From the NCBI GenBank assembly GCA_964403725.1, contig CAYOHI010000002.1:21644-85643 (forward strand): DNA of 64,000 nucleotides, given 5' to 3'. Position numbers and translations under genes: made by a program. Positions 1 through 64,000 of the stretch are shown here, piece by piece. Origin of the DNA: an uncultured Candidatus Saccharibacteria bacterium (lineage in GTDB: Bacteria > Patescibacteriota > Minisyncoccia > Portnoybacterales > UBA2143). The number at the start of each line of letters is the position of its first letter. Position 1 is the first letter of the stretch. The notes beneath the pieces are model-generated. The model was given only the letters and a program-made list of their open reading frames with translations, did no database searches and had not been told where the DNA came from.

Positions 1-176
1 GGATCTCAAATTTATCCTAGTGAAAGAAAAATGTTAGAATCGATGAATAATTATAGATCTTTCTTTTTAAGGGGATATGACAACATAGATTGTGCTGAAG
101 CATTTGAAATCCCAGATCATTTTCCAGTGTATATGAATAGGGTTCTTGAGATTTTCTCCAAGAAGTAACTTATTAA

Positions 177-1874
177 TCATTCCTCCTCATCTTCCTCTTC
201 TTCTCCATTATCTACTGGATACAGGTCAGGGGATTTGTAATATGATCGGAATTCCTGTTCTTCAAGAATCTCACCACTTAGCTTGTAAACTTCCTGGGTC
301 AGAATGGTTTTCATAGACCCATCCTCATTGCTTTCTAAAACATAAGGACCTTTGACTTTGACTGTTCTCTTGTCATCGGTAGCATAGAAATTAACAAAAA
401 CTTGATTACCTGAAACATAAGCTTCTATTAAAAGATGATTAGGCGTATTGTTTATAAACATTAAATCAGGCTTTGGATCATAGATTGTAGCGTCAAATCC
501 TTGAGGGTTGTAATAGACAACAGGAAAGGAATGATTCTGTCTTTCAGTGATTTTTAATCCTGAATTAATAGCTGCTCTGAAAAAAGTCGTTGAAACCTGA
601 CAAACACCCCCACCATACTCAAGGGTTGTTTTTTTATCCTTAATTACTAATTCAGCCAAATATCCCTGTTCTGCTTCAGTTGGTCCTAATGTATTAACAA
701 AAGAAAATTCTTCTTCTGGAGCTATGATATATCCATCCAGTTTATTAATCGCTGTCTGGATATTGTGTTTTCTGTTAGCTGGTGATCCGGCAAAACTGGA
801 GTACCCCTGGCCTACTAATTTTTTAATACCCAAGCTATTGGTTTGCCATAACCTAATCTCAGGCAAGGCCTTATCAGATACAATAGGAGTTGTTTTAATA
901 GATGGACTAGCCAAAAGATTAGCTACCAAATTGTCAAAGGTAGTGTCTTTTTTGACTTCAAAGCCAGGCTGATCGGGAATAAAGACAGTCGCCCTATTAT
1001 CCTCAATCTCCATCTGAGCATTGGTTACGGGTTGGTCTACCTGATAGGCAACAGTATTTAAATATTTTTTGACCTTTTCATAATCCAGACTGAAACCAAG
1101 AATTAAATTTTCTGAATTTTCTTCTTTAATTGGTTCAAAAGAAATCCAATCAATCAGTCTGTTGCGATCAATAGTCAGATTCTTGACTTCATGGGTCAGA
1201 TAGTATGGCTGATTAGTCATAATGCGCTGGGCTTCCTGCTTGGCTGTTTCCACTTCGTCATTTTGAACCTCTGGTTCATCAATGATTAATTCTAAAGTAA
1301 TTAACTGATTAGAAAAAGAGGTAATCTGATTATCAATATTATCAATCAATTGATCTCTGTCTATGGTAATTCCTTCAACTGAATGCTGGAGGGAAAAATC
1401 ATTAACTTCTGTATTGAAAAACAAGGTTGCATTTTGGGCAGGTGTTTCAATGTTTTTGAAAAGCTCGTTTGTCTTTAATTCAAACTGCTCTTCATCTATT
1501 TCATAAACTGGACTAACATCATATTTTCCAAAAAGAGATGAGTATTGCTCTTTAGAAGTCTTAAAAATGTTTGAATAATGGCCGATAGAATATATTTTGT
1601 CTATTGTCTTAACAAGATCCAATTGAAAACCTAAATCCTTTAAAGTGATTATCCAGGTTTGATCTTTGTAATTCAGTCTTAATTCCTGATTAATAAACTT
1701 ATTCCATTTATCTTGGATTAATTGTTCGCTTTGTGAGATATCTTTTCCACCCAAAGAAAAACCAGCCATCTTTATCCCCCAAATCATGCTATTTGCATTG
1801 ACAATTTGGATAAATATGGTAGTATATATGAAACAGATTAGAATGGAGAGTAAGATTACTTTAATCTTTTTCAT
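177..1874 (-). CDS. VanW-domain protein, secreted or membrane-anchored, with C-terminal poly-acidic tail
   Basis: N-terminal hydrophobic signal/anchor. Carries the VanW-like motif YGGGVCQVSTTFFRAAINSGL. C-terminus ends NGEEEEDEEE. Confidence 0.6.
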   Translation of the reverse strand: MKKIKVILLSILICFIYTTIFIQIVNANSMIWGIKMAGFSLGGKDISQSEQLIQDKWNKFINQELRLNYKDQTWIITLKDLGFQLDLVKTIDKIYSIGHYSNIFKTSKEQYSSLFGKYDVSPVYEIDEEQFELKTNELFKNIETPAQNATLFFNTEVNDFSLQHSVEGITIDRDQLIDNIDNQITSFSNQLITLELIIDEPEVQNDEVETAKQEAQRIMTNQPYYLTHEVKNLTIDRNRLIDWISFEPIKEENSENLILGFSLDYEKVKKYLNTVAYQVDQPVTNAQMEIEDNRATVFIPDQPGFEVKKDTTFDNLVANLLASPSIKTTPIVSDKALPEIRLWQTNSLGIKKLVGQGYSSFAGSPANRKHNIQTAINKLDGYIIAPEEEFSFVNTLGPTEAEQGYLAELVIKDKKTTLEYGGGVCQVSTTFFRAAINSGLKITERQNHSFPVVYYNPQGFDATIYDPKPDLMFINNTPNHLLIEAYVSGNQVFVNFYATDDKRTVKVKGPYVLESNEDGSMKTILTQEVYKLSGEILEEQEFRSYYKSPDLYPVDNGEEEEDEEE

Positions 1875-1884
1875 GGAGGGTGCA

Positions 1885-2109
1885 ATGAAGTTATTTAAGA
1901 AGTTAATCGTAGCATGGAAGAATCTCCAAGAAGACCAAAAGACTCTTGTTATTACTCTAACTATGGCTATAACGATGGCGATCGTTTTTGCGGGTATCCC
2001 CTTAATGGTCTTTGGCTATATGCTGTTTGTCAAAGCGTGGGAAATATCTTCTTTGGCTTTTATAAGCCTGGTTGTAGGTTTTCTCGTCTTTATGGCCAGT
2101 AAGGCATAG
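1885..2109 (+). CDS. small two-helix membrane protein (hypothetical)
   Basis: Internal ATG at 1885 is preceded by GGAGGG. Two hydrophobic helices. The ORF-track start at 1786 overlaps the VanW gene start and is probably too long. Confidence 0.35.
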   Translation: MKLFKKLIVAWKNLQEDQKTLVITLTMAITMAIVFAGIPLMVFGYMLFVKAWEISSLAFISLVVGFLVFMASKA

Positions 2110-2147
2110 TATAACACGAAACGCAACTTTTTATAAGAAAGGGGAAT

Positions 2148-2300
2148 ATGGAAAAAGATCATGAAGATATTGCAATAGAAGAAGAGTGGGATCCAGACTC
2201 TTGGAGCCTGCCATTGGGCTGGGGTTTGCTCATCGCTTTTATCGATATTACTGGAGCCTGTATTTGGGCAATAATCTCGGAAGTGCCGACTTTCTAACCA
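2148..2300 (+). CDS. 50-aa hypothetical small membrane protein (below the ORF-track cutoff)
   Basis: ATG preceded by AAAGGGGA. Open frame MEKDHEDIAIEEEWDPDSWSLPLGWGLLIAFIDITGACIWAIISEVPTF, followed by a terminator hairpin. Confidence 0.3.
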
Positions 2301-2330
2301 ATAAACCTTCTAATCAACGGAAAACAAAAA

Positions 2331-2358
2331 CAGGGGACGCGTAAGCTCCCCTGCTTTT
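2331..2358. terminator. bidirectional rho-independent terminator between convergent genes
   Basis: Stem CAGGGGA/TCCCCTG with loop cgcgtaagc, flanked by T-runs on both strands. Confidence 0.55.
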
Positions 2359-2378
2359 AATTTCTAAAATATTTGATC

Positions 2379-2939
2379 TTACTGGGCTTTAATTCTTATC
2401 TTCTTTGTCTTGATCTTTTCAATCTTAGGTAATCTGATGGTTAGGATGCCATTCTTCATACCGGCATCTGCATTATCAACTTCAACATCGACTGGCAGAA
2501 TTACTGAGCGGGAAAACGGTCCCCAGTAGCATTCTTGATAGTAGTAATCTTCTTCCTTAACTTCCTCATCTTTCTTTCGATTACCTTTAATGGTAATCAT
2601 GTCGTTAGTCATGCTAATATCAATATCCTCTGGCTTTACTCCAGCAATAGTTGATTTGATGACAATTTCAGTAGGCGTCTGGTAAACATCGATTGTTAAC
2701 TGACCTTCCGATTCAGTTAACCATTCTTCTTGTTTTTTGTCATCTTTTTTCTCTGTTTTTTTAGGCATGGCTACTTTTTTTGCCCTTTCAGCTGGCTGGA
2801 CTACAGAAATATCTTTCTTAGTCGCCTTAGCTTTAACGGGCTTTTTTTTAGCTGTTTTTTTTCTTTTTGTTGTTTTCTTTTTAGATTCAGATTCATCTGA
2901 GAAGTTAGCACCAGTTAACTTTTCAAAAAATGAAGGCAT
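2379..2939 (-). CDS. Hsp20/alpha-crystallin family small heat-shock protein with Lys-rich N-terminal extension
   Basis: Alpha-crystallin-domain-like C-terminal half (LTIDVYQTPTEIVIK...ITIKGNRK...GPFSRSVILPVDVEVDNADAGMKNGILTIRLPK). The N-terminal ~75 aa are KKKTTKRKKTAKKKPVKAKATKK-type low complexity. Confidence 0.75.
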   Translation of the reverse strand: MPSFFEKLTGANFSDESESKKKTTKRKKTAKKKPVKAKATKKDISVVQPAERAKKVAMPKKTEKKDDKKQEEWLTESEGQLTIDVYQTPTEIVIKSTIAGVKPEDIDISMTNDMITIKGNRKKDEEVKEEDYYYQECYWGPFSRSVILPVDVEVDNADAGMKNGILTIRLPKIEKIKTKKIRIKAQ

Positions 2940-3021
2940 ATTTTTGCTATCATTTAATCCTAACCAAAAGATCTGTCAGTTGCACCTCAAGGTCTTCTTG
3001 TCAGTATCTTAAATGACACTC

Positions 3022-3771
3022 TTAAGTTTTACAAATTGATTGTTGTTTTTTTAATTTTTTAAAGCAAAGCGAGACAGTCATGGCTACGGATATCAGAAGG
3101 ATAGCAGTCAGACACAGATAGAATAATTCGCTGTATTTCTCGCCAAAAGTTGTTAAGATAAGGAAATTATAGCAGGCGTGGAAGATAATTGCAAGAGTCA
3201 GTCCAATTAAGACAAATTTCTTTCTTTTCTTCAATTCCATCAGTCCGCGAGCCAGCCAATAGCCGACAATGGCTGAAGCTAAGGCATGAAGGAGGGTTGC
3301 TCCTAAGAAACGGAAACTAATTATCCATAAAGCCTGTTCAAAATCTGGAAAATCTATACTAAAGAGAATCAATAGATTTTCCACAGCGGCAAATCCGAGG
3401 GCCGCTACAATACAGTATATCATAGCGTCAACTGGCTCGTCAAATACAGACTTTTTGATGACTTGATACCTGACTACAGCATATTTCAGGTATTCTTCAA
3501 CCAAAGCAGGAACCAAAGTGGCAGCTAAGACTGCGCTTAAATAGCTGCTTTGAGGAATGCGCGAGATAATATCTAGAGGATTCATTGTCGGATTGAGGAG
3601 CCAGATTAAAAGGAGCTCAAAAAACACTGCCAAAGGCGCTATGGCCATGCCTAGGATAAAGACCCTGATAATCATGCGATTTGGCTCAGGGTTCTTGTCT
3701 TTTTTAAGATAATATGAGAGCCAGACTAAACTAGGCAAAAGTCCCAGTAGAATGTAGAAAATATATTTCAT
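3022..3771 (-). CDS. PrsW-like intramembrane protease family membrane protein
   Basis: Multi-pass membrane protein with EEYLKY and GFAAVENLL motifs resembling the PrsW EExxK / FxxxExN signature. Confidence 0.45.
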   Translation of the reverse strand: MKYIFYILLGLLPSLVWLSYYLKKDKNPEPNRMIIRVFILGMAIAPLAVFFELLLIWLLNPTMNPLDIISRIPQSSYLSAVLAATLVPALVEEYLKYAVVRYQVIKKSVFDEPVDAMIYCIVAALGFAAVENLLILFSIDFPDFEQALWIISFRFLGATLLHALASAIVGYWLARGLMELKKRKKFVLIGLTLAIIFHACYNFLILTTFGEKYSELFYLCLTAILLISVAMTVSLCFKKLKKQQSICKT

Positions 3772-5835
3772 CTATTTTGGCCAGTTTTCGACCATTAAGA
3801 ATTTTCCTTCTTTAAATGGCAAGTTTTGATAGATTGCTTCAGTAACAAAAGGCATAAATGGATGCAGGAGCTTTAGAGAATTAACCAAAACAAAGGCTAG
3901 AATTTCCTTAGTTTGCTTATCACCCTGCTTTTTGGCAGATTCGATATATTTATCGCAGAAATCATGCCAGAAGAAATCATAGAGGATATGGGCAGCCTGG
4001 CCAAATCTGAATTTATTAAGTTCTTTATCAACTTTTTCTCTTGTCTGAGATAGTTTTTTCAGGATTCTCTTATCAGCTGCCGTCATGCGCTTGTTATTAG
4101 GCGCTCTTTTAGGCAGTTTAATCTTTTCACCTTCCATCTGCATCAGGGCAAACCGACTGGCATTCCACACCTTATTTGCAAATTTCTTGCCCATCATGAT
4201 GTTTTCTTCTGAAAAATGAATGTCTTGTCCGCCCAGTGACTGGTAAATCATGCCGAATCTGGTTGCATCAGCGCCGTATTGATTAACTAAATCAAGCGGA
4301 TTAATGCCAGTTCCTAAGGATTTAGACATTCTTCTGCCATCTTTTGTTAAGATAGTGGCGTGAATAATCACGTCAGTAAAAGGATTCTTTTTAGTTAATT
4401 CTAACCCAGAAAATATCATTCTAGCTACCCAGAGATTAATGATATCGCGAGCAGTGCTTAAAACATTGGTTGGATAGAATTCTTTCAAATCTTTTGTTTT
4501 TTTAGGCCAGCCTAATATGGCAAAAGGCCATAGGGCTGAAGAAAACCAAGTATCTAAAACATCAGTTTCGCCTTCAATAGGAATTTTGTGTCCCCACCAG
4601 ATCTGTCTTGAGATACACCAGTCCCTAATATTCTCGTGCCAGTCAAGGAAGACTTTTTCCCAGCGCTTTGGATGGAATTTAACCTGTCCGCTTTTAACTG
4701 CTTTGATAGCCTTTTCAGCTAGTTTATCCATCTTAACAAACCATTGATTACTAACCAGAGGCTCAATGATGCTGTCACAGCGATAGCAGGTTGGCACTTG
4801 GTGGGTATAATCTTCAGTTTTAACCAGTAAGTTCTTTTTCTCTAATCTTTCAACAACTTTCTGTCGAGCATCTAAGACAGTCAAGCTAGCAAAATCCTTA
4901 CCTGCTTTCTTAGTCATTCTTCCCTTATCGCTAATTACTTGAATTGATTCTAGTTCATGTCTTTGTGCAATTTCAGCATCAACAGGTGAATGAGCTGGGG
5001 TAACTTTAACAGCTCCTGTTCCAAATTCAGCTTCAATGGCTTTATCAGCAATGATTGGAATTTTGCGGTCAACTAAAGGCAGTAATACCTTTTTGCCAAT
5101 CAATTTCTTGTATCTCTTGTCATTAGGGTTAACTGCTACAGCTGTATCGCCAAGCATTGTTTCTGGCCTGGTAGTAGCAACTTGGATTGATTCTTTAGAA
5201 TTAACTAGAGGGTATTTAATATACCATAAATGGCTTTTCTCTTCTTTATGTTCCAGTTCTAGATCAGATAGGCTGGTCTGGCATCTTGGACACCAGTTAA
5301 TTACTCTTTTGCCTTTGTAAATCCAGCCCTTCTTGTAGAAGTGAAGGAAAGTTTCTTCAACTGCTTTTTGGTAATCAGGATCCATAGTAAAAGCAGTTCT
5401 AGACCAATCGCAAGAATTACCTAATTTTTTAAACTGATTTAGAATCAGGTTTCCATACTTATCTTTCCATTTCCATACTTCTTTAAGGAATTTTTCTTTG
5501 CCTAGGTCGTGTCGAGTGATGCCTTTTTTCTTTAACATTTTCTCAACCACGTTCTGAGTAGCAATACCAGCATGATCTGTTCCAAAAATCCATAAGGTCT
5601 TGTATCCCTTCATTCTTTTCCAGCGAATCAATATATCTTGGGTAAAGGAATTTAAAGCATGGCCCATATGCAATTCACCTGTTACATTAGGAGGCGGATT
5701 AGCAATAGTATATTTTTTAGCTGTCTTTTTAACTTTTAACTTATCAGGATTAAAAAAACCTGATTTTTCCCATAAAGAATAGATTTTGTCTTCAGATTCT
5801 TTGGGATTGTATGATTTTGGTAATTCGGTTGACAT
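3772..5835 (-). CDS. valS: valine--tRNA ligase (short, 687 aa)
   Basis: PPPNVTGELHMGHA (HIGH region) and KMSKSLGTG (KMSKS) class I signatures with a ValRS-type N-terminus. Only ~184 aa follow KMSKS. Confidence 0.85.
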   Translation of the reverse strand: MSTELPKSYNPKESEDKIYSLWEKSGFFNPDKLKVKKTAKKYTIANPPPNVTGELHMGHALNSFTQDILIRWKRMKGYKTLWIFGTDHAGIATQNVVEKMLKKKGITRHDLGKEKFLKEVWKWKDKYGNLILNQFKKLGNSCDWSRTAFTMDPDYQKAVEETFLHFYKKGWIYKGKRVINWCPRCQTSLSDLELEHKEEKSHLWYIKYPLVNSKESIQVATTRPETMLGDTAVAVNPNDKRYKKLIGKKVLLPLVDRKIPIIADKAIEAEFGTGAVKVTPAHSPVDAEIAQRHELESIQVISDKGRMTKKAGKDFASLTVLDARQKVVERLEKKNLLVKTEDYTHQVPTCYRCDSIIEPLVSNQWFVKMDKLAEKAIKAVKSGQVKFHPKRWEKVFLDWHENIRDWCISRQIWWGHKIPIEGETDVLDTWFSSALWPFAILGWPKKTKDLKEFYPTNVLSTARDIINLWVARMIFSGLELTKKNPFTDVIIHATILTKDGRRMSKSLGTGINPLDLVNQYGADATRFGMIYQSLGGQDIHFSEENIMMGKKFANKVWNASRFALMQMEGEKIKLPKRAPNNKRMTAADKRILKKLSQTREKVDKELNKFRFGQAAHILYDFFWHDFCDKYIESAKKQGDKQTKEILAFVLVNSLKLLHPFMPFVTEAIYQNLPFKEGKFLMVENWPK

Positions 5836-5929
5836 GTGTGTGTTTTTAATCTATATTTCAAAATATATCGACTAGTTCCTAATATGTTACTTGATAAACC
5901 AGTTTTTTTCAAGAAGGGGGATGTTAATT

Positions 5930-6211
5930 ATGGAAGAAACAGCGGTTGGAAACGCCTCAAGCGAGGTGGGTAGGAAAATTTATTCCTACTTGAGAACGGT
6001 GATCAAAGAGGTAATGGGCGTTAAGCTTGTTGCCGAACACACTACCTTTAATGCTGCGGAATGCGGGGAAATAAAGCGGCGGTTAATCGATGGGCCGCTC
6101 AACTGCTATTTCACAGACGGAAATGTGGGTAAAATCATGTCCGTATCAGATTTGTTTCTGATCTTTCGTGTACAACCCCCAATTCCGGAAGACCTCCCGC
6201 AGTATCGTTAA
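5930..6211 (+). CDS. hypothetical 94-aa protein in a GC-richer intergenic islet (could instead be a structured RNA region)
   Basis: Internal ATG at 5930 is preceded by AAGGGGGA. No recognisable motifs. Local GC is visibly higher than in the flanks. Confidence 0.25.
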   Translation: MEETAVGNASSEVGRKIYSYLRTVIKEVMGVKLVAEHTTFNAAECGEIKRRLIDGPLNCYFTDGNVGKIMSVSDLFLIFRVQPPIPEDLPQYR

Positions 6212-6253
6212 ATTTCCGGGGGATTATTCAATCAGTTCAAAGCGAGGCTCGTT

Positions 6254-7213
6254 TCAGACGGGCCTTTTTCTATGCGCTGCGGCCATGGCGATCATGGCTC
6301 CATTATCAGTGCATAATTTAAATTCTGGCATTTGAAATTCAATATCTAATTTCTTAATATTCTCTTCCATCTGCTTCCTTAATTCTGGATTAGCAGCCAC
6401 GCCGCCAGAGAGAATGACAGTCTTAACTTTGAATTCCTCGGCTGCTTCAACAGTCTTGTTAATCAAGACATCAACAGCTGCTTGTTGAAAAGAGGCAGCC
6501 ATATTATCAATATATTCTTCTGTAATTCTCTTTTCTTTTTTGACTTCATAAAGGACTGCTGTCTTAAGTCCTGAAAAAGAGAAATCATAATCATTGGAAT
6601 TGATCATTGGCCTTGGCAGGTCAAAGGCATCAATACTTCCATTCAAAGCCCTTTTTGAAATGATTGGTCCGCCTGGATAGCCAAGGTCTAAAAGCTTGGC
6701 TACCTTGTCAAAAGCCTCGCCAGCTGCATCATCTCTTGTTTCTCCTAATATTTCAAAAGATCCGTGTTTTTTCATCAAGACTAATTGCGTGTGACCTCCT
6801 GAAACAACTAGAGCTAAAAGAGGAAATTCAGGTTTTTCTTCATTGAACCAATTAGCATAAATATGTCCTTCAACATGGTTGATTTCTATCAATTCTTTTT
6901 GCCAATTGTATGCCAAAGCTTTGGCAAAGTTCAAGCCAACCAAAAGACAGGGAATTAGCCCGGGTTTTTCAGTTGCAGCAATCAAATCAATTTCCGGGTT
7001 ATCCGCTTTTTTTAAAGCTTCTTGTAAGACGGGTTCAATGTTTTTTAAATGAGCTCTGGCAGCCAAATTAGGCACAACGCCGCCATAGGGCTCATGCACC
7101 TTGATTTGGGATGAAATGACATTGGATAGAATCCTGCAATTTTGATTTTTATCGCATTCTATCAAAGCAATGCCCGTGTCATCACATGATGTTTCTATTC
7201 CTAGGATAACCAT
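6254..7213 (-). CDS. tsaD: tRNA N6-adenosine threonylcarbamoyltransferase
   Basis: MVILGIETSCDDTGIALIE N-terminus, HVEGH metal motif, GGVAAN C-terminal motif. Kae1/TsaD family. Confidence 0.9.
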   Translation of the reverse strand: MVILGIETSCDDTGIALIECDKNQNCRILSNVISSQIKVHEPYGGVVPNLAARAHLKNIEPVLQEALKKADNPEIDLIAATEKPGLIPCLLVGLNFAKALAYNWQKELIEINHVEGHIYANWFNEEKPEFPLLALVVSGGHTQLVLMKKHGSFEILGETRDDAAGEAFDKVAKLLDLGYPGGPIISKRALNGSIDAFDLPRPMINSNDYDFSFSGLKTAVLYEVKKEKRITEEYIDNMAASFQQAAVDVLINKTVEAAEEFKVKTVILSGGVAANPELRKQMEENIKKLDIEFQMPEFKLCTDNGAMIAMAAAHRKRPV

Positions 7214-7258
7214 ACTTTACAAATAGTAACTTAGGTTGTAGTATATTACAAGATAGAT

Positions 7259-7333
7259 GGCCCTATCGTCTAGTGGTTAGGACGCCAGATTTTCATTCTG
7301 GTAACCGGGGTTCGATTCCCCGTAGGGCTGCCA
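7259..7333 (+). tRNA. tRNA-Glu (anticodon TTC)
   Basis: Cloverleaf traced by hand: acceptor GGCCCTA/TAGGGCT, 3-bp D stem GTC/GAC, anticodon stem CCAGA/TCTGG with loop TTTTCAT, T arm CGGGG TTCGATT CCCCG, CCA end. Confidence 0.85.
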
Positions 7334-7346
7334 TTAAAATTAATTT

Positions 7347-8225
7347 ATGAAAACATCAATTCATAGAATTTATACCAAAGAAGGATTAGAATTGCACGGC
7401 GCTCTATACCAGCCAGATAAAAAAGTTAAAACTGTTTTAGCTCACATTCATGGGATGGCTGGTAATTTTTATGAAAATAAGTTCTTAGATCATATTGCTG
7501 AAACTTTAACTAAGAATAACATTGCTTTTGCTCCTTTTAATAATAGAGGTAATGGATCAATTAAAGATTTCGTTAAGATAACCAGAAAGGGTCTTAGTTT
7601 TGATATTATTGGCAATGCTTATGAAAGATTTGAAGATTGTGTTTCAGATATTAAAGCTCAGATTGATTTTTTAGAAAGACAAGGTTATGAAAACATTCAT
7701 CTTTCTGGACATAGTCTTGGTTCACCTAAAATAGCGTACTATTTAGCTAAAACAAAAGATAAGAGAATAAAATCAATAATTCTTGTTTCTCCTTCTGATA
7801 TGCTTGGTTTAGTAAGAGATGAGCCAAAAAGATTTAAACAAGATATTTCAATTGCCAAGAAAATGATTAAACAAGGCAAAGGAAATGAGTTAATGCCAAG
7901 ATTTGTTTGGGATGAATACCCAATTTCAGCTAAAACATACTTGAGTATTTTTAATGATAATTCTAAGGCTGGTATTTTTAACTTTTATAATCCAAAAGAT
8001 GAATACAAAACTTTATCTAAAATAAATTGTCCAATATTTACTGTTATGGGTAGAAAAGACGATGTTTTAATTATTCCAATCGAGGATATTATGAGAATAA
8101 TTAAGGAAAAATCAAAATCCAGTCCAAGATGTGAATCTAAAATTATTAGCAATGCTGATCATATTTACGTGGGATTTGAAAAGTCACTGGCTAAAGCAAT
8201 ATTAACTTGGATTAAAAGTTTTTAA
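7347..8225 (+). CDS. alpha/beta-fold hydrolase
   Basis: GHSLGS nucleophile elbow (GxSxG), HGMAGNFYEN oxyanion region, C-terminal Asp/His-containing segments. Confidence 0.6.
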   Translation: MKTSIHRIYTKEGLELHGALYQPDKKVKTVLAHIHGMAGNFYENKFLDHIAETLTKNNIAFAPFNNRGNGSIKDFVKITRKGLSFDIIGNAYERFEDCVSDIKAQIDFLERQGYENIHLSGHSLGSPKIAYYLAKTKDKRIKSIILVSPSDMLGLVRDEPKRFKQDISIAKKMIKQGKGNELMPRFVWDEYPISAKTYLSIFNDNSKAGIFNFYNPKDEYKTLSKINCPIFTVMGRKDDVLIIPIEDIMRIIKEKSKSSPRCESKIISNADHIYVGFEKSLAKAILTWIKSF

Positions 8226-8229
8226 ATTC

Positions 8230-8886
8230 ATGAAAATATATCCAAAAATGAGTCAATCAAATACTGCTCTTCTATTAATTGATATTGTTAATGGCTGTGC
8301 ACATCAAAAATGCGAGGATCCTGAAGTTGGTATTACTTTTTCTAAAATTAGGGAGATGATCCCTAATTTAATTGATTTTGTTAAAGAATATAAAGAGAGA
8401 GTAAATAACAATGTTTTTTACATTAATATTACTCCTTGGGATAAAAAGCATTTACCTCAAAATCTTCAAGAGCTATACACTGATCCTAGTGTAGAATATT
8501 ATTCAGATGATGATAGTGGCTTTCCAGAAGAGTTTTACAAAATCAAACCAGATAAAGAGGATATCATTATTACTAAAAACACCTACGATGCTTTTGTTGA
8601 TACAGAATTAGAGAAAATTTTAAGAGATAAAGGTGTTCAGTATTTAGTAACTACAGGAATTTTTACAGAAGGTTGTGTTTTATCTACAATAGTTAATGGT
8701 TTTTCAAAAGGATTTAATTTTATTCTTTTAAAAGATTTAATAGAAACAGCCGATAATAAGGAAAGACAAGAAATATCAAGACTATTAAAAAGACGTGTTT
8801 TTCCATTTCTCTATGGAAAAACCATAACTTCAAAAGATTTTTTAAATAATTTAAATGCAAACAATCAAAAAGAAAACTTGGCCTGA
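8230..8886 (+). CDS. isochorismatase-family cysteine hydrolase
   Basis: ALLLIDIVNG N-terminal Asp region and TGIFTEGCVLST catalytic Cys segment typical of the isochorismatase/CSHase fold. Confidence 0.55.
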   Translation: MKIYPKMSQSNTALLLIDIVNGCAHQKCEDPEVGITFSKIREMIPNLIDFVKEYKERVNNNVFYINITPWDKKHLPQNLQELYTDPSVEYYSDDDSGFPEEFYKIKPDKEDIIITKNTYDAFVDTELEKILRDKGVQYLVTTGIFTEGCVLSTIVNGFSKGFNFILLKDLIETADNKERQEISRLLKRRVFPFLYGKTITSKDFLNNLNANNQKENLA

Positions 8887-9124
8887 CCTATTTGAAAAGA
8901 TTTTAAATGGCGAGAAAACATATGAATTCAGATTGGCTGACTTCAATATTGAACCAGGCGATAAATTAATCCTTGAAGAATGGGATCCAAAAACAAAAGA
9001 ATATACAGGAAGAAAAATCGAAAAAATTGCAGGCCATGTCGGAAAGATAGATTTAGATAATTATGCATACTGGACAAAAGAAGAGGCCGAGAAATACGGC
9101 TACTATATAATATCGTTGAAATAG
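8855..9124 (+). CDS. small ASCH/DUF3850-like beta-barrel protein
   Basis: KTYEFRLADFNIEPGDKLILEEWD resembles the ASCH-type fold. Overlaps the upstream gene end. Confidence 0.35.
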   Translation: MQTIKKKTWPDLFEKILNGEKTYEFRLADFNIEPGDKLILEEWDPKTKEYTGRKIEKIAGHVGKIDLDNYAYWTKEEAEKYGYYIISLK

Positions 9125-9154
9125 TACACTAAAAAACCAGATAAGGAGGTAACC

Positions 9155-9592
9155 ATGGACATGCCGGAGAAAACACCTCTTTGGGAGGTGTTTGATGTTG
9201 GAAAGACAGCTTGGGATTTGGTCATTAAGGCAATAAGAATCAGATTGTCTATTCCCAGGAAAAACGATGATATACTGCGACAGCTTCGCTTGTGCGTGCA
9301 GGAAGCTGACTGTATGCTTAAAATGATCAAGGATACTAAGTCTAATTTGTCTAAGGTCTCTTCCATGATGACATGGAAGTCTAATATGGGAGAATACATC
9401 GCAAACTGTCTTTGGAGGTTAATGGACCGGCTGGAGGCTGATATCCCTAAAAATTGGCAAGAGAAAATCAATCGGACCGTAGAAAGACATTTGTGGTTCA
9501 TTGATAAATATATCTTTGATTACAGAAAGCGTTGGCAGGAGCTCCGGGGTAGATTCAAATCATTGGCATTTTTTGACAGAAGGGGGTGTTAA
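9155..9592 (+). CDS. hypothetical protein (GC-richer islet gene 1)
   Basis: Strong SD AAGGAGGT 6 nt upstream of the ATG. No recognisable domain. Confidence 0.35.
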   Translation: MDMPEKTPLWEVFDVGKTAWDLVIKAIRIRLSIPRKNDDILRQLRLCVQEADCMLKMIKDTKSNLSKVSSMMTWKSNMGEYIANCLWRLMDRLEADIPKNWQEKINRTVERHLWFIDKYIFDYRKRWQELRGRFKSLAFFDRRGC

Positions 9593-9922
9593 ATGTCTGA
9601 ACACAAGCACAATTGGAGAAAGGTGATGGTATCTAATCCAATAACAGACCCAAGGCAGTACGCCCTTAAAGGGCAAGAGGTTTTCGTTGGTCGGGTCTGT
9701 ATCAGATGCAACGAAGATGAACATCGTAGACCAGGTCCGCCCTGGCAAGTGTGCCATATGTGTGGGTCAGATATGACAGATTGCGGTCAAAAGGATGTCC
9801 TGACCCACCTTTTTGAGTGTAGTCGTACTGGCTGTGGTCATAAGTATCGTAAACGGGAATACGACCCAATTGTTCTGGAGGAACTAACTGTCGCTTCCAA
9901 AGAAGCTGAAGTGGTGGCATAA
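9593..9922 (+). CDS. hypothetical Cys-rich zinc-ribbon-like protein (GC-richer islet gene 2)
   Basis: SD GAAGGGGGTG upstream. CIRC...CHMCGSD...CGQ...CSRTGCGH Cys pairs. Followed by a hairpin. Confidence 0.35.
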   Translation: MSEHKHNWRKVMVSNPITDPRQYALKGQEVFVGRVCIRCNEDEHRRPGPPWQVCHMCGSDMTDCGQKDVLTHLFECSRTGCGHKYRKREYDPIVLEELTVASKEAEVVA

Positions 9923-9935
9923 CCAGGTCCCCTGC

Positions 9936-9964
9936 GCAAAGGCGCCGGGGGCCTTTGCATTTAT
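9936..9964 (+). terminator. putative terminator hairpin
   Basis: Stem GCAAAGGC/GCCTTTGC with loop GCCGGGG, followed by ATTTAT. Confidence 0.35.
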
Positions 9965-9989
9965 CCATCCTTTATGCCAGAATAAAAAT

Positions 9990-11051
9990 ATGCCATTAAG
10001 TATAGGGATAGTTGGCTTGCCAAATGTCGGCAAGTCAACACTTTTCCAAACTTTAACTAAAAAACCAATAGACAGGGCAAATTACCCGTTTTGCACAATT
10101 GATCCCAATGTGGGCGTTGTTACCGTGCCTGATAAAAGGGTGAATGAATTAGCGAAACTAACCAAATCAGCCAAGAAAATATATACTACAATAGAATTTA
10201 TTGATATTGCCGGTCTTGTTGAAGGCGCTCATCAAGGAGAAGGATTAGGGAATAAATTCTTAGCAAACATTAGGGAAACTGATGCTATCCTCTATATCCT
10301 AAGAATTTTTAAAAATGAAAAAATTGTTAACAATCAGAATAAGATTGATCCTTTAGGAGCCAAGGAAACATTAGATACTGAAATGGCTTTGAAGGATTTA
10401 TCAACTTTGGAGAAAAGATTAGTATCACTTGAAAAAGAAGCTAAAAAATCCAAAGAAGCCCAGAAAGAAATGGAAGTTGTCAAAAGTGCTAAAGAAATAT
10501 TGGAAGAAGGGAAACTGCTTTGTGAAAACATTTCAGAAGATGATAGAGAAACATTAAGGCAATACCAGCTACTAACTTTAAAACCAAGACTATTCCTTCT
10601 AAACGGAAACAAGAATGAATTAACTGATGAAATTAAAGAAAAATTTAAAAAAAATAATTATCAGTATTTAACCTTAGACATCCTAAATGAATTTGAAGTA
10701 GATCAATTAAGCAAAGAAGAAAAAGATGATTTGGGAGTGACTAACGATTCAGGATTAGATTCTTTAATTAAAGAGTCATACAAGCTATTAAATCTAATTA
10801 CTTTTCTTACTACGGGGCCTGATGAAACAAGGGCCTGGACCATAGAGAAAGGAAGCACTGCACCTCAAGCTGGAGGTGTAATCCATACTGATTTTGAAAA
10901 AAACTTCATTAAAGCAGATGTCATTTCATATGAAGATTTAATTGAGTCAGGCAGTCTAGCCAAAGCCAGAGAAAAAGGATTGATTAGAATGGAAGGCAAG
11001 GAATATATTATTAAAGACGGTGATGTAATTGAAATTAAGCACGGAGCTTAA
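9990..11051 (+). CDS. ychF: ribosome-binding ATPase YchF (Obg-like ATPase)
   Basis: GIVGLPNVGKSTLF P-loop, NKxD-like region, C-terminal TGS domain (RAWTIEKGSTAPQAGGVIHTDFEKNFI). 353 aa. Confidence 0.9.
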   Translation: MPLSIGIVGLPNVGKSTLFQTLTKKPIDRANYPFCTIDPNVGVVTVPDKRVNELAKLTKSAKKIYTTIEFIDIAGLVEGAHQGEGLGNKFLANIRETDAILYILRIFKNEKIVNNQNKIDPLGAKETLDTEMALKDLSTLEKRLVSLEKEAKKSKEAQKEMEVVKSAKEILEEGKLLCENISEDDRETLRQYQLLTLKPRLFLLNGNKNELTDEIKEKFKKNNYQYLTLDILNEFEVDQLSKEEKDDLGVTNDSGLDSLIKESYKLLNLITFLTTGPDETRAWTIEKGSTAPQAGGVIHTDFEKNFIKADVISYEDLIESGSLAKAREKGLIRMEGKEYIIKDGDVIEIKHGA

Positions 11052-11054
11052 AAT

Positions 11055-11399
11055 ATGGCAAAAAAGATATCCAAAATTAAAGATGCCCAGCAATTAGTCA
11101 AAGATTTTGCCAAAAGGAATAAATGGAAAGATATTCCTAATTTAGATAAATTCGACCATTTGCATGAAGAATTAATTGAAATGTCACAGCATTTGAGATA
11201 CAAGAATGAAAAAGAAAGAAAGCAATTCATTAAAAAGAACAAAGAAATATTCATAGACGGACTAGGAGACCTATTCTTCGGAACATGTCGATTAGCCAAT
11301 CAATTAAACATTGATTTAGAAGAAGCATTTAATTTTGTTAAAGATGAGATATTAGAGAAATATGACCATCAAAAGAAAGAGAATAATATTGTAAAATAG
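11055..11399 (+). CDS. MazG-like nucleotide pyrophosphohydrolase domain protein
   Basis: HLHEELIE...DGLGDLFF all-alpha NTP-PPase-like EExxE/D motifs. Confidence 0.5.
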   Translation: MAKKISKIKDAQQLVKDFAKRNKWKDIPNLDKFDHLHEELIEMSQHLRYKNEKERKQFIKKNKEIFIDGLGDLFFGTCRLANQLNIDLEEAFNFVKDEILEKYDHQKKENNIVK

Positions 11400-11429
11400 G
11401 TTTAATTTAAGTTTGACAGAATAGTAATC

Positions 11430-13286
11430 ATGTGCTATTCTTTTTTTATTGAAATGAAGAAAATACTATCAATATTTCTAATATTGTCCCTGGGAGGGGC
11501 TTTTAGTTTTCCGGCAAATGCCTTTGACAAAAAGGAGGATTTCCCTAAAATTGCCAACTACTATCTCCAGCCTCTGGTTCCAAAGGACCATTATGATGAT
11601 TTGGCTAAGTATGACCTATTAATCCTAGATGTAGACACCCAGACAATTGACACAAGCTTGTTTTCCCAAATTAAGCATTTAAATCCAGAAACCCAATTCT
11701 TAGCATACATCCCAAGCCAAAGCGTTAATACCCAAGATTTAAGTTCCTGGGCCAGATTCAGGAATATGACAAATGATAAAGTTAATCAAGAAAATTGGTG
11801 GCTCAGAGACAGTTCTGGAAACGTTGTTGGACTAGGAGAACCTTGGCCAACAATTAAATTTGTTGACCCAGGCAAAGGCTGGGCAGGTTATTTATCAGAT
11901 TTAGCTAAAAACGACGTGGCTAACAGGGATATTTGGGATGGCATATTCTACGATATGGTCTTTGCCAATATTGATTGGCTAAATAGCGGAGATATCGATA
12001 TTGACCAAGATGGGCAAAAAGATGATCCAAATTCAATCAATCAATACTGGCAAACGCACATCCAAGATCTATTAGATAAGACAAGTTCCAAGGTCAATAA
12101 AGTCATATTAATTAATCTAGATAAAATCAATAGTTATGAAAGTAATTTAGACGGATTTTTAATGGAGAATCTGCCAAGTCCTCATTTGGCAAGTAATTGG
12201 CCTGATTTAATTAATTACTATTTAAACAACCATTTTTCAAAGATAAAGATTATTAATGCTAATACGAATAACGCTGGTCATATGGGAAATTACCAGAAAA
12301 TGAGGTTTGGTTTGACCAGTACGCTTTTAGGAAACGGATATTATTCTTTCGATTTCGGAGATCAGAATCATGGCCAAGTCTGGTGGTATGATGAATACAA
12401 CATTAATCTAGGCAAAGCCATTTCAAATCCAGTCAATCTATTGGATCAGAATAATTCAGAAATTAAGCCAGGACTATGGCGAAGAGATTTTGAACAAGGA
12501 ATTTCTTTAATCAATTCAACAGGCCAAAAACAAACTTACGTTTTCCAAAACGAGCAATTTGAAAAAATTAACGGAACCCAGGACAGAAGAGTAAACAACG
12601 GGACTAAAATTAATTTGGTTACCATAGATTCAAACGATGGAATTGTCTTGCTAAAGACAAATCAGGAAATTAGGAATAGCGATTTCAAAAACGGAAGCTT
12701 TGTCAGAGTTTTTAACAAAGAAGGCCAACAGACCCAAAACGGATTCTTTGCCTTTAAAAGCCAGTTTCCAGGCAATGTTCAAATCTTAGTGACTGATCTG
12801 GATAATGACAATCAGGATGAAACATTGGTCAATGGCAATGGAATAATTTCAATTTACAAAAACGATAGAAAAATTAAAGAATTCAAGCCATACGATTTTG
12901 AAGGCGATGTTTTTGTTTCTGTTGGTGATATAGATGGTAATGGAACAAATGAAATTGTAACTGGCGTGGGTTTGGGTGGCGGACCACATGTAAAGATTTT
13001 AAATCAAAACGGAGAAACCATTAACGAATTCATGGCCTATGACGAGAGATTTCGAGGCGGAGTGAATTTATCTCTGGGAGACGTTAATGATGACGGATAC
13101 GATGAAATCATTACCGGAGCTGGGCCAACCGGCGGACCGCATGTCAAAGTATTCAACAGATACAACACAGTCTTAAACGAATTCATGGCATATGATGAGA
13201 ATAACAGGGATGGTATAATGATTATGAGTGATGATTTGGATAATGATAATATAAATGAAATTTTAGTTGGAATAATTAATTTTTAA
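11430..13286 (+). CDS. secreted protein with C-terminal FG-GAP/beta-propeller-like repeats
   Basis: Signal peptide. Repeated DxDxDGxxE-type loops (DLDNDNQDE, DIDGNGTNEIVTG, DVNDDGYDEIITG) each followed by GGPHVKxxN. Confidence 0.5.
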   Translation: MCYSFFIEMKKILSIFLILSLGGAFSFPANAFDKKEDFPKIANYYLQPLVPKDHYDDLAKYDLLILDVDTQTIDTSLFSQIKHLNPETQFLAYIPSQSVNTQDLSSWARFRNMTNDKVNQENWWLRDSSGNVVGLGEPWPTIKFVDPGKGWAGYLSDLAKNDVANRDIWDGIFYDMVFANIDWLNSGDIDIDQDGQKDDPNSINQYWQTHIQDLLDKTSSKVNKVILINLDKINSYESNLDGFLMENLPSPHLASNWPDLINYYLNNHFSKIKIINANTNNAGHMGNYQKMRFGLTSTLLGNGYYSFDFGDQNHGQVWWYDEYNINLGKAISNPVNLLDQNNSEIKPGLWRRDFEQGISLINSTGQKQTYVFQNEQFEKINGTQDRRVNNGTKINLVTIDSNDGIVLLKTNQEIRNSDFKNGSFVRVFNKEGQQTQNGFFAFKSQFPGNVQILVTDLDNDNQDETLVNGNGIISIYKNDRKIKEFKPYDFEGDVFVSVGDIDGNGTNEIVTGVGLGGGPHVKILNQNGETINEFMAYDERFRGGVNLSLGDVNDDGYDEIITGAGPTGGPHVKVFNRYNTVLNEFMAYDENNRDGIMIMSDDLDNDNINEILVGIINF

Positions 13287-13290
13287 AAAT

Positions 13291-13986
13291 ATGACAAAAA
13301 AATACAACAAAAACTATTGTGTCTTTCTAGCTTTCATCACCATTATTGCCATGGGACTTGTTTGGTATTACAGCCAGGCAACAGTTGATGAGCTTAATAT
13401 GCTAACTGGCAATATTAGCAGTCTTGTTATTGAGAAAAAAGACAAGCCAGCAGATGATCCGAAAGATAAAAACAATCTAGAAGAAGAATTTACCTGCAGC
13501 CAACCAGTCTTAAAGGTAAATTCAGCCGGATATTACTATGGACCCCAAGGAGACCAACTAGGGGTTGGTCCTTTGCCGCCCAAAGCTGGAGTTCAAACCA
13601 GCTATTGGGTTTTCTGGGAAATTTCAGATTTAAACGAAGATTTGGAAAACTTTGAAATTACAGCCCAATTACCAGACAGAGTTGTTTGGAATAATAAAAA
13701 AACTGCTTTAGCTGGTAGTCTGCAGTATGGCGAGATAACCAGAAAAGTAATCTGGACAGCTGATGAGGTTAATAAGAAAGGAACTTACAAAGTTGGATTT
13801 GAAATTGGCTTGATTCCAGAAAATGAAGATATAGGCAAAATCCTAAATCTATTGACTAATATCAAATACAATGGTATAGATAAGAGTTGTGGTGAAAAAG
13901 TTAGCGGTAATTTAGCTAATATCACTACAGATTTAAAAGAAGATAAGCTGGGAGGCAATAAAGGAACAGTTGTTCCTTTTGAGTGA
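13291..13986 (+). CDS. membrane-anchored secreted hypothetical protein
   Basis: N-terminal TM anchor, no recognisable domain. Adjacent to, and likely co-transcribed with, the FG-GAP protein. Confidence 0.4.
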   Translation: MTKKYNKNYCVFLAFITIIAMGLVWYYSQATVDELNMLTGNISSLVIEKKDKPADDPKDKNNLEEEFTCSQPVLKVNSAGYYYGPQGDQLGVGPLPPKAGVQTSYWVFWEISDLNEDLENFEITAQLPDRVVWNNKKTALAGSLQYGEITRKVIWTADEVNKKGTYKVGFEIGLIPENEDIGKILNLLTNIKYNGIDKSCGEKVSGNLANITTDLKEDKLGGNKGTVVPFE

Positions 13987-14037
13987 TAGTTGGTAAGAAT
14001 GATTCGTTTTTCGCAACACTAACTAAAGGGGGTAGTG

Positions 14038-14214
14038 ATGGCAGGAAAATGTGAAGGCGGATGTCCGTATTGCAGCGACGAAGAGAGATGTCCGACCAAA
14101 GAGGAGTTGGGCAGTTGCTGTAATCTTTCGGCAAAACGGCAGTGTTGTAGCGGCGACCAGAAAGAGGGTTGCTGTGGCGGCCAAAACTGTGGCGGAGGCG
14201 GCTGCTCGAAATAA
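14038..14214 (+). CDS. 58-aa cysteine-rich small peptide (13 Cys), not in the ORF track
   Basis: SD AAAGGGGG 5 nt upstream of the ATG. In-frame stop upstream at 14020. Sequence MAGKCEGGCPYCSDEERCPTKEELGSCCNLSAKRQCCSGDQKEGCCGGQNCGGGGCSK. Strong terminator downstream. Confidence 0.4.
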   Translation: MAGKCEGGCPYCSDEERCPTKEELGSCCNLSAKRQCCSGDQKEGCCGGQNCGGGGCSK

Positions 14215-14241
14215 GAGTAGCCAGTAAAACGGCATAAAAAG

Positions 14242-14270
14242 CGGCAGGGTATCCAAGACCCTGCCGTTTT
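14242..14270 (+). terminator. rho-independent terminator
   Basis: Stem CGGCAGGGT/ACCCTGCCG with loop atccaag, then TTTT. Confidence 0.6.
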
Positions 14271-14309
14271 CCTTGCTTAATAAATTTTTTTAAGATAACA
14301 TAATTCTAG

Positions 14310-15848
14310 ATGCTAACCAAAGACCAATACTATTTAAAATTAGGCAAAGCACCTGATTTGAAAGATTCTAAAGAGCGATTCATTTATCGTTTCTTTGAAA
14401 TTATACCTGGCACTCTAGCTTGGGCTACGATTCTAGGCGTGATTTTCTTTTCTTGGTATAGGCCAGTTTGGGTGGCTTTTTTCATTATTGCTTTTGACGT
14501 TTACTGGGTCCTGAAAACCATATATTTCTCAGTCCATCTGAGAGCCAGTTACAAGCAGATGAAGAAGAATATGAAGATTGATTGGTTTAGTAAAGTCAAA
14601 GAACAAAAAGACTGGCAAAGAATTCATCACCTATTAATCCTTCCTTTTTACAAAGAGCCATATGATGTGATTGCAAAAACATTACAAGCTTTAGTTGATT
14701 CTGATTATCCAAAAGACAAAATGATTGTTGTCCTGGGAGCTGAAGAAAGAGTTGGAAAACCAGCTCAAGAAATTTTAAAAAAAGCAGAAAAAGAATTTGG
14801 CCATAAATTTTTTAAATTCTTAGGGACAACGCATATTTTAAAAGAGGGTGAAATGGCTGCCAAAGGAGCGAACAGTACATGGGCAATCAGACAAGTCAAA
14901 AGAGAGATTATTGATCCTTTGAAAATCTCATATGAAGATATTGTTGTCTCATGCGGCGATGTTGATACTGTATTTTTACCTAAGTATTTTTCAATATTAA
15001 CTTATCACTATTTGACAGTTGATAAGCCAACCAGAACTGGTTATCAGCCAATTCCTGTTTTTAATAATAATATTTGGCAAACATCATGCTTTTCCAGAGT
15101 AGTGGCTACTTCAGGAACTTTCTGGCAAATGATTCAGCAAATGAGACCAGAAAGATTATCTAGTTTCTCTTCTCAATCATTGAGCTTCAAGACCTTGGTT
15201 GACGTTGATTTCTGGCCAGTTAACATGGTTTCAGAAGATTCAAGAATATTCTGGCAGAATCTACTTTACTATGATGGAGATTATAAAGTGGTTCCTTTGT
15301 ATTATCCTGTTTCAATGGATGCTAACTTAGCTGACAACTTTTGGCAAACTTCAGCCAATGTCTACAGACAGCAGAAACGCTGGGGTTGGGGAGTAGAGAA
15401 TATCCCATATTTACTATTTGGATTTTTAAAAAACAAGAAAATTTCTAAAAAAATTAAATGGCATTGGACTTGGGTCCAATTTGAAGGATTTTGGTCTTGG
15501 GCAACCAATGCCTTATTAATATTCATGCTTGGTTGGCTACCACTGTATTTGGGCGGAGATTGGTTCAATGCCACAATCCTTTCATACAATTTGCCGTTTA
15601 TAACCAGGACCTTGATGAACATCGCTATGATCGGCTTGATTGGCTCAGCAATCTATTCAACTTTACTTTTGCCAAAAAGACCAAAGGATTTTGGAATTTT
15701 AAAGCATTTAGGAATGGTTATCCAGTGGATATTAGTGCCTTTCACTATTCTGATCTTTGGGGCCATTCCAGGACTAGAAGCCCAGACTAGACTGTTACTA
15801 GGGAAATATATGGGTTTTTGGGTAACGCCTAAGAAGCATAAAAAGTAG
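14310..15848 (+). CDS. family-2 glycosyltransferase, processive type (membrane)
   Basis: D/D/D region (VVSCGDVDT) and QQKRW (QxxRW) motif, plus multiple TM helices. Cellulose/chitin-synthase-like architecture. Confidence 0.55.
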   Translation: MLTKDQYYLKLGKAPDLKDSKERFIYRFFEIIPGTLAWATILGVIFFSWYRPVWVAFFIIAFDVYWVLKTIYFSVHLRASYKQMKKNMKIDWFSKVKEQKDWQRIHHLLILPFYKEPYDVIAKTLQALVDSDYPKDKMIVVLGAEERVGKPAQEILKKAEKEFGHKFFKFLGTTHILKEGEMAAKGANSTWAIRQVKREIIDPLKISYEDIVVSCGDVDTVFLPKYFSILTYHYLTVDKPTRTGYQPIPVFNNNIWQTSCFSRVVATSGTFWQMIQQMRPERLSSFSSQSLSFKTLVDVDFWPVNMVSEDSRIFWQNLLYYDGDYKVVPLYYPVSMDANLADNFWQTSANVYRQQKRWGWGVENIPYLLFGFLKNKKISKKIKWHWTWVQFEGFWSWATNALLIFMLGWLPLYLGGDWFNATILSYNLPFITRTLMNIAMIGLIGSAIYSTLLLPKRPKDFGILKHLGMVIQWILVPFTILIFGAIPGLEAQTRLLLGKYMGFWVTPKKHKK

Positions 15849-15884
15849 AAAGGCCGCATCCATTTGGATACGACCTTCTTGGTG

Positions 15885-15916
15885 AGTCTCTGTCCGTACA
15901 GAGACTTTTATTTTTT
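15885..15916 (+). terminator. rho-independent terminator
   Basis: Stem AGTCTCTG/CAGAGACT with loop tccgta, then TTTTATTTTTT. Confidence 0.6.
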
Positions 15917-16029
15917 GTGGGGTTCGACTCGCTACTATTGAATCGCTCTCGAGAAAGAACAAAAATTCATTAGCAGCGAGCGAACCATTTTCAATGATAC
16001 TCATTTTTTTTATTTAGTCAAGGATTTAA

Positions 16030-16058
16030 AAAGCCGGAAACACTAAGTTTCCGGCTTT
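16030..16058. terminator. bidirectional terminator hairpin (serves the minus-strand gene 16117..16506)
   Basis: Perfect 12-bp stem AAAGCCGGAAAC/GTTTCCGGCTTT with loop actaa and T-runs on both sides. Confidence 0.55.
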
Positions 16059-16116
16059 GTTGATTTTAATTTGACGACTAGGTGTCTCGAGAGCTTGCGC
16101 TCACCTAGTCGTGAAA

Positions 16117-16506
16117 TTAAGATAGAGGTTGGCAGAACTTCCTGAATTTGTACAGGGGTTCTGCGGTTTCGGCACAGGTCGTGCAATGCATTGTTTGCGG
16201 TACTTGCCTCAATCTAGGCGTGGGGATCTCGTCTTCGCAGACAATGCAGATGCCATATCGGCCTTCTTTTATTGCTCGAATAGCGTGACTGAAGGCGCAT
16301 AGTAGAGCATTTAGGCTTTGAATGCGAGCCGATGAAACATGAGAAACGAGCGAACAATTGTTTTCGGGTTTGCAATCCCGATCAGGTACCCGTAATTCCT
16401 GTTTCGCTTCTTCTAGTTTCTTTCGATAAAATCCCTGGACTGTCTCTAAAAAATCAATACTAGGTCTTCCAGGGTACCTTGCCTTAATTACTTCCAACGA
16501 ATCCAT
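16117..16506 (-). CDS. DksA/TraR-family C4 zinc-finger protein
   Basis: CIVC-x17-CTTC (CxxC-x17-CxxC) near the C-terminus. GC-richer than the flanks. Confidence 0.5.
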   Translation of the reverse strand: MDSLEVIKARYPGRPSIDFLETVQGFYRKKLEEAKQELRVPDRDCKPENNCSLVSHVSSARIQSLNALLCAFSHAIRAIKEGRYGICIVCEDEIPTPRLRQVPQTMHCTTCAETAEPLYKFRKFCQPLS

Positions 16507-16580
16507 GTATTACCTCTCTAATATGGGGTTAATAAAACGTACTAATATATATTATACACAAAATACAGAATTTGTCAATG

Positions 16581-18665
16581 TTATTCCAAATGAATGTCTT
16601 GATGGAAATTTTCAATTCTTTTCTCCATGTCAGGATTGATCATCTCATTCTCAATTACCAAATTAGCAGCCTGTCTGCTTTTTTTAATTAATTCCAAATC
16701 ATCTAAAGAAGCCATGGCTAAATCAGGTAATCCCCACTGTCTAGTGCCGATAAAATTGCCAGGACCTCTTAATTTCAAATCTTTTTCTGCTAATTCAAAG
16801 CCATCTTTAGCTTTAATTATGGCTTTTAATCTCTCGTCGGTCTTTTGGGTCTCTGAATCGGTGAAAAGGAAGCAATATGACTGGTGTTTGCCTCTGCCAA
16901 TTCTGCCTCTGAATTGATGCAGCTGGGAAAGGCCAAATCTGTCAGCTCCTTCAATAATCATAACTGTCGCATTAGGTATATCAACGCCAACTTCAATGAC
17001 TGAAGTTGAAACCAAAATATCTGTTTTGCCATCTTTGAAATCTTTCATTATTTTTTCTTTTTCTTTTGGCTTTAATTTCCCATGAAGCATGTCTGTCTGA
17101 AAATGCGGGAAGATTTCTTTGGAAAGCATTTCATGCTCTTGAGAAACTGATTTAACATCTAATTTTTCTGATTCGTCAATTAAAGGACAAATGACAAAAA
17201 CTTGCCTTTTCTTCTTAATTTGCTTGGTTATGAAATCATATGCTTCTTGTCTTTTGTCCGGGGTAACTAGTTCAGTAATGATTTTCTGCCTTCCTTTGGG
17301 CAATTCTTTGATTAAAGAAATATCAAGATCGCCATAAATTGTCAAAGCCAGAGTCCTGGGAATTGGCGTAGCAGTCATTGATAAAAGATGAGGGATAGTT
17401 GGCAGGCCGTCTTCCATATTGTATATCTTTTTCTGCAAAGCTGCTCTTTGGGCAACGCCAAATCTGTGCTGTTCATCAATGATGGCCAGGGCTAAGTTTT
17501 TAAAAGACATATTCTCTTGAATCAAGGCATGGGTGCCAATGATAATATCTACATTTCCATTCAATATTTCTTTTTTTAATTGAGGTTTAGTGATTTTTTC
17601 CTTACTGCTAATATCCTTATCTGTTCCAGTTAAAAGACCAACAGTTAATTTTTGTTTTTTTAAGAAATTAACAAAGCTCTCATAATGCTGCCTAGCCAAT
17701 ATTTCAGTTGGCGCCATCAGGGCCACCTGGTACCCGGCTTTAGCGGTCTCTAAAGCAGCCATCAGGGCAACGATGGTTTTGCCTGATCCGACATCGCCGT
17801 TCATTAATCTGTTCATGGGCTGGTTTTTAGACATGTCCTGGAATATTTCCCAAGCAGCCAGACGCTGGTCATTAGTTAATTTAAAAGGCAAGCTTTTGAC
17901 AAAAGATTTAATTAATTTTTGATTAAATTCAACACTGATTGATTTTTCTTTGTTGTATCTTCTCTTTTGCAAAAGAGTTGTTAATTGAATTAAAAAAAGC
18001 TCGTCAAAGCTCAATCTTTGGCGGGCTTTCTGGGCAAAGGAAAGATTTTCAGGGAAATGAATTTGCTTAATGGCTTCGCTTAAGTTCAATAATTCAAATT
18101 TCTTCTTAATCCCATCGGGTAAAAAATCCGTAAAATGATCTGTTAAATAGGTGATGGGCTTAATGATGTATCTAATGTATCTAGAGCTTAATCCTTCTGT
18201 TTCGTGATAGACGGGAACCAAGCGACCGGTATGAACTGTGTCTAATTTAGCTAATTCATAGGCGGGATTAGACAGACAAAGAGTTTTTTTAGAAAAAGTA
18301 AGTTTGCCTGAAAGGCTAATGACTCTTCCTTTTTTTAGACTCTGGGTTAAGTATGGCTGGTTATACCAGACAACTTTAATACTGCCAGTGTCATCTTTAA
18401 TTAAAGCTTCAGTTAGAATTAATTTTCTCTTTATTCTCTGATAGGGAATCCTAATATTCTTAATATCTACAATTTCTCCCTGGACGGTTGCTTTTTGGCC
18501 TTCTTTTAACTGACTAATGGGAACAGTTTGTGAAAAATCCTCATAGCGGTGGGGAAAATGAAAAAATAGGTCCCGGACGCTTTTGATATTAAGCTTATGC
18601 AGCTTTTTCAAATATGCGGGACCTACTTTGGAAATATCTTCAATTTTTGATGATAATGATAACAT
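16581..18665 (-). CDS. recG: ATP-dependent DNA helicase RecG
   Basis: GDVGSGKT Walker A, DEQHRFGV box, TATPIPRTLA motif, wedge-domain N-terminus. Start trimmed to MLSLSS because the ORF-track start at 18710 runs through a tRNA gene. Confidence 0.9.
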   Translation of the reverse strand: MLSLSSKIEDISKVGPAYLKKLHKLNIKSVRDLFFHFPHRYEDFSQTVPISQLKEGQKATVQGEIVDIKNIRIPYQRIKRKLILTEALIKDDTGSIKVVWYNQPYLTQSLKKGRVISLSGKLTFSKKTLCLSNPAYELAKLDTVHTGRLVPVYHETEGLSSRYIRYIIKPITYLTDHFTDFLPDGIKKKFELLNLSEAIKQIHFPENLSFAQKARQRLSFDELFLIQLTTLLQKRRYNKEKSISVEFNQKLIKSFVKSLPFKLTNDQRLAAWEIFQDMSKNQPMNRLMNGDVGSGKTIVALMAALETAKAGYQVALMAPTEILARQHYESFVNFLKKQKLTVGLLTGTDKDISSKEKITKPQLKKEILNGNVDIIIGTHALIQENMSFKNLALAIIDEQHRFGVAQRAALQKKIYNMEDGLPTIPHLLSMTATPIPRTLALTIYGDLDISLIKELPKGRQKIITELVTPDKRQEAYDFITKQIKKKRQVFVICPLIDESEKLDVKSVSQEHEMLSKEIFPHFQTDMLHGKLKPKEKEKIMKDFKDGKTDILVSTSVIEVGVDIPNATVMIIEGADRFGLSQLHQFRGRIGRGKHQSYCFLFTDSETQKTDERLKAIIKAKDGFELAEKDLKLRGPGNFIGTRQWGLPDLAMASLDDLELIKKSRQAANLVIENEMINPDMEKRIENFHQDIHLE

Positions 18666-18743
18666 TGGCGTCCTCGGAGGGACTCGAACCCCCGGCCTCT
18701 GGAACCGCAATCCAGCGCTCTAATCCGGCTGAGCTACGAGGAC
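18666..18743 (-). tRNA. tRNA-Arg (anticodon read as GCG)
   Basis: The reverse complement folds as GTCCTCG / GCTC-AGCCGGATTA-GAGC / CTGGA-TTGCGGT-TCCAG / GGGGG-TTCGAGT-CCCTC / CGAGGAC-G-CCA. The anticodon identity needs tRNAscan confirmation. Confidence 0.7.
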
Positions 18744-19292
18744 TTATAACTTTATGACGATAACCATTTCTCCTGGTGCTGTTCCCCAGCTTAACCCATC
18801 ACCGCGAATAAATCCAGTACTTAGATTCCCGTCATCTGCCATTTCATCTATTCTCAACATCGATTCGGATGGGATAACGCCCTGATTATTAGATGAGCTT
18901 GTTCCAGGCCGATCATCATCAAAAACAATTCCTAATTCATTGCCTGGGATTCCATCCCAATCGGCAACTGATAATCCCGTGTGTCCTGTCCAAGGATGAG
19001 TTGAATCATATATTTGATGATATGGCCCTGCCCAACCGGTTATTCCCAAGGCGTTAAGAAAGGGATCGGTTGATTCAGTGCAATCTAATCTGCAATTTGG
19101 GGGATATTGATTAGTATCATCAAGATAAAGCGCAGTGGCTTTAGTGATTTCTCTAATTTGGGCAACTGCTTTTGATATTCTTGCTTTTTCTCTGGCAGTA
19201 TTAAGGCTTACTAAGACAATAGTCGCTAAAAGACCAATTATAGCGATAACTACTAAGAGTTCTATTAAAGTAAAGCCTTTGTTAATCTTCAT
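18744..19292 (-). CDS. prepilin-type N-terminal cleavage/methylation domain protein (pilin/pseudopilin)
   Basis: MKINKGFTLIELLVVIAIIGLLATIV class III signal with G-1 and F+1/E+5. Confidence 0.65.
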   Translation of the reverse strand: MKINKGFTLIELLVVIAIIGLLATIVLVSLNTAREKARISKAVAQIREITKATALYLDDTNQYPPNCRLDCTESTDPFLNALGITGWAGPYHQIYDSTHPWTGHTGLSVADWDGIPGNELGIVFDDDRPGTSSSNNQGVIPSESMLRIDEMADDGNLSTGFIRGDGLSWGTAPGEMVIVIKL

Positions 19293-19293
19293 T

Positions 19294-19761
19294 TTAAAAC
19301 CTTATCTGCCTGGCCAAATTATCCGTTATGGATTCCTGATGCTTTTTCTCTGGCAAGTATTTAATCAGCATCTGTCTTATTTCAACCGGGTCTTGCTCGC
19401 CTAAAGGAATTCTAATATATGGCATAACTGTCTTTTTGCTTCTCAAGCTCAACTCTCTAATTTCAGGAGGATCATAGAAAAGCCAGAATGATCTTAAATT
19501 TTCGTAAGTATACAGAGTTCTTTCAACTTTTACTCCCTGAGGAGTAATGGCCAGACTTATCTCCCTAGGCCTCTTAGAAGCATACATGGATAAGATGAAG
19601 TAGGTCAAAGCAATCATCAAGGCAAAAAGCAGATTCTTTGTAAAAATAGCTATCAAAAAAAGAATGCCGGTAATCGCTCCGGTAACGATGTACCAGGATC
19701 CACTTTTTTCATAGTATTCAAATTCAGGAGCTGTCCATTCAATTTGATTTTTTTTATCCAT
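19294..19761 (-). CDS. hypothetical membrane protein
   Basis: Start trimmed to MDKKNQ because the ORF-track N-terminus is encoded by tRNA-Ser sequence. Two TM helices. Confidence 0.4.
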   Translation of the reverse strand: MDKKNQIEWTAPEFEYYEKSGSWYIVTGAITGILFLIAIFTKNLLFALMIALTYFILSMYASKRPREISLAITPQGVKVERTLYTYENLRSFWLFYDPPEIRELSLRSKKTVMPYIRIPLGEQDPVEIRQMLIKYLPEKKHQESITDNLARQIRF

Positions 19762-19846
19762 GGCGGAGAGAGAGGGATTCGAACCCTCATGTCCAATAGG
19801 ACGCCAGTTTTCAAGACTGGTGCAATAGCCGTTATGCGATCTCTCC
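19761..19846 (-). tRNA. tRNA-Ser (anticodon TGA)
   Basis: The reverse complement is GGAGAGA...CCAGT-CTTGAAA-ACTGG with a long variable arm (CGTCCTATTGGACA), T arm GAGGG-TTCGAAT-CCCTC and CCA end. Confidence 0.8.
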
Positions 19847-19848
19847 AA

Positions 19849-20112
19849 TTAAGAATATAACTTATTATGTGTTCCAACAGCAACAAAATATATTATTTTA
19901 TTTTTTGCTATTTCTCGGAATACCGCTCGCCAATCTGAGTTGATATTAATACTTCTGTAACTTTTTAACTTTCCGTGAAGTTTGTGATTGTTTAAGGCAG
20001 GACTATAAGGATCTTTTATAAATATCTCTAATTTGTTTTTAAATAATTTTCTAATTTTTACCGGACACTTCCTAAATTCTTTAATGAATTTTTTAGAATA
20101 CTCGATTTGCAT
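19849..20112 (-). CDS. type II toxin, RelE/ParE (YoeB-like) family
   Basis: 87 aa. FIKEFRK...KIRKLFKNKLEIFIKDPYSP...LHGKLKSYRSININSDWRAVF..IIYFVAVGTHNKLY matches RelE-fold toxin patterns. Confidence 0.65.
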   Translation of the reverse strand: MQIEYSKKFIKEFRKCPVKIRKLFKNKLEIFIKDPYSPALNNHKLHGKLKSYRSININSDWRAVFREIAKNKIIYFVAVGTHNKLYS

Positions 20113-20118
20113 AATTCA

Positions 20119-20391
20119 TTACTTATCGAGAAATTTAATTGCTTTTTCACTGTCTTTGAAAGAGTAAAAATCATTACTCTCTCTTTCTTTTTCTGATTCC
20201 CTTATAGATGACAATAAATAATCACTAGGTGAATTTTCGTTTAAAGTAAAAACAATAGTCTTGTCGCGAACAAACTGTCTTAAGAAACCATTGATTGCTC
20301 CGCTCAGGGTTAATCCCATCTGAGCAGCAACTTTTTTAGCTTCCTTTTTAACCTTGGGATCTGTTTTAATGTTTATAATTGTTGAATTCAT
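20119..20391 (-). CDS. type II antitoxin (RelB/DinJ-like)
   Basis: 90 aa, 6 bp upstream of the toxin. INIKTDPKVKKEAKKVAAQMGLTLSGAINGFLRQFV ribbon-helix-helix-like N-terminus. Confidence 0.5.
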   Translation of the reverse strand: MNSTIINIKTDPKVKKEAKKVAAQMGLTLSGAINGFLRQFVRDKTIVFTLNENSPSDYLLSSIRESEKERESNDFYSFKDSEKAIKFLDK

Positions 20392-20410
20392 AATTCTGTT
20401 AATTCTATTA

Positions 20411-20440
20411 ATATATACTTTGTATATACTAAGTATATAT
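20411..20440 (-). promoter_or_regulatory. candidate TA promoter/operator
   Basis: Three tandem palindromic RTATATAY units (atatatac, gtatatac, gtatatat) immediately upstream of the antitoxin gene. Confidence 0.2.
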
Positions 20441-20471
20441 TTAATAATTCATAATGTCAAGGTATATTCTT

Positions 20472-20558
20472 TGGCGGAAGAGGCGGGATTCGAACCCGCG
20501 AGTCCAAAAAGGACGACAGATTAGCAATCTGTTGCAATAGCCACTATGCGACTCTTCC
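20472..20558 (-). tRNA. tRNA-Ser (anticodon GCT)
   Basis: The reverse complement is GGAAGAG...ACAGA-TTGCTAA-TCTGT with a long variable arm, T arm CGCGGG-TTCGAAT-CCCGC and CCA end. Confidence 0.8.
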
Positions 20559-20596
20559 AGTAAGTTTAATTTACCACTTTATTTATTAACAGTCAA

Positions 20597-20926
20597 TCAA
20601 TCTTTGGCAATGACTAATCCTATAATTTTATTCGGATTTAGAGTTTTCAAAGCTTCACTTGCCTCATTTATGGTAGACCCGCTGGTACAGATGTCATCTA
20701 CTATAATAATATTTTTATTCTCTAAATTCTCTTTAAAATTCAAATTAATTTGAAAAGAATCTTTAATATTCTCACTCCTTAAATCTGTATTCTGTATTTT
20801 AGCCTGAGGCAATGAATATTTACTTCTAATCAAAATATTACTTAACACAGGAATATTTAACTTTTTTCCAATTTCTTGAGATAGTAGTTCACTTTGGTGA
20901 AAACCGAGCTTTCCAGTGGAGAATTA
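20597..20926 (-). pseudogene. 5'-truncated duplicate of the comF 3' region (PRTase domain fragment)
   Basis: Translates to ...KLGFHQSELLSQEIGKKLNIPVLSNILIRSKYSLPQAKIQNTDLRSENIKDSF...NIIIVDDICTSGSTINEASEALKTLNPNKIIGLVIAKD. This matches comF (21413..22201) residues ~140-262 at DNA level (~85% by eye). Confidence 0.6.
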
Positions 20927-21063
20927 TTATTTTATTTAAAGGTTGAGTTCAGTCCAAATAAGTTTGACAAGAATATGTTTATATGTTATTCTATCTTCAG
21001 TTCCAACATTAACAAGGGGATTAAATGGTCTAGATATATAGAAATAGAAAAGGAGAAGTAGCA

Positions 21064-21342
21064 ATGAAAAAAGTGATTGATACTCGTGGCTATGGTACCT
21101 CCGAGGGATTTGCAACGCAAATCACTCTGCCTAGTGGCAAATATATGTATACTGGGGTTGGTTCTGTTGCAGAACAAATTGCCAAAGACAAGGGCTTGGA
21201 ATGCAAAACAGTCAGTTATTTCGGGGCGTGTATTTACTGTAATATAAATGATCGCGCTCATCAGGATATGCCGATTCAAATTGACGGTGTTAGCGTAGCT
21301 GACTTCATAGATAAAATTGCTACTGATGAAGAATGCTTCTAA
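21064..21342 (+). CDS. hypothetical 92-aa protein (GC-richer) lodged between comF and its partial duplicate
   Basis: SD GGAGAAG upstream. No recognisable domain. Terminator downstream. Confidence 0.35.
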   Translation: MKKVIDTRGYGTSEGFATQITLPSGKYMYTGVGSVAEQIAKDKGLECKTVSYFGACIYCNINDRAHQDMPIQIDGVSVADFIDKIATDEECF

Positions 21343-21382
21343 TCTACTAAATCCGTATCCCTGCCATTTTTGTTTAAATGTG

Positions 21383-21415
21383 AAAGCCGCATGGTTTGCC
21401 CAGCGGCTTTTTTTA
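21383..21415 (+). terminator. rho-independent terminator
   Basis: Stem AAAGCCGC/GCGGCTTT followed by TTTTTTT. Confidence 0.5.
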
Positions 21416-22201
21416 CTCCCTAGCGATGACTAATTTATAAATATTTTTGGGTTTTAAGGTTTCTAAAGCTCTAACACACTCATCAAGCGTAGATCCACTA
21501 GTGCAAATATCATCTACTAAGATGATATTTTTGTTAACCCACCCCAGTCCTCCCTTATCAGGGAGGGAGTTATTCAAAAGATTATTCCTCTCCTGATAAG
21601 GGGAGGTTAGGAGGGGTTTTCTTAACTCAAAAGAATCTTTAATATTCTCCCTCCTCAAATCTGCATTCTGTATTTTGGCCTGAGGCAGTGAATATTTGGT
21701 TCTGATTAGAATATTGTCAAAAATAGGAATATCCATTTTCTTCCCAATTTCTCGGGCTAATAATTCTGATTGATTAAATCCACGCCATTTTAATCTTTTT
21801 GTATGCAAAGGAATAGGGACAAGAATTAGATTTTCAATATTTTCCCTTTTTAATCTTTCAATCATTAGAAGACTCAAAGGCTTTGCTAAGTCTCTTACAA
21901 AATCATACTTATACCTATGGATTAATTCTTTAACTAATTGGTTTTTGTAATAGCTGGAAATTAACAGATTATCTTTTGTTTCCTTGGTATTTAAAGGGAT
22001 GCTCTTAAAACAAGAGTGACACAAAAATTTACCTTCTTGATTACAGCCAAGGCATTGAATAGGAAAAAGAATATCTAAAATAGTTTTCCACATGTTTAAT
22101 TTCTTTGTTCTTTCATTTATGTTATACTTTTCAATAGATAAAGAAAAGGAAGAAATGAAAGAGATTAGCTGACCAGGAGATCTTATCCCGAAGAAGTACA
22201 A
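21413..22201 (-). CDS. comF: ComF/GntX-family phosphoribosyltransferase-domain protein with an in-frame palindromic insertion
   Basis: N-terminal Zn finger CLGCNQEGKFLCHSC. C-terminal PRTase motif ILVDDICTSGSTL. Carries an extra ~20-aa segment (PLLTSPYQERNNLLNNSLPDKGGLGW) that the duplicate copy lacks. Confidence 0.65.
   Translation of the reverse strand: MYFFGIRSPGQLISFISSFSLSIEKYNINERTKKLNMWKTILDILFPIQCLGCNQEGKFLCHSCFKSIPLNTKETKDNLLISSYYKNQLVKELIHRYKYDFVRDLAKPLSLLMIERLKRENIENLILVPIPLHTKRLKWRGFNQSELLAREIGKKMDIPIFDNILIRTKYSLPQAKIQNADLRRENIKDSFELRKPLLTSPYQERNNLLNNSLPDKGGLGWVNKNIILVDDICTSGSTLDECVRALETLKPKNIYKLVIARE
21548..21616. repeat. GC-rich compound inverted-repeat miniature insertion inside comF (in frame)
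   Basis: Two hairpins, CTCCCT-tatc-AGGGAG and CCTCTCC-tgataa-GGGGAGG. They are mutually inverted (ttatcag vs ctgataa). Absent from the duplicate copy. Confidence 0.45.
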
Positions 22202-22233
22202 GGGTGGATTTAGGTAATTTAAGAGATTAAAAT

Positions 22234-23295
22234 ATGTTTTTATTAAAAAAAAAGCTAAAGAATCGTCTGGGTATTGATATTAGCGCTTCGGCTGTAAAAA
22301 TGGTTGAACTGGGAAAAGAGGATGGCAGACATAAATTAAATAACTATGCAGTCTTTTCTCTGGAAAAATATTTGAAAAGCAAAGGTCAGCAGCCTGATGC
22401 TGAAGATTTTCAAATCCCCAGTGATGAAATGGCCAAGATAATCAAGCAGACTATCAAAGAGGCTAAGATTAAATCCAAGGATGTCTATCTCTCTGTTCCG
22501 GTTTATTCCAGCTTCTATACATTGATTGATTTCCCAGATATGTCCCAGAAGGAAATTGAAGCAGCTATTCCTTTTGAAGCGAGAAAATATGTGCCTATCC
22601 CAATTTCAGAAGTAATCCTAGACTGGAGTGTCGTTGATACGCCTAACAAGAAGGATAGCAAGCAAGTTCTCCTTATTGCCGTACCTAAGAAAGTTATCAA
22701 TAACTATAACCAGATAGTTAAAGCAGCTGGTTTAAATTTAAAAGGAATTGAAGGAGAAACCTTCAGTCTGACCCGTGCTTTGATAGGTAATGATAAAAGT
22801 GGTATTATTCTAGTAGATAACGGAGCCCGTTCAATCAATGTCAGTATCATCGATGGCGGATACATCAGGGTAACCCATAACTTAGAGATGGGTGGCCGGA
22901 AGATCACCAAGGCTATTGCCCAGCAAATGAATCTTGATCTGGAAAAAGCAGAGCATTTCAAAAGAAGATTATCTGATAAAAAATCAATTGAGCCAACAGA
23001 TCCTCAATTAAGAAGCGTTATTCAATCTTCCTTAGGGATGATCGTAGTTGAGATTAAGAAGATAATAGATAACTACCAGAATAAGTATAACAGGAAAATT
23101 GAAAAAAGCGTCCTGGTTGGCAGCGGAGTATATTTATCAGGATTTGATAGTAGCTTAGTCAGTAGATTATCTTTAGACACATCGATAGGCGACCCTTTTG
23201 CTCGGGTAACCTGTCCTGATGTCATCAAGCCAGTCTTAAAGGACTTGGGTCCTCCATTGGCTGTAGCCACGGGATTGGCTATGAGAGAGGAATAA
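22234..23295 (+). CDS. pilM: type IV pilus assembly ATPase-like protein PilM
   Basis: Actin-like fold. GIDISASAVKMVEL N-terminus typical of PilM. 353 aa. Confidence 0.8.
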   Translation: MFLLKKKLKNRLGIDISASAVKMVELGKEDGRHKLNNYAVFSLEKYLKSKGQQPDAEDFQIPSDEMAKIIKQTIKEAKIKSKDVYLSVPVYSSFYTLIDFPDMSQKEIEAAIPFEARKYVPIPISEVILDWSVVDTPNKKDSKQVLLIAVPKKVINNYNQIVKAAGLNLKGIEGETFSLTRALIGNDKSGIILVDNGARSINVSIIDGGYIRVTHNLEMGGRKITKAIAQQMNLDLEKAEHFKRRLSDKKSIEPTDPQLRSVIQSSLGMIVVEIKKIIDNYQNKYNRKIEKSVLVGSGVYLSGFDSSLVSRLSLDTSIGDPFARVTCPDVIKPVLKDLGPPLAVATGLAMREE

Positions 23296-23307
23296 GGATT
23301 TTCAAAT

Positions 23308-23886
23308 ATGGATATAAAGTTAATGCCAGAAAAATATAAGAAGAGAGGGATTGGCGGCGGAGTCAATCTGGGCGGCGATCCGTTAAAGGCTTTTAAAAAA
23401 GCCGGTCTTTGGCTCACCTTGTCGATTATTTTGTCGGTTGGCGCAGCTCTGGTTTGCTTCGGTCTCTGGGGTTACAAAATCAGCTTGAATAACAACAAGG
23501 AGGAATTAACCCAGAAATTAGAAGACTTGCAAGGTGAGAGAGATTTGGAACTGGAAGGCAATTTCATAGAATTAAAAGAGACAATCGAAAATTTTGAAGA
23601 AATATTGAGCCAAAGAGTCTATTTATCCAATGTTTTTGGCATGCTTGAAGATATTACCTTATCTCAGGTTAAGTATGAAAGCTTTACGATCAATCTTTCT
23701 GATTCAACTCTTGATTTGAAAACAGAAGCTACCAGCTATGAGTCTTTAGTCAAACAAGTAATGGCTTTTAGAGAAGATAGCAGGATAAAGGAAATCATTT
23801 TCTCTGAAGCTACTTTGGAAAAGGGAGGCTTTGTTGGGACTACCTTTAATCTTGAATTTGAACCTAGTCTTTTATCTTTAGAATAA
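23308..23886 (+). CDS. pilN: PilN-like bitopic membrane protein
   Basis: One TM helix then coiled coil. Positioned after pilM. Confidence 0.45.
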   Translation: MDIKLMPEKYKKRGIGGGVNLGGDPLKAFKKAGLWLTLSIILSVGAALVCFGLWGYKISLNNNKEELTQKLEDLQGERDLELEGNFIELKETIENFEEILSQRVYLSNVFGMLEDITLSQVKYESFTINLSDSTLDLKTEATSYESLVKQVMAFREDSRIKEIIFSEATLEKGGFVGTTFNLEFEPSLLSLE

Positions 23887-23889
23887 TTT

Positions 23890-24510
23890 ATGAATAAAAA
23901 AGTAATAATCATTTTAGTAAATATCCTAGTAGGCATAGCTCTGCTGTTTGTCTTTGCTGATCCTCTGTGGAATTCGATCAAGGTTTTAAGAGCTGAAATT
24001 GACAAGCAAAATGAAGAGATAAGCAAAGTTGAAGAGCTTTTAGTAAAAGTCCAGGAATTAGAGGCAGAATATCAGGAAACGGGTGGCGAGGCCATAGAGG
24101 GGATTCTTGAAGCTTTGCCTGAGGAAAAGGATCTGCCATACTTAATCAATCAATTTGAAGCTATGGCCGTGAATAACGGCTTATTAATGGAGTCAATAAA
24201 ATTCAGCGAAGACATTAAAAGCGATAAAAAAAGCACTCAGCAGTCTAGTCAAATGGATGAATTTAGCGCGAGTAGTAATAGTGACAGCCAGGAAGTCATT
24301 TCACCTTTCCCATATCTAACCGTTGAAATGACACTGAGTGGATCCTATGAAGGATTCAAAACCTATTTGGAAGATTTAGAAAGCAATATCCGCTTAATGG
24401 ATATCAAGGATGTCGACTTTGCCAGTGAACAAAGCAAAGACAGCGAAGGTGAATCATCAGGTTTGCCTATTTTCAAATTTAACATGGGATTATTGGTCTA
24501 TTATCAATAA
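23890..24510 (+). CDS. pilO: PilO-like bitopic membrane protein
   Basis: One TM helix then coiled coil. Positioned after pilN. Confidence 0.4.
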   Translation: MNKKVIIILVNILVGIALLFVFADPLWNSIKVLRAEIDKQNEEISKVEELLVKVQELEAEYQETGGEAIEGILEALPEEKDLPYLINQFEAMAVNNGLLMESIKFSEDIKSDKKSTQQSSQMDEFSASSNSDSQEVISPFPYLTVEMTLSGSYEGFKTYLEDLESNIRLMDIKDVDFASEQSKDSEGESSGLPIFKFNMGLLVYYQ

Positions 24511-24520
24511 TTAATTAAAA

Positions 24521-24940
24521 ATGAATCTTAAATCAATTTTATCAATTTTTTCAAAGAATTCTCTAGATCAGGATAAGAAGCAGAAGATAATGATAGGCGC
24601 CTTTGTCGGTGTCGTCGTAGCTATTGTCGCGATCCTGTATTTCGGCATGTGGCGTTCGCCGTCAATTCCTGATGATGCGCTTATGGATGAAGGAGTACCT
24701 GGTGGCGAATTGGGCATGATTGAAGATCCAACAATGATTGGAGATGGTTTTGAAAATACTGAAGCTATTGCGATGCCTAGTGGTGGGAGTAATTTTGTTG
24801 GAGATATCATTAACAAAATCAATTTTGATACTAGCTTTTTGAAAACATCTCGTTTCCAGGATTTAAAAGCTTATGGGGAATGGCCTTTGGAAATAGGGGA
24901 AAAAGGTCGGCTAAACCCATTTTTACCACACGGTCAGTGA
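24521..24940 (+). CDS. hypothetical membrane protein in the pilus locus (PilP-position)
   Basis: TM anchor. Assigned by position only. Confidence 0.3.
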   Translation: MNLKSILSIFSKNSLDQDKKQKIMIGAFVGVVVAIVAILYFGMWRSPSIPDDALMDEGVPGGELGMIEDPTMIGDGFENTEAIAMPSGGSNFVGDIINKINFDTSFLKTSRFQDLKAYGEWPLEIGEKGRLNPFLPHGQ

Positions 24941-25006
24941 GCAGCTAACAATGAATAGTAAATAATATTGTTTTTGTTTCCTGTTCATTGCTTGTTGTGA
25001 TGGTTT

Positions 25007-26638
25007 ATGGTGACTGATAAAAAAGACAATTCAAATGAAAAAAAAATATCGGAAGACAAAACACAGACGTCTGAAGCACCCCTTGTTGACTTAGCTCACA
25101 AAGAGATTCCGGTAGAAGTATTAAAAGAGGTTCCCGAAGAGGCAGCGTCTTTTTATAGCTTTGTTCCCATAACCAGAAGCGGTAATGTTTTGGAAGTGGG
25201 TATGGTTGACCCAACTAATCTTAAGGCTAAGGAGGCTTTAAGATTCATTACTCGCAGAAGCGGCCTGGAAACAAAGATATTTACTATCAGCCAAACCGAT
25301 TTTAATAACGTATTGAGACAGTATCGCAGCTTAAGAGGCGAGGTCAACAAGGCCTTAAAAGAATTAGAAGAAGAAATTGAAGCAGAAGAAAGTATTGGTT
25401 CGCCTAAAGGGAAACCTGGAGAAATGGCTGAAAAGATCGTTGCCGAGGCGCCGATTACTAAAATTGTAGCAGTTGTTCTGAGACATGCAACCGAAGGAAA
25501 AGCTTCAGATGTACACATTGAAGCAGCAGAGGATAAGGTAAAGGTTCGTTTCAGAGTTGATGGAGTCCTCTATACTAGCCTGATTTTACCCAAAGAAGTT
25601 CATTCAGCTATTGTTTCCAGAATTAAGATACTTTCTGATTTGAAAATTGATGAAACAAGAGTTCCTCAAGATGGTCGATTCCATACTGTTGTGGCTGGCA
25701 AGAAGATCGATTTCCGTGTTTCTACCCTGCCAACAGCTGGTGGAGAGAAAGTCGTTTTAAGGGTTTTAGACCCATCAGCTGGCCTGAGAGATTTTACCAA
25801 ATTAGGATTAAGCGGCTATAATCTAGAAGTTCTTAAAAAAGAAATCAAGCAGCCTTTCGGCATGGTTTTAATTACCGGTCCGACTGGTTCCGGTAAATCA
25901 ACAACTCTTTACGCTATTTTAAACAGCTTAAACCAAGAGGGAGTCAATATTATCAGCCTGGAAGATCCGGTAGAATATTTCGTTGAAGGAATTAACCAAT
26001 CCCAGATTATGCCAGAGATCGGATATACCTTTGCTTCTGGTCTGCGCCATATCTTAAGGCAAGACCCAGATATTATCATGGTCGGAGAGATTAGAGACCA
26101 AGAAACAGCTGAACTGTCTATTCATGCAGCTTTGACCGGACACATTCTTCTTTCTACCCTGCATACCAACGATGCTATAGGGGTAGTTCCAAGATTGGTT
26201 GATATGAAGATTGGATCATTTCTTCTGCCTTCTTCGTTGAATTTGATGATTGCCCAGCGTCTAGCCAGAAGATTATGCGAGAAGTGCAAAAAAGAAGTAG
26301 CAGCTCCGCCCAAGGTCAATGAAATGATTGAAGAAGAGCTAGCTAAGCTAAATCCAATGCATAAGGAAGCGTTTCCTTGGGAGAGGCCGTTTAAGATATA
26401 TCGTCCAGTTGGCTGTAAATTTTGTGGAAATAAGGGGACAAAAGGTCGAATTGCCCTTTATGAAATATTACAAATGACTCCTCAATTAGAAGAAATCATT
26501 GCTGGAGAGTTAAACGAAGTGAAAATTAAAGAAGAAGCCTATAGGCAAGGAATGATTACGATGAAGCAGGACGGCGTAGCTAAATCGCTTCAAGGAACCA
26601 TTTCTTTTGAAGAGATGATTAGGATGGTTGAGGAATAA
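25007..26638 (+). CDS. pilB: type IV pilus assembly ATPase PilB (GspE family)
   Basis: GPTGSGKSTT Walker A, Asp box, His box, C-terminal tetracysteine (CEKCKK...CKFCG). Confidence 0.9.
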   Translation: MVTDKKDNSNEKKISEDKTQTSEAPLVDLAHKEIPVEVLKEVPEEAASFYSFVPITRSGNVLEVGMVDPTNLKAKEALRFITRRSGLETKIFTISQTDFNNVLRQYRSLRGEVNKALKELEEEIEAEESIGSPKGKPGEMAEKIVAEAPITKIVAVVLRHATEGKASDVHIEAAEDKVKVRFRVDGVLYTSLILPKEVHSAIVSRIKILSDLKIDETRVPQDGRFHTVVAGKKIDFRVSTLPTAGGEKVVLRVLDPSAGLRDFTKLGLSGYNLEVLKKEIKQPFGMVLITGPTGSGKSTTLYAILNSLNQEGVNIISLEDPVEYFVEGINQSQIMPEIGYTFASGLRHILRQDPDIIMVGEIRDQETAELSIHAALTGHILLSTLHTNDAIGVVPRLVDMKIGSFLLPSSLNLMIAQRLARRLCEKCKKEVAAPPKVNEMIEEELAKLNPMHKEAFPWERPFKIYRPVGCKFCGNKGTKGRIALYEILQMTPQLEEIIAGELNEVKIKEEAYRQGMITMKQDGVAKSLQGTISFEEMIRMVEE

Positions 26639-27077
26639 AATTAAATATATGAAAAACAAAGGATTTACTTTAATAGAGCTTTTAATAGTTATTGCCATAA
26701 TTGGAATTTTGGCAACAACGGCTTTTTACAGCCTGAGTTCTATTAAATCTAAAAGCAGGGATGCCCGTCGGGTAGCAGATATTAGGGCAGTCCAGCAAGG
26801 ATTATCAATGTATTACAATGATAATTCTCTTTATCCTGATTCAGGAGGGAGTGCCATTGAGATTGATGGAAGCGGTGACGCCATGTCACAGGCTTTGATT
26901 GATGAAGAGTTAATGAACAGTATTCCACTTGATCCGTTTAATAAGGATGTGGATGGAACAGTGTATAAATACTATTATGAATCACTTGATGATGAAAGTG
27001 ACTATGAGTTAACTTTTTATCTAGAGACAGATTCAATTCAAAATAGGTCACAAGGAGAAAATATAGTTAGTCCATAA
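26628..27077 (+). CDS. type IV pilin
   Basis: MKNKGFTLIELLIVIAIIGILA prepilin signal. Confidence 0.7.
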   Translation: MRNKIKYMKNKGFTLIELLIVIAIIGILATTAFYSLSSIKSKSRDARRVADIRAVQQGLSMYYNDNSLYPDSGGSAIEIDGSGDAMSQALIDEELMNSIPLDPFNKDVDGTVYKYYYESLDDESDYELTFYLETDSIQNRSQGENIVSP

Positions 27078-27086
27078 TATAAAAAT

Positions 27087-27458
27087 ATGAAAAAAGTATT
27101 AATCATAGAAGATGATCCGTTTTTAAGTGAAATGTATGCTGCTAAGTTTGCTGAAAGCGGCTTTGAAGCAGAAGTAGCTTCAGATGGCGGTCAAGGTCTG
27201 ACCAAGGTTGCTGAGTTCAAGCCAGATCTTGTTCTTTTAGATATTGTTTTGCCAAAGATGGATGGTTTTGAAATCTTGAAAAAGATTAAGGAAAACGATG
27301 AATTAAAAGGAATTCCTGTCATCCTTCTGACTAATTTGGGCCAGAAGAATGAAGTGGAAAAGGGATTATCTTTGGGAGCTGAGGAATATATTATTAAAGC
27401 TCACTTTACGCCAACGGCTGTAGTAGCCAAGGTGAAAGATGTGTTGAATAAACTATAA
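27087..27458 (+). CDS. single-domain response regulator receiver (CheY/PilH-like)
   Basis: DD acid pocket, phospho-acceptor Asp in LVLLDIVLPKMDG, conserved Thr and Lys positions. Confidence 0.75.
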   Translation: MKKVLIIEDDPFLSEMYAAKFAESGFEAEVASDGGQGLTKVAEFKPDLVLLDIVLPKMDGFEILKKIKENDELKGIPVILLTNLGQKNEVEKGLSLGAEEYIIKAHFTPTAVVAKVKDVLNKL

Positions 27459-27460
27459 TT

Positions 27461-28531
27461 ATGAGTGAATTCCAAAAAAAACTTGATGATATTTTAGATA
27501 ATGCGATCAAGGATGGAGCTAGTGATGTTCATCTTTCAGCTGGCCGGGCGCCAACATTCAGGGTGCATGGCTCTCTGATTACTTATGATAAATATCCCGT
27601 TTTGTCAAAAGAAGATACCGAGCAGCTTGCCTTCATTATCCTTCCTGAAGAGCGTAAAGAACAATTTTTGAGCCAGAGAGATATTGATCTATCTTACTCC
27701 CATCAGGATAAAAGCAGATTCAGGGTTAACGTCTATCATCAATTAGGCAGTATTAGCATCGCCATGCGTCTGATTCCTAATAAGATTAGGACAATCGATG
27801 AATTGAACCTACCGGCTGCTATTCATAATTTCAGCAGCGTGCCTCAGGGATTCTTCTTGGTAGTTGGTCCTTCTGGCCAGGGTAAATCAGCTGCTTTGGT
27901 AGCCATGGTTGATGAGATAAACCACACTCGCCAAGATCACATAATTACCATTGAAGATCCGGTAGAATATCTATTCAAGCAAGACAAGTGCATTATTGAC
28001 CAGCGTGAAGTTGGTGAAGATGTCCAGAACTTTCACCGTGGTCTAAGAGAGGCTCTGCGCCAAGATCCAGACGTAATTATGATCGGTGAAATGCGTGATC
28101 CAGAAACTATCAGCAGCGCTGTCACTGCAGCTGAAACAGGTCATCTGGTTTTGGCTACCCTGCATACCAATACGGCTGCCCAGACAATTGACAGGATTAT
28201 CGATAGCTTTCCTCCTCACCAACAGAATCAGATCAGAATACAATTATCATCAACTATTTTAGGCATTCTTTCCCGTCGTTTAATTCCTTGCCTGAAAGGC
28301 GAAGTAATTAACGCAGTTGAATTGATGATCGCTAACTCAGCTGTCAGGAATCTAATTAGGGAAGGAAAAACGCATCAGATTGATATGATTATTGAAACTG
28401 GTTCTGAAGAAGGAATGATTTCTTTAAACCGTTCTTTGGCTGATTTGGTTAATAACGGAATGATAACTAGAGAACATGCTGAGATGCATTCAACTAATAT
28501 TAATGAATTAAGAATGTTACTGAGACAATAA
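27461..28531 (+). CDS. pilT: twitching-motility retraction ATPase PilT
   Basis: GPSGQGKS Walker A, PilT-type Asp/His boxes, AIRNLIREGK motif. Confidence 0.9.
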   Translation: MSEFQKKLDDILDNAIKDGASDVHLSAGRAPTFRVHGSLITYDKYPVLSKEDTEQLAFIILPEERKEQFLSQRDIDLSYSHQDKSRFRVNVYHQLGSISIAMRLIPNKIRTIDELNLPAAIHNFSSVPQGFFLVVGPSGQGKSAALVAMVDEINHTRQDHIITIEDPVEYLFKQDKCIIDQREVGEDVQNFHRGLREALRQDPDVIMIGEMRDPETISSAVTAAETGHLVLATLHTNTAAQTIDRIIDSFPPHQQNQIRIQLSSTILGILSRRLIPCLKGEVINAVELMIANSAVRNLIREGKTHQIDMIIETGSEEGMISLNRSLADLVNNGMITREHAEMHSTNINELRMLLRQ

Positions 28532-28539
28532 TATAGATT

Positions 28540-29745
28540 ATGAAATTTAATTATATTGTCAGAAACAAGGAGGGTGAAACGCAATCAGGAGTAATAGAGG
28601 CTATTAATAAGCAGACTGCCTTAAAGGCTCTTCAAGATCGCGATCTTATAATTGTCAGACTTCAAGGAATTGACGAAGGTCCTCTTTTTTCCAAAAGGAT
28701 TAAGTTTTTTGAGAGAGTTAAGCGTAAAGAAATCTTTGTTTTCTTTCGCCAGTTGGCTATTTTAGTTGACGCTAACGTTCCTTTGGTTCAATCTTTAAAA
28801 TCATTGGGCAAACAGGTTGATAGTGAGTACTTTAAGGAAATTATTTTAGAAGTAGCTAATGATATTGATGGCGGAGAAGCTTTTTCCAAGGCTTTGTCAA
28901 AATATCCAAAAGTTTTTTCCAAGTTTGCCATTAACCTGATGAAAACAGGCGAGGTCAGCGGACGCCTTCAGGAATCATTGATTTATTTAGCTGATCATCT
29001 TGAGAATGAATATTATTTAATTTCAAAAGTTAGAGGGGCTATGACTTACCCTCTTTTTATTATGGGTGCGTTTTTAATTATCGGCGTATTGGTGATGGTT
29101 TTAGTTATTCCTCAATTAACTTCCATTTTAACAGAAGCTGGACAGGAGTTGCCTTGGTCGACTAAAATTGTCATTTTTTTAAGTGAAGCTACTAGGAAAT
29201 GGGGCTGGTTGATGTTACTTGCTAGTATTGCAGCCTTTATTGCTTTCTGGAGGTATAAGAGCACTCCTAAGGGCAGGGCTATCTGGGATACGGTCAAGTT
29301 AAAAATCCCAATTTTTGGCAAAATTCTTCAAAAGACATACTTGGCTCGAATAGCTGATAACTTGAGCGCTTTAATTAAAGGGGGCGTTTCAGTTATCCAG
29401 AGCCTGAATGTTTCTGGGGAAGTGGTGGGCAACTCTGTCTTCAAGGCTATTCTTTTCCAAGCCAGGGATGAAATTAAGGTAGGACGGACTATTAGCTCTT
29501 CTTTAGAACAGCATGAAGAATTTCCTCCTTTATTCACTCAGATGATAAAGACCGGAGAACAGACTGGCAAGTTAGACAGTATTTTAGGAAAGTTAAGTAC
29601 GTTTTATAATAAAGAGGTGGCTAATGTAGTTGATAATTTAAGTCAATTAATCGAACCGCTTCTACTTGTAATGCTGGGCATTGGAGTAAGTATTTTGGTA
29701 TTTTCAGTATTTATGCCTATTTATAATCTAGCTGGAGGAATGTAA
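28540..29745 (+). CDS. pilC: type IV pilus platform protein PilC (GspF family)
   Basis: Two T2SS-F domains and three TM segments. Confidence 0.85.
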   Translation: MKFNYIVRNKEGETQSGVIEAINKQTALKALQDRDLIIVRLQGIDEGPLFSKRIKFFERVKRKEIFVFFRQLAILVDANVPLVQSLKSLGKQVDSEYFKEIILEVANDIDGGEAFSKALSKYPKVFSKFAINLMKTGEVSGRLQESLIYLADHLENEYYLISKVRGAMTYPLFIMGAFLIIGVLVMVLVIPQLTSILTEAGQELPWSTKIVIFLSEATRKWGWLMLLASIAAFIAFWRYKSTPKGRAIWDTVKLKIPIFGKILQKTYLARIADNLSALIKGGVSVIQSLNVSGEVVGNSVFKAILFQARDEIKVGRTISSSLEQHEEFPPLFTQMIKTGEQTGKLDSILGKLSTFYNKEVANVVDNLSQLIEPLLLVMLGIGVSILVFSVFMPIYNLAGGM

Positions 29746-29782
29746 AAATTAAAGGTCGGGGTTAATTAAAACAAGGGGAAAA

Positions 29783-30232
29783 ATGTTAAAAATCTTAAGA
29801 CAAAAAAATAGAGGTTTTACGTTGATTGAACTATTGGTAGTTATTGCCATTATTGGAACATTAGCTACTGTTGTTTTAGTTTCTTTAAATGAAGCCAGGA
29901 GCAAAGCGCGTGATGTTAGGCGATTGGCTGATTTAAGGCAACTGGCTTTAGCTTTGGAATTGTATTATGATACTAGTGGTGCCTATATTGATTCCGGTGG
30001 AGTATGTGTCGTGGCCAATGAAGCGAATATGGGCGATCTGACACCTGACTATATCGGCTCCATGCCAGCTGATCCGGGAGCGACTACTGAATATTATTAT
30101 GGAGCAGCTACTGATGAGCAAGCATATGTCTTGCGAGCAGTAATGGAAGGAACCGTGCCAGATGGCTCTTATACGGTTGATGAGTTCGGCTGTAGCTGTG
30201 ATCAGGCCAGTGAATATTGTATCAGGCCATAA
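29783..30232 (+). CDS. type IV pilin with C-terminal disulfide pair
   Basis: RGFTLIELLVVIAIIG prepilin signal. C-terminal GCSCDQASEYCIRP. Confidence 0.7.
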   Translation: MLKILRQKNRGFTLIELLVVIAIIGTLATVVLVSLNEARSKARDVRRLADLRQLALALELYYDTSGAYIDSGGVCVVANEANMGDLTPDYIGSMPADPGATTEYYYGAATDEQAYVLRAVMEGTVPDGSYTVDEFGCSCDQASEYCIRP

Positions 30233-30296
30233 ATTAATTATTGGTTAACAAAGGTCGAGTAATTAGATTTTAAATTTCATCTATTTACGAAAGGGG

Positions 30297-30758
30297 GTGA
30301 AAAAAATGATAAAGTATTTTCACGAAAAGAAAGTCCAGAAAGGTTTTACATTGATTGAACTATTAGTAGTTATCGCTATTATTGGTGTATTGGCTACTAT
30401 CGTATTAGTTTCTCTTAATACAGCTCGAAGCAAGGCACGTGATAGTCGAAGGGTTAGTGATATGAGACAGTTGGCTTTGGCTTTAGAGATGTATTACGAT
30501 GATAATGATGCTTATATTGATTCAGGTGCAGCATGTGTGGCAGCAACTGAAGCTAACTTAGGCGGCCTAACACCTGACTATATGGGAACTCTACCATCAG
30601 ATCCAGGAACAGGCTCATATTCTTACGGAGCAGATGCTACTGAACAAGACTACGTTTTAAGAGCAGTAGTAGAAAACTCTTTGCCTGATGGCTCTTATAC
30701 AACGGATATTTACGGTTGTAGTTGTGACCAAGCAACAGAATATTGTATTAGGCCTTAA
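30297..30758 (+). CDS. type IV pilin paralog (tandem duplicate)
   Basis: KGFTLIELLVVIAIIG signal. C-terminal GCSCDQATEYCIRP. Strongly resembles the pilin at 29783..30232. Confidence 0.7.
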   Translation: MKKMIKYFHEKKVQKGFTLIELLVVIAIIGVLATIVLVSLNTARSKARDSRRVSDMRQLALALEMYYDDNDAYIDSGAACVAATEANLGGLTPDYMGTLPSDPGTGSYSYGADATEQDYVLRAVVENSLPDGSYTTDIYGCSCDQATEYCIRP

Positions 30759-30800
30759 TTAGTTTTTAAACAGTCTGGTAACCAGAGACCTCATGAGATA

Positions 30801-31592
30801 ATGGAGGAATTATCTCGTGGGGTTAGGGTTGTCAGACTGTTTGCTTCTATTATGTTTTTAATTATTTTCATTTTAGGCTTGTTAATTGGCAGTTTTCTTA
30901 ATGTAGTAATTTGCCGATTGAAAATTAAGCAGACAATTCTTTTTAATCGTTCCTATTGTCCGAAATGCGGGAATGTTTTGAAATGGCATGATCTGATTCC
31001 CTTATTCAGTTTTTTGATTCAAAAAGGGAAATGTCGCTATTGCGGGAAAAAAATTAGCTGGCAATATCCTTTGGTTGAATTGGCTACGGGACTGTTATTC
31101 GTTTTAGTTTTTTACAAGTTTTTTCCTGATTATTTAAATTTGACCTATCACTTGATTATTGTTTCATTTTTAATAATTGTTTTTGTTTATGATTTAAAGC
31201 ATTATTTAATTCTTGATAAGATTGTTTTTCCAGCAGCAGTTATTGTCTTTATTTATCAGATTATAAATGGTAATTATTTCAATCCCTTATTAGCTGCAAT
31301 ATCAGCCAGTGGATTTTTCTTAAGTTTGGTTCTTTTTTCAAAAGGAAAATGGATGGGTTTAGGAGATGTAAAATTCGCTTTTTTCATGGGCTTGTTTTTA
31401 GGTTGGCCGAATATTTTATTGGCTTTGCTTTTATCTTTTGTTTCAGGAGCTATTATTGGTATAGTGTTAATTTCTTTTGGCAAGAAGGGAATTAAATCTG
31501 AAATTCCTTTTGGGCCCTTTTTGGTCGGAGCAACTGTTTTGACAATGTTTTACGGGGGAGATATAATTAGAATGTATTTAGGTTTCTTGTAA
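30801..31592 (+). CDS. pilD: prepilin peptidase PilD (A24 family)
   Basis: CPKCGN...CRYCGKK zinc motifs. Catalytic Asp in DLKHYLILD and GLGDVKF. Confidence 0.85.
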   Translation: MEELSRGVRVVRLFASIMFLIIFILGLLIGSFLNVVICRLKIKQTILFNRSYCPKCGNVLKWHDLIPLFSFLIQKGKCRYCGKKISWQYPLVELATGLLFVLVFYKFFPDYLNLTYHLIIVSFLIIVFVYDLKHYLILDKIVFPAAVIVFIYQIINGNYFNPLLAAISASGFFLSLVLFSKGKWMGLGDVKFAFFMGLFLGWPNILLALLLSFVSGAIIGIVLISFGKKGIKSEIPFGPFLVGATVLTMFYGGDIIRMYLGFL

Positions 31593-31622
31593 TTTAATAT
31601 TTAAATTGATAAAATTAGGCTT

Positions 31623-32105
31623 ATGAATAAAAAAATATATACAATTCTTTTTTTAATAGTTGTTTTGTTTCTTGGTGGATATTATTATTTCTACTTCCAG
31701 AATTCAGAAGTAAAAACACAAGATGATCAGAATGAAGTAGTCCAAGAAGAACAAAACGGAGAAGTTGAAGTATCAGGGGGTGGCGAATGTCCAATTGGGG
31801 TTAATAGGATTATTGATGGTGCTTTTCAAAAAACTGAAGATGGTTTTATCTATCTCCAAATTGAAGGTCAAGATTCTGTAGAGATGATTAAAGTAACGGA
31901 TGATACTTCTTTCTTGAAAATAGATCTTACATCATCAATGGATGTTATTGATCAATCAAATATCACTGTGGACGAATTAGGGGAAGGAAATCAGCTTTCA
32001 GTCATATCTCTTTGCAATGAGTGTGCTGAAAATGAGGAGGGATGTATTGAAGAAAAAACAGCTTTAACAGTCAGATATATGAATGTTGAAGGCGAAAGGG
32101 AATAA
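31623..32105 (+). CDS. secreted hypothetical protein
   Basis: N-terminal TM/signal segment. Acidic, Cys-containing C-terminal domain. Confidence 0.35.
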   Translation: MNKKIYTILFLIVVLFLGGYYYFYFQNSEVKTQDDQNEVVQEEQNGEVEVSGGGECPIGVNRIIDGAFQKTEDGFIYLQIEGQDSVEMIKVTDDTSFLKIDLTSSMDVIDQSNITVDELGEGNQLSVISLCNECAENEEGCIEEKTALTVRYMNVEGERE

Positions 32106-32107
32106 AT

Positions 32108-32515
32108 ATGATGACTAAAATAAAAGGCAATACTTTAAAATTTTCTTTTAATCTCAAAGATTATCCGTTAGAAGCTCTTTACGGAGCAGCCTATGTCTTT
32201 CTTGATAAAGTCTATTTGTTTTTAAACAGTAAGCCTAAAGAAAAGATAGAGGTTTCTCTAAAAGGCAAGAAAAAGTTAAGTAAAAAACAATTAGAGAAAT
32301 TAAAGGGGGAGTTCTTAAACGAACTCTTTAATTATACTATCAGGATTAAGATGGCCAAGGGTAATCGGAAAATTAGGGAATTTATCATTGGCCAGGCTTT
32401 AATTTCGGCTTATGGCAGCGAGTCCAATCAGGAAGATGAAATGAAATATAAGGATGATCCTTTAGGTATCGCTATGTCTTGGGAGGATAAGTACGAGAAA
32501 AAAGGCAAGAAATAA
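32108..32515 (+). CDS. hypothetical protein immediately upstream of the Hxs-like module
   Basis: 135 aa, no recognisable domain. Start is adjacent to the upstream gene's stop. Confidence 0.3.
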   Translation: MMTKIKGNTLKFSFNLKDYPLEALYGAAYVFLDKVYLFLNSKPKEKIEVSLKGKKKLSKKQLEKLKGEFLNELFNYTIRIKMAKGNRKIREFIIGQALISAYGSESNQEDEMKYKDDPLGIAMSWEDKYEKKGKK

Positions 32516-32718
32516 TGCAGATAAAATTTAATAAAAAAATATACAGCTTAAAAGCTATAAAATTAGCCATTAAAGACTATCAGGGATTGGCTGATTTTAA
32601 TTTGGAGAAAAAAGGAGAATATATTTTAGTTAAATTAACTAAAATTGACAAAGAATACAAAGGAATAATTAAAGATGAATTCTGTAATTATATCCTTTCT
32701 TTAATGAAAACAGATTAA
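32515..32718 (+). CDS. small hypothetical protein (HxsD-position accessory candidate)
   Basis: 67 aa, overlaps the previous stop and lies 4 nt before the radical SAM gene. Assigned by position only. Confidence 0.3.
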   Translation: MQIKFNKKIYSLKAIKLAIKDYQGLADFNLEKKGEYILVKLTKIDKEYKGIIKDEFCNYILSLMKTD

Positions 32719-32721
32719 TTT

Positions 32722-34173
32722 ATGTCCCTTGATTCAGATAAAATTAAATACAACCAATTAGGATTCTTTCGTTTTAAAGAGTTCAAGAATAAATATCTTT
32801 TAACCAATGATGTTGGTCAATATTTATTTTTAACAAAAAAGGAATTTAAAAGTTTCTTGGAGAATAAATTGGAAAAAGATAAAGAGCCATATTTGTCTTT
32901 GAAAAAAAAGAATTTTCTAAAAAACGAATTAGACTTAACAGAATCAATTGACAGATACAGGTCAAAGAAGGATTTTCTTTTTGGCGGACCTAGTTTGCAT
33001 ATTATAGTGGTAACCTTGAGATGTAACCATAGATGCGTTTATTGCCATGCTAGTGCCCAGGCTATGGACAAAGAAGAGCTTGATATGGATGAAGTAACAG
33101 CCAGAGAGACAGTTGATAAGATTTTTGAAACAACTAGTCCCTTTGTAGCCATTGAATTTCAAGGCGGTGAGCCATTAGTCAATTGGCCAATAGTCAAATT
33201 TATTATTGAATATGCCCAGAAGAAGAACAGGAAAATAAAGAAAGATCTGGAGTTGCGCTTGGTCTCTAATATGTCTTTGATGACTAAGGAAAAATTTGAT
33301 TATTTGATCAAGAAAAAGGTGAGTATGTGTGTGTCTTTAGATGGATCTGAGAAAATACACAACAAAAACCGACCCTTGGTAGGCGATAAAACTGGGAGTT
33401 ACAAACATGCAGCCAAATGGGTTAAGAAATTCTATAAGCTCTATCCTCAATTGAGAAAGAAAGGATATATTTTCAAAATGGGCGTGGCTATTACAGTCAG
33501 TCGATTTTCACTGCCTCATTACAAGAAAATGGTTGATGAATTTATGAAATTGGGCTTTAACGATATTTACTTGCGTCCTCTAAATCCTTTCGGCTTTACT
33601 AAAAATCATTTTCAGAAAATCGGCTATGGCGTTAAGGATTACATGAAATTCTATAAAGGTGCTCTGGATTACATGATTGATTTAAACCTTAAGGGTAAGG
33701 AATTCAAGGAAAAAACAGCAATTACTTTTCTGACCAAAATTTTAACCAGAAATGATCCTAATCACTTAGATTTTCGCTCTCCTTGCGGAGCAGGTATTGG
33801 TCAATTAGCTTATAATTATAACGGAGATGTCTATACTTGCGATGAAGGAAGAATGCTATCTATGATGGATGATGAAAGTTTTCGTTTAGGCAATGTTAAA
33901 GAAAATACTTATCAGGAAATGGTAGGTAATCCAGTAGTTAGAACGATGTGCACAGCCTCTTGTTTAGAAGGCTTGCCTCATTGCAGTGATTGCGTTTACA
34001 AGCTCTATTGCGGGGTCTGTCCGATTTATAATTATTTTGAACAGGGTAATATTTTTGGCCAGATGCCGACTAATGAAAGATGCCAGATAAATATGGCTAC
34101 TTTGGATTTATTATTTGAAAAACTGCAAGATAAAAAAGCAGGACCTGTTTTGAAGTCTTGGCTGGATAAATAA
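32722..34173 (+). CDS. radical SAM/SPASM-domain peptide maturase candidate (HxsB/HxsC-like)
   Basis: CNHRCVYC (CxxxCxxC) cluster. C-terminal SPASM-like Cys array (CGAG..YTCDEG...CTASC...HCSDC...CGVCPIYN). ~85-aa N-terminal extension. Encoded directly upstream of the His-Gly-Ser repeat peptide. Confidence 0.75.
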   Translation: MSLDSDKIKYNQLGFFRFKEFKNKYLLTNDVGQYLFLTKKEFKSFLENKLEKDKEPYLSLKKKNFLKNELDLTESIDRYRSKKDFLFGGPSLHIIVVTLRCNHRCVYCHASAQAMDKEELDMDEVTARETVDKIFETTSPFVAIEFQGGEPLVNWPIVKFIIEYAQKKNRKIKKDLELRLVSNMSLMTKEKFDYLIKKKVSMCVSLDGSEKIHNKNRPLVGDKTGSYKHAAKWVKKFYKLYPQLRKKGYIFKMGVAITVSRFSLPHYKKMVDEFMKLGFNDIYLRPLNPFGFTKNHFQKIGYGVKDYMKFYKGALDYMIDLNLKGKEFKEKTAITFLTKILTRNDPNHLDFRSPCGAGIGQLAYNYNGDVYTCDEGRMLSMMDDESFRLGNVKENTYQEMVGNPVVRTMCTASCLEGLPHCSDCVYKLYCGVCPIYNYFEQGNIFGQMPTNERCQINMATLDLLFEKLQDKKAGPVLKSWLDK

Positions 34174-34237
34174 GTTTTGTGTTATCCACAGGCGGATTAG
34201 TTTTATTTAAAAAATTTTGCTATAATAAAGTAAATAA

Positions 34238-34558
34238 ATGAAAAAGACAAAATTACCTCAAATCAAGAAAGACATTAAGGCTTTCTTAACGAGCGAAGAA
34301 GGAAGGATAAATAAAAAGAAAGTAGCCAAAGTGGCTATGGGTCTTTTGGCTTTAGGAGTTGGTTTAGCTGGTGCTATGAAGCCAGATCCAACTTCAGCTG
34401 CCTGTTCTCATGCCTCTCACGGCTCACACGGATCCCATAGTTCCCACGGATCCCACGGCTCTCACGGCTCACACGGTTCTCATGGAAGTCATGGATCACA
34501 TGGTAGTCACGGCTCACACGGCTCACACGGCTCACACGGATCTCATAGTAATTATTAA
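34238..34558 (+). CDS. His-Xaa-Ser repeat precursor peptide (HxsA-like) with 14 His-Gly-Ser repeats
   Basis: 106 aa: Lys-rich leader, hydrophobic VAMGLLALGVGLAGAM segment, then SHASHGSHGSHSSHGSHG...(HGS)n...SHSNY. Confidence 0.65.
   Translation: MKKTKLPQIKKDIKAFLTSEEGRINKKKVAKVAMGLLALGVGLAGAMKPDPTSAACSHASHGSHGSHSSHGSHGSHGSHGSHGSHGSHGSHGSHGSHGSHGSHSNY
34406..34549 (+). repeat. in-frame 9-nt tandem repeat (TCN CAY GGN)x~15 encoding the SHG repeats
   Basis: Direct reading shows tctcacggc / tcacacgga / tcccatagt / tcccacgga... Third positions vary, so units are non-identical at DNA level. Confidence 0.8.
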
Positions 34559-34571
34559 TCTATAAATCATT

Positions 34572-35441
34572 ATGGGTTTTCTAAAAGAAAACAAATTATT
34601 AATAGGAATAGTAGTAGTGGTTTTGGTAGTTGTTGCTGGAATGGCAGCAATTTTTAATTGGCAAAAAACTCATCTTCCTCTAGATATTTCTCCAGAAGGA
34701 GTGAAAGCTAAATGTATTGAAGATATTACAGATATGACTGATGATGAATTAATCAATGAAGTTGATAGCTTGAAATATCCGGGAGAGGAAATATCTCCAG
34801 GAGAAACTAGAATGAATTACGGTCATAAGAATATTGTTAATTATTTAATCTGTAGATCAGTTAATGATGAAAATTACAGTAGAGCAAAAAGCTATATAGA
34901 AGGAGTGAATATCCAGGAGGAAAATAGAAAGGTGTCATTAAGTCGATTAAATGAGACTTACAATGAAGAAAATATGAATTTTTTAGAGTTATTAGCTAAT
35001 GGTAATTTAGATGATAACTGTCCTGATAAATTATCAAATCTTTGTCTTGAGAAAGCTAAGAATATATTAGGTGTTAATGAAAAAGTAGAAGAAGATTGTA
35101 ATAATATATGTGAAATTGCCAAAAATTCAAGCGAAGATGAATATTTAGAGAGCAAATTATTGAATTTAATTACTCCATCAGATGTCATATTCTACCCAGA
35201 ATCAATTATTGACGATTCTAATAAGATCATATCTCCAGAGTGGATATACGCCATAATATATAGATACAAGAAAGAAGAAGGAATACTAAAGACATGTGAA
35301 GTATTCGAGGGTGATCAAAAGAATGAATGTCTATCTTATGCAAATGATATTATCGATAGAATCAAAAAAACTGAAGGTGATTGTAGTTCTATTAGAGAAG
35401 ATTTAAGTCAGGTTATTTGTGATATTGTTGATGATAAATGA
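34572..35441 (+). CDS. membrane-anchored Cys-containing hypothetical protein
   Basis: N-terminal TM anchor. Acidic extracytoplasmic domain with several Cys pairs. Confidence 0.4.
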   Translation: MGFLKENKLLIGIVVVVLVVVAGMAAIFNWQKTHLPLDISPEGVKAKCIEDITDMTDDELINEVDSLKYPGEEISPGETRMNYGHKNIVNYLICRSVNDENYSRAKSYIEGVNIQEENRKVSLSRLNETYNEENMNFLELLANGNLDDNCPDKLSNLCLEKAKNILGVNEKVEEDCNNICEIAKNSSEDEYLESKLLNLITPSDVIFYPESIIDDSNKIISPEWIYAIIYRYKKEEGILKTCEVFEGDQKNECLSYANDIIDRIKKTEGDCSSIREDLSQVICDIVDDK

Positions 35442-36265
35442 GTTTAGAAAATAAATATCTGGATTGGAGTGGGGTTGTTCCGCTTTGGGGGGAGTATACT
35501 TCGCCCTTTAGGCCGTCTGAAAAAGAAATATTGATTTATTCTGAATATATAAAGGAGTTGGGTGAAAATATATTATTACTCGGTGCTACTCCAGAAATCA
35601 GAGAAGTTTTATCAAAATTTAAATTAAAAGTAACACTTTTAGATTCGTCCCTTGATATGATCAAGGGTATGTTTAATTATGGGAAGATTGATCGTAAAAA
35701 TGAAACCTGGATCAATGATAATTGGCTAAAAATAGATAAGGTTTTTGAAAAAAATAATTTTGATCTTATTTTAGGAGATTTAGTTTTGAGGAATATTGAT
35801 GCTAGCCAACAAGAGAAGTTTCTTAAAAAAACAGCAAATGTTTTAAGTAGTGATGGCCTACTTTTGTTAAGGATTCATTGTTGCGATTGTTATTGTGGTC
35901 AAGACGCAGATAAAGTAGTTGATGAATTTTTTAATAATTTCTCAAATGAAAATAAGAAAATAGCTGAAGACTTATTAACTTCTCGCTTATTTGATTGTTT
36001 TACTAATAAGAAAAACAAGGCTATTGATAAAAATAAATTCATTGATTATGTAAATAGTAAATTAAAAGAAGAAAAACAAGATCAGATAGAAATATTTAAT
36101 CGGATTAGCAGTAAATGGTGTGGTAATGATAGGACTTGGATACAGAGGACTAGTGATGAGATAAATAAAATGATTAATAAATATTTTAAAATTGAATATA
36201 TTTTCGCGGGAAATGATTATCCTGATTCTGAATTCTACCCGATATATGCAATTGTAAAGAAATAA
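35438..36265 (+). CDS. hypothetical protein, possibly class I methyltransferase fold with a degenerate SAM-binding loop
   Basis: ILLLGATPE / VTLLDSS / FDLILGDLVL / LSSDGLLLL follows motif I, post-I, II and III spacing, but lacks GxGxG. Confidence 0.3.
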   Translation: MSLENKYLDWSGVVPLWGEYTSPFRPSEKEILIYSEYIKELGENILLLGATPEIREVLSKFKLKVTLLDSSLDMIKGMFNYGKIDRKNETWINDNWLKIDKVFEKNNFDLILGDLVLRNIDASQQEKFLKKTANVLSSDGLLLLRIHCCDCYCGQDADKVVDEFFNNFSNENKKIAEDLLTSRLFDCFTNKKNKAIDKNKFIDYVNSKLKEEKQDQIEIFNRISSKWCGNDRTWIQRTSDEINKMINKYFKIEYIFAGNDYPDSEFYPIYAIVKK

Positions 36266-36308
36266 AATACCTCTATAGTAGAGGTATTTTATTTTCACTA
36301 ACTGAATT

Positions 36309-37688
36309 TTAGTACGAGAATGCGTTAAGATTAGTCGACAGATTGCGCATATGTTCTAGTGTATCAGATATTTCTTGATGAGAAGTTTTACAATTATATT
36401 TAATCCAGTCTTTGATAACGTTGCTCCAGTTTATAATATCTTTATCAATATATTTATTTCCAGTTTTTTTCTTAATCATATCAAATGACATTGAATTGGG
36501 GAGAGGCGTTAAATAGGACGGTACAATTAGATTATTAGGATCAGATTGTATTATTCTTTCAGCCAGTTTAATAGTCTTTTTAAGGCCTTTACTGGTTTCT
36601 CCAAGATTACCTAAGACAAAATAGCCTTCTATTGGAATTTTGTATTTTATTAATAACTCAACAGCTTTTTCATTCATGGCAGAAGTTGTTCCCTTGTTCA
36701 TAAGTTTGAGACAGTCGTCATCATTGCTTTCTATGCCGATGAATAGCTGTCTGACTTTTATTTCTGATAGTTTTTTAACTATTTTTTCATCAGCGAGATG
36801 ATTTATTCTTGCTTGAATTTTTAAATAAGGTGCATTCTTATATTTCTTTGCTTCTCTGTAGTATTTGTTAAACCATTTAATATCACCTAATAAATCATCT
36901 GTTGTTTCCCATATGTAATCAACTTTGTATTTAGAAGCTAGATTATTGTATTCAGACCAAACAGTAGCTGGGTCTTTGAAAATGTGTTCATTGTGCATCA
37001 ATGAGCAAAAAAGACACCATTTATTGTTATTCGCTCTCCAGGCACATCCTTTTTGAGAATAAGTGGTAAAAGGATTTTTGTAGTTTGAATGTGGAAAGTT
37101 TTTCTGATAGCTTTTAAAATATTTTTGAGGATCAATTATATCCTTGTTTATCTCTAATTTAGAAAAAGGAGTTATTATTAATTCATTAATCTTTATCTTA
37201 TCATTATCGCAATAGGCGATATTTTTTATTTCTGATAATTTTTTTTGAGTTATATATTCATAGAATGCTTTTTCTCCATCGCCGCGGATGACTATATCAA
37301 CGCAATAGTCTTTGGAATATATGCCTCTGTTCTTTAATATTTCCTGGTAAATTGAAGAAGGATAATGTCCGCCAAAGACCACTTTGGCTTTTATTTTTTT
37401 GCATTCTCTGGCTAGGATTAATGATTTTTCATATCCAGTAAACATCGATCCTATTCCTACGATGGTTGGTTTGAATTTTTTGATTTCTTTCTTTATTTCG
37501 TTGGTGGATAATAGCTGGTCATCCAGGATTAATAATGGAGTATTAGGTAGCTTTTCTTTGAGGTAGGATCCTATTATATTGACTCCCAAAGGAAAATGAG
37601 GTCCTTGTCGAAGTTCAAAGATATTTTTTGGTTTTGAATTGTAAGGCAGAGGATTAACTACGTTAATCAGTATTATTTTTTCTCCCAT
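36309..37688 (-). CDS. B12-binding-domain radical SAM protein (class B-like)
   Basis: N-terminal cobalamin-binding-like Rossmann region (IVGIGSMFTGYEKS..VVFGGHYPS). Then CAWRANNNKWCLFC (C-x9-C-x2-C) in the radical SAM core. Confidence 0.55.
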   Translation of the reverse strand: MGEKIILINVVNPLPYNSKPKNIFELRQGPHFPLGVNIIGSYLKEKLPNTPLLILDDQLLSTNEIKKEIKKFKPTIVGIGSMFTGYEKSLILARECKKIKAKVVFGGHYPSSIYQEILKNRGIYSKDYCVDIVIRGDGEKAFYEYITQKKLSEIKNIAYCDNDKIKINELIITPFSKLEINKDIIDPQKYFKSYQKNFPHSNYKNPFTTYSQKGCAWRANNNKWCLFCSLMHNEHIFKDPATVWSEYNNLASKYKVDYIWETTDDLLGDIKWFNKYYREAKKYKNAPYLKIQARINHLADEKIVKKLSEIKVRQLFIGIESNDDDCLKLMNKGTTSAMNEKAVELLIKYKIPIEGYFVLGNLGETSKGLKKTIKLAERIIQSDPNNLIVPSYLTPLPNSMSFDMIKKKTGNKYIDKDIINWSNVIKDWIKYNCKTSHQEISDTLEHMRNLSTNLNAFSY

Positions 37689-38599
37689 CCTCTTATTAAT
37701 CCTTTCTTTTTATAGCTAGTTTTGTCTTTTAGTTTATTTTTATTATGAGCTATTTTTCTGACATAGCATGAGACACATTCTCCACAATGATCATCATCCC
37801 ATTTAATGCAACTCCGAGCTCTATCTATCGGTATATCTTGATCTGTCGCCCATTTTAGTAAATCTGCTTTTGAGAGGAAAAAGCCAAATTCTTTTTCTAA
37901 TGGCAGGGAAGTGACTTGCCAGGAGTAGTCATTCATCAAAGAACAAACAGATAAGTTATTAGTTCTCATAGCTGTTAGTGTCTCATCTCTCATGACATAG
38001 CCATCTTCGGCAACAATGGCTGTAAAGATGTTTCTTACTTTGATATTTTCCTTGATCTTAAGGAAGATTGCGTATTGTACCCCATATGAAGTTAAAAGAT
38101 TAGTGTACATCGGGATCCCTAAATGTTGGCCTAGTTTATTAACTGGCTTGCTGGAAACATCAATGATTGGGAAGCGAATCTCCATCGGCGGGATATAGGC
38201 GTTCATTTTTTTAACTTTATGCCAATATTTAGGATATCTTTTTTTATAATATTTGGAAAAGTAGTCTACAGACTTTTCTTCAAAGGCAACTCTTTTTTGT
38301 CCTCTTCTTAAAAATACTGGATGAACGTGTACTTTATAGACTTCCATTAGATAAGCCCAGGTAGTGACGCTATCCATTCCTCCAGAAAACATTAATATTA
38401 CATGAGAATTAGCTAAGGGCCTTTTCATTACATGGCCTTTTTGTTCTTTAAATATATTTTCAATTGTCTGGATGAGCTTGGGGTCTTCTAATTTTCTTGA
38501 ATTTAAGAGATTTTGAATTTCTTTTTTTGTTTTTGTTTTGAATTTATTCATATTATTTCTTGATATAGTTTTGTTTGATAATTCCCTCCCACCAGTCAT
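37673..38599 (-). CDS. QueC-like PP-loop ATPase (7-cyano-7-deazaguanine synthase family) with N-terminal extension
   Basis: VILMFSGGMDSV PP-loop and C-terminal Zn-ribbon CIKWDDDHCGECVSCY matching the QueC C-terminal CxxC..CxxC. 308 aa, longer than typical QueC. Confidence 0.5.
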   Translation of the reverse strand: MTGGRELSNKTISRNNMNKFKTKTKKEIQNLLNSRKLEDPKLIQTIENIFKEQKGHVMKRPLANSHVILMFSGGMDSVTTWAYLMEVYKVHVHPVFLRRGQKRVAFEEKSVDYFSKYYKKRYPKYWHKVKKMNAYIPPMEIRFPIIDVSSKPVNKLGQHLGIPMYTNLLTSYGVQYAIFLKIKENIKVRNIFTAIVAEDGYVMRDETLTAMRTNNLSVCSLMNDYSWQVTSLPLEKEFGFFLSKADLLKWATDQDIPIDRARSCIKWDDDHCGECVSCYVRKIAHNKNKLKDKTSYKKKGLIRGWEKK

Positions 38600-39134
38600 T
38601 AGATTTTTGTTTTAGAATCTTATTACCTATTAATTTTCCATGTTTAGTAGTTAATTTCTTTACTGAGAAATTCATCCATTTCTTTGCTTCTTTTAATCCG
38701 TCATCATATTGCTGCTTTTCAGTCAGTAATTCTTCTAATATGTCTGCATCATGTATAATTTTAATTTCCTTGGTTTTGTTTTTTTGATATTCTTTAAAGA
38801 TATTATTAATATTTTTTTCGATAGGTAAATCTTTTAAAGTATCCTTTAGTGCCTTTAATTCATTTATTTTTAAATAGCATCTGTTAACCAGATCAGCATC
38901 GCCGGTTCTGGTTTCTGGAATGTCATGGAATAGGCACATTAGCAGGGTTTTTTCTATATCGGCTTTTTCCAGAGTGGCTAATATATAGCCTATAATAGTC
39001 ACGCGAAAACTGTGTTCAGCTATGGAATTTTTCTGTTTTTTTAATTTGCTTCTTGTTATTTTATTCAAATAGCCAACTTCAAAAAGAAAATCAGCTATCT
39101 TTTTTGTATTTAATTTTTTATTTCCATGGTTCAT
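38553..39134 (-). CDS. HD-domain phosphohydrolase (YfbR-like 5'-deoxynucleotidase family)
   Basis: H...HD....D signature: EHSFRV...LFHDIPETRTGD. Confidence 0.65.
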   Translation of the reverse strand: MNHGNKKLNTKKIADFLFEVGYLNKITRSKLKKQKNSIAEHSFRVTIIGYILATLEKADIEKTLLMCLFHDIPETRTGDADLVNRCYLKINELKALKDTLKDLPIEKNINNIFKEYQKNKTKEIKIIHDADILEELLTEKQQYDDGLKEAKKWMNFSVKKLTTKHGKLIGNKILKQKSNDWWEGIIKQNYIKK

Positions 39135-39669
39135 ATCTTATTAAGGGATTTAATTGATATTTTTTAAATTGGTCTTTAGTTTTTCTATCCATTGAATCAA
39201 GCAGAAAGCTAAAGCCAATGATCCTACCTCTTTTAATTCTTTTTATTAGCTTAATGGCAGCTTTGGCGTGCTGGCCAGTAGCAAACCAATCATCGATAAT
39301 CAGTATCCTGTCTTTTTTGTTGATTATATACTCATTGTCTTCAATTTCCAAAGCTTTTTTCTGTTTACTGTAATCAAAGAATGATTCAGTATATATTTTA
39401 TGCAGTTTCTTTATATGTGGATCAGGTGTATATATATTACCTTTTTTTCTTATGGTAACCAAACCAGCCTTGAGGATATATGCAACGCTTGAAGCAAGTA
39501 GGAAACCACGCGATTCGATTCCGATTACTTTAGTAATGTCTGATTTTAAAAATGGTTTTGCTAGTGATTTTGATATTTTTTGGAAAAGTAATTTATCAGA
39601 AATCGGGCTGTAAATAGAGCATTCCTCGTGCAATCTTATTATTTTTTCCTTATCTTTTTTGGTTAACAT
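39118..39669 (-). CDS. phosphoribosyltransferase (adenine PRTase-like)
   Basis: PRPP-binding motif ILIIDDWFATGQHA. Confidence 0.55.
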   Translation of the reverse strand: MLTKKDKEKIIRLHEECSIYSPISDKLLFQKISKSLAKPFLKSDITKVIGIESRGFLLASSVAYILKAGLVTIRKKGNIYTPDPHIKKLHKIYTESFFDYSKQKKALEIEDNEYIINKKDRILIIDDWFATGQHAKAAIKLIKRIKRGRIIGFSFLLDSMDRKTKDQFKKYQLNPLIRYEPWK

Positions 39670-40358
39670 ACTTCTATGCTGCCCAAGGCTATTTTAATGG
39701 CCTTATTTAAATATTTGTTAAAAGTTTTTTTATCTAAATATTTATGTTCAACTTTTTTGTTTTTGGTACTTATCTTATCTATTCCTACGAGTATGCTGTC
39801 GACGGATATTTTGTGTTTCTTGCCGAAATAGAAGAGAATGCTGCTTTCCATTTCTATTGCGCCTATTTTTTCTTTTTTCCATTTTTTGATATCACGAAGC
39901 AGATAAGGGTTGTAAAAAGCATCTACTGTAACAATTTTTTCTCCTTTTATTTCTTTGAAATTGCTGTTTGTGAGAATTGTTTTAATTGAGTTGTTTGTAT
40001 AATGCTTGGTGGTGCCGTCGTTTATCAATATAGATCTTGCAAATATTATATCGCCAAGTTTTTTATTATTGATAAAGCAGCATGAACCGATTCTGATTAT
40101 CTTTTTAATCTTATGCTGGGATAATAGTTCCTCTAATAGGATTGCAGCAGAAGGAGTTCCTATTCCACTAGACTGGATTGTTATTTTATTCTTCTTGTAG
40201 TATCCGGTATAAGCGCTAAAGCTGCGTTCTTTGATTATTGATTTGTAATTTTTTAAATATTTTTTAGCAATCAATTCAGCTCTTTCAGGATCTCCTACTA
40301 AAATTATTTTATCGCTGTAGTCCCTATTTTTGATTTTTAGGTGGAATTCCTTATTCAT
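39663..40358 (-). CDS. purine/uridine nucleoside phosphorylase family protein (PNP/MTAP/DeoD-like)
   Basis: ILVGDPERAELIA and SSGIGTPSAAILLEEL motifs of the PNP_UDP_1 fold. Confidence 0.55.
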   Translation of the reverse strand: MNKEFHLKIKNRDYSDKIILVGDPERAELIAKKYLKNYKSIIKERSFSAYTGYYKKNKITIQSSGIGTPSAAILLEELLSQHKIKKIIRIGSCCFINNKKLGDIIFARSILINDGTTKHYTNNSIKTILTNSNFKEIKGEKIVTVDAFYNPYLLRDIKKWKKEKIGAIEMESSILFYFGKKHKISVDSILVGIDKISTKNKKVEHKYLDKKTFNKYLNKAIKIALGSIEVC

Positions 40359-40360
40359 GA

Positions 40361-41605
40361 TTAGAAATTTATGAAATATATTTTAGAGGCGATTATTTCT
40401 TTAGTTTTATCTGTGAATTTTATATTTATTTTTTTAAAAAACATACTGTATTTATCTTTGAAGTATTCAGTATCTTTCTCTTTTTCTGCCAATACAGTGA
40501 CAACTAAATTATCCTTAGAAGTGATTAATTCTATGCCTGATTTGTCTTTGTATTTGTTTAAGAATTTTTCTTTGAATTTTAAGTTTCTCTGTATTTTTTC
40601 TTGGAATCCTTTTCTGCCTAGAGATAGTATGGTTAGAAGGGAGGCAACTGGCGAGATGGCAGTTCTAGTGGATAGTAGAGTGTTGTCGTTTCTGCTCAGA
40701 AAATCTATTGGCTCGGCGATCAGGTTTAATAGCTTTCTTCTGTGTAAGACTAATCCTGCTGGACAAGGGGTATGTCCAAATTTATGAAAATCAACGGCCA
40801 AGGCTTTGATTTCAGAATATTTGAAGGGAGAGAAACTGTTGTCTGTAAACGGATTAATCAAACCGCTCATGGCAGCATCTATCCAGCAAAAGAATTCTAC
40901 ATGTTTGTATTCTTTTTTGATTGCTCTGATAGTTTGTACTGTTTTCTCTATATTATCATCTGTGCCAGTTAGGGTGTATCCTAGGGTTAAGGGAATGATA
41001 AATCCTTTTATGTCTTTCTTGATTAATTTCTTTATTTTCTTTGATAAATCAAAACAATCTAGGTTCCACTCCTTTTCATTTACAGCAATGATTTCATTTT
41101 TAATGCCCACTATTTTGGCTGATTTTCTGATAGAATAGTGAGTTAAATTATTACTCAAGAATCTGATTTGATTAAAGTCTATCTTTTTCTTTCTTAGCCA
41201 GTCTCTTGCCAACCAGGCAGAAAATATGTTTCCTTCTGTTGAGCCGGTGGTTGAATAGCCTGTTAAGTCTCGGTCTTTGGCGTTATACAGATCTATCATT
41301 TTAAAAACTAATTCTTTTTCAATCGATTCATTGGTTGTTTCAGAATATTCTGATTCGGTTGTATTGCCCAATAGTACGGGATTGTGCTTGATTAGGTCTT
41401 GCCAAGCTTTGATAGATATCTGGGATGGGGTTGATACTAAATGGGCGATTTTAGCTGATTTTCTAAATTCTTTTAAATGTTTTTTAAGTTTTTGTATTTT
41501 AAGCTCTATATTCTTCTTTGTTTCTGGGTTTTTATTAAAATTAAATCCATCATTATTGTTGTGATTGGATTTTGGTAATAAGTTTTTTTTAGGTTGTTTT
41601 TTCAT
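40361..41605 (-). CDS. PLP-dependent group II decarboxylase-like protein
   Basis: GYSTTGSTEGNIFSAW and DFHKFGHTPCPAGLVL resemble the fold-type I decarboxylase Gly-rich and HK (PLP-Lys) regions. Confidence 0.45.
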   Translation of the reverse strand: MKKQPKKNLLPKSNHNNNDGFNFNKNPETKKNIELKIQKLKKHLKEFRKSAKIAHLVSTPSQISIKAWQDLIKHNPVLLGNTTESEYSETTNESIEKELVFKMIDLYNAKDRDLTGYSTTGSTEGNIFSAWLARDWLRKKKIDFNQIRFLSNNLTHYSIRKSAKIVGIKNEIIAVNEKEWNLDCFDLSKKIKKLIKKDIKGFIIPLTLGYTLTGTDDNIEKTVQTIRAIKKEYKHVEFFCWIDAAMSGLINPFTDNSFSPFKYSEIKALAVDFHKFGHTPCPAGLVLHRRKLLNLIAEPIDFLSRNDNTLLSTRTAISPVASLLTILSLGRKGFQEKIQRNLKFKEKFLNKYKDKSGIELITSKDNLVVTVLAEKEKDTEYFKDKYSMFFKKINIKFTDKTKEIIASKIYFINF

Positions 41606-41734
41606 GATTTGCTAGTAATATGTAGAATGCAGGGGTATAATTAAGTTAACAAGGTTAATTTAGTGTTATTATATCACAATTGCATTGCGGTAAGTAGCTA
41701 TCTTATATACTCATATATAGGCTTGAATTAGTCA
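41606..41734. promoter_or_regulatory. AT-rich divergent promoter region between the minus-strand nucleoside-like module and the 22-kb plus-strand operon
   Basis: 129-bp intergenic, the only sizeable gap from 36309 to the window end. Contains TATAAT-like and TTGCAT-like elements on both strands. Confidence 0.3.
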
Positions 41735-42580
41735 ATGATGTTAAATATTAAAAAAATTAGGGTTAAGAAAATAATATCGCCGACAAATCTGGCTAATAGC
41801 GATTATGGCATAGATCCCTATGTCGGCTGCGAGATCGCCTGTTCTTACTGTTATGTCAGGTATATAGGCGATAGTAATGATAATAAGTGGGGCTCTTATG
41901 TTTTTGTTAAAGAAAATGCTCCTGATTTGATTATTGAAGATAAGGCTTATGATAATAAGACAATATCCATTGGAACCTTAACTGATCCTTATCAATTTGC
42001 AGAGAAAGAGTATGAAGTTACTAGAAAAATTTTGGAAAAATTAATTTCTTTTAACTCAGAGATCGCAATAATTACAAAATCTGATTTGGTTTTAAGAGAT
42101 ATTGATCTATTAAAGAAATTTAAAGATATTATTGTAGCTATTTCATTATCCTATGTTGATGACAAGATAAGGAAGGAATTAGAGCCAAAGGCTATAAGCA
42201 CAGAAAAGAGGATTAAAGTCTTAAAAGAATTGCATAGTAATGGGATAAAAACAGCTTTATTCATAGATCCAATATTTCCTGGCATTACTGACTGGAAAAA
42301 ACTTGTAAAATCTACCAGAAGTTATGTCGATAAATATCTATTTGAAAATCTGAATATCTATCCATCAACAGAAAATATTATCTTTAGCTTCCTTAAAAAG
42401 AATAAGCCAGAATTAATTGATGAATATAAGGAAATCTATTCAGACGAAAAGAAATATTGGCGAGGAATCGAGAGTGATATTAAGGATTATTGTGAAAAAG
42501 AAAAGATAAATTACGTTTCAACCATATTAAATTATTATAAATACTATCATTCAGATAGATTTTCTAGTAATAAGAAATGA
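41735..42580 (+). CDS. radical SAM protein, SplB/COG1533-like (DNA-photolyase-type radical SAM fold)
   Basis: SPTNLANSDYGIDPYVGCEIACSYCY (CxxxCxxC) near the N-terminus, as in SplB-family enzymes. Confidence 0.6.
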   Translation: MMLNIKKIRVKKIISPTNLANSDYGIDPYVGCEIACSYCYVRYIGDSNDNKWGSYVFVKENAPDLIIEDKAYDNKTISIGTLTDPYQFAEKEYEVTRKILEKLISFNSEIAIITKSDLVLRDIDLLKKFKDIIVAISLSYVDDKIRKELEPKAISTEKRIKVLKELHSNGIKTALFIDPIFPGITDWKKLVKSTRSYVDKYLFENLNIYPSTENIIFSFLKKNKPELIDEYKEIYSDEKKYWRGIESDIKDYCEKEKINYVSTILNYYKYYHSDRFSSNKK

Positions 42581-43452
42581 AAATAATATCAGGTTTTTCA
42601 AAAATAGAAGAAGTAAGTAATTTAATCAACAGAGGGGCTTCTGTTTTATTTTGTGGAATTTTATCAGAAGCTTTTAATAATCACAGGCCTAAATTGGCTC
42701 TTTTTAATTTGAAAGATTTAAATGAGTTAAGAAAAGCGACTAAAATAACGCATGATTTAAAAAAAGAAATATATGTTGTCGTTAATGCCATGGATTATGA
42801 AGACAAAGATAGAAAGAATGTTATTAAAGAGCTTAAGAAAATCGAGAGAATTAACGTTGATGGCCTAATAGTTTCAGACATCTCCATTCTCATGCTTATT
42901 AAAGAGAATGATATAAAAATTCCTGTGAGCTTGAGTAGCGTAGCTGCCTGTTATAATTCCATGGCTATTAAATTCTACGAGGATTTGAATGTCAGCTCCA
43001 TTATCCTGCCCCAGCAAATATCAGCTCCTGAAGTCAAGAAGATAAAAGAGTTAACCAATTTGCCCTTGGAAGTCTTTTATCGCAATAGCATGTTCAATAC
43101 CTGCCAGCAAGTGGATGGAATGTGTCTGTTATGCAATGTAATAGATCGCAAGAAATTCATTGTCAGGCCTAGAAGCAGTACAGATAGATTTAATGTTAAG
43201 TGCTTGAGGGGTAATAAGAATAATTTGGGCAGTTTAATCAAAGGCAATATTGATAGCGAGTTAAGATATATCTATGATACATATAATATAGGAGTGGAAT
43301 ATGTAAAAATGGGAGAAAGAGGATTGAAATCAGAATCTAAATACTTGGCAGTTGATATATTATCAAAGGTTATAAAAATACTAGGCAAGCATCCTAGTAA
43401 AAAAATGTTTATTAAAGAAGCAAAGGACATATGGAAAGAATTATATTGCTAG
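42577..43452 (+). CDS. peptidase U32-family protein (UbiU/RlhA-like large subunit candidate)
   Basis: N-terminus resembles the U32 'ELLAPAG..AGADAVYFG' start. EVFYRNSMFNTCQQVDGMC matches the U32 E-x-F...C-x4-G-x-C signature. Confidence 0.45.
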   Translation: MKIISGFSKIEEVSNLINRGASVLFCGILSEAFNNHRPKLALFNLKDLNELRKATKITHDLKKEIYVVVNAMDYEDKDRKNVIKELKKIERINVDGLIVSDISILMLIKENDIKIPVSLSSVAACYNSMAIKFYEDLNVSSIILPQQISAPEVKKIKELTNLPLEVFYRNSMFNTCQQVDGMCLLCNVIDRKKFIVRPRSSTDRFNVKCLRGNKNNLGSLIKGNIDSELRYIYDTYNIGVEYVKMGERGLKSESKYLAVDILSKVIKILGKHPSKKMFIKEAKDIWKELYC

Positions 43453-44195
43453 ATAAAGTTAAAAACTACCAAGAGATCAAAGATTTTGATCGTGTCTATC
43501 TTGGCAATGAATTTTGTCAGAATTTAATACCGACATTAAGCGATTTTAAATTACAAGTTAAAAAAATAAAGGATAAGGATTTTAGTTTTGTAACTCCGTT
43601 TGTAATTGATAAGAATATCAGTAAGCTGGAAAGGATATTCAAGTATTTAGACAAGGAATATGATGAGCCAGAGGTGATTGTAAATGATTTAGGAATACTA
43701 TATCTTCTTCACGAAAACTATCCAAAGATTAAAAAAGTATTTGGCAGAATATTGTATCCAAATATTTTCCTAAAGCCAAAAGATGAAATAATTAAGATTA
43801 AATCAAAATCTACAATTGAGTTGTTTAAGAAATATAATATAGATAGATATGAATTATCTGTTAAAAAATCAGATTTAACGCTTAATATTTTGGATAAACA
43901 AGTTAAATCAGAAAAAATGTTTAAGGATTTGAAATTCTCGCTCTATTATCCATACTTTCCAGTTTCAGTTACCAGAAAATGCAAGATGAGAAATCAGAAA
44001 GGCTTTGATGACTATGGAGCTTGCCAGCATGGATGTGCTGATAATCTATATGAAATAAAATACTCAGATTACCTTTGTCGGCACGCCATGGTTAATGATA
44101 AGATTTATATGAAAGGCAACGCATATTTTATCAAAAGCAAGAAACCAGCTAATATATCTAAATTAATATCCAGATTAGTTTTTCAATCAATGTAA
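43431..44195 (+). CDS. small U32-family protein (UbiV-like partner candidate)
   Basis: VYLGNEFC near the N-terminus (like UbiV VIYLGE..C). C-terminal C-x13-C-x3-C (CKMRN...GACQHGC) resembling the UbiV Cx12Cx3C [4Fe-4S] ligands. Confidence 0.4.
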   Translation: MERIILLDKVKNYQEIKDFDRVYLGNEFCQNLIPTLSDFKLQVKKIKDKDFSFVTPFVIDKNISKLERIFKYLDKEYDEPEVIVNDLGILYLLHENYPKIKKVFGRILYPNIFLKPKDEIIKIKSKSTIELFKKYNIDRYELSVKKSDLTLNILDKQVKSEKMFKDLKFSLYYPYFPVSVTRKCKMRNQKGFDDYGACQHGCADNLYEIKYSDYLCRHAMVNDKIYMKGNAYFIKSKKPANISKLISRLVFQSM

Positions 44196-44199
44196 TTTT

Positions 44200-45405
44200 A
44201 TGAAAATCATTAAAGATTTAGAAAAAATAGAAAAAAGGAATAAAGATTTCTTGCATTTGACAGCTAATGAGAATGTAATTTCAAATACGGCCAGGAAATA
44301 TCTATCTTCTGAATTAGGTAATAGGTATTTTTTAGGATCAGGGAAAAAAGGAATTGTTAGGAATAAAGCTTTGGAACTGTTGGGCTTGGAAGAAGTAGAT
44401 AAATTAGTAAATAAGGCTGAAGGATCTGCCAATAAGATACTAGGAGCATCACTGACATCTTTTAATCTTTTATCAGGAATCAATGCGATGACATCTCTAA
44501 TGCTAGCGATTTCCAAGCCAAATGATGTAATCATGACCTTGAACCCTGATTTTGGGGGTCACTTCATAACCAAGTCGATAATTGAAAGAATTGGACGCAA
44601 GCAGATTGTTACCCAGCACAAAGATAATGGAGAAATAGATATTAAAAAAACAGTAGACTTGTTAAACAAAAATAAATCTAAGGTATTGTACTTAGACAGT
44701 ATGTCAGTTTTAAATAGATTTCCATTGTCTGAAATTAGATCTATGATGAAAAATGAAGGTAGGTTAATTTTTGATGCAAGTCATACTATGGGATTGATTA
44801 TGGGAGGTCAATATCAATCTCCGCTAAAAGAAGGAGCTGATATTATTGTTGGTAACTCACATAAAACATTTCCCGGACCGCACAAGGCGATAATTGCTTT
44901 TAAGAATAAGAATTATGGAAAAAGAGTTATGTCTGTGATTAACAATTGTCTGATTTCTACTGTTCAAACGAGTAATCTAATAGCCTTGGCAATAACTGTT
45001 TTAGAAATGGAAAAGTTTGGCAAATCATATGCCAAGCAAATAATGTTGAATTCCCAAAAATTGGCAAAAGAAATAGAGAGCAAAGGCTATGACCTGATTA
45101 GATCTTCTAATAACAGCTATACTTATAACCATCAGATACATATTTCATTTAAAAATATTAAGGATTCAAAAACACTAATGGATAGTTTTTATAAAAACAA
45201 TATCAGTATTAATGTCATTAAACCTGGTCAGCCAAATTCATTTATAAGATTAGGAACTCAAGAGATTACTCGAAGAGGGATGAAGGAAAAAGATATGATA
45301 AAAATCGCTGAGTTTTTTGATAAATCTATTAAAAGAGAAAATATTAAAAACGAGGTCTTGAGGTTCAATAAAAAGTTTAAAAAGATACATTATTCTTTTG
45401 ATTAA
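44200..45405 (+). CDS. serine hydroxymethyltransferase-like PLP-dependent enzyme (fold type I)
   Basis: HLTANENVIS (cf. ELIASEN), DFGGHFITKS (cf. GGHLTHGS), NSHKTFPGP (cf. THKTLRGP, PLP-Lys). Confidence 0.55.
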   Translation: MKIIKDLEKIEKRNKDFLHLTANENVISNTARKYLSSELGNRYFLGSGKKGIVRNKALELLGLEEVDKLVNKAEGSANKILGASLTSFNLLSGINAMTSLMLAISKPNDVIMTLNPDFGGHFITKSIIERIGRKQIVTQHKDNGEIDIKKTVDLLNKNKSKVLYLDSMSVLNRFPLSEIRSMMKNEGRLIFDASHTMGLIMGGQYQSPLKEGADIIVGNSHKTFPGPHKAIIAFKNKNYGKRVMSVINNCLISTVQTSNLIALAITVLEMEKFGKSYAKQIMLNSQKLAKEIESKGYDLIRSSNNSYTYNHQIHISFKNIKDSKTLMDSFYKNNISINVIKPGQPNSFIRLGTQEITRRGMKEKDMIKIAEFFDKSIKRENIKNEVLRFNKKFKKIHYSFD

Positions 45406-46333
45406 GATGAATAAAATTAAGATTTTAACCCCGATTGATAATGTTGATGAATTTGAATTACTATCATCAGCTGGTGCTGATGAATTCTATTGCGGGGTCA
45501 TTATAAATGACAAAAAATATAACAGCGATAGAATTGGAAAACAGAAACAGGAAAATATTTCTGGGATCAGTGAATTGAAGAAATTAGTCAAAAAGATAAA
45601 AGATAATAAAAAAGATTTGTATCTAGTTTTGAACGCCCAATACTTATCTTCAAGAGATATAAATGAAGCTGGAAGAAGAATAGATGCCTTTAAGAAAATA
45701 GGAATAGATAATTATATAGTATCTAACTTGAATCTAATAGATAAGGTAAAGGATAAGGATATCAATATCATTATCAGTTCCTTTTTAGAAGCTAAAAATG
45801 TCGAAACGGTAAAATTTCTCAAGAAATTCAAGCCAAAGAGAATCATATTAGACAGGCAGATTACAGCCAGTGATTTAAAAGCCATAACATCTGAATTTCC
45901 AAGATTAGAATTTGAAACATTTATCATGGAAGCAGCATGCCGGAGCCTGGACAGTTACTGCAACCGACATATTTTCAACTATAAAAAACATACTTGTAGA
46001 GAAAATTTCAAAATAGACAACAAGAAAGGATTAACAAGGTCAGAATTGAATACGATTACTTCAAGATTAAAGATGCCGATTGTTAATTGCGGTATTTGCG
46101 CTTTATACCAATTTAGGAATTTAAATGTTGAATCGGTTAAGATAGTAGGGCGCGGCTATCCAACTAAATGGAAAGTTAAAAATGTTAAGCATGTCAGAGA
46201 TGCCTTGGGCGTATTAAATGACACTAAGAGCAAAAAAGAATATCATCAGAAATGCCTAAGTCTGTTTAAGAAAACTTATAATTTCCCTTGTAATAAAGAG
46301 TATTGCTATTACCCTCATTTTTTTAAAAATTAA
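45398..46333 (+). CDS. peptidase U32-family protein (second large-subunit candidate)
   Basis: ILTPIDNVDEFELLSSAGADEFYCGV start, FETFIMEAACRS...C and CGICALYQF Cys-containing segments. Confidence 0.45.
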   Translation: MIKMNKIKILTPIDNVDEFELLSSAGADEFYCGVIINDKKYNSDRIGKQKQENISGISELKKLVKKIKDNKKDLYLVLNAQYLSSRDINEAGRRIDAFKKIGIDNYIVSNLNLIDKVKDKDINIIISSFLEAKNVETVKFLKKFKPKRIILDRQITASDLKAITSEFPRLEFETFIMEAACRSLDSYCNRHIFNYKKHTCRENFKIDNKKGLTRSELNTITSRLKMPIVNCGICALYQFRNLNVESVKIVGRGYPTKWKVKNVKHVRDALGVLNDTKSKKEYHQKCLSLFKKTYNFPCNKEYCYYPHFFKN

Positions 46334-46337
46334 GATT

Positions 46338-47051
46338 ATGGAAAATGTCTTGTTAATCAACAGAATAGAAGATATTAAATTATTAACCGATAAGTATTCT
46401 CGTGTTTATCTTGGCAACGAGTTCTGTTCTAGATTGTTGCCGACTGAATCTGAGATAAAGAAGATATTAGCTGTAGTTAAGAAAGAAAAACTAAAATTAA
46501 CTATTGTCACATCATTTGCCGGTGAAGATGAATTAAAAAAGATAAAGAAGTTTTTTAGCATAGTTAATAAGCATGAGATGTTAGATGAAGTAGTTGTAAA
46601 TGATTATGGAATCTTGAATCTTTTAATCAATAAATATCCAAAAGTTAAATTGGTTGCTGGCCGGGCTCTATCAAGATTCTATAATTTTGATAAAAAGAAT
46701 TATTTGTATGATAAGATTGGAATAAGGAGGTTTGAATTCGATAGTAATCGCATTAATGAAGATGCTTTAAAAAATATATCTTCAGTAAAATTTTCCTATT
46801 ATCATCCCTATTCTATCCTGAATACGACGCGCTATTGTTCAGTAGTAGACAAGAAAAACAAAAGTAGTAATATTGGTATTCTAAAATGCAATCAGGAATG
46901 TCAAAAAATCGGTTCTCTAAAGCTGAAAAACAAGCTTATTAGAAACAAATTAACTCTTAGAGGAAATGCAATATTTATTAATAATAAAGAAGATAAGTTA
47001 AAAGTCATAAAGAATATTAAAGCGATCGATCGTTTAGTATTTCAAAATTAA
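46338..47051 (+). CDS. small U32-family protein paralog (second UbiV-like candidate)
   Basis: RVYLGNEFCSRLLP and C-x16-C-x3-C (RYCSVV...ILKCNQEC). Paralog of 43431..44195. Confidence 0.4.
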   Translation: MENVLLINRIEDIKLLTDKYSRVYLGNEFCSRLLPTESEIKKILAVVKKEKLKLTIVTSFAGEDELKKIKKFFSIVNKHEMLDEVVVNDYGILNLLINKYPKVKLVAGRALSRFYNFDKKNYLYDKIGIRRFEFDSNRINEDALKNISSVKFSYYHPYSILNTTRYCSVVDKKNKSSNIGILKCNQECQKIGSLKLKNKLIRNKLTLRGNAIFINNKEDKLKVIKNIKAIDRLVFQN

Positions 47052-47053
47052 TT

Positions 47054-47905
47054 ATGCCTAATATCTTAATAACAAATACTTGCAATCAGAAATGCCCATA
47101 TTGTTTCGCCCGAGATGAAATGAAGAATAAGAAAAAGCCGAATGAAATGTCTTTTGGTGATTTTAAAAAGATAATCAATCTTTTCAAGAAAGACGAAGAG
47201 CGATGCATCCGGTTAATGGGCGGAGAACCAACCCTTCATTCTAAATTTAAAGAGATTGTAGATTATTCCCTAAACGAAGGTTTTCTTGTCCAAATTTTTA
47301 CCAATGGTATTTTTAATAATGATATTTTAGAATTTCTTTTAAGCAAGAAAGATTTGATTAAATACAGTTTCAATCTTAATCATCCCAATAAATACGATAA
47401 AAAAACATGGGAATTGATCAATAGAAATATTAAAGAATTATCTGTCTTCAAGAAAGTGCTTGTTGGAGGAGTGGTGTCTGATAAGAATTTCAATATAGAC
47501 TACTTAGTAGAGATTGCAGATAAAAATAAGATAATAAATATTGCTTTGCGCCCAGATAATACTGTTGATAAGAATAAGGATATTGCAAAAACAATAATTA
47601 GAGAAATTAAAAAAGTTGATAAGAAAAAGTTTAATATTTGCTATGGTTGCGGCTTGTCAAAAGATGATTTAACGGATAATCAAATAAAGTTAATCGAAAG
47701 TCATTGTCGCCAAGAAGTGAAGTATGGATGTGATGGTAATAGCGGGCGTTTTGATATTGATGTGGATCTATCTGTCTTTCGTTGTTTCCCTTTATCAAAA
47801 TGGCATGTTAAAAAAATTGATGATTTTAATAATTTAGAAGAAATAGAAGAATACTTTAATAGTTTAATTAGGAACAATAAGGTTAATTGTGCTTTGATTG
47901 AATAA
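47054..47905 (+). CDS. radical SAM protein with C-terminal auxiliary Cys motifs
   Basis: ITNTCNQKCPYC (CxxxCxxC) and GGEPTLH. C-terminal CYGCG...C...YGCDGNSG. Confidence 0.7.
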   Translation: MPNILITNTCNQKCPYCFARDEMKNKKKPNEMSFGDFKKIINLFKKDEERCIRLMGGEPTLHSKFKEIVDYSLNEGFLVQIFTNGIFNNDILEFLLSKKDLIKYSFNLNHPNKYDKKTWELINRNIKELSVFKKVLVGGVVSDKNFNIDYLVEIADKNKIINIALRPDNTVDKNKDIAKTIIREIKKVDKKKFNICYGCGLSKDDLTDNQIKLIESHCRQEVKYGCDGNSGRFDIDVDLSVFRCFPLSKWHVKKIDDFNNLEEIEEYFNSLIRNNKVNCALIE

Positions 47906-48974
47906 TATGAAAATAGCTTTATTTTGCTCATCAAGAAATAGGATTCCATCAATCAAGACTGGCGGCACTGAACAGCCAATTTACTATTTGGCTAAAACTT
48001 TAGCTGAGCGTAAGCATGATGTCACGGTTTTTGCCGCTAAAGGATCAAGAATACCAAAAGTAAAAGTAAAGGAGATATCGCCTTTCGTGACTTTTGCTAA
48101 GCAAAAATTCTTAAATCTCCAAGAAAGGATTTCCAGCTTTTACGACTTGTCTGCCTTGGCTGATTTTTTCCACAATGAAGCTGATAAATATGATATCATT
48201 CAATTCAACAGCTATATATTCTATGAAATATTACCCTTTCTTAAATTAACTGAAAAGCCAGTAATAATTAGGATTAACTATCCTCATAATCTGATTTATC
48301 CATATATTAAAGATGAGTTGTTAAAGTATAAAAATGTTCATTACCTGCCAATATCTAAATTTATAAAATCAGCTATGCCAGACTTGAATTATTTGAATCC
48401 GATTTATCCAGGAATAGATATTAATGATTTTAAATACTCTGCAAAACACAAAGACTATTTACTATTCATAGGACGAGTTTGTCATAATAAAGGTGCTCAT
48501 CTGGCAATTGAAGTCGCTAGGAAAACTAATAATAAATTAATAATTGCTGGAAGGATTGATCAGGAAGACGGAGATAAATATTATAAAGAAGAAGTAGAGC
48601 CATATTTAAATGATAAAATACAATATATAGGAGAAGTGGATTTTAAAACTAAAGTAAAATTATACCGAGGAGCAATAACTACTTTATTCCCAATTCTCTG
48701 GGATGAGCCCTTTGGCAATGTTCCAATTGAATCCATGGCTTGTGGTACGCCAGTAATAGCGTTTGATAGAGCTGCCATGAAAGAATCAGTCAAAGATAAG
48801 CTTAGTGGGTTTTTAGTTAAAAATATCAGCCAAATGATTAAAAAGGTTAGTGAAATAGAGAAAATAGATAGAGAAAAAACAAGGAAGTGGGCAATTGATA
48901 ATTTTTCTAATGAAATAATAACTGATAAATATATTAAATCATACAAAAAGTTAAATGATAAAAAAACCGATTAA
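47898..48974 (+). CDS. family-1/4 glycosyltransferase (GT-B)
   Basis: EPFGNVPIESMACGTPVIA matches the GT4 E-x7-E motif. Confidence 0.7.
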   Translation: MNNMKIALFCSSRNRIPSIKTGGTEQPIYYLAKTLAERKHDVTVFAAKGSRIPKVKVKEISPFVTFAKQKFLNLQERISSFYDLSALADFFHNEADKYDIIQFNSYIFYEILPFLKLTEKPVIIRINYPHNLIYPYIKDELLKYKNVHYLPISKFIKSAMPDLNYLNPIYPGIDINDFKYSAKHKDYLLFIGRVCHNKGAHLAIEVARKTNNKLIIAGRIDQEDGDKYYKEEVEPYLNDKIQYIGEVDFKTKVKLYRGAITTLFPILWDEPFGNVPIESMACGTPVIAFDRAAMKESVKDKLSGFLVKNISQMIKKVSEIEKIDREKTRKWAIDNFSNEIITDKYIKSYKKLNDKKTD

Positions 48975-49809
48975 ATCCTTGCATTGGAGTGTAAACCGGA
49001 CTTGTAATTATAATTGCACCTACTGCGTGTCAGGCAACAGAAAGAGAAGTTTTTCTCCACATCCTAAGCTTTTCTTAAGTGAATTGGAAAAGCATCTTAA
49101 AGGAAGTTGGTTGATTCTTTTTACTGGTTCAGGTGAACCGTTCTTGACTCCAGATTTTCTTTCTATCGTAAACAAGCTTGTTAAGATGGGCCATAAAATT
49201 GGGGTAATAACTAATTTTTCATCATCATTAGACGACTTGGTAAAATTTTGCAAAATCACTAAAGGAAATTTACATGAGTTTGGCGCCAGCCTGCATCTTG
49301 AGAAAGTTGATGTGAATGAATTCATTGAAAAAGCTAAGGTCATTAATGATTTAACTGATGGTCTTCTAATAGTCAGGTCGGTAGCCGTTAAAGACAAAGT
49401 AAAAGAAATCTATAATATTGGTGAAAGATTTAAAAAAGAAGGTATAAAGTTTAGCTTGCAATTACAAAGAGTTCATGATCGAAAGTTAGGTGATAAAGAC
49501 AATCCCTATGTTAATTACAATAAGGAAGAAAAAAATATATTAAAGAGTTTAGGAAAGTTTCATTATAATAAGGATAATCTTAGATTTAAAGGCAAAAGGT
49601 GCTGGGCCGGTATCAAATATTTATCAATTAGCGAGGATGGTGAGGTTTGGAAGTGTCTTCCAGCAAGACGCTATAAGTTAAGCCAGGAAGATTATTTAGG
49701 CAATGTACTGGATAAAAGTTTTAAATTAAAAAAAGAACCTGACGTTTGTAGATACAATTATTGTTACTGTTTAGACGCATATATGAATAACATTGTCATT
49801 AACGATTAA
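48955..49809 (+). CDS. radical SAM protein (paralog A)
   Basis: VNRTCNYNCTYC (CxxxCxxC) and GSGEPFL. C-terminal CRYNYCYC. Confidence 0.65.
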   Translation: MIKKPIKSLHWSVNRTCNYNCTYCVSGNRKRSFSPHPKLFLSELEKHLKGSWLILFTGSGEPFLTPDFLSIVNKLVKMGHKIGVITNFSSSLDDLVKFCKITKGNLHEFGASLHLEKVDVNEFIEKAKVINDLTDGLLIVRSVAVKDKVKEIYNIGERFKKEGIKFSLQLQRVHDRKLGDKDNPYVNYNKEEKNILKSLGKFHYNKDNLRFKGKRCWAGIKYLSISEDGEVWKCLPARRYKLSQEDYLGNVLDKSFKLKKEPDVCRYNYCYCLDAYMNNIVIND

Positions 49810-50706
49810 TTGCATATGAATAAGATAGAAAATCACAAAAGAAAAAACAGGAGAAAACCGGTTAAATCTGTTAATTGGAATATCTCTGGAATTTGCAACT
49901 ACGATTGTAGTTATTGTGTCAGTAAGCCGGGTTTAAACAAGAAGATTTCTTATCCAGATCCATATGGATTTTTAGATATGTTTTCAAAAAAGTTAAAAGG
50001 AAGCTGGCGTTTTCATTTGGCTGGAAGCGGAGAACCTCTTTTGGTGCCTAATTTTTCAAAGATAGTTAGCGAACTAACAAAAATGGGACATGGAATTTAT
50101 ATCTCTACTAATTTTTCTTTGCCTTTAGAAAAACTTTTAGAAATTTGCAATGTTGCCAATAGGGATAATTTGTGGCTTTCTGTAAGTTTGCATCTTGAAT
50201 TTGCTGATGTTGATGATTTTTTTAAAAAAGCAATTGAAGTTAGAAAGAATATCGGGTATAGATTTTCAGCTACCTCAGTGGCTAGGAAAGATCAAGTATC
50301 AAAACTTAAAGAAATAGGTAATCGTTTTAGAAAAGAAAAAATTAGATTCATAATGCGACCAGAAAGGACTGTCAATAATACGGCTCAGCCATTTGTTGAT
50401 TATAGTAAAAAAGAATTGGATATCATTAGTAAATTCAACAAGAAAAAAGTTTTTTTTGATGAAAGTATTTCCAATTTAAAAGGTAAGCTGTGTCTGGCTG
50501 GAAGTAAATATTTCATAATTTCTGAAAAAGGTGATGTTTGGCGATGTTTTCCAGCAGCTAGACACAAAGATAAAAATGGTTATCTGGGCAACCTATTGAA
50601 GGGTGATTTTGAATTAAAGAAAGATCCTTCTGTTTGTCCTTATGAAAATTGCTATTGTCGATTGCCTATTACTAATAATTTGATTGTAGATGATATAGAT
50701 TTATGA
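49810..50706 (+). CDS. radical SAM protein (paralog A', tandem duplicate of the previous)
   Basis: SGICNYDCSYC and GSGEPLL. C-terminal CPYENCYC. Collinear similarity with 48955..49809. Confidence 0.65.
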   Translation: MHMNKIENHKRKNRRKPVKSVNWNISGICNYDCSYCVSKPGLNKKISYPDPYGFLDMFSKKLKGSWRFHLAGSGEPLLVPNFSKIVSELTKMGHGIYISTNFSLPLEKLLEICNVANRDNLWLSVSLHLEFADVDDFFKKAIEVRKNIGYRFSATSVARKDQVSKLKEIGNRFRKEKIRFIMRPERTVNNTAQPFVDYSKKELDIISKFNKKKVFFDESISNLKGKLCLAGSKYFIISEKGDVWRCFPAARHKDKNGYLGNLLKGDFELKKDPSVCPYENCYCRLPITNNLIVDDIDL

Positions 50707-51629
50707 ATGGAAAAACTAGAAAATACTTTAATACTTTAATAATTGAGCCGACTAATAGGTGTAATTTAATGTGTCCTATTTGTCCTACGGGTAGTAACAT
50801 TAATGAAAAATTAAAGGGAGACATGACTTTTCAACAATTCAAAAATATTATTAATTCAACTAAGCATTTTTTGAAATTTGTTAATTTATGGGGTTATGGC
50901 GAACCATTTTTAGCGCCGGATATAATGAAGATGATAAATTATACTGGAGAGAACGATATAAAAGTCAACGTTCATACTAATGGCAATGTTTTAAATAAAA
51001 AAACAATGGATCAGTTTAAGGAAAACCATAAGGTGGCAATTTCTTTTTCTGTAGATGGCCTTACTCGAGAATCATATAGTTATTACAGAAGAGGTGGTAA
51101 TCTTAAAAAAGTGCTAGATAATTTATCTTATTTAGTTAATTTAAAGAGGAAGCATAATTTATGCAATTTAGAGATTACTTGGCAGTTTCTAATAAATAAA
51201 GGGAATGAACATGAAGCGGAAAATGCCAGTGAATTTGCCAGGAAAATAGGAGTTGACTATTTCAAACAAAAAACAATTAACGTTAATGAGAAACATCCTG
51301 ATTACAATGATTTCATACCCAGAAGTAGTAAATACAAGAGAAAGAAAGAAACAATTATTAGTACTAAATCATGTATTTTTATTGATCCAGGAATGCCTAA
51401 TGTCTTTTGGGATGGTGATGTTTTGCCTTGTTGTAGATATTATAAAAAAAATAATTACATGGGCAATGTATTTAAAAAAGATTTAATAAAAATTTGGGAT
51501 AGTAAGGTATATAGAAAATTTAGAGATGATCATAAAAAAGGGACAAATAAATTATGCAACAGAAACTGTGGGTTTAGTAAAAAATCAGTAATCTATATTA
51601 ATGAAAAGAATTTTACTTTACGCAGCTAA
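50703..51629 (+). CDS. radical SAM/SPASM-like protein
   Basis: PTNRCNLMCPICP (CxxxCxxC). C-terminal Cys-rich region (CIFID...LPCCRYY...CNRNC). Confidence 0.7.
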   Translation: MNGKTRKYFNTLIIEPTNRCNLMCPICPTGSNINEKLKGDMTFQQFKNIINSTKHFLKFVNLWGYGEPFLAPDIMKMINYTGENDIKVNVHTNGNVLNKKTMDQFKENHKVAISFSVDGLTRESYSYYRRGGNLKKVLDNLSYLVNLKRKHNLCNLEITWQFLINKGNEHEAENASEFARKIGVDYFKQKTINVNEKHPDYNDFIPRSSKYKRKKETIISTKSCIFIDPGMPNVFWDGDVLPCCRYYKKNNYMGNVFKKDLIKIWDSKVYRKFRDDHKKGTNKLCNRNCGFSKKSVIYINEKNFTLRS

Positions 51630-53691
51630 TGGAGTTGGACTGGGTCATTTAAAGAGGGTTAGTTTGGTTGCAGAAAATTTTAAATCAGAAAAGATCGAGA
51701 TAATATTGGCAACTTCATCAAAAAAGCCTAATGCTTTTGGTAAATTCTATAACCACCTTATTAAATTACATCCAATTTCAAACAAAATAATAAAAAGTAG
51801 TTCAGAGAATTTAGATAAAAGACAGAAAAACAAAGAGATTCTTTTGAAATCTTTTAAGAAATTTAAACCAGACTTAGTAATAGCTGATTTTCTCCTGAAT
51901 TCTTGGGAATTTACTTTTCATCCTCTAAGAAGTGCTTTAGATAAGTTTAAAACTAGAGCTGTTTTTGTTTGGCGATTCAAAGATTTTAAGAATTTAGATG
52001 ATGACTTAGATAATAAGGAAGTCAGGAATAAATTAAGGTATTTTGATAAAATTGTAATCTCTCATGACGAAGATGAAATGAAATATCTCTTATCTTCAAA
52101 AGCCCTAAAGAAGATAAAAGATATTCCAAATGCTGAAATTTGCGGACCGATTATTCAAGATTTAGATAAGGATAAAATAAAAAAGACACGCTCAAGGCAC
52201 AAGATATCCAGTGAGGATTTCTTGATAACAGTTACTCTAGGAGCCGGAGGCGTACTAAAAGAAGGTAGTTGTGAGTCGGCTAAAAAAATTGTTGATAATT
52301 TTTTAGCCATTCATAATAGATTAATTAAAAATACCCCAAATCTAAAAGCAATAATCGTTACTGGTCCATATTTTAAAAATACAGAAAAGAAGAAATTTCC
52401 AAAATTAAAATTTGTTAAATTTGAAAAGAATCTACCAGAATTATTATCCCTATCTAATCTAGTTATTTCTGCTGCCGGGTATAATACTTGCAATGAGATT
52501 ATACAAGCAAAAACCCCAGCCATTTTGATTCCGTTATTAAGAGGCAGTAATGAGCAATTTGAAAGAGCCAAGTATCTAAGGAAAAAAGGAATAGCTCTGG
52601 TTCCTAGGAATAATTCTTCAGATGAACTTTTTAATTCAATAATGGATTCCAAAGCGAAAAAGAGGAAATCTTTCAATTTGAAACCAGGAAACAAGAAAGC
52701 AGCTGAAATAGCCTTAAATTTATTAAATGAAAACAATAGGGATTTAAAAGATAATCCATACTTGCCTGATGATAAGGATTTTTTTGATACTGATAAAGCA
52801 AAAATTAAGATAAATTTCAAAAAGAATAAATCCAAACCGAAATTCAGTATTGTTATTCCGACATATAATAAGAAAGAAAGCTTGGAATTCGTTCTGAAAA
52901 GTTTTTTTAATCAAGGTTATCCAAAATCAAAATATGAAATAATAGTCATAGATGACGGTAGTAATGATAATACTTTGGAAATGATAAAAAAACTCAAACC
53001 GACCTGTAATTTCAAATATATCTATTGGCCAAGAAAAAATATAAAAGTCAAAAAGGAGCACAGAAGATTCGCTAAATTCTATAACCGAGCCGGATTAGCC
53101 AGAAATATTGGCATTAAGTATTCAAAAGGAAATATCATTTTATTCAACGACTCAGATATTTTGACAGATAAGGATTGTTTAAAGAAACACAAGAAATATC
53201 ATAGCAAATATTCAAACATAGTAGTTCGTGGATATAGGATGCTTTTGCCAAAGGAATTCAATATTAAAAAAAATAATGATTTAACATTGATTAAGAAAAG
53301 CTCTGTCCAAGAGAAACCTAAAGATGAAACCAAGCTTCATTGTCGAATGTATGACTTATCAAAAGAAGGATGGCAAAGAATTGTTACTTGTAATTTATCA
53401 ATAAAGAAAAAGTATCTTGAAGAAGTAAATGGTTTTAGTAAGGATTTTGTTTTTTGGGGATTTGAAGATGTTGATTTGGGTTATAGATTAAAGAAATTAG
53501 ATTTAAAATTCATTTGGGATGAAAAGATAAAGGTATATCATATCTGGCATCCAAGAGAAGCGGGGAAAAAGAAAAAGGACTTGGAAGCTTTTAAAATAGG
53601 TGCTAATATTCTTTATAACAAGCATAAAGACTGGGAAATAATTAATATTTTTACAGACGTCATAAAACGACGTTTTGGTAAGTTATTATGA
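51601..53691 (+). CDS. bifunctional glycosyltransferase: N-terminal GT-B (MurG/GT28-like) fused to C-terminal GT2
   Basis: N-terminal AANGVGLGHLKR and ISAAGYNTCNEI (GT28 C-terminal-like). C-terminal FSIVIPTYNK..IIVIDDGSNDNT (GT2 DxD) and FWGFEDVDLGYR. Confidence 0.6.
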   Translation: MKRILLYAANGVGLGHLKRVSLVAENFKSEKIEIILATSSKKPNAFGKFYNHLIKLHPISNKIIKSSSENLDKRQKNKEILLKSFKKFKPDLVIADFLLNSWEFTFHPLRSALDKFKTRAVFVWRFKDFKNLDDDLDNKEVRNKLRYFDKIVISHDEDEMKYLLSSKALKKIKDIPNAEICGPIIQDLDKDKIKKTRSRHKISSEDFLITVTLGAGGVLKEGSCESAKKIVDNFLAIHNRLIKNTPNLKAIIVTGPYFKNTEKKKFPKLKFVKFEKNLPELLSLSNLVISAAGYNTCNEIIQAKTPAILIPLLRGSNEQFERAKYLRKKGIALVPRNNSSDELFNSIMDSKAKKRKSFNLKPGNKKAAEIALNLLNENNRDLKDNPYLPDDKDFFDTDKAKIKINFKKNKSKPKFSIVIPTYNKKESLEFVLKSFFNQGYPKSKYEIIVIDDGSNDNTLEMIKKLKPTCNFKYIYWPRKNIKVKKEHRRFAKFYNRAGLARNIGIKYSKGNIILFNDSDILTDKDCLKKHKKYHSKYSNIVVRGYRMLLPKEFNIKKNNDLTLIKKSSVQEKPKDETKLHCRMYDLSKEGWQRIVTCNLSIKKKYLEEVNGFSKDFVFWGFEDVDLGYRLKKLDLKFIWDEKIKVYHIWHPREAGKKKKDLEAFKIGANILYNKHKDWEIINIFTDVIKRRFGKLL

Positions 53692-54707
53692 AAATTTTAG
53701 CTATAGATACAACTGGATTCAGTGCTGGCTTGGCCATAGTTAAGGATGGCAACGAGGTTTTAATGAATAAGATTGGTTCAGGCTATGTTCCTAATAAGCT
53801 TTGGAGTGATTTTCCATATATCTTGCCAGACCAGCACATTAAATTCTTAATTAAAAATACAAAAAAAATTAATTGGAATGAAATTGATGCAATTGCAGTG
53901 AGTGCAGATTCAGGCATATATACCTGTATTTTGGCGGGCGTGGCTATAGCTGAGACCTTAAGTCAGTGTCATAAAAAACAATTAATTAAAGTAGACCATA
54001 TCTTATCTCATCTTTATTCGACTTGGCTTGAAAGGAATCACAAAGATTTTCAATTCCCCATACTAGTTTTTTCTGCCTCGGGCAGTCATAGTGATCTTTC
54101 ATTGCTTAAGGATAGAAAGAGCTGTCAGACAGTTTTTGATACTGTGCCTAAAAAAACTAAAGATGAAGTGAGTTTTTTTATAGGAATTGGTAAGATTTTT
54201 TATCAAGTTGGCAAAAGACTAGGTTTAATTTCCTCATCAGAAGCCGGAGTTGATAGCTTAATAAAGGCAGCTTCTTTAGGTGATGCTAATAAGTTTGATT
54301 TTACTAAATTCTATAAAGGCCCTTTAATGGATCTTAATTTTTTTGATTTTATGGAATCTATCATTAGCTTTGCTGAAAAAGAAAAGAAAAAGAACAGTCA
54401 ATTCATTAATGATGTAGCAGCTAGTTTCCAAGAATCAATTGTTCAAATACTTTCCGATAAGATATTTAGAATAGCTGAAATTAAGAAAGCTAAGGAAATC
54501 CATATTGCTGGTGGCATTTCAATGAATAAGTATTTGGAAAAAACATTGAAACAGAGGATAAAGAAAGAAAAATTGCCTTTTACTCTGCGTTATCCAACTA
54601 AGAAAAATTACCGCTTAGATAATGCTGCTATGATCGGCGCTTTAGCCTATTATCAGAAGAAATATAAGATAAAATTCAAAAACTTTAAACCAAGCGTTAC
54701 AAAATGA
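53688..54707 (+). CDS. Kae1/TsaD/Qri7-family paralog (ASKHA fold), divergent
   Basis: MKILAIDTTG N-terminus, DHILSH in place of the HxEGH metal motif, IHIAGGISMNKYL in place of AGGVxAN. Confidence 0.5.
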   Translation: MKILAIDTTGFSAGLAIVKDGNEVLMNKIGSGYVPNKLWSDFPYILPDQHIKFLIKNTKKINWNEIDAIAVSADSGIYTCILAGVAIAETLSQCHKKQLIKVDHILSHLYSTWLERNHKDFQFPILVFSASGSHSDLSLLKDRKSCQTVFDTVPKKTKDEVSFFIGIGKIFYQVGKRLGLISSSEAGVDSLIKAASLGDANKFDFTKFYKGPLMDLNFFDFMESIISFAEKEKKKNSQFINDVAASFQESIVQILSDKIFRIAEIKKAKEIHIAGGISMNKYLEKTLKQRIKKEKLPFTLRYPTKKNYRLDNAAMIGALAYYQKKYKIKFKNFKPSVTK

Positions 54708-55306
54708 ATATTTTAAAATTCAATCCTAAAAGTAAATTAGAAACTCAAAGAGCGGTTGACGAATCGGTGATAGTTTTAAAAAAGGGAGGTATCATCATTC
54801 ATCCAACTGATACTTGCTATGGCATTGCTGCTGATATGGGAAATGAAAAGGCAATTAAGAAAGTATACCGATTTAAAGGCAGGGATTTTAACAAACCTTG
54901 CTTCATCATTGCTAGAAATGTAAATCAGTTTAAAAAATATGGATCTTGGAATAAATTAGCCCAAGAAATGATTGAAAAGAATCCTAGGAAAATGTTCACT
55001 TTTGTCGTTTCTAGAAAAAAAATGGTGCCTGAATTTTTAAATCCTGATTTTGATACTGTGGGTATTCAAATGCCTAAACGTCCTTTTTCTCAAGTATTGC
55101 TTAAAGATTTTGGCAGGCCGCTGGTTGGCACAAGCGCTAATCTATCTAGTTTGCCAGTTGTCTATTCAATAGAGGAATTAATGGATCAGTTAAGTGATGT
55201 GAAGATTTATCCAGATCTAATTTTAGATGGCGGCCGGTTTCCCATAAAAAAACCTTCTAGTATAATTAGAATAAAAGGAAGGAAAGTCGAAATACTAAGA
55301 AAATGA
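54704..55306 (+). CDS. YrdC/Sua5-family (threonylcarbamoyl-AMP synthase fold) protein
   Basis: IIHPTDTCYGIAADMGNEKAIKKVYRFKGRDFNKP matches the YrdC signature. GRPLVGTSANLS C-terminal motif. Confidence 0.65.
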   Translation: MNILKFNPKSKLETQRAVDESVIVLKKGGIIIHPTDTCYGIAADMGNEKAIKKVYRFKGRDFNKPCFIIARNVNQFKKYGSWNKLAQEMIEKNPRKMFTFVVSRKKMVPEFLNPDFDTVGIQMPKRPFSQVLLKDFGRPLVGTSANLSSLPVVYSIEELMDQLSDVKIYPDLILDGGRFPIKKPSSIIRIKGRKVEILRK

Positions 55307-56661
55307 GATTTAAAATAGATCAATCAAATTATGGAATGCTTCCTCGGTTGGGGGATTTTTTAATAAATAACAAGATAGATAAGGTAGAAATAGAAATAAC
55401 TGATGATTTGGAAAAACTACCATACTTTTCAGATATCATTCCATCTATATATCAATTACTTGATTATGAAATGTATTTTCAAGTTTGGTTAAAAAATATT
55501 CCAATTTGTGTCATTTCGCCGCAAGCCATTGACCATATTTTGCCCAGTAGCGATTTTAAAGGAGAAAAAGATAAACAATGCAAGGATTGCTATTGGAATA
55601 AGAAATGCTCTGGTTTTCCAAAAGGATACTTTAAAAAATATGATTCTCAAGAGATTTGCCCTAAGCCTGACTTGCCTGAAGAGATAATGATTGAAGTCGA
55701 GCCGAAATGTAATTTTGATTGTCAGTTTTGCTTTAATAAGGTTTCTTTTGCTAAACATGGCAGGGATATTAAGGAAATAAGTACAAAAAGCATTAAGAAA
55801 TTAATTGATAATATTACTGGATTGGGTATAGGAATAATTAGGTTTACTGGCGGAGAGCCGCTATTGAGAAAAGATATTTTTCAATTATTAAAATATTCTA
55901 AAGATAAGGGCTTAGAAGTTAGATTGAATACTAATGGATCTTTAATTGATAATAAAGTAGCTAGTAAGCTAAGGGGTATAGTTGATAATGTTTTGATTCC
56001 AATTGAGAGCTATACAGACAAAGAAGAAACAAAGCTTACCAATACTAAAAATTCATTAAAGAAAAAAGTAAAAGCAATAGAATTATTAAAAAAGCAGAAT
56101 ATTCCTGTAGTCAGGGCCGGAACGGTTGCAACACAGGAAAATATCTTATCATTTGATAAGATCGCCCAATTCATTTCCAAACTTCCTCTAGATGAATGGG
56201 AACTGTACCGTCCAGTTCCAATCTCTAAGAAAAAAGATTTAAATTCAAAACATATCAATATTCTAGTTGATAAGCTGATTAACTTGAGAAAAGCGACTGA
56301 CAAGCCCGTATTTATTGCCAATGCAATTCCTTTTTGCAGCATTAAGGATATGAATAGAATTAATAGTGTTAGCAAAGGTGCTTTGCACGATGATGGTCAC
56401 AGTAGATTGGTTATCGATCCGCGTGGATTTGTTAAGCCGCACTATTTCTTAAATGAAGATTTGGGTTCTTTCAAGGATATTATAAGAGCTTGGCATAATC
56501 CTTTTATTAAAAAAATGAGAAATCTGGAATTTCTACCAAAAGAATGCCAGAATTGTCCGTTTTCTTTCAAATGCCGGGGTGGCAGTCGACATGCGGCAAA
56601 AATAATTAACGGAGGATATGACAGATTAGATCCTCTAGCTAAATATTATGGAAAGAGTTGA
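55303..56661 (+). CDS. radical SAM protein with N-terminal Cys-motif domain and C-terminal twitch/SPASM-like Cys cluster
   Basis: N-terminal CKDCYWNKKCSGFPKGY. EPKCNFDCQFC (CxxxCxxC) and TGGEPLL. C-terminal CQNCPFSFKCRGG. Confidence 0.7.
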   Translation: MRFKIDQSNYGMLPRLGDFLINNKIDKVEIEITDDLEKLPYFSDIIPSIYQLLDYEMYFQVWLKNIPICVISPQAIDHILPSSDFKGEKDKQCKDCYWNKKCSGFPKGYFKKYDSQEICPKPDLPEEIMIEVEPKCNFDCQFCFNKVSFAKHGRDIKEISTKSIKKLIDNITGLGIGIIRFTGGEPLLRKDIFQLLKYSKDKGLEVRLNTNGSLIDNKVASKLRGIVDNVLIPIESYTDKEETKLTNTKNSLKKKVKAIELLKKQNIPVVRAGTVATQENILSFDKIAQFISKLPLDEWELYRPVPISKKKDLNSKHINILVDKLINLRKATDKPVFIANAIPFCSIKDMNRINSVSKGALHDDGHSRLVIDPRGFVKPHYFLNEDLGSFKDIIRAWHNPFIKKMRNLEFLPKECQNCPFSFKCRGGSRHAAKIINGGYDRLDPLAKYYGKS

Positions 56662-57541
56662 TATTAAAATAGGGTTTGGCTGTAATAATCATTGTCTTTT
56701 TTGTGTTCAAGGTGATAAAAGGAATTTTTGCCAGTCCAAGCCAAAAAAAGAAATAGAAAGATCTCTTAAAGAGGCTTTTAAGAAAAACAAGGAAGAGGTT
56801 GTTTTCACTGGCGGTGAGCCGTGCATGCATCCTAATTTTTTAGAATTGGTTAAAATAGCCAAAAATATCGGTTTTAAAGAAATTCAAGTTCAAACCAATG
56901 GTCGGATGTTGGCTTACGATGATTTCTGTCTAAAGGTTGTCCAGGCTGGAGCAACTCAATTTTCACCAGCCCTGCATGGGTCAAATGCTAGAACCCATGA
57001 CTATCTGACCTGCGCTAAAGGCAGCTTTGACCAGACAATCCAAGGAATTAAAAATCTTAAGAAGTTAAACCAGTATGTTTTAACTAATACGGTTATTACC
57101 TCGAAAAACTATAAGCAAATTCCTAAGATAGCTGAAATATTGGTTAATTTAGATGTTGATCAATTCCAGTTTGCCTTTATTCACTTGGGTGGAATTGCTT
57201 GGGAAAACAAAGATTGGATTGTTCCTAAAAAAATCCTAATCATGCCTTTTGTTAAAAAAGGATTAGATGTTGGATTAAAGGCTAAGAAGAGGGTAACTAC
57301 CGAAGCAATCCCATATTGCTTGATGAAAGGTTACGAGGATTGTATTGCTGAAAGAATCATTCCCAAATCGATGGTTTTTGATTCTGATTTCGTGGTTGAG
57401 GATTACTCAGGGTATCGAAAAGATAAAGGGAAAGCTAAAGGACCGAATTGCAAGAAATGCAAATATGATAAAATCTGTGAAGGGCCTTGGAAAGAATATC
57501 CTGAATTGTTTGGTTGGAAAGAATTTAAGCCAGTGAAATAA
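56648..57541 (+). CDS. radical SAM protein, CNNxCxFC/twitch-type family (paralog 1)
   Basis: GFGCNNHCLFC, TGGEPC, GSFDQTIQGIKNL. C-terminal CKKCKYDKICEGPWKEYPELFGWKEFKP. Confidence 0.7.
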   Translation: MERVDIKIGFGCNNHCLFCVQGDKRNFCQSKPKKEIERSLKEAFKKNKEEVVFTGGEPCMHPNFLELVKIAKNIGFKEIQVQTNGRMLAYDDFCLKVVQAGATQFSPALHGSNARTHDYLTCAKGSFDQTIQGIKNLKKLNQYVLTNTVITSKNYKQIPKIAEILVNLDVDQFQFAFIHLGGIAWENKDWIVPKKILIMPFVKKGLDVGLKAKKRVTTEAIPYCLMKGYEDCIAERIIPKSMVFDSDFVVEDYSGYRKDKGKAKGPNCKKCKYDKICEGPWKEYPELFGWKEFKPVK

Positions 57542-57543
57542 AT

Positions 57544-58269
57544 ATGGGAAATTTTTCTGGATTAGTTAAAAGAATAAAAGTAGCAAGAAATATCATTTCA
57601 GTCGAAGATCCTCTGTTGATTGATATCCTGTCCAGTAATTATGGCCGAAAAATCAGATCTATCAAAAGGATAAATAGAAAGAAATCCTTCATTTGTAGAG
57701 CTTGGAAAGTCGAATTTATTTCCCATAAATCTGCTTTTATGAAAATAGATTTTGATGTTGATTCAAAGAACTTGCTGTTACAGGAAAAAGTCTTTCAATC
57801 TAAAATTTTTAAAGCAAATGAAGTTGTCTTACCTTTATGGCCGACAAAAGATAACCATCCTATGCTGTCGTTGAAATGCCCTAGAAAGCCATTTAATCTT
57901 ACGCTTTCCGATTATTTAGAAAATACTATTAATTTTAAAAAGAAATATTTTTCAGACTTAGCAGTAATATTGGCCAAATTGCATTCGAAGAAAAGAAATA
58001 ATCTTGTTTTATCTCACGGTGATTTTACAAGGGAGAACATTCTATTGGATGAGAATAAGAATATATGGTTGGTTGATTGGGAAAATTCTAAATTTGGCTA
58101 TCCAGAATGCGATATAAGCTATTTTGTAAGAGATGGCATGGATGCTTATGGATTGGAAATAAATAATCCATTGCATAAGTCATTTCTCAAAACATATGAA
58201 AAATATTCTAAATTAAAGGTTGATTGCAATCGTTTAGAGAAATATTTAAAGGATTTTAATAAGAAATGA
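57544..58269 (+). CDS. protein-kinase-like fold small-molecule kinase (APH/choline kinase family)
   Basis: HGDFTRENILL (HGDxxxxN catalytic loop) and WLVDWENS (DxE metal-binding). Confidence 0.55.
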   Translation: MGNFSGLVKRIKVARNIISVEDPLLIDILSSNYGRKIRSIKRINRKKSFICRAWKVEFISHKSAFMKIDFDVDSKNLLLQEKVFQSKIFKANEVVLPLWPTKDNHPMLSLKCPRKPFNLTLSDYLENTINFKKKYFSDLAVILAKLHSKKRNNLVLSHGDFTRENILLDENKNIWLVDWENSKFGYPECDISYFVRDGMDAYGLEINNPLHKSFLKTYEKYSKLKVDCNRLEKYLKDFNKK

Positions 58270-60170
58270 AAAAAAGACTATACTTTGCCAGTTTAGACAA
58301 ATGCAATGAAGATTGTCTTTTTTGTGTGCGCGGCGGCGATGAAAAACCGATTGGCCACATTGATACAAAACGAGCAAAAAAGATTATTTCAGAAAAAAAG
58401 AAAAAAGGTTATCAGGAAATTTTTTTTGATGGCGGAGAACCGACTTTAAGGGATGACTTGACTGAATTAATTGAATTTTCTAAAAAGAAAAAATATTCAG
58501 CAGCCAATATTTTGACCAATGGAGTTCTGCTTTCAAAAGAAAAATTAGTCAAAGACCTATTATCAGTAAAAAACACAAAAAACTTCAGTTTATCTTTTTC
58601 CGTCTCTCTTCACTCACATAAAAAAGATATTTCAGAAAAACTAGTTGGCAGAAAAAATACTTTTAACAGAACTATTAAAGGAATAGATAATCTGATTAAG
58701 AATGGATGTGATAGCATTTCCATTTATCATGTCATTACCAAATACAACTACAAAGATCTGCCAGGCTTTGTTAAGTTTATCAACAAAAAGTTTCCTCAAG
58801 TTAAAAATATTACTTTCTCATATATCTACCCAGTCGGGGCTGCCTTGAAAAATAAAAAGATTTTCCCGCAACTTTCCAAAACAGAAATATATTTCCAAAA
58901 AGCCTTAAAGCTATGCAAAGAATATAAGATGAATTTTTCAATCACTACTTGCGGCACTATTCCTTTATGCTTTTTAAAAGGTTATGAAGATATCCTATTA
59001 AACCAACAGGAATTAGATCAACCAGGAAAAGTGGGTATAGTGGATACGGTTAAAGATGAACAATATCAGTTAGCTACAGATCAATTTCATGAAAAAACTA
59101 AAATTAAATCATCTAAATGCAAGGATTGTTTGTATGATGATAAATGTGGTGGTATTTGGCGAACTTATGTTGAACTTTATGGATTAAACGAATTAAAGCC
59201 AATAAAAAAGAAAAAACCTGAAAATCAGAATGTCCTCCTATTACTAACAGGATTCTCTTGTAATAATAATTGTGTTTTTTGCTCTAACGTAGCTGACCGC
59301 AATTTTAATAGCTCAACCAAAGAACTGTTTAAAAAAATTGATCAGGGCTATGAAAAAGGATTTAGAATTCTAGAACTCATTGGCGGCGAAGTTCCCATTA
59401 GGCCTGATTTTTTTGAATTAATTAATTATGCCAAAAAAGCTGGCTTTAAAGATATTAGATTGACTTCTAATGGCCGGATCTTTTCCTATCCGGAATATGC
59501 CAAGAAAGTAGCTCAAGCAGGATTAAAAGTTATGACTGTTTCTCTGTATGGTCACAAGAAATCATTGCATGACGGAGTCACCAGGACACCGGGATCATTT
59601 GACCAGTGTATCAAAGGCATTAAAAATATTTCTAAAACAGGAATAGAATTAGTCATCAATACCGTTATCTCAAAAGTAAATTACAAATATCTGTATGAAA
59701 TCGGTAATTTTGTCAGTCAATTGGGAGTTAAAGAATGGCATCCTTTAGAATTGCTGCCTGATGGCCAAGGCGCTAAGCATTATGATAGTCTAGCTGTTCC
59801 ATACAAGGAGCTTTCAAAATATATTAGGAAGATTAATAAATTAGCTGGTTCTAAATTTAAAAGAATAGATTTCTTTGATTTTCCTTTCTGTGTTTTCAAC
59901 AAAGAGATGCTGAAAAACAAAAATATTGTCATGTTCACGCCCGAGAGAAGATGTGAAGATATTAAGATGGAAGCTCATGACTCATCTTCAAGAGTTGATA
60001 AGGTCATAAAAAAAGGAAAAGTAGTTTACCAGGACAAATACAAGACTAAGCCAAAATTCTGCCAAAGCTGCTCGTATTTCAGTCAGTGTGGCGGCGTAAC
60101 TAAGTCATATTTTAAAAAATATGGCGATGAGGAAATAAGGGAATTAGCTAAAAAGAATAAATTTGTATGA
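58266..60170 (+). CDS. fused tandem di-domain radical SAM protein (paralogs 2 and 3 of the CNNxCxFC family)
   Basis: Domain 1: LDKCNEDCLFC...CKDCLYDDKCGGIWRTYVELYGLNELKP. Domain 2: FSCNNNCVFC...GSFDQCIKGIKN...CQSCSYFSQCGGVTKSYFKKYGDEE. Confidence 0.7.
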   Translation: MKKRLYFASLDKCNEDCLFCVRGGDEKPIGHIDTKRAKKIISEKKKKGYQEIFFDGGEPTLRDDLTELIEFSKKKKYSAANILTNGVLLSKEKLVKDLLSVKNTKNFSLSFSVSLHSHKKDISEKLVGRKNTFNRTIKGIDNLIKNGCDSISIYHVITKYNYKDLPGFVKFINKKFPQVKNITFSYIYPVGAALKNKKIFPQLSKTEIYFQKALKLCKEYKMNFSITTCGTIPLCFLKGYEDILLNQQELDQPGKVGIVDTVKDEQYQLATDQFHEKTKIKSSKCKDCLYDDKCGGIWRTYVELYGLNELKPIKKKKPENQNVLLLLTGFSCNNNCVFCSNVADRNFNSSTKELFKKIDQGYEKGFRILELIGGEVPIRPDFFELINYAKKAGFKDIRLTSNGRIFSYPEYAKKVAQAGLKVMTVSLYGHKKSLHDGVTRTPGSFDQCIKGIKNISKTGIELVINTVISKVNYKYLYEIGNFVSQLGVKEWHPLELLPDGQGAKHYDSLAVPYKELSKYIRKINKLAGSKFKRIDFFDFPFCVFNKEMLKNKNIVMFTPERRCEDIKMEAHDSSSRVDKVIKKGKVVYQDKYKTKPKFCQSCSYFSQCGGVTKSYFKKYGDEEIRELAKKNKFV

Positions 60171-61021
60171 AGGAAAAATATTATACAGTAGGCAATAGTC
60201 CGTTTCTTTATGCAGGATATGAATGCAATAATTTGTGTATTTTTTGTTTTGAAGCTGATAGGGAATTTCCCCAGAAAAGCACTAAGAATTTAAAAAAAGA
60301 AATGAAGATTATCAGAAAGAATTTCAATTTCATCAATATTATGGGCCAGGAGCCAACACTAAGAAAAGATATTATTGAACTGATTGATTATGCCAAAGAA
60401 TTGAAATTTAAAGATATAAGCATAACAACAAATGGAAGAATGTTCGCCTATCCTGATTTTACTAAAAATATTTTAAATAGCGGCTTGACTCAGATCGGAT
60501 TAACGATGATGGGCAAAACAGCCAAAATGCATGATCTGCACACTCGGGCTAAAGGAAGCTTTGACCAGGCTTTGATGGGTATTAAAAATATTATGAAATA
60601 CAAGAATGATAATTTCAGTTTTTTGCTTAACTTGATGGTTACTCAGAAAAATTACAAAGATTTAGTTGAAATTATTGATTTCTATGTTGGTCTTGGATTT
60701 AAAGAAATAAATGTCGGCCACATTATGCCCATTAATAGAGCTATTACTAAATCCAAATCAATAGTGGCTCAGATTAGCAAAGTTACTCCATACTTGGTAA
60801 AATGCCAAAAGAAGCATGGAAATGAAGTTAAGTTTCTGTTTGTTGAATATCCAGCTTGTTCTTTTTCTGAAAAATATCGTCATCTGTCATTTCCTTGCCT
60901 GGAAGAAAATCCTGATAAGATAAGGATTAAGATATGCGGGAAGTGCGAATACAGGGATAAATGTGCAGGAATAGGCAAGAGTTACTTAAATCTCTATGGA
61001 GATAAGGAGTTTAAGATATAA
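60167..61021 (+). CDS. radical SAM protein, CNNxCxFC/twitch-type family (paralog 4)
   Basis: YECNNLCIFC, GQEPTL, GSFDQALMGIKN. C-terminal CGKCEYRDKCAGIGKSYLNLYGDKEFK. Confidence 0.7.
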   Translation: MKEKYYTVGNSPFLYAGYECNNLCIFCFEADREFPQKSTKNLKKEMKIIRKNFNFINIMGQEPTLRKDIIELIDYAKELKFKDISITTNGRMFAYPDFTKNILNSGLTQIGLTMMGKTAKMHDLHTRAKGSFDQALMGIKNIMKYKNDNFSFLLNLMVTQKNYKDLVEIIDFYVGLGFKEINVGHIMPINRAITKSKSIVAQISKVTPYLVKCQKKHGNEVKFLFVEYPACSFSEKYRHLSFPCLEENPDKIRIKICGKCEYRDKCAGIGKSYLNLYGDKEFKI

Positions 61022-61938
61022 TGAAAAACAAGATTAAAAAAACAGTCATCATTACCGGATATAAATGCAATAATCATTGCCGTTTTTGTATTGATGCCGA
61101 TAAGAGAGAATTGTCTGACAAGACTACTTTGGAAATTAAAAATGAAATGATTGAAGCAAGAAAAAGAGGTACGACATATTTAGAATTAATTGGCGGGGAA
61201 ACAACTATTAGGCCAGATGCTTTAGAACTTGTCAGTTTTGCTAAGAATTTAGGCTTTAAGACAATCAATATGGCTACTAATGGCCGGATGTTTTCTTATC
61301 CAGAATACACACAAAAGATGATTGATGCGGGACTGACTGACATTATCTTTTCTATTCATGGTCATGATACAAAACTTCATGATAAATTGACTCAAGTCTC
61401 TGGCAGCTTTAAACAATTAGTTAAAGGTTTGAATAATTTTAAGAATCTTGGTTTTAAAAATATTGGTTCTAATACGACCATTGTTAAACAAAACTACAAA
61501 TACCTGCCTCAAATTGCCAAATTCATTTTTGATTCCGGTATTAGAAATTCTGAATTCATTTTTGTTGATCCAAATTATGGAGCAGCCAAAACCCATTTTA
61601 AAGAGTTGGTTCCTAAGATCTCTCAAATTGCACCATATGTTAAAAAATGCCTTGATGTCGGCAAGAAGAATAAGATTCCTCATTGGGCAATCCGCTATGT
61701 TCCCTTATGTTATTTTGAGGACTATTTGGATCAGATCAGTGAATTGCAAGAAGTTAAAACTTTTAAGACAGAACATTTGGCTCCTGATTTTGAAAATTTC
61801 AATGTTGAAGAATCAAGACAAGAGATTGGACGGACTAAATCTAAGAAATGCAAGGAATGTAAGCTATTTAATAAATGTGAAGGTATTTGGAAAGAATACA
61901 TTAAACAATACGGCGATAAGGAATTAAAACCTTTGTAA
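61021..61938 (+). CDS. radical SAM protein, CNNxCxFC/twitch-type family (paralog 5)
   Basis: YKCNNHCRFC, GGETTI, GSFKQLVKGLNN. C-terminal CKECKLFNKCEGIWKEYIKQYGDKELKP. Confidence 0.7.
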   Translation: MKNKIKKTVIITGYKCNNHCRFCIDADKRELSDKTTLEIKNEMIEARKRGTTYLELIGGETTIRPDALELVSFAKNLGFKTINMATNGRMFSYPEYTQKMIDAGLTDIIFSIHGHDTKLHDKLTQVSGSFKQLVKGLNNFKNLGFKNIGSNTTIVKQNYKYLPQIAKFIFDSGIRNSEFIFVDPNYGAAKTHFKELVPKISQIAPYVKKCLDVGKKNKIPHWAIRYVPLCYFEDYLDQISELQEVKTFKTEHLAPDFENFNVEESRQEIGRTKSKKCKECKLFNKCEGIWKEYIKQYGDKELKPL

Positions 61939-61940
61939 TT

Positions 61941-62870
61941 ATGGATATTTGTATTTGGGATAAATGTAATAATTTCTGCTTAATGTGCACTAATCCGGAT
62001 AAGCCCTGGCTTTCTTTTGATGGAAGACCGGAAGAAGGATATGATTATGAAACTTTGACTAAAAGAATTGAAAGATTAAAAGAAAAAATAGATCCCAATG
62101 ATGCAATTATCCTAACTGGCGGAGAACCAACTCTTCATCCTAGATTTTTGGATGTTTTAAAGTTTGTTAGGAAAACTTTTCCTAAACAAGAGGTTAGAGT
62201 TCTGACTAATGGTCGCTGTTTTATGTATAAGGATTTTGTTCAAAATGTTTTAAAAACTAATAATCTTCATTTAGCTGTTTCTTTGTACGGGCCTACTCCA
62301 AAAATTCACGATGGCATAACTAGGGCTAAGAATAGCTTTGAACAGACTATTGGAGGACTGAAGAATATATTGGCTAATAAGAAGGATGACCAGAGTGTTG
62401 AAATTAGAATAGTTATTAGTAAATTATCATATAGGTATCTGGATCAGTTCTTAAATTTAATTAGGAATTCCTTTCCTTTAATAGACCGGGTGATTTTAAT
62501 TTTCATAGAACATGAAGGACAAGCTAGTAAAAACTTAAAAAGTGTCAGTCTCGCATATTCCAAGGTAAAGCCATATTTAGATAAGGCGTATCCGCTTTTT
62601 GAATATTTCAAAGAAATTAGGCTTTATCATTTTCCTTTATGCACTGTTGATTCAAAGTTCTGGCCTTTTGTCTGGCGAACTTTGCCAGAAAAAGAAGTGA
62701 CTTTCATTTCATCTTGTAATCAGTGTAAGTACAAGAATTTTTGTCTAGGTATCCACAGGGATCATCCCAATAAGGTAAAAGGAAAAGAATTCAATCCCAT
62801 AAAAGAAGATTTGATTATTGAAGAAACAAAGGATTTTTATCATCCAATTATTAAAGTAGGTAAGAAATAA
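61941..62870 (+). CDS. radical SAM protein, CNNxCxFC/twitch-type family (paralog 6, most divergent)
   Basis: WDKCNNFCLMC, TGGEPTLHP, NSFEQTIGGLKN. C-terminal CNQCKYKNFCLGIHRDHPNKVKGKEFNP. Confidence 0.65.
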   Translation: MDICIWDKCNNFCLMCTNPDKPWLSFDGRPEEGYDYETLTKRIERLKEKIDPNDAIILTGGEPTLHPRFLDVLKFVRKTFPKQEVRVLTNGRCFMYKDFVQNVLKTNNLHLAVSLYGPTPKIHDGITRAKNSFEQTIGGLKNILANKKDDQSVEIRIVISKLSYRYLDQFLNLIRNSFPLIDRVILIFIEHEGQASKNLKSVSLAYSKVKPYLDKAYPLFEYFKEIRLYHFPLCTVDSKFWPFVWRTLPEKEVTFISSCNQCKYKNFCLGIHRDHPNKVKGKEFNPIKEDLIIEETKDFYHPIIKVGKK

Positions 62871-64000
62871 TGATTTTTAATATTTTATTTTTACCATTTG
62901 TTTTCTTTCTTGGTCTGATTACTAGTTACCAAGATACTAAATACGGCAAAGTTAAGAATAAGTGGATTATTCTGGGTTTGAGCTGGGGATTAATTGTTAT
63001 TGTGTTCTTTTTTGCCTGGTATTTTGTCGCCTCGCCAATTACCCGCTATTACTATTTTGAAATCCAGAATTTGCCAGATGATTCTCCAGCTCCTGTCTTT
63101 ACCGTTTCTCTGGGATATCTAAGTAGGGTTATGACCAATGCTATCATTGCTTTAGTCCTTTCATATCTGATGTGGCGCTTTGGCGCCTGGGCAGCCGGGG
63201 ATGCCAAGCTTTTTGCCGTTTATGCCCTATTGATACCTCTGGAATATTATTGGAAATCATATTTACCATATTTTCCTTCTTTTGTCTTGCTAATAAATAT
63301 TTTTATTCCTATTTTTCTGTACCTTTTAATTAGATCCATCATATATTTTATAAAATTTCTTTATCTTAAATTATCTGATCCAAAAGAGAGGAATAAGAAG
63401 ATAAAGCTTGATAAGAAGAGAATTAAAGGGAGGATCAAAGGAATGGGAATAATGGCTCTCATTTTTATCACTATCTTTTTAGCCTTTGGCTTGTTCCAGG
63501 AGCCAATTCAGAATGCTTTCAATATTAATATATCTTCCATCCAGATCTTTATCTTTGCCGGTTTAATAATCTTTAGCAGCTTTTTAGCTGCTTTCTTTAA
63601 AAAACCAATTGTTTTCAAGGTATTTCTTGCTTTATTAGTTGTAATGCTAATCTATGGCTTGAGCGATTCTCCTTCGGCTACTTGGCAGATTATCCAGCGG
63701 ACATTAAAAATGATGATTATATTCATGACTATTTTAAATATATTCAGGGCCTTGATCGATTTCCATATCTTGAAAACTGGAACCAGAGAGATAAGGGTTA
63801 AGGATTTGAAACCAGGAATGAATTTGGATGAAGAGATAATCAACAGGATGAAAAGAAAAAAGAAACTTTTCAAGAAATATATGGGCCATATTTATCCTGG
63901 AGGATTGACTCCAGAACAAGTTGATTTTACAAAAAAATGGTTGAAAAAGACTGATTTGAAAAAAGTTAGTATCTACAAGCTTTTCCCTTTTGTGACTTGG
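62870..64000 (+). CDS. A24-family (prepilin/preflagellin peptidase-like) aspartyl peptidase membrane protein, 3' partial at the window edge
   Basis: ORF open to the window end (absent from the ORF track). ATG overlaps the upstream TAA (ATGA). SYQDTKYGKVKN (first Asp region) and AWAAGDAKLFAV (GxGDxKL second catalytic Asp), cf. PilD MGLGDVKF at 30801..31592. Multiple TM helices, Lys-rich soluble C-terminal part. Confidence 0.45.
   Translation, partial: MIFNILFLPFVFFLGLITSYQDTKYGKVKNKWIILGLSWGLIVIVFFFAWYFVASPITRYYYFEIQNLPDDSPAPVFTVSLGYLSRVMTNAIIALVLSYLMWRFGAWAAGDAKLFAVYALLIPLEYYWKSYLPYFPSFVLLINIFIPIFLYLLIRSIIYFIKFLYLKLSDPKERNKKIKLDKKRIKGRIKGMGIMALIFITIFLAFGLFQEPIQNAFNINISSIQIFIFAGLIIFSSFLAAFFKKPIVFKVFLALLVVMLIYGLSDSPSATWQIIQRTLKMMIIFMTILNIFRALIDFHILKTGTREIRVKDLKPGMNLDEEIINRMKRKKKLFKKYMGHIYPGGLTPEQVDFTKKWLKKTDLKKVSIYKLFPFVTW

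Follow-up and report, generated by a model that had tools for sequence, protein, structure and literature searches.

A short open reading frame that ends in a run of His-Xaa-Ser (HxS) units lies next to a radical SAM/SPASM gene in the genome of an uncultured Candidatus Saccharibacteria bacterium, within a 64,000-nucleotide stretch of DNA (the window). The locus raises the question of whether the pair forms a novel peptide-modification system, as a first-pass annotation of the sequence proposed, or belongs to a known one. The known system is HXS, composed of HxsD-HxsB-HxsC-HxsA, whose prediction PMC9062424 attributes to Haft & Basu (2011). Li et al. (Nat Commun 2026, PMC13128918) identified canonical HxsDBCA as an antiphage system, which needs radical SAM-dependent maturation and export of HxsA. 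In E. coli, the peptide undergoes radical SAM-dependent N-terminal processing, and its last HxS repeat carries a modification of +8 Da. HxsC and HxsD are the proposed core module, HxsC is essential, and in vitro reconstitution was not possible, in part owing to the insolubility of HxsA expressed on its own. Of the described systems, 99.7% are in Pseudomonadota, often on mobile elements (PMC13128918). The first-pass statement that the chemistry on such peptides was not established is thus partly overtaken by a published function and mass change, although the exact chemistry of the modification is still open (PMC13128918).

The locus probably (roughly 0.7) represents the "HxsA4 type", the version of the His-Xaa-Ser system that CPR bacteria (Patescibacteria) carry, in which HxsB would recognize the leader of a precursor peptide, the core would be modified, and a His-rich product would be exported. 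The core gene order is HxsD-HxsD'-HxsB-HxsA4, with no gene between HxsB and HxsA4. In profile searches, all four genes score above the curated NCBIfam cut-offs (HxsD, 50 bits; HxsD-like, 41; HxsB, 370; HxsA4, 55), and the locus is therefore a member of an annotated Hxs subtype and not a new class. Positive controls from a canonical Aeromonas locus scored as expected (HxsC, 395.9 bits; HxsA, 230.6 bits). Dedicated NCBIfam models exist for HxsA4 (NF038313), HxsD-like (HxsD_rel, NF038315), and a "rare" HxsC4 (NF038332). The models are annotation rules only, for which no publication was found; a literature search for HxsA4, HxsC4, HxsA3, HxsA2, and HxsD-like returned no papers.

Related loci have the same composition. 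The D-D'-B-A4 order, without HxsC between B and A, is observed in 12 of 12 related Patescibacteria loci where the contig allows. These represent ~11 independent CPR lineages, including Falkowbacteria and Portnoybacteria, with HxsB identities of 48-75%. The identical HxsB protein is already deposited in NCBI, JGI, and ENA, and CPR homologues are already named HxsB and HxsD by NCBI and JGI. Given the existing HxsA4-type models, the recurring order in every related CPR locus, and the deposited HxsB, the locus is a catalogued variant and not a novel system. What had been described as a non-canonical composition is the standard architecture of the modelled subtype in every related CPR locus examined.

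HxsB (32722..34173, + strand) is a radical SAM/SPASM maturase of 483 amino acids. The protein scores 527 bits against TIGR03978 (cut-off 370) over profile positions 3-466 of 466 and is 36.6% identical to the annotated Aeromonas hxsB product. Pfam matches are Radical_SAM and SPASM (SPASM 24.4 bits, gathering score 21.5), with no match to the PqqD Pfam domain. The motif CNHRCVYC is located at residues 101-108. Its presence and the gene coordinates were read correctly in the first pass, but the C-terminal array contains nine cysteines instead of seven. Eight of these (C355, C373, C414, C421, C424, C430, C433, and C454) are invariant in 45 homologues, as are C101, C105, and C108. The proposal of an Hxs-type system is upheld by these searches, in which the neighboring peptide scores as HxsA4. 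An anSME acting on a sulfatase, the alternative named in the annotation, was considered for HxsB and rejected. The protein scores only 80.8 bits against TIGR03942 (cut-off 349.45), and no sulfatase was seen among the neighboring genes.

The AF2 model of HxsB has a pLDDT of 90.7 and a confidently predicted N-terminal beta3-alpha3 domain (residues ~17-87). The best Foldseek match of the model among solved structures is CteB (5wgg), aligned at full length over 480 columns (E 2.8e-22), and a sequence search of solved structures with HxsB also matches CteB (E 1.3e-17). CteB is a leader-binding sactipeptide maturase and the best structural and sequence neighbor of HxsB among solved structures. Like CteB, SuiB, PapB, QhpD, and anSME, HxsB is predicted to have a radical SAM core, a SPASM domain with two auxiliary-cluster Cys motifs, and the N-terminal beta3-alpha3 domain. 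The NCBIfam families ranked next to HxsB for this protein, namely PapB, SCIFF, and QhpD, are maturases that form thioethers, and all score far below their cut-offs. HxsB and the CteB-type maturases share only 19-20% identity, and the HxsA4 substrate has a single conserved Cys with a His/Ser array. Moreover, the mass change of canonical Hxs is +8 Da, not the -2 Da of a thioether as made by CteB-type maturases.

The two small reading frames noted upstream of HxsB are real genes, and both are related to HxsD. HxsD (32108..32515, + strand; 135 amino acids) scores 56.5 bits against TIGR03976, and an identical gene carries PF27806. Its C-terminal tail, NKKIREYI...DDPLGIAxPWEEKYG, is conserved and CPR-specific; canonical HxsD is without it. 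A sequence search of HxsD against the PDB gave no match, and comparison with the RRE fold found it not RRE-like. HxsD-like, or HxsD' (32515..32718, + strand), is composed of 67 amino acids that form a single domain resembling the HxsD core. It scores 78.4 bits over the full NF038315 profile, and its start overlaps the hxsD stop. The relationship of the two proteins is visible only by profile-profile comparison (E 7e-5, probability 63%), as pairwise BLAST finds no match. HxsD-like is present in 12 of 12 related loci, and orthologues from related loci also exceed the NF038315 cut-off.

HxsA4 (34238..34558, + strand) is the putative precursor peptide of 106 amino acids, described here by profile search, orthologue comparison, codon and hydropathy analysis, and a leader-only search. 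It scores 72.3 bits against NF038313 over profile positions 1-90 of 93, with 62-88 bits for orthologues in related loci. It has no match at E<=0.01 to the canonical HxsA model TIGR03979 (cut-off 121.65). The peptide is made up of a basic conserved leader at residues 1-31 (IKKDIKAFLTSEEGRINKK), a hydrophobic segment at residues 32-47, the sequence KPDPTSAA followed by Cys56, the repeats, and a C-terminal HSNY. The conserved leader reads IKKDIKAFLTSEEGxINKK. The reading frame reported in the first pass is confirmed, and its ~14 consecutive HGS units are more exactly 15 tandem HxS units of which 13 are HGS, arranged as HAS-(HGS)2-HSS-(HGS)11 before HSNY (nt 34409-34543). At this protein length, local amino acid composition predicts ~0.1 HxS by chance. 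Across the window in six-frame translation, this is the sole HxS run and the sole leader-like reading frame. Ten different 9-nt sequences encode the 15 units, with synonymous changes at each position (CAC/CAT; GGC/GGA/GGT; TCA/TCT/TCC/AGT). The repeat is therefore maintained at the protein level and is not a DNA microsatellite.

The search for repeat peptides in related genomes that the annotation had suggested finds HxsA4 next to HxsB again in related CPR loci. Orthologues in 11 other loci preserve the reading frame as well as the N-terminal region and the terminal Tyr, with repeat numbers from 6 to ~45. The leader and the hydrophobic segment, both noticed in the first pass, are conserved among orthologues together with the single Cys and the terminal Tyr. 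Shifted by one position, (HGS)n reads as (GSH)n and gives a formal Pfam Collagen match (29.6 bits, gathering score 27.2) along with weak matches to Scl adhesins. The gene could on this basis encode a collagen-like Gly-X-Y protein, or be a meaningless low-complexity frame beside an unrelated radical SAM gene such as a housekeeping anSME type, but such a reading is scarcely credible. The middle-position Gly is not conserved, as orthologues (L004, L007, and L013) use HAS or HSS extensively. With Gly replaced by Ala or Ser in most orthologue units, the rule of Gly at every third position is broken. The specific HxsA4 model passes its cut-off, and the enzyme scores 527 bits as HxsB versus 80.8 as anSME. 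The repeat gene is always directly downstream of HxsB in related loci, except that a 366-amino-acid radical SAM gene intervenes in L005. Taken together, the HxsA4 and HxsB scores, the conserved position, and the Xaa use of orthologues refute the collagen-like or low-complexity reading. The intervening L005 protein was considered as an HxsC4 and rejected, as it is a generic SPASM protein and not HxsC-like.

A search with the leader only gave 71 representative clusters, 66 of them small proteins with variable cores. At least three HxS units are found in 37 of the 66; the remaining cores are Cys-rich or contain GGWC. The C-terminus is Tyr, Trp, Phe, or GGWC in 45 of the 66. Judged from sequence, one leader with many cores is the pattern of ribosomal peptide precursors. 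One family member without HxS, P0256, lies on a contig of only 631 bp in which no context is readable.

The resemblance to canonical HXS includes HxsB and HxsD above their cut-offs, a tandem HxS substrate encoded downstream, and an N-terminal, export-like hydrophobic segment in that substrate. An aromatic residue also follows the repeats directly in both, within HYSGY in Aeromonas HxsA and HSNY in HxsA4. In contrast to the canonical operon, this one is without HxsC, has a second HxsD-like gene, and is ordered D-D'-B-A. HxsA4 has neither a peptidoglycan-binding domain nor any other domain past the repeats, and a 31-residue conserved leader precedes its hydrophobic segment. Canonical HxsA combines a signal peptide with ~5 basic repeats and a peptidoglycan-binding domain; HxsA4 has 15 repeats here (6 to ~45 in relatives), none of whose residues is basic and in which Xaa is Gly, Ala, or Ser. 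The hosts are Patescibacteria, with a chromosomal pilus and biosynthesis context here, as opposed to Pseudomonadota and frequent carriage on mobile elements. Export of HxsA4 is inferred from a single feature, the 16-residue hydrophobic stretch, which follows an unusually long N-region of 31 residues. A lipoprotein reading of Cys56 was rejected. The residues preceding the Cys in the window and in relatives (SAA, EAN, NAG, SAD, and SAS) make no lipobox, and the Cys sits 8 residues past the hydrophobic segment.

The HxsA4 core contains 17 His and no Lys or Arg, with only Gly, Ala, or Ser at Xaa. At neutral pH, it is therefore without the positive charge invoked for DNA binding by canonical HxsA. 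His-rich stretches are established metal binders, as in Hpn and HypB. HxsA4 could thus be mainly an extracytoplasmic peptide that binds or buffers Zn, Ni, Cu, or Co and not an antiphage effector, with an HxsB cross-link that pre-organizes or stabilizes the His array. Relatives with added Cys-rich tails (L011, L005, and several members of the leader family) and a conserved, not defence-like chromosomal context are in keeping with this role. However, the neighboring genes include no recurring metal transporter or metalloenzyme, and hypervariability of the core and of the repeat number is a trait seen more typically in conflict or surface-variation systems. Antiphage activity is also the sole experimental function for any Hxs system (PMC13128918). 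As the main role, metal binding is possible but on the doubtful side. Judged by its composition, the core nonetheless fits a metal-binding role, or a surface function that depends on metal or pH, no less well than phage interference.

The HxsA4-type cassette appears to be part of a co-transcribed run (31623-36265) composed of a small membrane protein, HxsD, HxsD-like, HxsB, HxsA4, a membrane protein, and a methyltransferase-like protein, with gene spacing of -4 to +64 nt. Upstream of the run is a promoter-like site, TTGACA-17 nt-TATAAT (31539..31567, + strand), that matches the consensus at 12 of 12 positions. It is the sole perfect match in the region, where the total of promoter-like matches is not above the shuffled expectation. 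A possible hxsA4 promoter is the extended -10-like TGcTATAAT (34218..34226, + strand), which lies in the 64 nt between hxsB and hxsA4 and precedes the start codon by 11 nt; read from sequence, it could be a chance occurrence in DNA of 34% GC. An Rfam search of the whole window found four tRNAs only, none in or near the cassette.

The run opens with a gene (31623..32105, + strand) that ends 2 nt before hxsD; its 160-amino-acid product has a hydrophobic N-terminal segment and may be an accessory envelope protein. Weak homologues lie directly upstream of HxsD in L001, L010, and L012 (25-29% identity, E 4e-8 to 4e-15). The gene after hxsA4 (34572..35441, + strand) starts 13 nt downstream and encodes a 289-amino-acid protein with an N-terminal membrane anchor, another candidate accessory or co-transcribed envelope protein, with similarly placed homologues in L010 (32% identity, E 1e-34) and L011 (30%, E 1e-18). 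Neither protein matches an NCBIfam or Pfam family. The last gene (35438..36265, + strand) overlaps its predecessor by 4 nt and encodes a SAM-methyltransferase-like protein of 275 amino acids; its Methyltransf_31/25/11 matches are weak, all below Pfam gathering scores, and a 43% identical homologue occupies the same position in L011. Convergent with the operon and 1.7 kb downstream is a B12-binding radical SAM protein of 459 amino acids (36309..37688, - strand; PF02310 and PF04055), a candidate extra tailoring enzyme. Its best NCBIfam match is the RiPP C-methyltransferase TIGR03975, at 85.9 bits well below the cut-off of 281.85, and a 36% identical homologue lies downstream of the cassette in L011.

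The cassette lies among type IV pilus and biosynthetic genes and not in a defence island. Synteny with pilus genes is limited to close relatives (the window, L001, and L010) and is absent in L002-L004, L011-L013, L016, and L017, including the 10 kb upstream in L012; no functional link to the type IV pilus is therefore claimed. PADLOC, run on the cassette and neighbors with a 2023 library that is without Hxs models, returned only generic viperin and QueC matches and so leaves a defence role neither supported nor contradicted.

No HxsC (TIGR03977) adjoins HxsB. The first-pass count of a single radical SAM gene is correct for the operon, but beyond it are the B12-binding protein and five further genes at 56648-62870, 22-28 kb downstream of the cassette. 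The best-scoring family for all five is HxsC (cut-off 267.9 bits) or HxsC4 (NF038332, cut-off 500 bits), with every score below cut-off. The first (56648..57541, + strand; 297 amino acids) scores 166 bits for HxsC4 and 100 for HxsC, has a C-terminal CxxCx5C motif, and is without the N-terminal domain of canonical HxsC. The second (58266..60170, + strand; 634 amino acids) is a tandem fusion of two HxsC-like radical SAM domains (HxsC4 258 bits, HxsC 214, two stretches each) with a 57% identical orthologue in L015. The third (60167..61021, + strand; 284 amino acids; HxsC4 121 bits, HxsC 107) has an orthologue in L015, and the fourth (61021..61938, + strand; 305 amino acids; HxsC4 162 bits, HxsC 100) has orthologues in L014, L015, and L016. 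The fifth (61941..62870, + strand; 309 amino acids) is the closest relative of canonical HxsC in the window, 27 kb from HxsB, at 189 bits over TIGR03977 positions 31-289 of 292. It is 25% identical to Aeromonas HxsC (E 2e-29) over Aeromonas residues 115-392 only, and its orthologues score 156-182 bits. No protein in the window or the fetched loci reaches the HxsC4 cut-off; the best score, 258, is a sum over two domains, the other array genes score 91-166, and cassette-adjacent orthologues in other loci score 145-175.

HxsC is essential in E. coli HXS and none is encoded in the operon, which could mean that the cassette is a non-functional remnant of canonical HxsDBCA after HxsC loss. Such decay is very improbable. 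The same HxsC-less order with intact reading frames is kept in ~11 lineages down to 48% HxsB identity, the catalytic Cys are all invariant, and the HxsD-like component and the conserved CPR-specific HxsD tail have been gained. In the HxsA4-type reading, the HxsC step would be either dispensable here or supplied by the HxsC-like paralogues of the array.

Array orthologues lie 0.4-22 kb from the cassette, upstream or downstream, in seven lineages. Downstream distances are 0.4 kb (L007, where the orthologue of the first array gene is 64% identical and follows HxsA4), 4.6 kb (L005), 12.7 kb (L011/L015), 18.5 kb (L010/L014), and 22 kb (the window); upstream distances are 1.6-8 kb (L016) and 3.3 kb (L017). 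The first array gene has orthologues near the cassette in all of these loci. The Falkowbacteria genome of L003 carries the array on another contig of the same assembly. The array could also act on HxsA4, possibly together with the glycosyltransferase, kinase, and carbamoyltransferase genes that lie in between, in a multi-enzyme system that makes a heavily tailored exported peptide. HxsA4 is the sole precursor-like frame in the window, and the 21-gene run at 41735-62870 has no intergenic room for another. A joint system of this kind is nevertheless rather unlikely. The array genes all score far below the HxsC and HxsC4 cut-offs and are without the ~110-residue N-terminal domain of canonical HxsC. 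The array family is abundant (2156 matches at E<=1e-20) and looks more conserved than HxsB (best 120 matches at least 63% versus at least 52% identical), and both properties fit an independent envelope or small-molecule pathway. Four loci have no array within 10 kb, a 5.3-kb opposite-strand operon separates the two clusters in the window, and genes in small, syntenic CPR genomes can be neighbors by inheritance and not by function.

In the proposed mechanism of the HxsA4-type system, HxsB would bind the conserved basic leader of HxsA4 through its N-terminal beta3-alpha3 domain. Using the radical SAM cluster and the SPASM auxiliary clusters, it would covalently modify the core, which would comprise the HxS array together with two conserved elements, Cys56 and the aromatic residue at the C-terminus. 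HxsD and HxsD-like would assist as small subunits, in an accessory or chaperone capacity. The hydrophobic segment that follows the leader would serve as a signal or anchor, and the His-rich core without Lys or Arg would end outside the cytoplasmic membrane. By homology with canonical HXS, the cassette may interfere with phage entry. The published DNA-binding model of canonical HxsA rests on its peptidoglycan-binding domain and Arg-rich repeats (PMC13128918). As HxsA4 has no basic residues or cell-wall-binding domain, this DNA-trapping model may not apply, and since HxsC is essential and forms the proposed core module with HxsD in E. coli, an HxsC-less operon may work differently.

A more speculative and unlikely proposal is a rebuilt CPR Hxs pathway. 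Here, a leader-guided core would be reduced to HxsB and the two HxsD-type proteins, and the role of HxsC would have passed to an enlarged array of HxsC-like radical SAM paralogues, truncated at the N-terminus, that accompanies the cassette along with a variable set of glycosyl-, acyl-, and carbamoyl-transfer genes. Such a pathway would yield exported, multiply tailored peptides with one leader and hypervariable His/Ser-, Cys-, or Trp-rich cores on the episymbiont surface. If the link to the array is true, it would show the re-partitioning of a two-enzyme maturation pathway.

With a 106-residue substrate built on a simple (HGS)n core, a single SPASM enzyme, and two accessory proteins of very small size, the CPR form could be a simpler model for HxsB activity. 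Hxs, reported as 99.7% Pseudomonadota, now extends to ultra-small episymbiotic bacteria. The absence of basic residues and of a cell-wall-binding domain raises the question of what role a His-rich surface peptide may have in CPR.

Four plus-strand genes make up a real Hxs cassette, which is well conserved and belongs to the HxsA4 type already catalogued. Scored against NCBIfam models, all four proteins exceed the curated cut-offs: HxsD (32108-32515; TIGR03976, 56.5 bits, cut-off 50), HxsD-like (32515-32718; NF038315, 78.4 bits, cut-off 41), HxsB (32722-34173; TIGR03978, 527 bits, cut-off 370), and HxsA4 (34238-34558; NF038313, 72.3 bits, cut-off 55). The Hxs family proposed in the first-pass annotation is thus borne out, and its two small upstream ORFs are real genes, HxsD and HxsD-like. 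In the same scan, the canonical HxsA model TIGR03979 has no match to the HxsA4 peptide. An anSME-type housekeeping enzyme is excluded for HxsB, since the anSME model gives 80.8 bits against a cut-off of 349. The control, the canonical hxsD-B-C-A locus of Aeromonas plasmid pAsa4, gives 395.9 bits for HxsC and 230.6 bits for HxsA; its hxsB product is 36.6% identical to the HxsB of the window. An identical HxsB protein is already present in NCBI, JGI, and ENA (e.g., ENA ERZ23499079 scaffold_1064), and close homologues from Patescibacteria (Portnoybacteria, Falkowbacteria, Magasanikbacteria, and Nealsonbacteria) already carry the names HxsB and HxsD in NCBI and JGI.

The order of the four core genes is conserved across 12 fetched loci of Patescibacteria (CPR; L handles below), which represent about 11 independent lineages with HxsB identities of 48-75%. 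HxsD, HxsD-like, and HxsB occur in all 12, and one or two HxsA4/HxsA3-type genes follow HxsB wherever the contig continues. None of the 12 has HxsC between HxsB and the HxsA gene. The HxsC-less composition, earlier taken as non-canonical, is therefore the norm in a CPR subtype already modelled by NCBIfam. A strongly conserved tail, NKKIREYI...DDPLGIAxPWEEKYG, is present in CPR HxsD and absent from canonical HxsD. HxsD-like consists of one HxsD-core domain (hhalign E 7e-5).

HxsA4 is a 106-aa precursor that reads MKKTKLPQIKKDIKAFLTSEEGRINKKKVAKVAMGLLALGVGLAGAMKPDPTSAACS, then HAS(HGS)2HSS(HGS)11, then HSNY. The repeat ORF first noticed beside a radical SAM gene is confirmed, with 15 tandem His-Xaa-Ser units where local composition predicts ~0.1 by chance. 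The units are encoded by 10 distinct 9-nt sequences differing by synonymous codons, so the periodicity is kept at the protein level. Orthologues share a basic leader (LPxIKKDIKAFLTSEEGxINKK), a 16-residue hydrophobic segment, the motif K(P/A)D..SA.C with one conserved Cys, and an HS(S/N)Y C-terminus, while the number of H(G/A/S)S units varies from 6 to about 45. A formal Pfam Collagen match is a (GSH)n artefact because Ala or Ser replaces Gly in orthologues, and a collagen-like protein is rejected. A lipoprotein reading of the conserved Cys is likewise rejected, as orthologue comparison finds no lipobox around it.

HxsA4 residues 1-57 alone were searched against 1.84 billion representative proteins (E<=1e-3). 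Of 71 matches, 66 are proteins of 45-177 aa. At least three HxS units occur in 37 of these 66; the cores of the others are rich in Cys or Pro or terminate in GGWC. In 45 of the 66, the C-terminus is Tyr, Trp, Phe, or GGWC. This pattern, a single conserved leader in front of diverse cores, is the hallmark of leader-guided peptide maturation. The window has one precursor gene. Several relatives carry a second, shorter one (76-102 aa) 3' of the HxsA4 gene, best scored by HxsA3, NF038309 (L002 11911-12141; L003 11978-12217; L016 11896-12204). Some relatives have Cys-containing cores. In L005 (region 11455-19224), the core has CH-rich repeats ending in CPACAGCDSEI and extra SPASM maturases are inserted around the precursor gene, and the L011 precursor (11453-11935) has an HxS array with a CVCFACCSGGGC tail. 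This suggests that thioether-type tailoring was added in these lineages.

HxsB is a 483-aa radical SAM/SPASM protein encoded directly 5' of the HxsA4 gene. CNHRCVYC spans its residues 101-108, and its SPASM region is rich in Cys. Across 45 homologues, the cysteines of the radical SAM motif and eight in the SPASM region do not vary. The AF2 model (pLDDT 90.7) comprises the radical SAM barrel, the SPASM domain and, at the N-terminus, a three-strand/three-helix domain. The predicted architecture resembles that of the sactipeptide maturase CteB, the closest solved structure (480 aligned columns) and also a match by sequence, followed by anSME, TigE, ChlB, and SuiB. The HxsD model (pLDDT 82) shows a small alpha/beta fold for which the PDB offers no informative neighbour. 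As this fold is not PqqD-like, leader recognition is more likely the task of HxsB itself. HxsB would bind the HxsA4 leader and modify the core, with HxsD and HxsD-like as probable accessory subunits. The hydrophobic segment would then direct export or anchoring, which would display the His-rich peptide outside the membrane.

According to Li et al. (Nat Commun 2026, PMC13128918), the canonical HxsD-HxsB-HxsC-HxsA system acts against phages by preventing the entry of their DNA. This order is found in 99.6% of HXS systems, and Pseudomonadota account for 99.7% (PMC13128918). Canonical HxsA combines a signal peptide with five basic HxS repeats and a peptidoglycan-binding domain; its N-terminal processing needs HxsB, HxsC, and HxsD, all three, and a +8 Da change maps to SHRSS within the last repeat (PMC13128918). 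An HxsC-HxsD complex also forms (PMC13128918). The earlier statement that Hxs chemistry was not established is partly outdated, as the antiphage role, processing, and mass change are now published; it still holds for the radical chemistry itself, and in vitro reconstitution failed (PMC13128918). The literature search found no paper naming HxsA4, HxsC4, or HxsD-like. Unlike the canonical system, the window cassette lacks HxsC between HxsB and the HxsA gene, and the HxsA4 core contains no Lys or Arg. HxsA4 has neither basic core residues nor a cell-wall-binding domain, so the published DNA-binding model has no footing here. An antiphage role would follow from homology with Hxs, but the composition of HxsA4 fits a metal-dependent or metal-binding role no less well. 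The genes around the cassette do not form a defence island.

The window is 34% GC. Genes 31623-36265 are spaced -4 to +64 nt and are preceded by a promoter-like, perfect TTGACA-17-TATAAT match (31539-31567); TGcTATAAT lies 11 nt 5' of the hxsA4 start codon. Flanking small membrane proteins (160 aa, 289 aa) and a methyltransferase-like gene have positional homologues in some relatives. Directly upstream is a complete type IV pilus set (22234-31592, plus strand) with PilM-like and PilO-like proteins, two T2SSE ATPases, PilC/T2SSF, several N-methyl pilins, a response regulator, and a prepilin peptidase. Its synteny is limited to the closest relatives (L001, L006, L010), and therefore no functional link is claimed. 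Two minus-strand tRNA genes (18669-18743, 19764-19846) extend into the 5' ends of two long ORFs that were called mechanically (16581-18710, 19294-19848) and whose true starts must be further downstream.

PMT_2-family (GT-C, protein-O-mannosyltransferase-like) membrane glycosyltransferases adjoin the cassette in two distant relatives (L017 5847-9104; L007 11297-13009); speculatively, an exported Ser-rich HxS array could be an O-glycosylation substrate. In Falkowbacteria/Portnoybacteria, acyl-AMP ligase, carrier-protein, and NRPS genes and, by eye, a FabD-like ORF lie downstream (acyl-AMP ligase/carrier-protein/NRPS/PKS regions: L002/L003 13.6-17.8 kb; L013 12969-21464; L020 1-7538). On contig 16 of the Falkowbacteria assembly, a large PKS, an aminotransferase, and a PPTase precede the HxsC-like array; in this assembly (GCA_043801965.1), contigs 5 and 16 may be neighbours that were split within the PKS.

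An opposite-strand operon (36309-41605, minus) follows the cassette. It encodes a B12-binding radical SAM protein (36309-37688, minus; also near the cassette in L011), a QueC-like protein (PF06508, weak QatC-like C-terminus), a PLP-decarboxylase-like protein and, by eye only, HD-domain, phosphoribosyltransferase-like, and nucleoside-phosphorylase-like proteins. Its content suggests a pathway for nucleoside or deazapurine-type modification.

Beyond it, genes 41735-62870 (plus) form one tightly packed 21-gene run with gaps of -29 to +4 nt, 11 of them radical SAM genes. Four plus-strand genes (56648-57541; 58266-60170, double domain; 60167-61021; 61021-61938) have HxsC4 or HxsC as best NCBIfam family, below cut-off. 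A fifth (61941-62870, plus), for which the best family is likewise one of these two and the score below cut-off, reaches 189 with TIGR03977 (cut-off 267.9) and is 25% identical to Aeromonas HxsC (E 2e-29) over the catalytic core and C-terminal CxxCx5C motif, lacking the ~110-aa N-terminal domain of the canonical protein. The run also holds two peptidase-U32-like genes, each followed by an unannotated ~240-250-aa gene, an SHMT-like PLP enzyme, an APH/choline-kinase-like kinase, and glycosyltransferases of the GT1/GT4 families together with a GT28+GT2 fusion. Its TsaD/Kae1-like gene (53688-54707, plus) adjoins a probable Sua5/YrdC-like gene (54704-55306, plus; PF01300 in the L014 and L015 counterparts), a pair resembling a split TobZ-type carbamoyltransferase. 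This block recurs in L014, L015, L016, and L020. On neither strand does the ~1.1 kb after the last radical SAM gene (62871-64000) contain an ORF >73 aa, and Rfam finds nothing there at gathering thresholds; an unannotated RNA or a degraded region may occupy it.

Orthologues of this HxsC-like array stay close to the cassette while the arrangement changes. The array lies downstream by 0.4 kb (after HxsA4) in L007, 4.6 kb in L005, 12.7 kb in L011/L015, 18.5 kb in L010/L014, and 22 kb in the window, and upstream by 1.6-8 kb in L016 and 3.3 kb in L017. In L003 (Falkowbacteria assembly), it is on a separate contig of the same genome, and four related loci lack it within 10 kb of the cassette. This proximity is suggestive of a functional link, short of proof. 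The array could instead be part of an unrelated envelope pathway with the neighbouring transferase and kinase genes: its family is abundant and more conserved than HxsB, and it sits among glycosyltransferase, kinase, and carbamoyltransferase-like genes.

The cassette is not new in kind, the HxsA4 type being already catalogued in NCBIfam. What makes it useful is its compactness as a model of HxsB chemistry, along with the question of whether the HxsC-like array is part of the system.

Follow-up and report, generated by a model that had tools for sequence, protein, structure and literature searches.

Six minus-strand genes beside a radical SAM operon as a possible mosaic of a QueC-like nucleoside cassette and a B12-radical-SAM sub-module

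Six co-directional genes at 36309-41605 on the minus strand of the window, the whole 64-kb stretch of DNA analysed here, may be a mosaic: a nucleoside cassette of Patescibacteria, whose QueC-like protein would act by adenylation and amine capture, next to a B12-radical-SAM gene that elsewhere is part of clusters of the type of the neighbouring big operon. The probability that we attach to this reading, mechanism included, is about 45%. The QueC-like, HD, phosphoribosyltransferase (PRTase), nucleoside phosphorylase (PNP) and PLP decarboxylase genes constitute an accessory nucleoside- or nucleotide-tailoring cassette of Patescibacteria that moves independently of the big operon. The B12-radical-SAM gene and a convergent gene of 275 aa constitute a two-gene sub-module, which is found within homologous HxsA4/radical SAM/glycosyltransferase (GT) clusters in other lineages and together with the cassette in the closest relative. 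The sequence-only reading had taken all six genes for one nucleobase- or nucleoside-handling set; this description fits the five cassette genes, whose homologs share operons in many other Patescibacteria loci, but a single module of all six tied to the big operon is not supported.

An ORF check of the window recovered the six genes where that reading had placed them, and Pfam backs every domain call. The junctions within the unit are -16, -47, -17, -7 and +2 nt, so that the genes look like a single transcription unit. Catalytic motifs are intact in all six proteins, and all six score far under every equivalog cut-off of NCBIfam. The unit shares a GC content of 31% with the big operon, against 36% elsewhere in the window.

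Central to the cassette is its signature gene (37673..38599, minus strand), which encodes a QueC-like PP-loop ATP-pyrophosphatase (Pfam QueC, 49 bits) with a C-terminal Cys4 ribbon and the motifs SGGMDS72-77 and C264-x7-C272-x2-C275-x2-C278. It scores 34 bits against TIGR00364 (cut-off 150) and aligns to E. coli QueC with 22% identity at E=0.35, or with 91% probability in hhalign, which matches the ribbon to the Zn site of QueC. A Foldseek search with its AF2 model (pLDDT 90.7) returned QueC (2pg3/3bl5) and Cap9 (9nto_B) as the best matches, followed by the PP-loop enzymes YcfA in complex with GTP, TilS, argininosuccinate synthetase and GMP synthetase, which adenylate nucleobase or ureido carbonyls; TtuA, NcsA and LarE are also among the structural neighbours. 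In canonical QueC, Y35, R99 and Y131, within the motifs YxQxHxxE, VPxRN and YPDC, are experimentally essential. In the hhalign alignment Tyr35 becomes Arg99, the VPxRN loop is shortened with the loss of its Arg, and YPDC is deleted, and these motifs of the 7-carboxy-7-deazaguanine (CDG) pocket are changed or deleted in every member of the QueC-like clade. With the residues that canonical QueC needs for CDG lost, the clade would make no preQ0, and on sequence grounds we do not expect the window protein to be a preQ0 synthase. Homologs of QueA, Tgt, QueD, QueE and QueF are undetectable in the window, which bears out the earlier remark that no QueD, QueE or QueF lies nearby, and none of about 40 related loci carrying the family has queD/E/F/tgt. 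A queuosine-pathway identity is thus largely refuted; the proposed check for a housekeeping QueC speaks, in the window and these loci, against a queuosine role, and the label 'deazapurine-like' has to be dropped. Rather, comparison of sequences places it in an undescribed branch of the QueC superfamily (PF06508) that keeps the PP-loop and the Cys4 ribbon.

The N-terminal extension of about 45 aa that had been noticed in this protein is real, with two confidently modelled helices (25-34 and 40-54, pLDDT 97-99) and conservation across the whole family. Translation probably begins at Met17 (window position 38551), because the gene then no longer overlaps the HD gene by 47 nt, an 85%-identical relative agrees, and residues 1-16 are of low confidence.

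The clade comprises 258 representative clusters at E<=1e-30, and the loci fetched come mostly from Patescibacteria. Its neighbours are of three types, namely PNP, HD and sugar-1-phosphate nucleotidyltransferase genes, ThyA-like and Ham1 genes, or RiPP machinery, and partner sets differ between clades, with the PNP/HD and ThyA-like/Ham1 sets nearly excluding each other. Partners were counted within 6 kb of the QueC-like gene in 31 non-redundant loci, with genes picked greedily from the ORFs and clustered by blastp on contigs that are often short, so that all counts are lower bounds. A PLP decarboxylase is present in at least 12 of the 31 (nine group II and three of the Orn/Arg type, a non-homologous replacement of unrelated fold; L005, L019 and L021 have none within 6 kb), a ThyA-like gene in 11, an HD gene directly upstream in 10, the methyltransferase family MT24 in seven, PNP and an RfaE-II-like nucleotidyltransferase in six each, and B12-radical-SAM and Ham1 genes in four each; the decarboxylase and a methyltransferase or B12-radical-SAM enzyme are frequent companions. 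CYTH and kinase-like partners occur with distant members. Fusions exist as well: one protein (P0091) joins the QueC-like domain to Ham1, and 44 of 181 clade representatives are long, the sampled ones ending in a PqqD RRE. These PqqD-fused proteins share 28-36% identity with the window protein and are located in YcaO clusters, while stand-alone PqqD genes adjoin 45%-identical relatives. The cassette is accessory and patchy among close relatives, as more than 100 ValRS clusters reach at least 67% identity and a single QueC-like relative exceeds 57%. The best ValRS matches that carry a name, at 68-75% identity, place the organism itself in Patescibacteria.

Among the remaining cassette proteins, the PNP and PRTase are of purine type. 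The first gene of the unit (40361..41605, minus strand) encodes a group II (fold-type I) PLP-dependent decarboxylase of 414 aa (Pfam Pyridoxal_deC), with the motifs DAA243 and DFHK272-275, the latter holding the PLP lysine. It scores 151 bits against the NCBIfam histidine decarboxylase (cut-off 305), and its nearest solved structures are a histidine decarboxylase (7erv, 98 bits) and a plant serine decarboxylase (8jij, 89 bits); homologs with 33-41% identity adjoin the QueC-like gene in the nine group II loci. It is the probable supplier of an amine. The adjoining DeoD-type (hexameric-class) phosphorylase-like protein of 231 aa (39663..40358, minus strand; Pfam PNP_UDP_1) reaches 122.6 bits against a cut-off of 230 for DeoD-type PNP, and among solved structures it matches purine nucleoside phosphorylases of bacteria best. 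It carries GDPERA22, RIGS89 and EME169, which we take to be phosphate and ribose motifs, and D194, presumably the equivalent of the purine-protonating Asp; the uridine-phosphorylase motif Q-x-R is absent from its sequence. The type I PRTase of 183 aa (39118..39669, minus strand; Pfam Pribosyltran) is adenine/xanthine-PRTase-like, with APRT (83 bits, cut-off 125) and XPRT (62 bits) as NCBIfam matches and also as nearest solved structures, and has the PRPP loop LIIDDWFATG123-132. A homolog of 44% identity occupies the same slot in L005; elsewhere the slot holds a class I methyltransferase or the RfaE-domain-II-like nucleotidyltransferase, nearest to heptose-1-phosphate adenylyltransferase (91 bits). 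Finally, the protein of 193 aa at 38553..39134 (minus strand) is an HD_3/YfbR-like, 5'-nucleotidase-like metal-dependent phosphohydrolase (Pfam HD_3, 88 bits) with the motif H41...H70D71 and, as nearest solved structures, AF1432, 1xx7 (deposited as 'oxetanocin-like protein') and HDDC2.

Our best guess for the chemistry, drawn by analogy, is that ATP is used to adenylate a carbonyl or carboxylate of a purine-type nucleobase or nucleotide and that the activated group then captures an amine. The HD, PNP and PRTase proteins would convert a purine-type base between its free form, its nucleoside and its nucleotide, and the QueC-like enzyme would adenylate the carbonyl or carboxylate oxygen on the base or nucleotide. 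AMP would then be displaced by an amine, for which the PLP decarboxylase is the likeliest source, or possibly by a peptide in the RRE-linked relatives. The product might be tailored by a methyltransferase or B12-radical-SAM enzyme, and could end up in a cell-envelope glycopolymer or, in the case of the window, in whatever the Hxs-type cluster makes. The adenylation and amine steps are suggested by superfamily chemistry and gene association; in published work on type IV CBASS, QueC-family proteins catalyse conjugation of a nucleobase to a protein through an amide. That the unit serves nucleosides or nucleotides rather than queuosine is supported by the Ham1 fusion and by the purine-type PNP and PRTase. 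However, a single chemistry for a single class of substrates may be the wrong picture, given that the partner sets differ between clades: ThyA-like proteins suggest pyrimidines, while PNP, PRTase and Ham1 suggest purines.

The sixth gene, last in the unit (36309..37688, minus strand), encodes a cobalamin-dependent (class B) radical SAM enzyme of 459 aa (Pfam B12-binding and Radical_SAM) whose NCBIfam matches are solely sub-threshold, to B12-radical-SAM methyltransferases. Its unusual cluster motif, C215-x9-C225-x2-C228, was correctly read and is a family trait rather than an error, since the spacing is invariant in 26-28 homologs. The AF2 model (pLDDT 92.5) is nearest in Foldseek to OxsB (5ul4), MgmA (9ccb), TsrM (6wte), AprD4 and TokK. 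Convergent on it, outside the unit, lies the class I methyltransferase-like gene of 275 aa (35438..36265, plus strand), with a weak NCBIfam match (30 bits) to CpaM, a corrinoid-protein-associated methyltransferase.

On the other side of the unit is an operon of 21 genes (41735..62870, plus strand; Pfam and NCBIfam). It encodes about 12 radical SAM proteins, several of them HxsC/HxsC4-like, two U32 proteins each followed by a partner of no assigned family, GT1, GT28C-GT2, a TsaD/Sua5 paralog pair, an APH-like kinase and an SHMT homolog. The His-Xaa-Ser (Hxs) genes (31623..34558, plus strand; NCBIfam and Pfam) comprise HxsD (32108-32515, Pfam annotation on the identical contig L065), HxsB (32722-34173, 527 bits, cut-off 370) and the HxsA4 repeat peptide (34238-34558, 72 bits, cut-off 55); in L069 homologs of 73-79% identity abut a homolog of the big operon.

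The earlier proposal, that all six genes are one module co-regulated with this operon and supply or tailor the nucleoside of a peptidyl- or glycosyl-nucleoside product, is unlikely, if not without appeal. The head-to-head placement across 129 bp, the common GC content, the HxsA4 peptide in a window whose QueC-like protein has relatives acting in RRE RiPP clusters, and the threonine-transaldolase-like character of the SHMT homolog (280 bits, NCBIfam cut-off 650) all favour it. Moreover, B12-radical-SAM homologs of 46-52% identity lie inside the Hxs/radical SAM/GT clusters homologous to the operon (L068, a Gastranaerophilaceae MAG, and L069/L070), adjoined by homologs of the 275-aa gene (44-45% identity in L016/L076, L068 and L069/L070), so that the sub-module is a true component of such clusters. 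These same clusters lack the QueC-like, HD, PRTase, PNP and group II decarboxylase genes, however, and none of the 30 other non-redundant QueC-like loci has a homolog of any of the 21 operon genes. Conservation beside the radical SAM operon is therefore not seen; relatives without it carry the cassette, formally the outcome that the sequence-only reading had named as speaking against itself. In the closest relative (L016/L076) the cassette, the B12-radical-SAM gene (a 76% homolog coming after the QueC-like gene in L016) and the 275-aa gene occur together, with no Hxs genes on the sequenced side. Further, the window encodes no PqqD-like partner, and the divergent spacer (41606..41734), between the decarboxylase gene and the first operon gene, is unremarkable: its 29.5% GC against 31% in the flanking genes means that the region once described as AT-rich is not unusually so for this genome, 32 promoter-like matches were found against 33.1 expected from shuffles, and no Rfam element appears at E<=1. 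The adjacency of cassette and Hxs cluster could still be functional.

Somewhat less likely again is a cassette whose product serves a cell-envelope glycopolymer, as donor or as decoration. In this reading HD and PNP proteins would produce (deoxy)ribose-1-phosphate from a nucleotide, the RfaE-II-like nucleotidyltransferase (whose place the PRTase takes in the window) would activate a pentose, and the QueC-like protein would use the amine from the decarboxylase to amidate a sugar or uronic acid, like WbpG-type PP-loop sugar amidotransferases. Wzy_C, GT1/GT2/GT4, ABC exporter pairs, a TagF-like gene and RGP and GLF mutases do flank the cassette (L001, L002, L006, L013, L017, L019, L022, L023 and L076), the nucleotidyltransferase resembles a heptose-1-phosphate adenylyltransferase, and PF06508 includes WbpG-type N-sugar amidotransferases. 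Yet small CPR genomes commonly carry envelope-glycan genes, so this adjacency may be incidental; sugar-1-phosphate activation comes from a sub-threshold match; WbpG has SGGxDSxY and CxxC(x)6CxC in place of SGGMDS and C-x7-C-x2-C-x2-C; and the ThyA-like, Ham1, CYTH and kinase-like partners are left without explanation.

There is a slim chance that the adenylated carbonyl of a nucleobase or peptide instead receives persulfide or cysteine-derived sulfur, giving a thio-nucleobase or thioamide, with the PLP enzyme helping to deliver the sulfur, on the model of the YcfA/YcfC 6-thioguanine pathway. The likeness to TtuA, NcsA, LarE and YcfA-GTP and a rhodanese-domain gene upstream of the QueC-like gene in RRE-type loci (L024, L026) fit sulfur insertion as well as amine capture, and the ribbon with its four Cys could bind a metal or an Fe-S centre. 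Against this, the ribbon matches a Zn site, genes for a rhodanese, a cysteine desulfurase or a sulfur carrier are absent from the window cassette and from PNP/HD-type loci, and a PLP enzyme that is HDC/SDC-like and replaceable by an Orn/Arg decarboxylase points to the supply of an amine and away from C-S lyase chemistry.

Ordinary purine salvage (PNP, APRT, 5'-nucleotidase) with a queuosine QueC, clustered by chance with the B12-radical-SAM and decarboxylase genes, is very improbable: Patescibacteria depend on salvage, a four-gene core lies beside hrcA-grpE-dnaK in L019 and relatives without the operon have the genes, but equivalog scores far under cut-off, lost QueC residues, absent que/tgt genes, patchiness, PqqD or Ham1 fusions and translational coupling to the QueC-like and B12-radical-SAM genes all stand against it. 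Equally remote is a role in anti-phage defence or DNA modification, as a Cap9/QatC-like protein or in modified (d)NTP synthesis beside an Hxs-type system. After QueC, Cap9 matches best in both sequence and structure, and the ThyA-like, Ham1, kinase-like and CYTH partners of distant members presumably resemble phage dNTP-hypermodification logic. CD-NTase, Cap10/TGT, QatA, QatB and QatD partners are nevertheless missing, PADLOC matches are weak (53, 26 and 28 bits), and viral contigs hold no close member, the matches there being only 22-27% identical. HXS has experimentally shown anti-phage activity, but the canonical system is a four-gene, Pseudomonadota-restricted one, and the Hxs cluster of the window is very unlike it.

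The QueC-like protein encoded in the minus-strand cassette at 36309-41605 is very probably not QueC, and the cassette that carries it is very probably independent of the neighbouring large operon. Canonical QueC and the QueC-like protein have a common fold (Foldseek E~1e-7, target TM 0.71-0.72), and both possess the SGGxDS PP-loop and a C-terminal four-cysteine ribbon, with an hhalign probability of 91%; however, their sequences are 18-22% identical. The nearest folds are those of QueC (2pg3, 3bl5) and Cap9 (9nto_B), at 18-20% identity. With a sequence profile, no PDB entry scores higher than Cap9 (41.7 bits, as against 18.6 bits for B. subtilis QueC), and E. coli QueC is 22% identical at E=0.35. 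The canonical QueC signature has been defined in a 2026 preprint, with Y35A, R99A, Y131A and Y189A each abolishing function, and its positions were mapped onto the clade of the QueC-like protein by profile alignment. The PP-loop is kept (SGGMDS, residues 72-77, with S72, G73, G74 and D76 invariant in the family), as are the four cysteines of the ribbon, whose first spacer has one residue fewer than that of C(x)8CxxCxxC (C(x)7CxxCxxC, 150 of 181 representatives). The YxQxHxxE motif with its essential Tyr35 is replaced by RGQxRVxxEE, Tyr35 becoming an invariant Arg99 and His39 becoming Arg103; the VPxRN motif with its essential Arg99 is replaced by an IPMY(S/T)N loop that is five residues shorter and has no arginine; and the YPDC motif with its essential Tyr131 is deleted, the family showing D199-G-x-V-M-x-x-ETLTA in that place. 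Besides Arg99 and Arg103, the invariant positions comprise Arg142, Asp199, Arg212, Asp224, Gln228 and Lys244. The clade has therefore lost the residues of the CDG pocket and retained the PP-loop and the Cys4 ribbon, and the canonical motifs are found in none of its members. Searches by tblastn with E. coli QueA, Tgt, QueD, QueE and QueF detected none of these in the 64-kb window, as the sequence-only reading had held for QueD, QueE and QueF, nor in the approximately 50 loci fetched from other genomes and metagenomes. Together with the altered pocket, this speaks against the deazapurine-like character that had been attributed to the module.

The N-terminal extension noticed earlier in the QueC-like protein is real: a conserved stretch of about 45 residues, folded as two helices and additional to canonical QueC, remains even when translation is taken to begin at Met17 (38551). 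This is most likely the true start, as the QueC-like and HD genes would then no longer share 47 nt, and it agrees with an 85%-identical relative and leaves out residues 1-16, the sole disordered part of a confident model (pLDDT 90.7).

The six reading frames lie exactly where they had been placed, and their junctions of -16, -47, -17, -7 and +2 nt overlap or abut, as expected of what would be one transcription unit. Pfam confirmed each domain call, and all six proteins retain intact catalytic motifs, every domain belonging to a known superfamily. Nevertheless, the best NCBIfam models are reached at scores far under their equivalog cut-offs: QueC (TIGR00364) at 34.1 bits against 150.3 for the QueC-like protein, DeoD-type PNP at 122.6 against 230 for the nucleoside phosphorylase-like (PNP) protein, APRT at 83 against 125 for the phosphoribosyltransferase (PRTase), histidine decarboxylase at 151 against 305 for the group II PLP decarboxylase-like protein, and B12-dependent radical SAM (rSAM) methylases at 86 bits or less against 280-650 for the B12-rSAM. 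These proteins are thus divergent superfamily members and not recognisable housekeeping orthologs. GDPERA, RIGS, EME and the Asp194 equivalent were all found in the PNP-like protein, the PRPP loop LIIDDWFATG in the PRTase, and DFHK and DAA in the decarboxylase; the PNP-like protein and the PRTase show purine-type features. The 129-bp spacer (41606-41734) that separates the cassette from the divergent 21-gene operon (41735-62870, plus strand) had been described as AT-rich, but its GC content of 29.5% is essentially equal to the local background of 31%. Promoter-like sites are not in excess within it, promoter and terminator scans did not rise above chance, and an Rfam search of the window returned four tRNAs only, with no match in the spacer. 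Across the window, GC falls from about 36% (1-36 kb) to about 31% over the cassette and the big operon, with the shift at about 30000-36000, so that these two have a common base composition distinct from the remainder.

A word-index search with the QueC-like protein gave only 33 relatives (38-85% identity), genome and metagenome scans added 36 further loci, nearly all from Patescibacteria with one Nanoarchaeota MAG, and HMMER, run exhaustively over 1.84 billion representatives, returned 258 clusters at E<=1e-30; the best 150 of them span almost the entire profile, N-terminal extension included. A scan of viral contigs yielded 22-27% identical proteins only, presumably ordinary phage QueC. About one quarter of the top clade representatives are 390-465 residues long, and those sampled (P0127, P0133, P0141, P0150 and P0193, and loci L073-L075, as in the L073 gene at 10001-11248) end in a PqqD domain, a RiPP recognition element (RRE). 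This PqqD-fused group is large and separate, lies inside YcaO clusters and is 28-36% identical to the window protein; the neighbours of P0150, for instance, are a 59-residue reading frame, YcaO, a nitroreductase-type dehydrogenase, a stand-alone PqqD, ScmC and an S24 peptidase. The lasso-peptide cyclase, an asparagine synthetase-like enzyme that works with a PqqD RRE, offers a parallel, as an ATP-pyrophosphatase-type enzyme is combined with PqqD, by fusion or as an adjacent gene, both there and in YcaO-RRE RiPP systems; yet it belongs to a different PP-loop subfamily, and neither a PqqD domain in the QueC-like protein nor a PqqD gene was found in the window.

Other architectures also occur in the clade. 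P0091 (481 aa) is a single-chain fusion of a QueC-like protein with a Ham1-type NTP pyrophosphatase, and P0112 (447 aa) one with an S24/S26 peptidase-like domain. Four loci carry pairs of diverged paralogs (L001, 9974-10900 and 16325-17161; L010, 5215-6036 and 9980-10819; L025, 2185-3096 and 6768-7736; L036, 933-1796 and 2370-3188), in which one copy has the RGQ motif and the other does not, and this pattern suggests two successive steps or a heteromer. The possibility that the second gene in L001 and L010 is a housekeeping QueC was rejected, as a motif scan placed these copies, like those of L025 and L036, inside the same clade, devoid of the canonical motifs. ENA contig L065 matches window 26309-38251 at 100% identity, whereas its first 192 nt do not match; the break at 38251, within the QueC-like gene, reflects either an artefact at the contig end or a breakpoint between strains.

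The surroundings of the QueC-like gene were compared by calling reading frames in all loci, clustering them by blastp and annotating representatives, with partners counted within 6 kb of the gene in 31 non-redundant loci. A PLP decarboxylase is the commonest partner (12 of 31; nine group II and three of the Orn/Arg type), followed by an archaeal-type ThyA-like protein (11), an HD_3 phosphohydrolase (10), an ABC ATPase (8), Methyltransf_24 (7), PNP and an RfaE-domain-II-like nucleotidyltransferase (6 each), and a B12-rSAM and a Ham1-like NTP pyrophosphatase (4 each). That one decarboxylase fold is exchanged for an unrelated one argues that the function, amine supply, is what selection keeps. 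Three types of context are seen, and they follow the clades in a neighbour-joining ordering. Type A, to which the window protein and its nearest relatives (L016, L001, L005, L017, L019, L020, L021) belong, comprises PNP, HD, nucleotidyltransferase and QueC-like genes, with optional PRTase, decarboxylase and methyltransferase or B12-rSAM. Type B joins ThyA-like and QueC-like genes, with optional Ham1, a kinase-like protein and CYTH, and includes the QueC-like-Ham1 fusion. Type C, with rhodanese, QueC-like, ScmC-like, PqqD, YcaO, nitroreductase-type dehydrogenase and rSAM/SPASM genes, is a RiPP cluster. A role akin to NAD synthetase, built from the PRTase, the nucleotidyltransferase and an amidation, became less likely, the nucleotidyltransferase being nearest to RfaE domain II and not to NadD/NMNAT.

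The model that we favour, to which as a whole we give a probability of roughly 0.45, takes amine coupling as its core, the most economical choice given that the decarboxylase is the commonest partner. PP-loop enzymes activate the oxygen of a carboxylate or carbonyl by adenylation, after which AMP gives way to a nucleophile; in this cassette the amine made by the decarboxylase would be coupled to a purine-type base or nucleotide. The HD, PNP and PRTase proteins would interconvert the phosphorylation and ribosylation states of the base, and the product might be tailored by the methyltransferase or the B12-rSAM. The adenylation-plus-amine chemistry assigned here to the QueC-like enzyme is put forward tentatively, by analogy. 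Nucleobase or ureido carbonyls are also the targets of its structural neighbours, namely a YcfA-GTP complex, TilS, argininosuccinate synthetase and GMP synthetase. The nucleophile precedents in the QueC family include ammonia for QueC and the protein N-terminus for Cap9 and QatC, which form an amide between an activated carboxylate and an amine other than ammonia, the same chemistry as that proposed here. Judging from the relatives linked to an RRE, a peptide may provide the nucleophile or the carboxylate in some clades.

Three things are new: a QueC-family clade of considerable size that had not been described and whose pocket is remodelled, the three contexts in which it recurs, RRE fusions included, and the mosaic nature of the locus. 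The family has recently been shown to exceed preQ0 synthesis, with Cap9 and QatC attaching a nucleobase to proteins. The present clade adds hundreds of representative clusters that have lost the deazaguanine-pocket residues and reside among nucleoside and nucleotide enzymes, PLP decarboxylases and fused RiPP recognition elements. Working out its substrate would add a new type of reaction to the PP-loop/QueC repertoire and open an initial way into the specialised nucleotide chemistry of Patescibacteria, a group whose metabolism has mostly been inferred from missing pathways.

Among the other explanations, the one that survives best, and is possible for this window only, is that the cassette is a dedicated nucleoside supply for the big operon. 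The six genes had indeed been tentatively tied to that operon, but their adjacency is not conserved, and this confines such a reading to the window: no QueC-like locus holds homologues of the 21 operon genes or of the Hxs genes (31623-34558, plus strand), and the QueC-like, HD, PRTase, PNP and group II decarboxylase genes are absent from the operon-like clusters of L068-L070, the first of these a Gastranaerophilaceae MAG. Those clusters do conserve the SHMT-like protein (40-52% identity), U32 and its partner protein (41-47%), the rSAM at 47054-47905 (38-50%), GT1 (63-68%), rSAM-SPASM (50-52%), GT28C (39-46%), the TsaD paralog (58%), the Sua5 paralog (61%) and the methyltransferase-like 275-aa gene at 35438-36265 on the plus strand (45%); they carry an Orn/DAP/Arg decarboxylase, a DegT aminotransferase and a PALP enzyme as well, and HxsB (73%) and HxsA (79%) lie next to the cluster in L069. 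Several of the operon rSAMs are HxsC/HxsC4-like, and the SHMT homologue is threonine-transaldolase-like. The shared gene content and the HxsC-like rSAMs make the region of about 31.6-63 kb an extended HxsA4-type cluster with the cassette in its middle; the nucleoside genes are an inserted accessory cassette and not an integral arm of this large HxsA4/radical-SAM/glycosyltransferase cluster.

The part of the proposed tie that stands is the B12-rSAM, homologues of which sit at 46-52% identity inside the clusters of L068-L070. It has the domains of class B (PF02310, 41 bits; PF04055, 45 bits; both above cut-offs), and its unusual cluster motif, C215-x9-C225-x2-C228 in place of CxxxCxxC, already remarked upon, is invariant across 26-28 homologues down to 22% identity, including the copies in L006 and L017 (22-24%). 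In the closest relative of the cassette, L016/L076 (QueC-like 85%, B12-rSAM 76%), the order is PNP, methyltransferase, HD, QueC-like and B12-rSAM, followed by a convergent homologue of the 275-aa gene and then by M14 peptidase and GT genes, and no Hxs genes were found there on the sequenced side. As the pair is present both in L068-L070 and in L016/L076, the B12-rSAM and the 275-aa gene form a small sub-module attachable to either type of cluster. A weak match (30 bits) of the 275-aa protein to CpaM, a corrinoid-protein-associated methyltransferase, hints that it may service the cobalamin cofactor. OxsA and OxsB of oxetanocin A biosynthesis, an HD phosphohydrolase and a B12-rSAM acting on a purine deoxynucleotide, are a possible functional analogue of the corresponding cassette pair. 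OxsB is the top Foldseek match of the B12-rSAM (E 2e-19), and the leading matches of the HD protein include 1xx7, deposited as an oxetanocin-like protein. However, OxsB is only 16-18% identical, MgmA, TsrM, AprD4 and TokK score nearly as well, so that methylases (TsrM, TokK, MgmA) and non-methylases (OxsB, AprD4) are alike in score, OxsB (729 aa) has extra domains, and the Cx9Cx2C motif and the QueC-like, PNP, PRTase and decarboxylase genes have no oxetanocin counterpart.

Synthesis of a glycan donor or amidation of a sugar was also considered. Loci of types A and B are often flanked by surface-glycan genes (Wzy_C, GTs, ABC exporters, TagF-like, RGP, GLF), and Libby et al. (2026) describe two non-canonical PF06508 groups tied to purine salvage or surface-glycan genes, namely cluster 4 (Proteobacteria, with a PfkB-nucleoside deoxyribosyltransferase neighbour) and cluster 5.2 (WbpG sugar amidotransferases). 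Their motifs, YGQ(x)6E and CH(x)5CxxCxGCxK in cluster 4 and SGGxDSxY and CxxC(x)6CxC in cluster 5.2, differ from RGQxRVxxEE and C(x)7CxxCxxC, as do their taxonomy and neighbours; all ten clusters analysed in that preprint have motifs other than those of the present clade. The preprint makes no mention of Patescibacteria, PqqD, YcaO, Ham1, thymidylate synthase, decarboxylase or nucleoside phosphorylase, and literature searches on QueC-like proteins with thymidylate synthase, QueC in Patescibacteria and QueC/PqqD/RiPP found nothing relevant. Sulfur insertion was likewise weighed for the PP-loop enzyme, rhodanese being a member of the Type C gene set. A role in defence or DNA modification would accord with Cap9 giving the highest target TM-score (0.79), but the window holds no CD-NTase, Cap10 TGT-like or QatA/QatB/QatD partner domains, the QatC NCBIfam model matches only the Zn ribbon of the QueC-like protein (32 bits against 280), and PADLOC found weak matches only (QatC 26 bits; Cap9-type QueC 53 bits, partial). 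Cap9, moreover, is said in a 2026 preprint to keep the ancestral catalytic core that the present clade has lost, and the clade lies in a context of nucleotide-handling or RiPP genes and not in defence islands. Housekeeping salvage plus queuosine is the least tenable explanation, given the sub-threshold scores and the lack of que genes in the window and the fetched loci.

A bolder extension of the amine-coupling model, which we regard as improbable, would make the clade members ligases that use ATP to join an amine or peptide to a nucleobase or nucleoside obtained by salvage, a non-deazapurine counterpart of deazaguanylation by Cap9 and QatC. In the window, a nucleobase-derived group would then be placed on the HxsA4 repeat peptide or on the glycosylated product that the radical-SAM supercluster makes. 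If true, this CPR bacterium would produce a RiPP or an envelope polymer conjugated to a nucleobase.

The extended cluster itself (31623-36265 and 41735-62870) encodes HxsD, HxsB, an (SHG)n repeat peptide, about 12 rSAMs (several HxsC/HxsC4-like), two U32 proteins each with an uncharacterised partner, the SHMT homologue, GT1, GT28C-GT2, the TsaD/Sua5 paralogs and a kinase, and is conserved in the Gastranaerophilaceae MAG and GCA_974502465.1. The tandem pairs of a U32 peptidase and a 237-254-aa protein (42577-44195 and 45398-47051) reflect a duplication, as one L068 gene matches both 237-254-aa proteins (29% and 41%). The TsaD-like (53688-54707; 116 bits) and Sua5-like (54704-55306) proteins are specialised paralogs, given the high-scoring housekeeping TsaD at 6254-7213 (319 bits), and together are probably a split carbamoyltransferase. 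Canonical HXS, an anti-phage system of four closely packed genes, is almost confined to Pseudomonadota; in the window HxsB and HxsA4 score above cut-offs and HxsD is found, but the HxsC-like genes are under the cut-off and 22 kb away within the big operon, and gene order and content differ. The cluster is a remote, very atypical relative of HXS.

The remaining gene content fits a CPR bacterium. A class I aminoacyl-tRNA synthetase (3772-5835) is 68-75% identical to valine-tRNA ligases of Patescibacteria, Parcubacteria, Portnoybacteria, Nealsonbacteria and Paceibacterota, and the other genes include VanW, RecG, YchF, the housekeeping TsaD, a ComF-like protein and, directly upstream of the Hxs genes, a type IV pilus/T2SS-like cluster (22234-31592) with T2SSE ATPases, T2SSF, several N_methyl pilins, a response regulator and an A24 prepilin peptidase. 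Identical DNA was found in ENA ERZ23499079 and two SRA assemblies; contigs were retrieved with the identical B12-rSAM, and an exact look-up of the QueC-like protein returned none. The minus-strand tRNA at 18669-18743 overlaps the first 42 nt of the called RecG reading frame (16581-18710, TTG start), which was therefore probably begun too far upstream. The other three tRNAs lie at 7259-7330, 20475-20558 and 19764-19846, the last of them inside the reading frame called at 19294-19848.

What the first reader, a model, noticed from the sequence alone, without database searches (positions are those of the whole stretch)
42577..47051. Two large/small pairs of U32-family proteins (UbiU/UbiV-like) inside the radical SAM operon
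42577..43452 and 45398..46333 look like U32 large proteins (AGAD-type N-terminus, E-x-F...C-x4-G-x-C). 43431..44195 and 46338..47051 are small paralogs with VYLGNEFC and C-x13/16-C-x3-C, resembling the UbiV 4Fe-4S ligand pattern. Characterised U32 members (UbiU-UbiV, RlhA, TrhP) are O2-independent hydroxylases acting on ubiquinone precursors or RNA nucleosides. Two such pairs bracketing an SHMT-like gene suggest O2-independent hydroxylation steps on an unknown small molecule or nucleoside in an organism unlikely to make quinones.
Basis: partly seen in the sequence, partly recalled or inferred. Interest (0 to 1): 0.7.

Follow-up and report, generated by a model that had tools for sequence, protein, structure and literature searches.

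The report
Two paired U32 iron-sulfur enzyme modules
Four adjacent genes encode two large-plus-small pairs of U32-type iron-sulfur proteins, the enzyme type thought to add oxygen to molecules without using O2; the small partners belong to a large, so far unannotated protein family, and the genes sit inside a giant radical-SAM gene island built around a histidine-serine repeat protein.

Summary
All four ORFs exist. L1 and L2 are clear Peptidase_U32 members (E 7e-25, 2e-23). S1 and S2 hit no Pfam or NCBIfam model, but profile-profile comparison (96.7%, E 3e-10), weak PF01136 hits in relatives and two fold searches (top hit U32 structure 5d88) place them as very divergent U32-fold proteins. They belong to an unannotated family of about 2,100 clusters (50% identity). 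Four Cys are conserved in 142-144 of 144 members, in the UbiV-type arrangement. In 80 genomes from many anaerobic bacterial and archaeal phyla, 52 of 74 small genes lie directly beside a large U32 gene. L2's Cys align with UbiU's four ligands, and L2-type proteins carry four more conserved Cys.

The two pairs are separable modules: L1-S1 travels with a radical SAM gene and a threonine-transaldolase-like gene, while L2-S2 is a core part of a Patescibacterial island. Hydroxylase activity is inferred only. Verdict: new variant of a known kind.

The parts
42577..43452 (+). L1, large U32 protein (291 aa), divergent and shortened
   Evidence: PF01136 E 6.9e-25. E165-x-F and C176-x6-C183 present. By alignment it lacks the equivalents of L2 C200, C231, C234 and C303. 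C176, C183, C186 and C209 are conserved in the only relative found, P0057 at 76% identity.
43431..44195 (+). S1, small cryptic U32-like protein (254 aa); its start overlaps the end of L1 by 22 nt
   Evidence: No Pfam or NCBIfam hit. 31% identical to S2, E 1e-29. Carries all four family Cys: C29, C184, C198, C202.
44200..45405 (+). PLP enzyme of the SHMT fold, L-threonine-transaldolase-like (401 aa)
   Evidence: Fluorothreonine transaldolase model TIGR04506 280 bits against SHMT PRK00011 197 bits, both below their cut-offs. Best PDB match 7k34, 163 bits. Shares the stretches LTANEN, GLIMGG and GN[ST]HKT with 7k34 and lacks the YAEGxPGxRYY motif of SHMT. Linked to L1-S1 in contig L086.
45398..46333 (+). 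L2, large U32 protein (311 aa; alternative ATG start at 45407)
   Evidence: PF01136 E 1.7e-23. Family profile against E. coli UbiU: 99.4%, E 1.8e-21, with C181/C188/C200/C231 aligned to UbiU C169/C176/C193/C232. Extra conserved Cys at C32, C234, C298 and C303. AF2 model pLDDT 89.4, top PDB hit 5d88.
46338..47051 (+). S2, small cryptic U32-like protein (237 aa)
41735..42580 (+). Radical SAM protein (PA0069 / 'mobile pair B'-like), first gene of the operon; overlaps L1 by 4 nt
   Evidence: PF04055 E 3e-17; TIGR04470 204 bits, below its cut-off. Conserved directly upstream of L1 in L086 and L087.
40361..41605 (-). Group II PLP decarboxylase, histidine-decarboxylase-like; divergently transcribed
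   Evidence: PF00282; NF002748 histidine decarboxylase 151 bits against a cut-off of 305. Conserved beside the L1 module in L086 and L087.
32722..34173 (+). HxsB, His-Xaa-Ser system radical SAM/SPASM maturase; start of the island
   Evidence: TIGR03978 527 bits, above the cut-off of 370.
34238..34558 (+). HxsA4-type His-Xaa-Ser repeat protein (106 aa; hydrophobic N-terminal segment, then a long (SHG)n run)
   Evidence: NF038313 72.3 bits, above the cut-off of 55. Sequence. 9-nt tandem repeat of 14 copies at 34414-34539.
47054..53691 (+). Downstream operon genes: rSAM (47054), GT4 (47898), two STM4011-like rSAMs (48955, 49810), SPASM rSAM (50703), GT28C+GT2 fusion (51601)
   Evidence: Most of these genes are syntenic with Saccharibacteria locus L019.
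56648..62870 (+). Array of HxsC/HxsC4-like radical SAM genes (56648, 58266 with two rSAM domains, 60167, 61021, 61941) with a kinase gene at 57544
   Evidence: HxsC or HxsC4 is the best NCBIfam hit for each (166, 258, 121, 162 and 189 bits), all below the cut-offs. The same array follows the L-S pair in L019.

Best explanation
The four genes encode two separate two-subunit U32-type iron-sulfur enzymes. Each large subunit (L1, L2) is a true Peptidase_U32 TIM-barrel protein with the E-x-F...C-x6-C motif that is essential in TrhP and RlhA, and is probably the catalytic subunit. Each small subunit (S1, S2) belongs to a large, unannotated and very divergent branch of the same fold. It has lost the first Cys of the C-x6-C pair and apparently the Glu, and uses a Cys in the N-terminal YxGNEFC motif plus C-x(9-19)-C-x3-C, the same topology as UbiV. 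It probably binds its own [4Fe-4S] cluster and acts as the partner or electron-relay subunit. By analogy with UbiU-UbiV and TrhP1-TrhP2, each pair most likely performs an O2-independent two-electron oxidation, most probably hydroxylation of an electron-rich (hetero)aromatic carbon. L2-S2 is a conserved core tailoring enzyme of an expanded Patescibacterial His-Xaa-Ser island: HxsB, an HxsA4 repeat protein, at least 13 radical SAM genes, glycosyltransferases and a methyltransferase. L1-S1 is a lineage-specific add-on that works with a radical SAM enzyme, a threonine-transaldolase-like enzyme and a histidine-decarboxylase-like enzyme. Shown here: family and fold assignments, Cys conservation, gene pairing, modularity and the Hxs context. 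Inferred: Fe-S binding, heterodimer formation, hydroxylation, and the substrate (the HxS-repeat protein or something derived from it, or a nucleoside or small molecule).
For: L1 and L2 hit PF01136 at E 6.9e-25 and 1.7e-23. The L family matches UbiU at 99.4%, E 1.8e-21, with all four UbiU Cys ligands aligned (ligands from PMC6747719). The S family matches the L family at 93% and 96.7%, E 3.2e-10. 7 of 24 S members give weak PF01136 hits. The S2 and L2 models both have the U32 structure 5d88 as their top PDB match. S-family Cys are conserved in 144, 144, 142 and 144 of 144 sequences, C3-C4 spacing is x3 in 141 of 142, and there is never a Cys at -7 from C2. This matches UbiV's CXnCX12CX3C, whose first Cys lies outside the U32 domain. 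52 of 74 S genes are adjacent to an L gene on the same strand, often with overlapping stop and start codons, and 7 more have an L within three genes. In the window the junctions are -22 and +4 nt. Paired U32 genes that are both required are documented for UbiU/UbiV and YrrN/YrrO. Modularity. Hxs context. S domains are fused to a B12-rSAM-like region and to a methyltransferase-like region. In Dehalococcoidia and Bathyarchaeia the neighbours are FAD_binding_4, CCG/Fe-S and ETF proteins, which could be electron acceptors.
Confidence: 0.55

Rival explanations
1. The L/S pairs are Fe-S redox enzymes but not hydroxylases. They would catalyse another O2-independent reaction such as dehydrogenation, IspH-like dehydroxylation or hydration, or they would serve as an electron-transfer module for the many radical SAM enzymes around them.
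For: Hydroxylation has not been shown directly for any U32 protein, and the role of the clusters is unknown. The S subunit appears to lack the conserved Glu. L-type proteins carry four additional conserved Cys, enough for an extra metal site typical of electron relays. The pairs co-occur with ETF, FAD_binding_4 and CCG proteins and very often with radical SAM genes. A prephenate source is doubtful in Patescibacteria (my own knowledge).
Against: All three genetically characterised U32 systems are required for hydroxylations. L1 and L2 keep the E-x-F...C-x6-C motif essential in TrhP and RlhA. Radical SAM enzymes normally take electrons from flavodoxin or ferredoxin, not from TIM-barrel partners.
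Confidence: 0.25
2. They are peptidases, as the family name says. They would act as leader or processing proteases that cleave the HxsA4 repeat protein during maturation in this peptide-modification type island.
For: The island contains a precursor-like repeat protein plus SPASM-type maturases. Canonical HxsA undergoes N-terminal processing by an unidentified activity (PMC13128918). Some U32 proteins were reported to be collagenolytic, and the (SHG)n run weakly resembles collagen-like adhesins.
Against: Near-invariant four-Cys motifs typical of [4Fe-4S] sites occur in both subunits. No catalytic mechanism for U32 proteolysis is known. The L/S module is widespread in loci with no repeat-protein gene nearby. 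The fusions are to rSAM-like and methyltransferase-like regions, not to peptide-handling domains.
Confidence: 0.08
3. They are housekeeping RNA hydroxylases, functional equivalents of TrhP or RlhA that make ho5U or ho5C in tRNA or rRNA, and lie in this island by coincidence.
For: TrhP is the best NCBIfam hit for L1 and L2 (74 and 48 bits). The B. subtilis TrhP1/TrhP2 system is also a tandem U32 pair followed by a methyltransferase.
Against: The scores are far below the cut-off of 534. L1 and L2 (291 and 311 aa) lack the C-terminal domains of TrhP and RlhA. The genes are tightly packed, with overlapping or near-touching junctions, inside a biosynthetic operon. L2-S2 is syntenic with island genes in other Patescibacteria. 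L1-S1 was found in only one other lineage.
Confidence: 0.07
4. They are true UbiU/UbiV for anaerobic ubiquinone synthesis.
For: The large/small pairing and the Cys topologies resemble UbiU-UbiV.
Against: The UbiU model scores 66 and 45 bits against a cut-off of 440, and the UbiV-type model gives no hit for S. No UbiT and no other ubi, men or aro genes were found among the annotated genes of the window. The nearest relatives are Patescibacteria, and UbiUVT is described only in alpha-, beta- and gamma-proteobacteria.
Confidence: 0.02

Closest known systems
UbiU-UbiV (E. coli YhbU/YhbV), O2-independent ubiquinone hydroxylase heterodimer
   Same: Adjacent genes for a larger and a smaller U32 protein. 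L2's C181/C188/C200/C231 align with UbiU C169/C176/C193/C232. The S family has the UbiV topology: one N-terminal Cys in a YLG-E-x-x-C context plus C-x(n)-C-x3-C, with no C-x6-C pair.
   Different: They are not orthologs: scores are far below the equivalog cut-offs, and the S family shows no significant match to UbiV. By position, the S family lacks the Glu that UbiV keeps 15 residues before its second Cys (my reading of the sequences). L-type proteins have four extra conserved Cys. There is no UbiT and no quinone context. The hosts are Patescibacteria and many anaerobic bacterial and archaeal phyla rather than Proteobacteria.
TrhP1/TrhP2 (B. subtilis YrrO/YrrN), TrhP and RlhA: RNA pyrimidine C5 hydroxylation factors
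   Same: U32 domain with E-x-F...C-x6-C. The B. subtilis system is a tandem pair in which both genes are required, in an operon with a methyltransferase. TrhP is the best-scoring NCBIfam model for L1 and L2.
   Different: L1 and L2 lack the C-terminal domains of TrhP and RlhA. YrrN is still a recognisable Pfam U32 protein, whereas S1 and S2 are not. The genomic context here is a biosynthetic or maturation island, not RNA-modification genes.
Mk0906 (PDB 5d88), U32 protein of Methanopyrus kandleri
   Same: It is the top structural match for both the S2 and L2 models.
   Different: Only 12-13% sequence identity, and its function is unknown.
HXS antiphage system (HxsA-D; PMC13128918)
   Same: HxsB and an HxS-repeat protein (HxsA4 type) pass curated cut-offs, and several HxsC-like radical SAM genes are present.
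   Different: Canonical systems have four genes, are 99.7% from Pseudomonadota, have five repeats plus a peptidoglycan-binding domain in HxsA, and have no U32 genes. Here the system is an island of about 30 kb with roughly 25 genes, a long (SHG)n run, five HxsC-like genes (six rSAM domains), glycosyltransferases, PLP enzymes and two U32 pairs.
L-threonine transaldolases (fluorothreonine transaldolase; ObiH, PDB 7k34 by my recollection)
   Same: These are the best HMM and PDB matches for the gene between the two pairs, and signature stretches are shared.
   Different: The score is below the equivalog cut-off (280 against 650). An archaeal-type SHMT scores nearly as well (152 against 163 bits). 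Activity is untested.

Membership tests
Peptidase_U32 (Pfam PF01136) | Significant match to the PF01136 HMM above the gathering score (22.4 bits) | tested here: met
   Met for L1 (88.1 bits) and L2 (83.6 bits). Not met for S1 and S2, which give no hit at E<=1. Only 7 of 24 S-family members give weak hits, the best at E 0.0078.
Peptidase_U32 (Pfam PF01136) | TIM-barrel fold like the only solved member (5d88) | tested here: met
Peptidase_U32 (Pfam PF01136) | E-x-F...C-x6-C motif (Glu and both Cys are essential in TrhP and RlhA) | tested here: met
   L1 has E165-V-F and C176-x6-C183; L2 has E173-T-F and C181-x6-C188. Conserved across 68 L genes: C181 68/68, C188 62/68, E173 53/68. Not met by S1, S2 or the S family, where the residue at -7 from C2 is Tyr or Phe in 113 of 144 and never Cys.
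Peptidase_U32 (Pfam PF01136) | Homology of the small proteins to U32 domains by profile methods | tested here: met
   hhalign of the S family against the L family: 93%, E 2.6e-7, and 96.7%, E 3.2e-10 over 139 columns. The match covers only the N-terminal two thirds of the proteins.
UbiU (NCBIfam NF047963) | Score above the equivalog cut-off (440 bits) | tested here: not met
   L1 scores 66.3 bits and L2 45.5 bits.
UbiU (NCBIfam NF047963) | Four Cys ligands in the pattern CX6CX16CX38C | tested here: met
   L2 has C181-x6-C188-x11-C200-x30-C231, aligned column for column with UbiU C169/C176/C193/C232. L1 keeps only the first two and has C186 and C209 at non-equivalent positions.
UbiU/UbiV pathway | Co-occurrence with ubiT and other ubi genes; proteobacterial host | tested here: not met
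   No SCP2/UbiT and no ubi, men or aro hits among the annotated genes of the window. The nearest relatives are Patescibacteria. The whole genome was not available.
UbiV (NCBIfam NF011991) | Match to the UbiV-type model or to E. coli UbiV | tested here: not met
   No S-family member hits NF011991 at E<=1. hhalign of the S profiles against UbiV gives E 0.24 and 0.0068, with probabilities of 0.3% and 5.6%.
UbiV (NCBIfam NF011991) | CXnCX12CX3C ligand topology with the first Cys far upstream, outside the U32 domain | tested here: met
   S2 has C30...C167-x16-C184-x3-C188 and S1 has C29...C184-x13-C198-x3-C202. Family-wide conservation is 142-144 of 144, and the last spacing is x3 in 141 of 142. 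The non-significant alignment places YLGEAVC39 of UbiV on YFGNEFC30.
UbiU-UbiV type complex | Heterodimer in which each subunit binds one [4Fe-4S] cluster | not testable with these tools
   Only gene adjacency is available: 52 of 74 S genes are adjacent to L, and 59 of 74 have L within three genes. No multimer prediction and no model coordinates were available, and no L-S fusions were found.
TrhP / RlhA | Equivalog score (534 bits) and the characteristic C-terminal domains | tested here: not met
   L1 scores 73.6 and L2 47.7 bits, matching only positions of about 2-218 of the 449-position model. Pfam finds no domain other than PF01136.
His-Xaa-Ser (HXS) system (context) | HxsB radical SAM maturase and a His-Xaa-Ser repeat protein | tested here: met
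   TIGR03978 scores 527 bits (cut-off 370) for the gene at 32722-34173. NF038313 HxsA4 scores 72.3 bits (cut-off 55) for the gene at 34238-34558.
His-Xaa-Ser (HXS) system (context) | HxsC maturase above its cut-off, and the four-gene HxsD-B-C-A architecture | tested here: not met
   Five genes have HxsC or HxsC4 as their best hit, but all score below the cut-offs (189 against 268; at most 258 against 500). The architecture is about 25 genes, not four. HxsD was not searched for.
L-threonine transaldolase (TIGR04506) for the middle gene | Equivalog score (650 bits) and closer similarity to transaldolases than to SHMT | tested here: inconclusive
   280 bits is below the cut-off but above the SHMT model (197 bits, itself below its cut-off of 335). 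In the PDB, 7k34 scores 163 bits, an archaeal-type SHMT 152 bits and bacterial SHMTs about 100 bits. Motif comparison favours the transaldolase side.

The most novel reading that the evidence does not exclude
The L/S U32 pairs are O2-independent oxidases or hydroxylases whose substrate is the ribosomally made HxS-repeat protein, for example the imidazole rings of its many His residues, or a small molecule cut out of it. They would act within an expanded, heavily decorated His-Xaa-Ser system of an episymbiotic Patescibacterium. This would be the first U32 enzyme acting on a protein or peptide. Because these organisms usually lack the shikimate pathway, it might also use an oxygen donor other than prephenate. 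It would further define the S family (about 2,100 clusters) as the general UbiV-like partner subunit of a pan-anaerobe class of two-subunit U32 enzymes.
Probability: 0.12. Interest if true: 0.9.

Novelty: new variant of a known kind. Interest (0 to 1): 0.66.

Why it matters
U32 proteins are the only enzyme family so far linked to hydroxylation that takes its oxygen from an organic donor (prephenate). Only three systems are genetically characterised, none has been reconstituted, and most subfamilies have no known role. This locus shows three things. First, there is a large hidden branch of the fold that Pfam and NCBIfam do not detect, and it behaves as the dedicated small partner of a distinct large U32 type across many anaerobic bacterial and archaeal phyla. 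The published 12-subfamily picture, which was built from Pfam hits, is therefore incomplete. Second, the large partner carries four extra conserved Cys, which hints at a third metal site. Third, such pairs are built into radical-SAM-rich maturation islands, here an unusually expanded His-Xaa-Ser system. The canonical four-gene form of that system was shown in 2026 to be an antiphage defence with unresolved modification chemistry. The small proteins (237-311 aa), with clear operon partners, would be good targets for the first in vitro reconstitution of U32 chemistry, and for asking what supplies the oxygen in organisms that probably cannot make prephenate.

Tried and rejected
(1) Direct HMM assignment of S1 and S2 against Pfam, NCBIfam and PADLOC gave nothing.

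(2) Sequence-profile searches of the PDB with the S profiles (A1, A3) and the L profile (A2) found no U32 entry. Only the fold searches found 5d88.

(3) Linking the S family specifically to E. coli UbiV by hhalign was not significant. I had no search left to build a UbiV family profile.

(4) The AFDB50 fold library was not available, so predicted UbiV structures could not be compared.

(5) Model coordinates are not exposed, so the geometry of the four Cys could not be measured.

(6) The word-indexed homolog search badly underestimated the S family (23 hits) and L1 (2 hits). The pattern scan of genomes and the exhaustive HMM search corrected this for S.

(7) I looked for the SHMT-like gene next to L/S in 80 other loci and found none. 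I therefore rejected the idea that 'U32 pairs bracket an SHMT' is a conserved unit.

(8) I looked for L-S Rosetta-stone fusions and found none.

(9) I looked for HxS-repeat ORFs near S in 87 loci and found none within 10 kb. The Hxs link is therefore shown only for the window, for its Patescibacterial synteny partners through the HxsC-like arrays, and for two loci with HxsB homologs.

(10) Source-collection names gave no organism for the window's own proteins, and Rfam found only tRNAs.

(11) I considered and rejected true UbiU/V, TrhP/RlhA orthology and a simple recent tandem duplication of one pair. L1/L2 share 28% and S1/S2 share 31% identity, whereas L2 and S2 each have relatives at 47-49% in other organisms.

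Full report
OBSERVATION. The four ORFs are at the stated coordinates: L1 42577-43452 (291 aa), S1 43431-44195 (254 aa), L2 45398-46333 (311 aa from a TTG start; public gene calls use the ATG at 45407) and S2 46338-47051 (237 aa). A 401-aa SHMT-fold gene lies between the pairs at 44200-45405. Junctions from the upstream radical SAM gene to the downstream one are -4, -22, +4, -8, +4 and +2 nt. Promoter-like and terminator-like motifs inside the stretch are not above chance. I therefore read this as one tightly packed operon. The quoted motifs are present, with small corrections: L1 has GAS rather than AGAD, and L2 has C-x6-C without the Gly. S1/S2 and L1/L2 are paralogs (31%, E 1e-29; 28%, E 6e-24), while L and S show no BLASTP similarity to each other. 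The same cluster occurs on four independent metagenome contigs.

THE SMALL-SUBUNIT FAMILY. The word-indexed search found only 23 relatives. A pattern scan of one genome per species found 109. An exhaustive HMM search of 1.84 billion representatives found 2,116 at E<=1e-3 and 564 at E<=1e-30. Hosts include Saccharibacteria and other Patescibacteria, Omnitrophota, Planctomycetes, Dehalococcoidia, Thermodesulfobacteriota, Acidobacteria, Bathyarchaeia, Nano-, Woese- and Hadarchaeota, Methanosarcinales and cultured Motiliproteus. In 144 diverse members the four Cys are conserved in 144, 144, 142 and 144 sequences. The C3-C4 spacing is x3 in 141 of 142, C2-C3 is mostly x16-18, and there is never a Cys seven residues before C2. 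This is the arrangement described for UbiV (CXnCX12CX3C, with the first Cys far upstream and outside the U32 domain; PMC6747719) and not the canonical CX6CX15CX3/4C. G26, E84, G108 and R232 are also invariant, and Y24, E28, N88, D89, R109, R131, E133 and D135 are nearly so. By position relative to C2, the S family has Phe-Ser where L proteins and UbiV have the Glu of E-x-F. This is my reading of the sequences and is not based on an alignment. Despite the shared topology, the S family does not significantly match E. coli UbiV or the UbiV-type NCBIfam model. It works like UbiV on paper, but membership in the UbiV family is not established.

THE LARGE SUBUNITS. The L-family profile matches E. coli UbiU at 99.4% (E 1.8e-21), and L2 C181/C188/C200/C231 fall on UbiU's experimentally defined ligands C169/C176/C193/C232. 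Across 68 diverse L genes these Cys are conserved in 68, 62, 67 and 62 sequences. Four more are also conserved: C234 (62), C298 (66), C303 (66) and C32 (55). UbiU lacks these, and together they could form an additional metal site (inference). L1 is atypical. It keeps E165-x-F and C176-x6-C183 but lacks the equivalents of C200, C231, C234 and C303. Its other Cys (C186, C209) are conserved in the single relative found (76% identity). Scores against the UbiU and TrhP equivalog models are far below their cut-offs, so neither L protein is an ortholog of a characterised enzyme.

PAIRING. In the 80 loci, 52 of 74 S genes have an L gene directly adjacent on the same strand (mostly L then S, often with overlapping stop and start codons). 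Seven more have an L within three genes, and 12 have none in the fetched DNA. Some genomes carry two or three pairs (L038, L057, L063, L072). No L-S fusion exists among the sequences examined. S domains are fused to a B12-radical-SAM-like N-terminal region (L070, P0110) and to a methyltransferase-like C-terminal region (P0079). Two precedents exist in which both members of a U32 pair are needed: UbiU-UbiV, a heterodimer with one [4Fe-4S] cluster per subunit, and B. subtilis YrrO/YrrN.

TWO MODULES, NOT ONE UNIT. A contig from a related organism (L1 ortholog at 76% identity) carries the PLP decarboxylase, the radical SAM gene, L1, S1 and the SHMT-like gene in the same order, but no L2-S2. Conversely, Saccharibacteria loci L019 and L007 are syntenic with the window's island (methyltransferase, rSAM, GT4, rSAM, GT28/GT2, TsaD-like, YrdC-like, L, S, rSAM, HxsC-like array) with a single L-S pair and no L1-S1-transaldolase block. 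The SHMT-like gene is absent from all 80 loci. It scores higher on the fluorothreonine-transaldolase model than on the SHMT model (280 against 197 bits, both below cut-off). Its best PDB match is 7k34 (163 bits), which I recall as the threonine transaldolase ObiH, just ahead of an archaeal-type SHMT (152 bits). It shares LTANEN, GLIMGG and GN[ST]HKT with 7k34 and lacks SHMT's YAEGxPGxRYY. It is therefore probably a beta-hydroxy-amino-acid-forming transaldolase, though this is unproven.

From about 32.7 to 62.9 kb the window holds at least 13 radical SAM genes. The first gene is HxsB (527 bits, cut-off 370). The next is a 106-aa protein with a hydrophobic N-terminal segment and a long (SHG)n run that passes the HxsA4 model (72 bits, cut-off 55). 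Five genes at the far end have HxsC or HxsC4 as their best hits, all below cut-off. The His-Xaa-Ser system was shown in 2026 to be an antiphage defence. In it, HxsB, HxsC and HxsD mature HxsA, with N-terminal processing and a +8 Da modification of unresolved chemistry. It is 99.7% restricted to Pseudomonadota and more than 99.8% of systems have four genes, with no U32 component (PMC13128918). The island here is a very different, expanded form. It adds glycosyltransferases, a methyltransferase, a B12-radical SAM protein, a QueC-like protein, a kinase, a second divergent TsaD-like plus YrdC-like pair, PLP enzymes and the U32 pairs. The nucleoside phosphorylase, APRT-like PRTase and HD phosphohydrolase may point to a nucleoside substrate, but they could equally recycle the 5'-deoxyadenosine made by so many radical SAM enzymes (inference). 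The decarboxylase's best hit is histidine decarboxylase (151 bits, below cut-off), which is suggestive next to a His-rich repeat protein.

OTHER CONTEXTS OF THE L/S MODULE. Elsewhere the commonest neighbours are SPASM-type radical SAM genes (21 loci) and B12-radical SAM genes (15 loci). In Dehalococcoidia and Bathyarchaeia there are operons with up to three FAD_binding_4 paralogs, a CCG/4Fe-4S protein and an ETF subunit. The module is therefore a portable redox tailoring unit, not tied to one pathway.

MECHANISM AND CONFIDENCE. The best-supported reading (0.55) is two heteromeric U32 Fe-S enzymes that carry out O2-independent oxidative tailoring, probably hydroxylation. L would be catalytic and S a UbiV-like cluster-bearing partner. 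Fold, family, Cys conservation, pairing, modularity and context are shown here. Cluster binding, complex formation, the reaction and the substrate are inferred. The main rival (0.25) is a different redox reaction or an electron-relay role. Protease (0.08), housekeeping RNA hydroxylase (0.07) and true UbiU/V (0.02) are less likely. A specific difficulty for the hydroxylase model is that the only known oxygen donor, prephenate (PMC10990095), needs a pathway that Patescibacteria usually lack. That is my own knowledge, and it could not be tested in a 64-kb window. No ubi, men or aro genes were seen among the annotated genes of the window, but this covers only part of the genome.

NOVELTY. The system is a new variant of a known kind: the two-subunit U32 Fe-S enzyme typified by UbiU-UbiV. 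What is new is the unannotated small-subunit family, the extra Cys set in the large subunit, the very broad distribution among anaerobes, and the embedding in an expanded His-Xaa-Ser island. The published U32 classification was built from Pfam U32 hits and so cannot contain the S family.

Noticed in passing
window 34238-34558 (+), with 32722-34173 (+) and 56648-62870 (+): A 106-aa His-Xaa-Ser repeat protein (HxsA4 model passed) with a long (SHG)n run encoded by a 9-nt tandem repeat of 14 copies. It follows a bona fide HxsB gene, and five HxsC/HxsC4-like radical SAM genes lie about 22 kb downstream. This is a Patescibacterial, roughly 25-gene version of a system otherwise described as four genes in Pseudomonadota with antiphage function.
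   Followed up: partly
window 53688-55306 (+), compared with 6254-7213 (-): The window has a typical TsaD (PF00814, 319 bits) at 6254-7213 and a second, divergent TsaD/HypF-Kae1-like protein (116 bits) next to a YrdC/Sua5-like protein inside the island. The pair is conserved directly upstream of L-S in Saccharibacteria loci L019 and L007. It could be a split carbamoyl- or threonylcarbamoyl-transferase used for tailoring rather than for t6A synthesis.
   Followed up: partly
window 58266-60170 (+): A 634-aa protein made of two tandem radical SAM domains, both HxsC/HxsC4-like. A 631-aa counterpart exists in L019 (893 bits).
   Followed up: no
window 34572-35441 (+): A 289-aa protein with an N-terminal hydrophobic segment and many Cys, directly after the HxsA4 gene. 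It has no Pfam, NCBIfam or PADLOC hit, and no homolog was detected in the 80 loci.
   Followed up: no
window 36309-41605 (-): A divergent six-gene operon: histidine-decarboxylase-like PLP enzyme, DeoD-type nucleoside phosphorylase, APRT-like PRTase, HD/YfbR-like phosphohydrolase, QueC-like PP-loop protein (weak QatC similarity) and a B12-radical SAM methyltransferase-like protein. It may handle a nucleoside or base intermediate, or it may salvage 5'-deoxyadenosine from the many radical SAM enzymes.
   Followed up: partly
window 22234-32515 (+): A type IV pilus gene set (PilM, PilO, two T2SSE ATPases, a T2SSF platform protein, an A24 prepilin peptidase) ends just before the island. GC content is about 0.29-0.33 from 32 kb onward, against about 0.33-0.39 before.
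   Followed up: no
L014, L020, L032, L033, L036, L037, L040 and others (Dehalococcoidia, Bathyarchaeia, Hadarchaeota): Operons with up to three paralogous FAD_binding_4 proteins of about 520 aa directly upstream of L-S, often with a CCG/4Fe-4S protein and an ETF subunit nearby. This may be a dedicated electron-acceptor system for the U32 pair.
   Followed up: partly
L070:3132-6845 (+), P0110, P0079: The small-subunit domain occurs as a fusion. In 1,220-1,237-aa proteins it follows a B12-radical-SAM-like N-terminal region (CxxxCxxC at residue 190). In a 481-aa protein it precedes a SAM-methyltransferase-like C-terminal region.
   Followed up: partly
L011, L015, L028, L041, L045 (mostly Thermodesulfobacteriota/Deltaproteobacteria MAGs): Small-subunit genes with no large U32 gene in the locus. 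They are preceded by a conserved set: an LPG_synthase_TM-family membrane protein, a GT2 glycosyltransferase of about 227 aa and an EutQ-like cupin. This suggests a membrane-lipid or glycan context and a partner-independent role.
   Followed up: no
L038 (Omnitrophota), also L057, L063, L072: Single loci carry two or three L-S pairs (three in L038; three L genes before one S in L072). Multiplication of the module within one cluster is therefore not unique to the window.
   Followed up: no
window 18669-18743 (-) and 16581-18710 (-): A tRNA gene overlaps the 5' end of the mechanically called RecG-like ORF (TTG start at 18710). The true start of that gene is probably further downstream.
   Followed up: no
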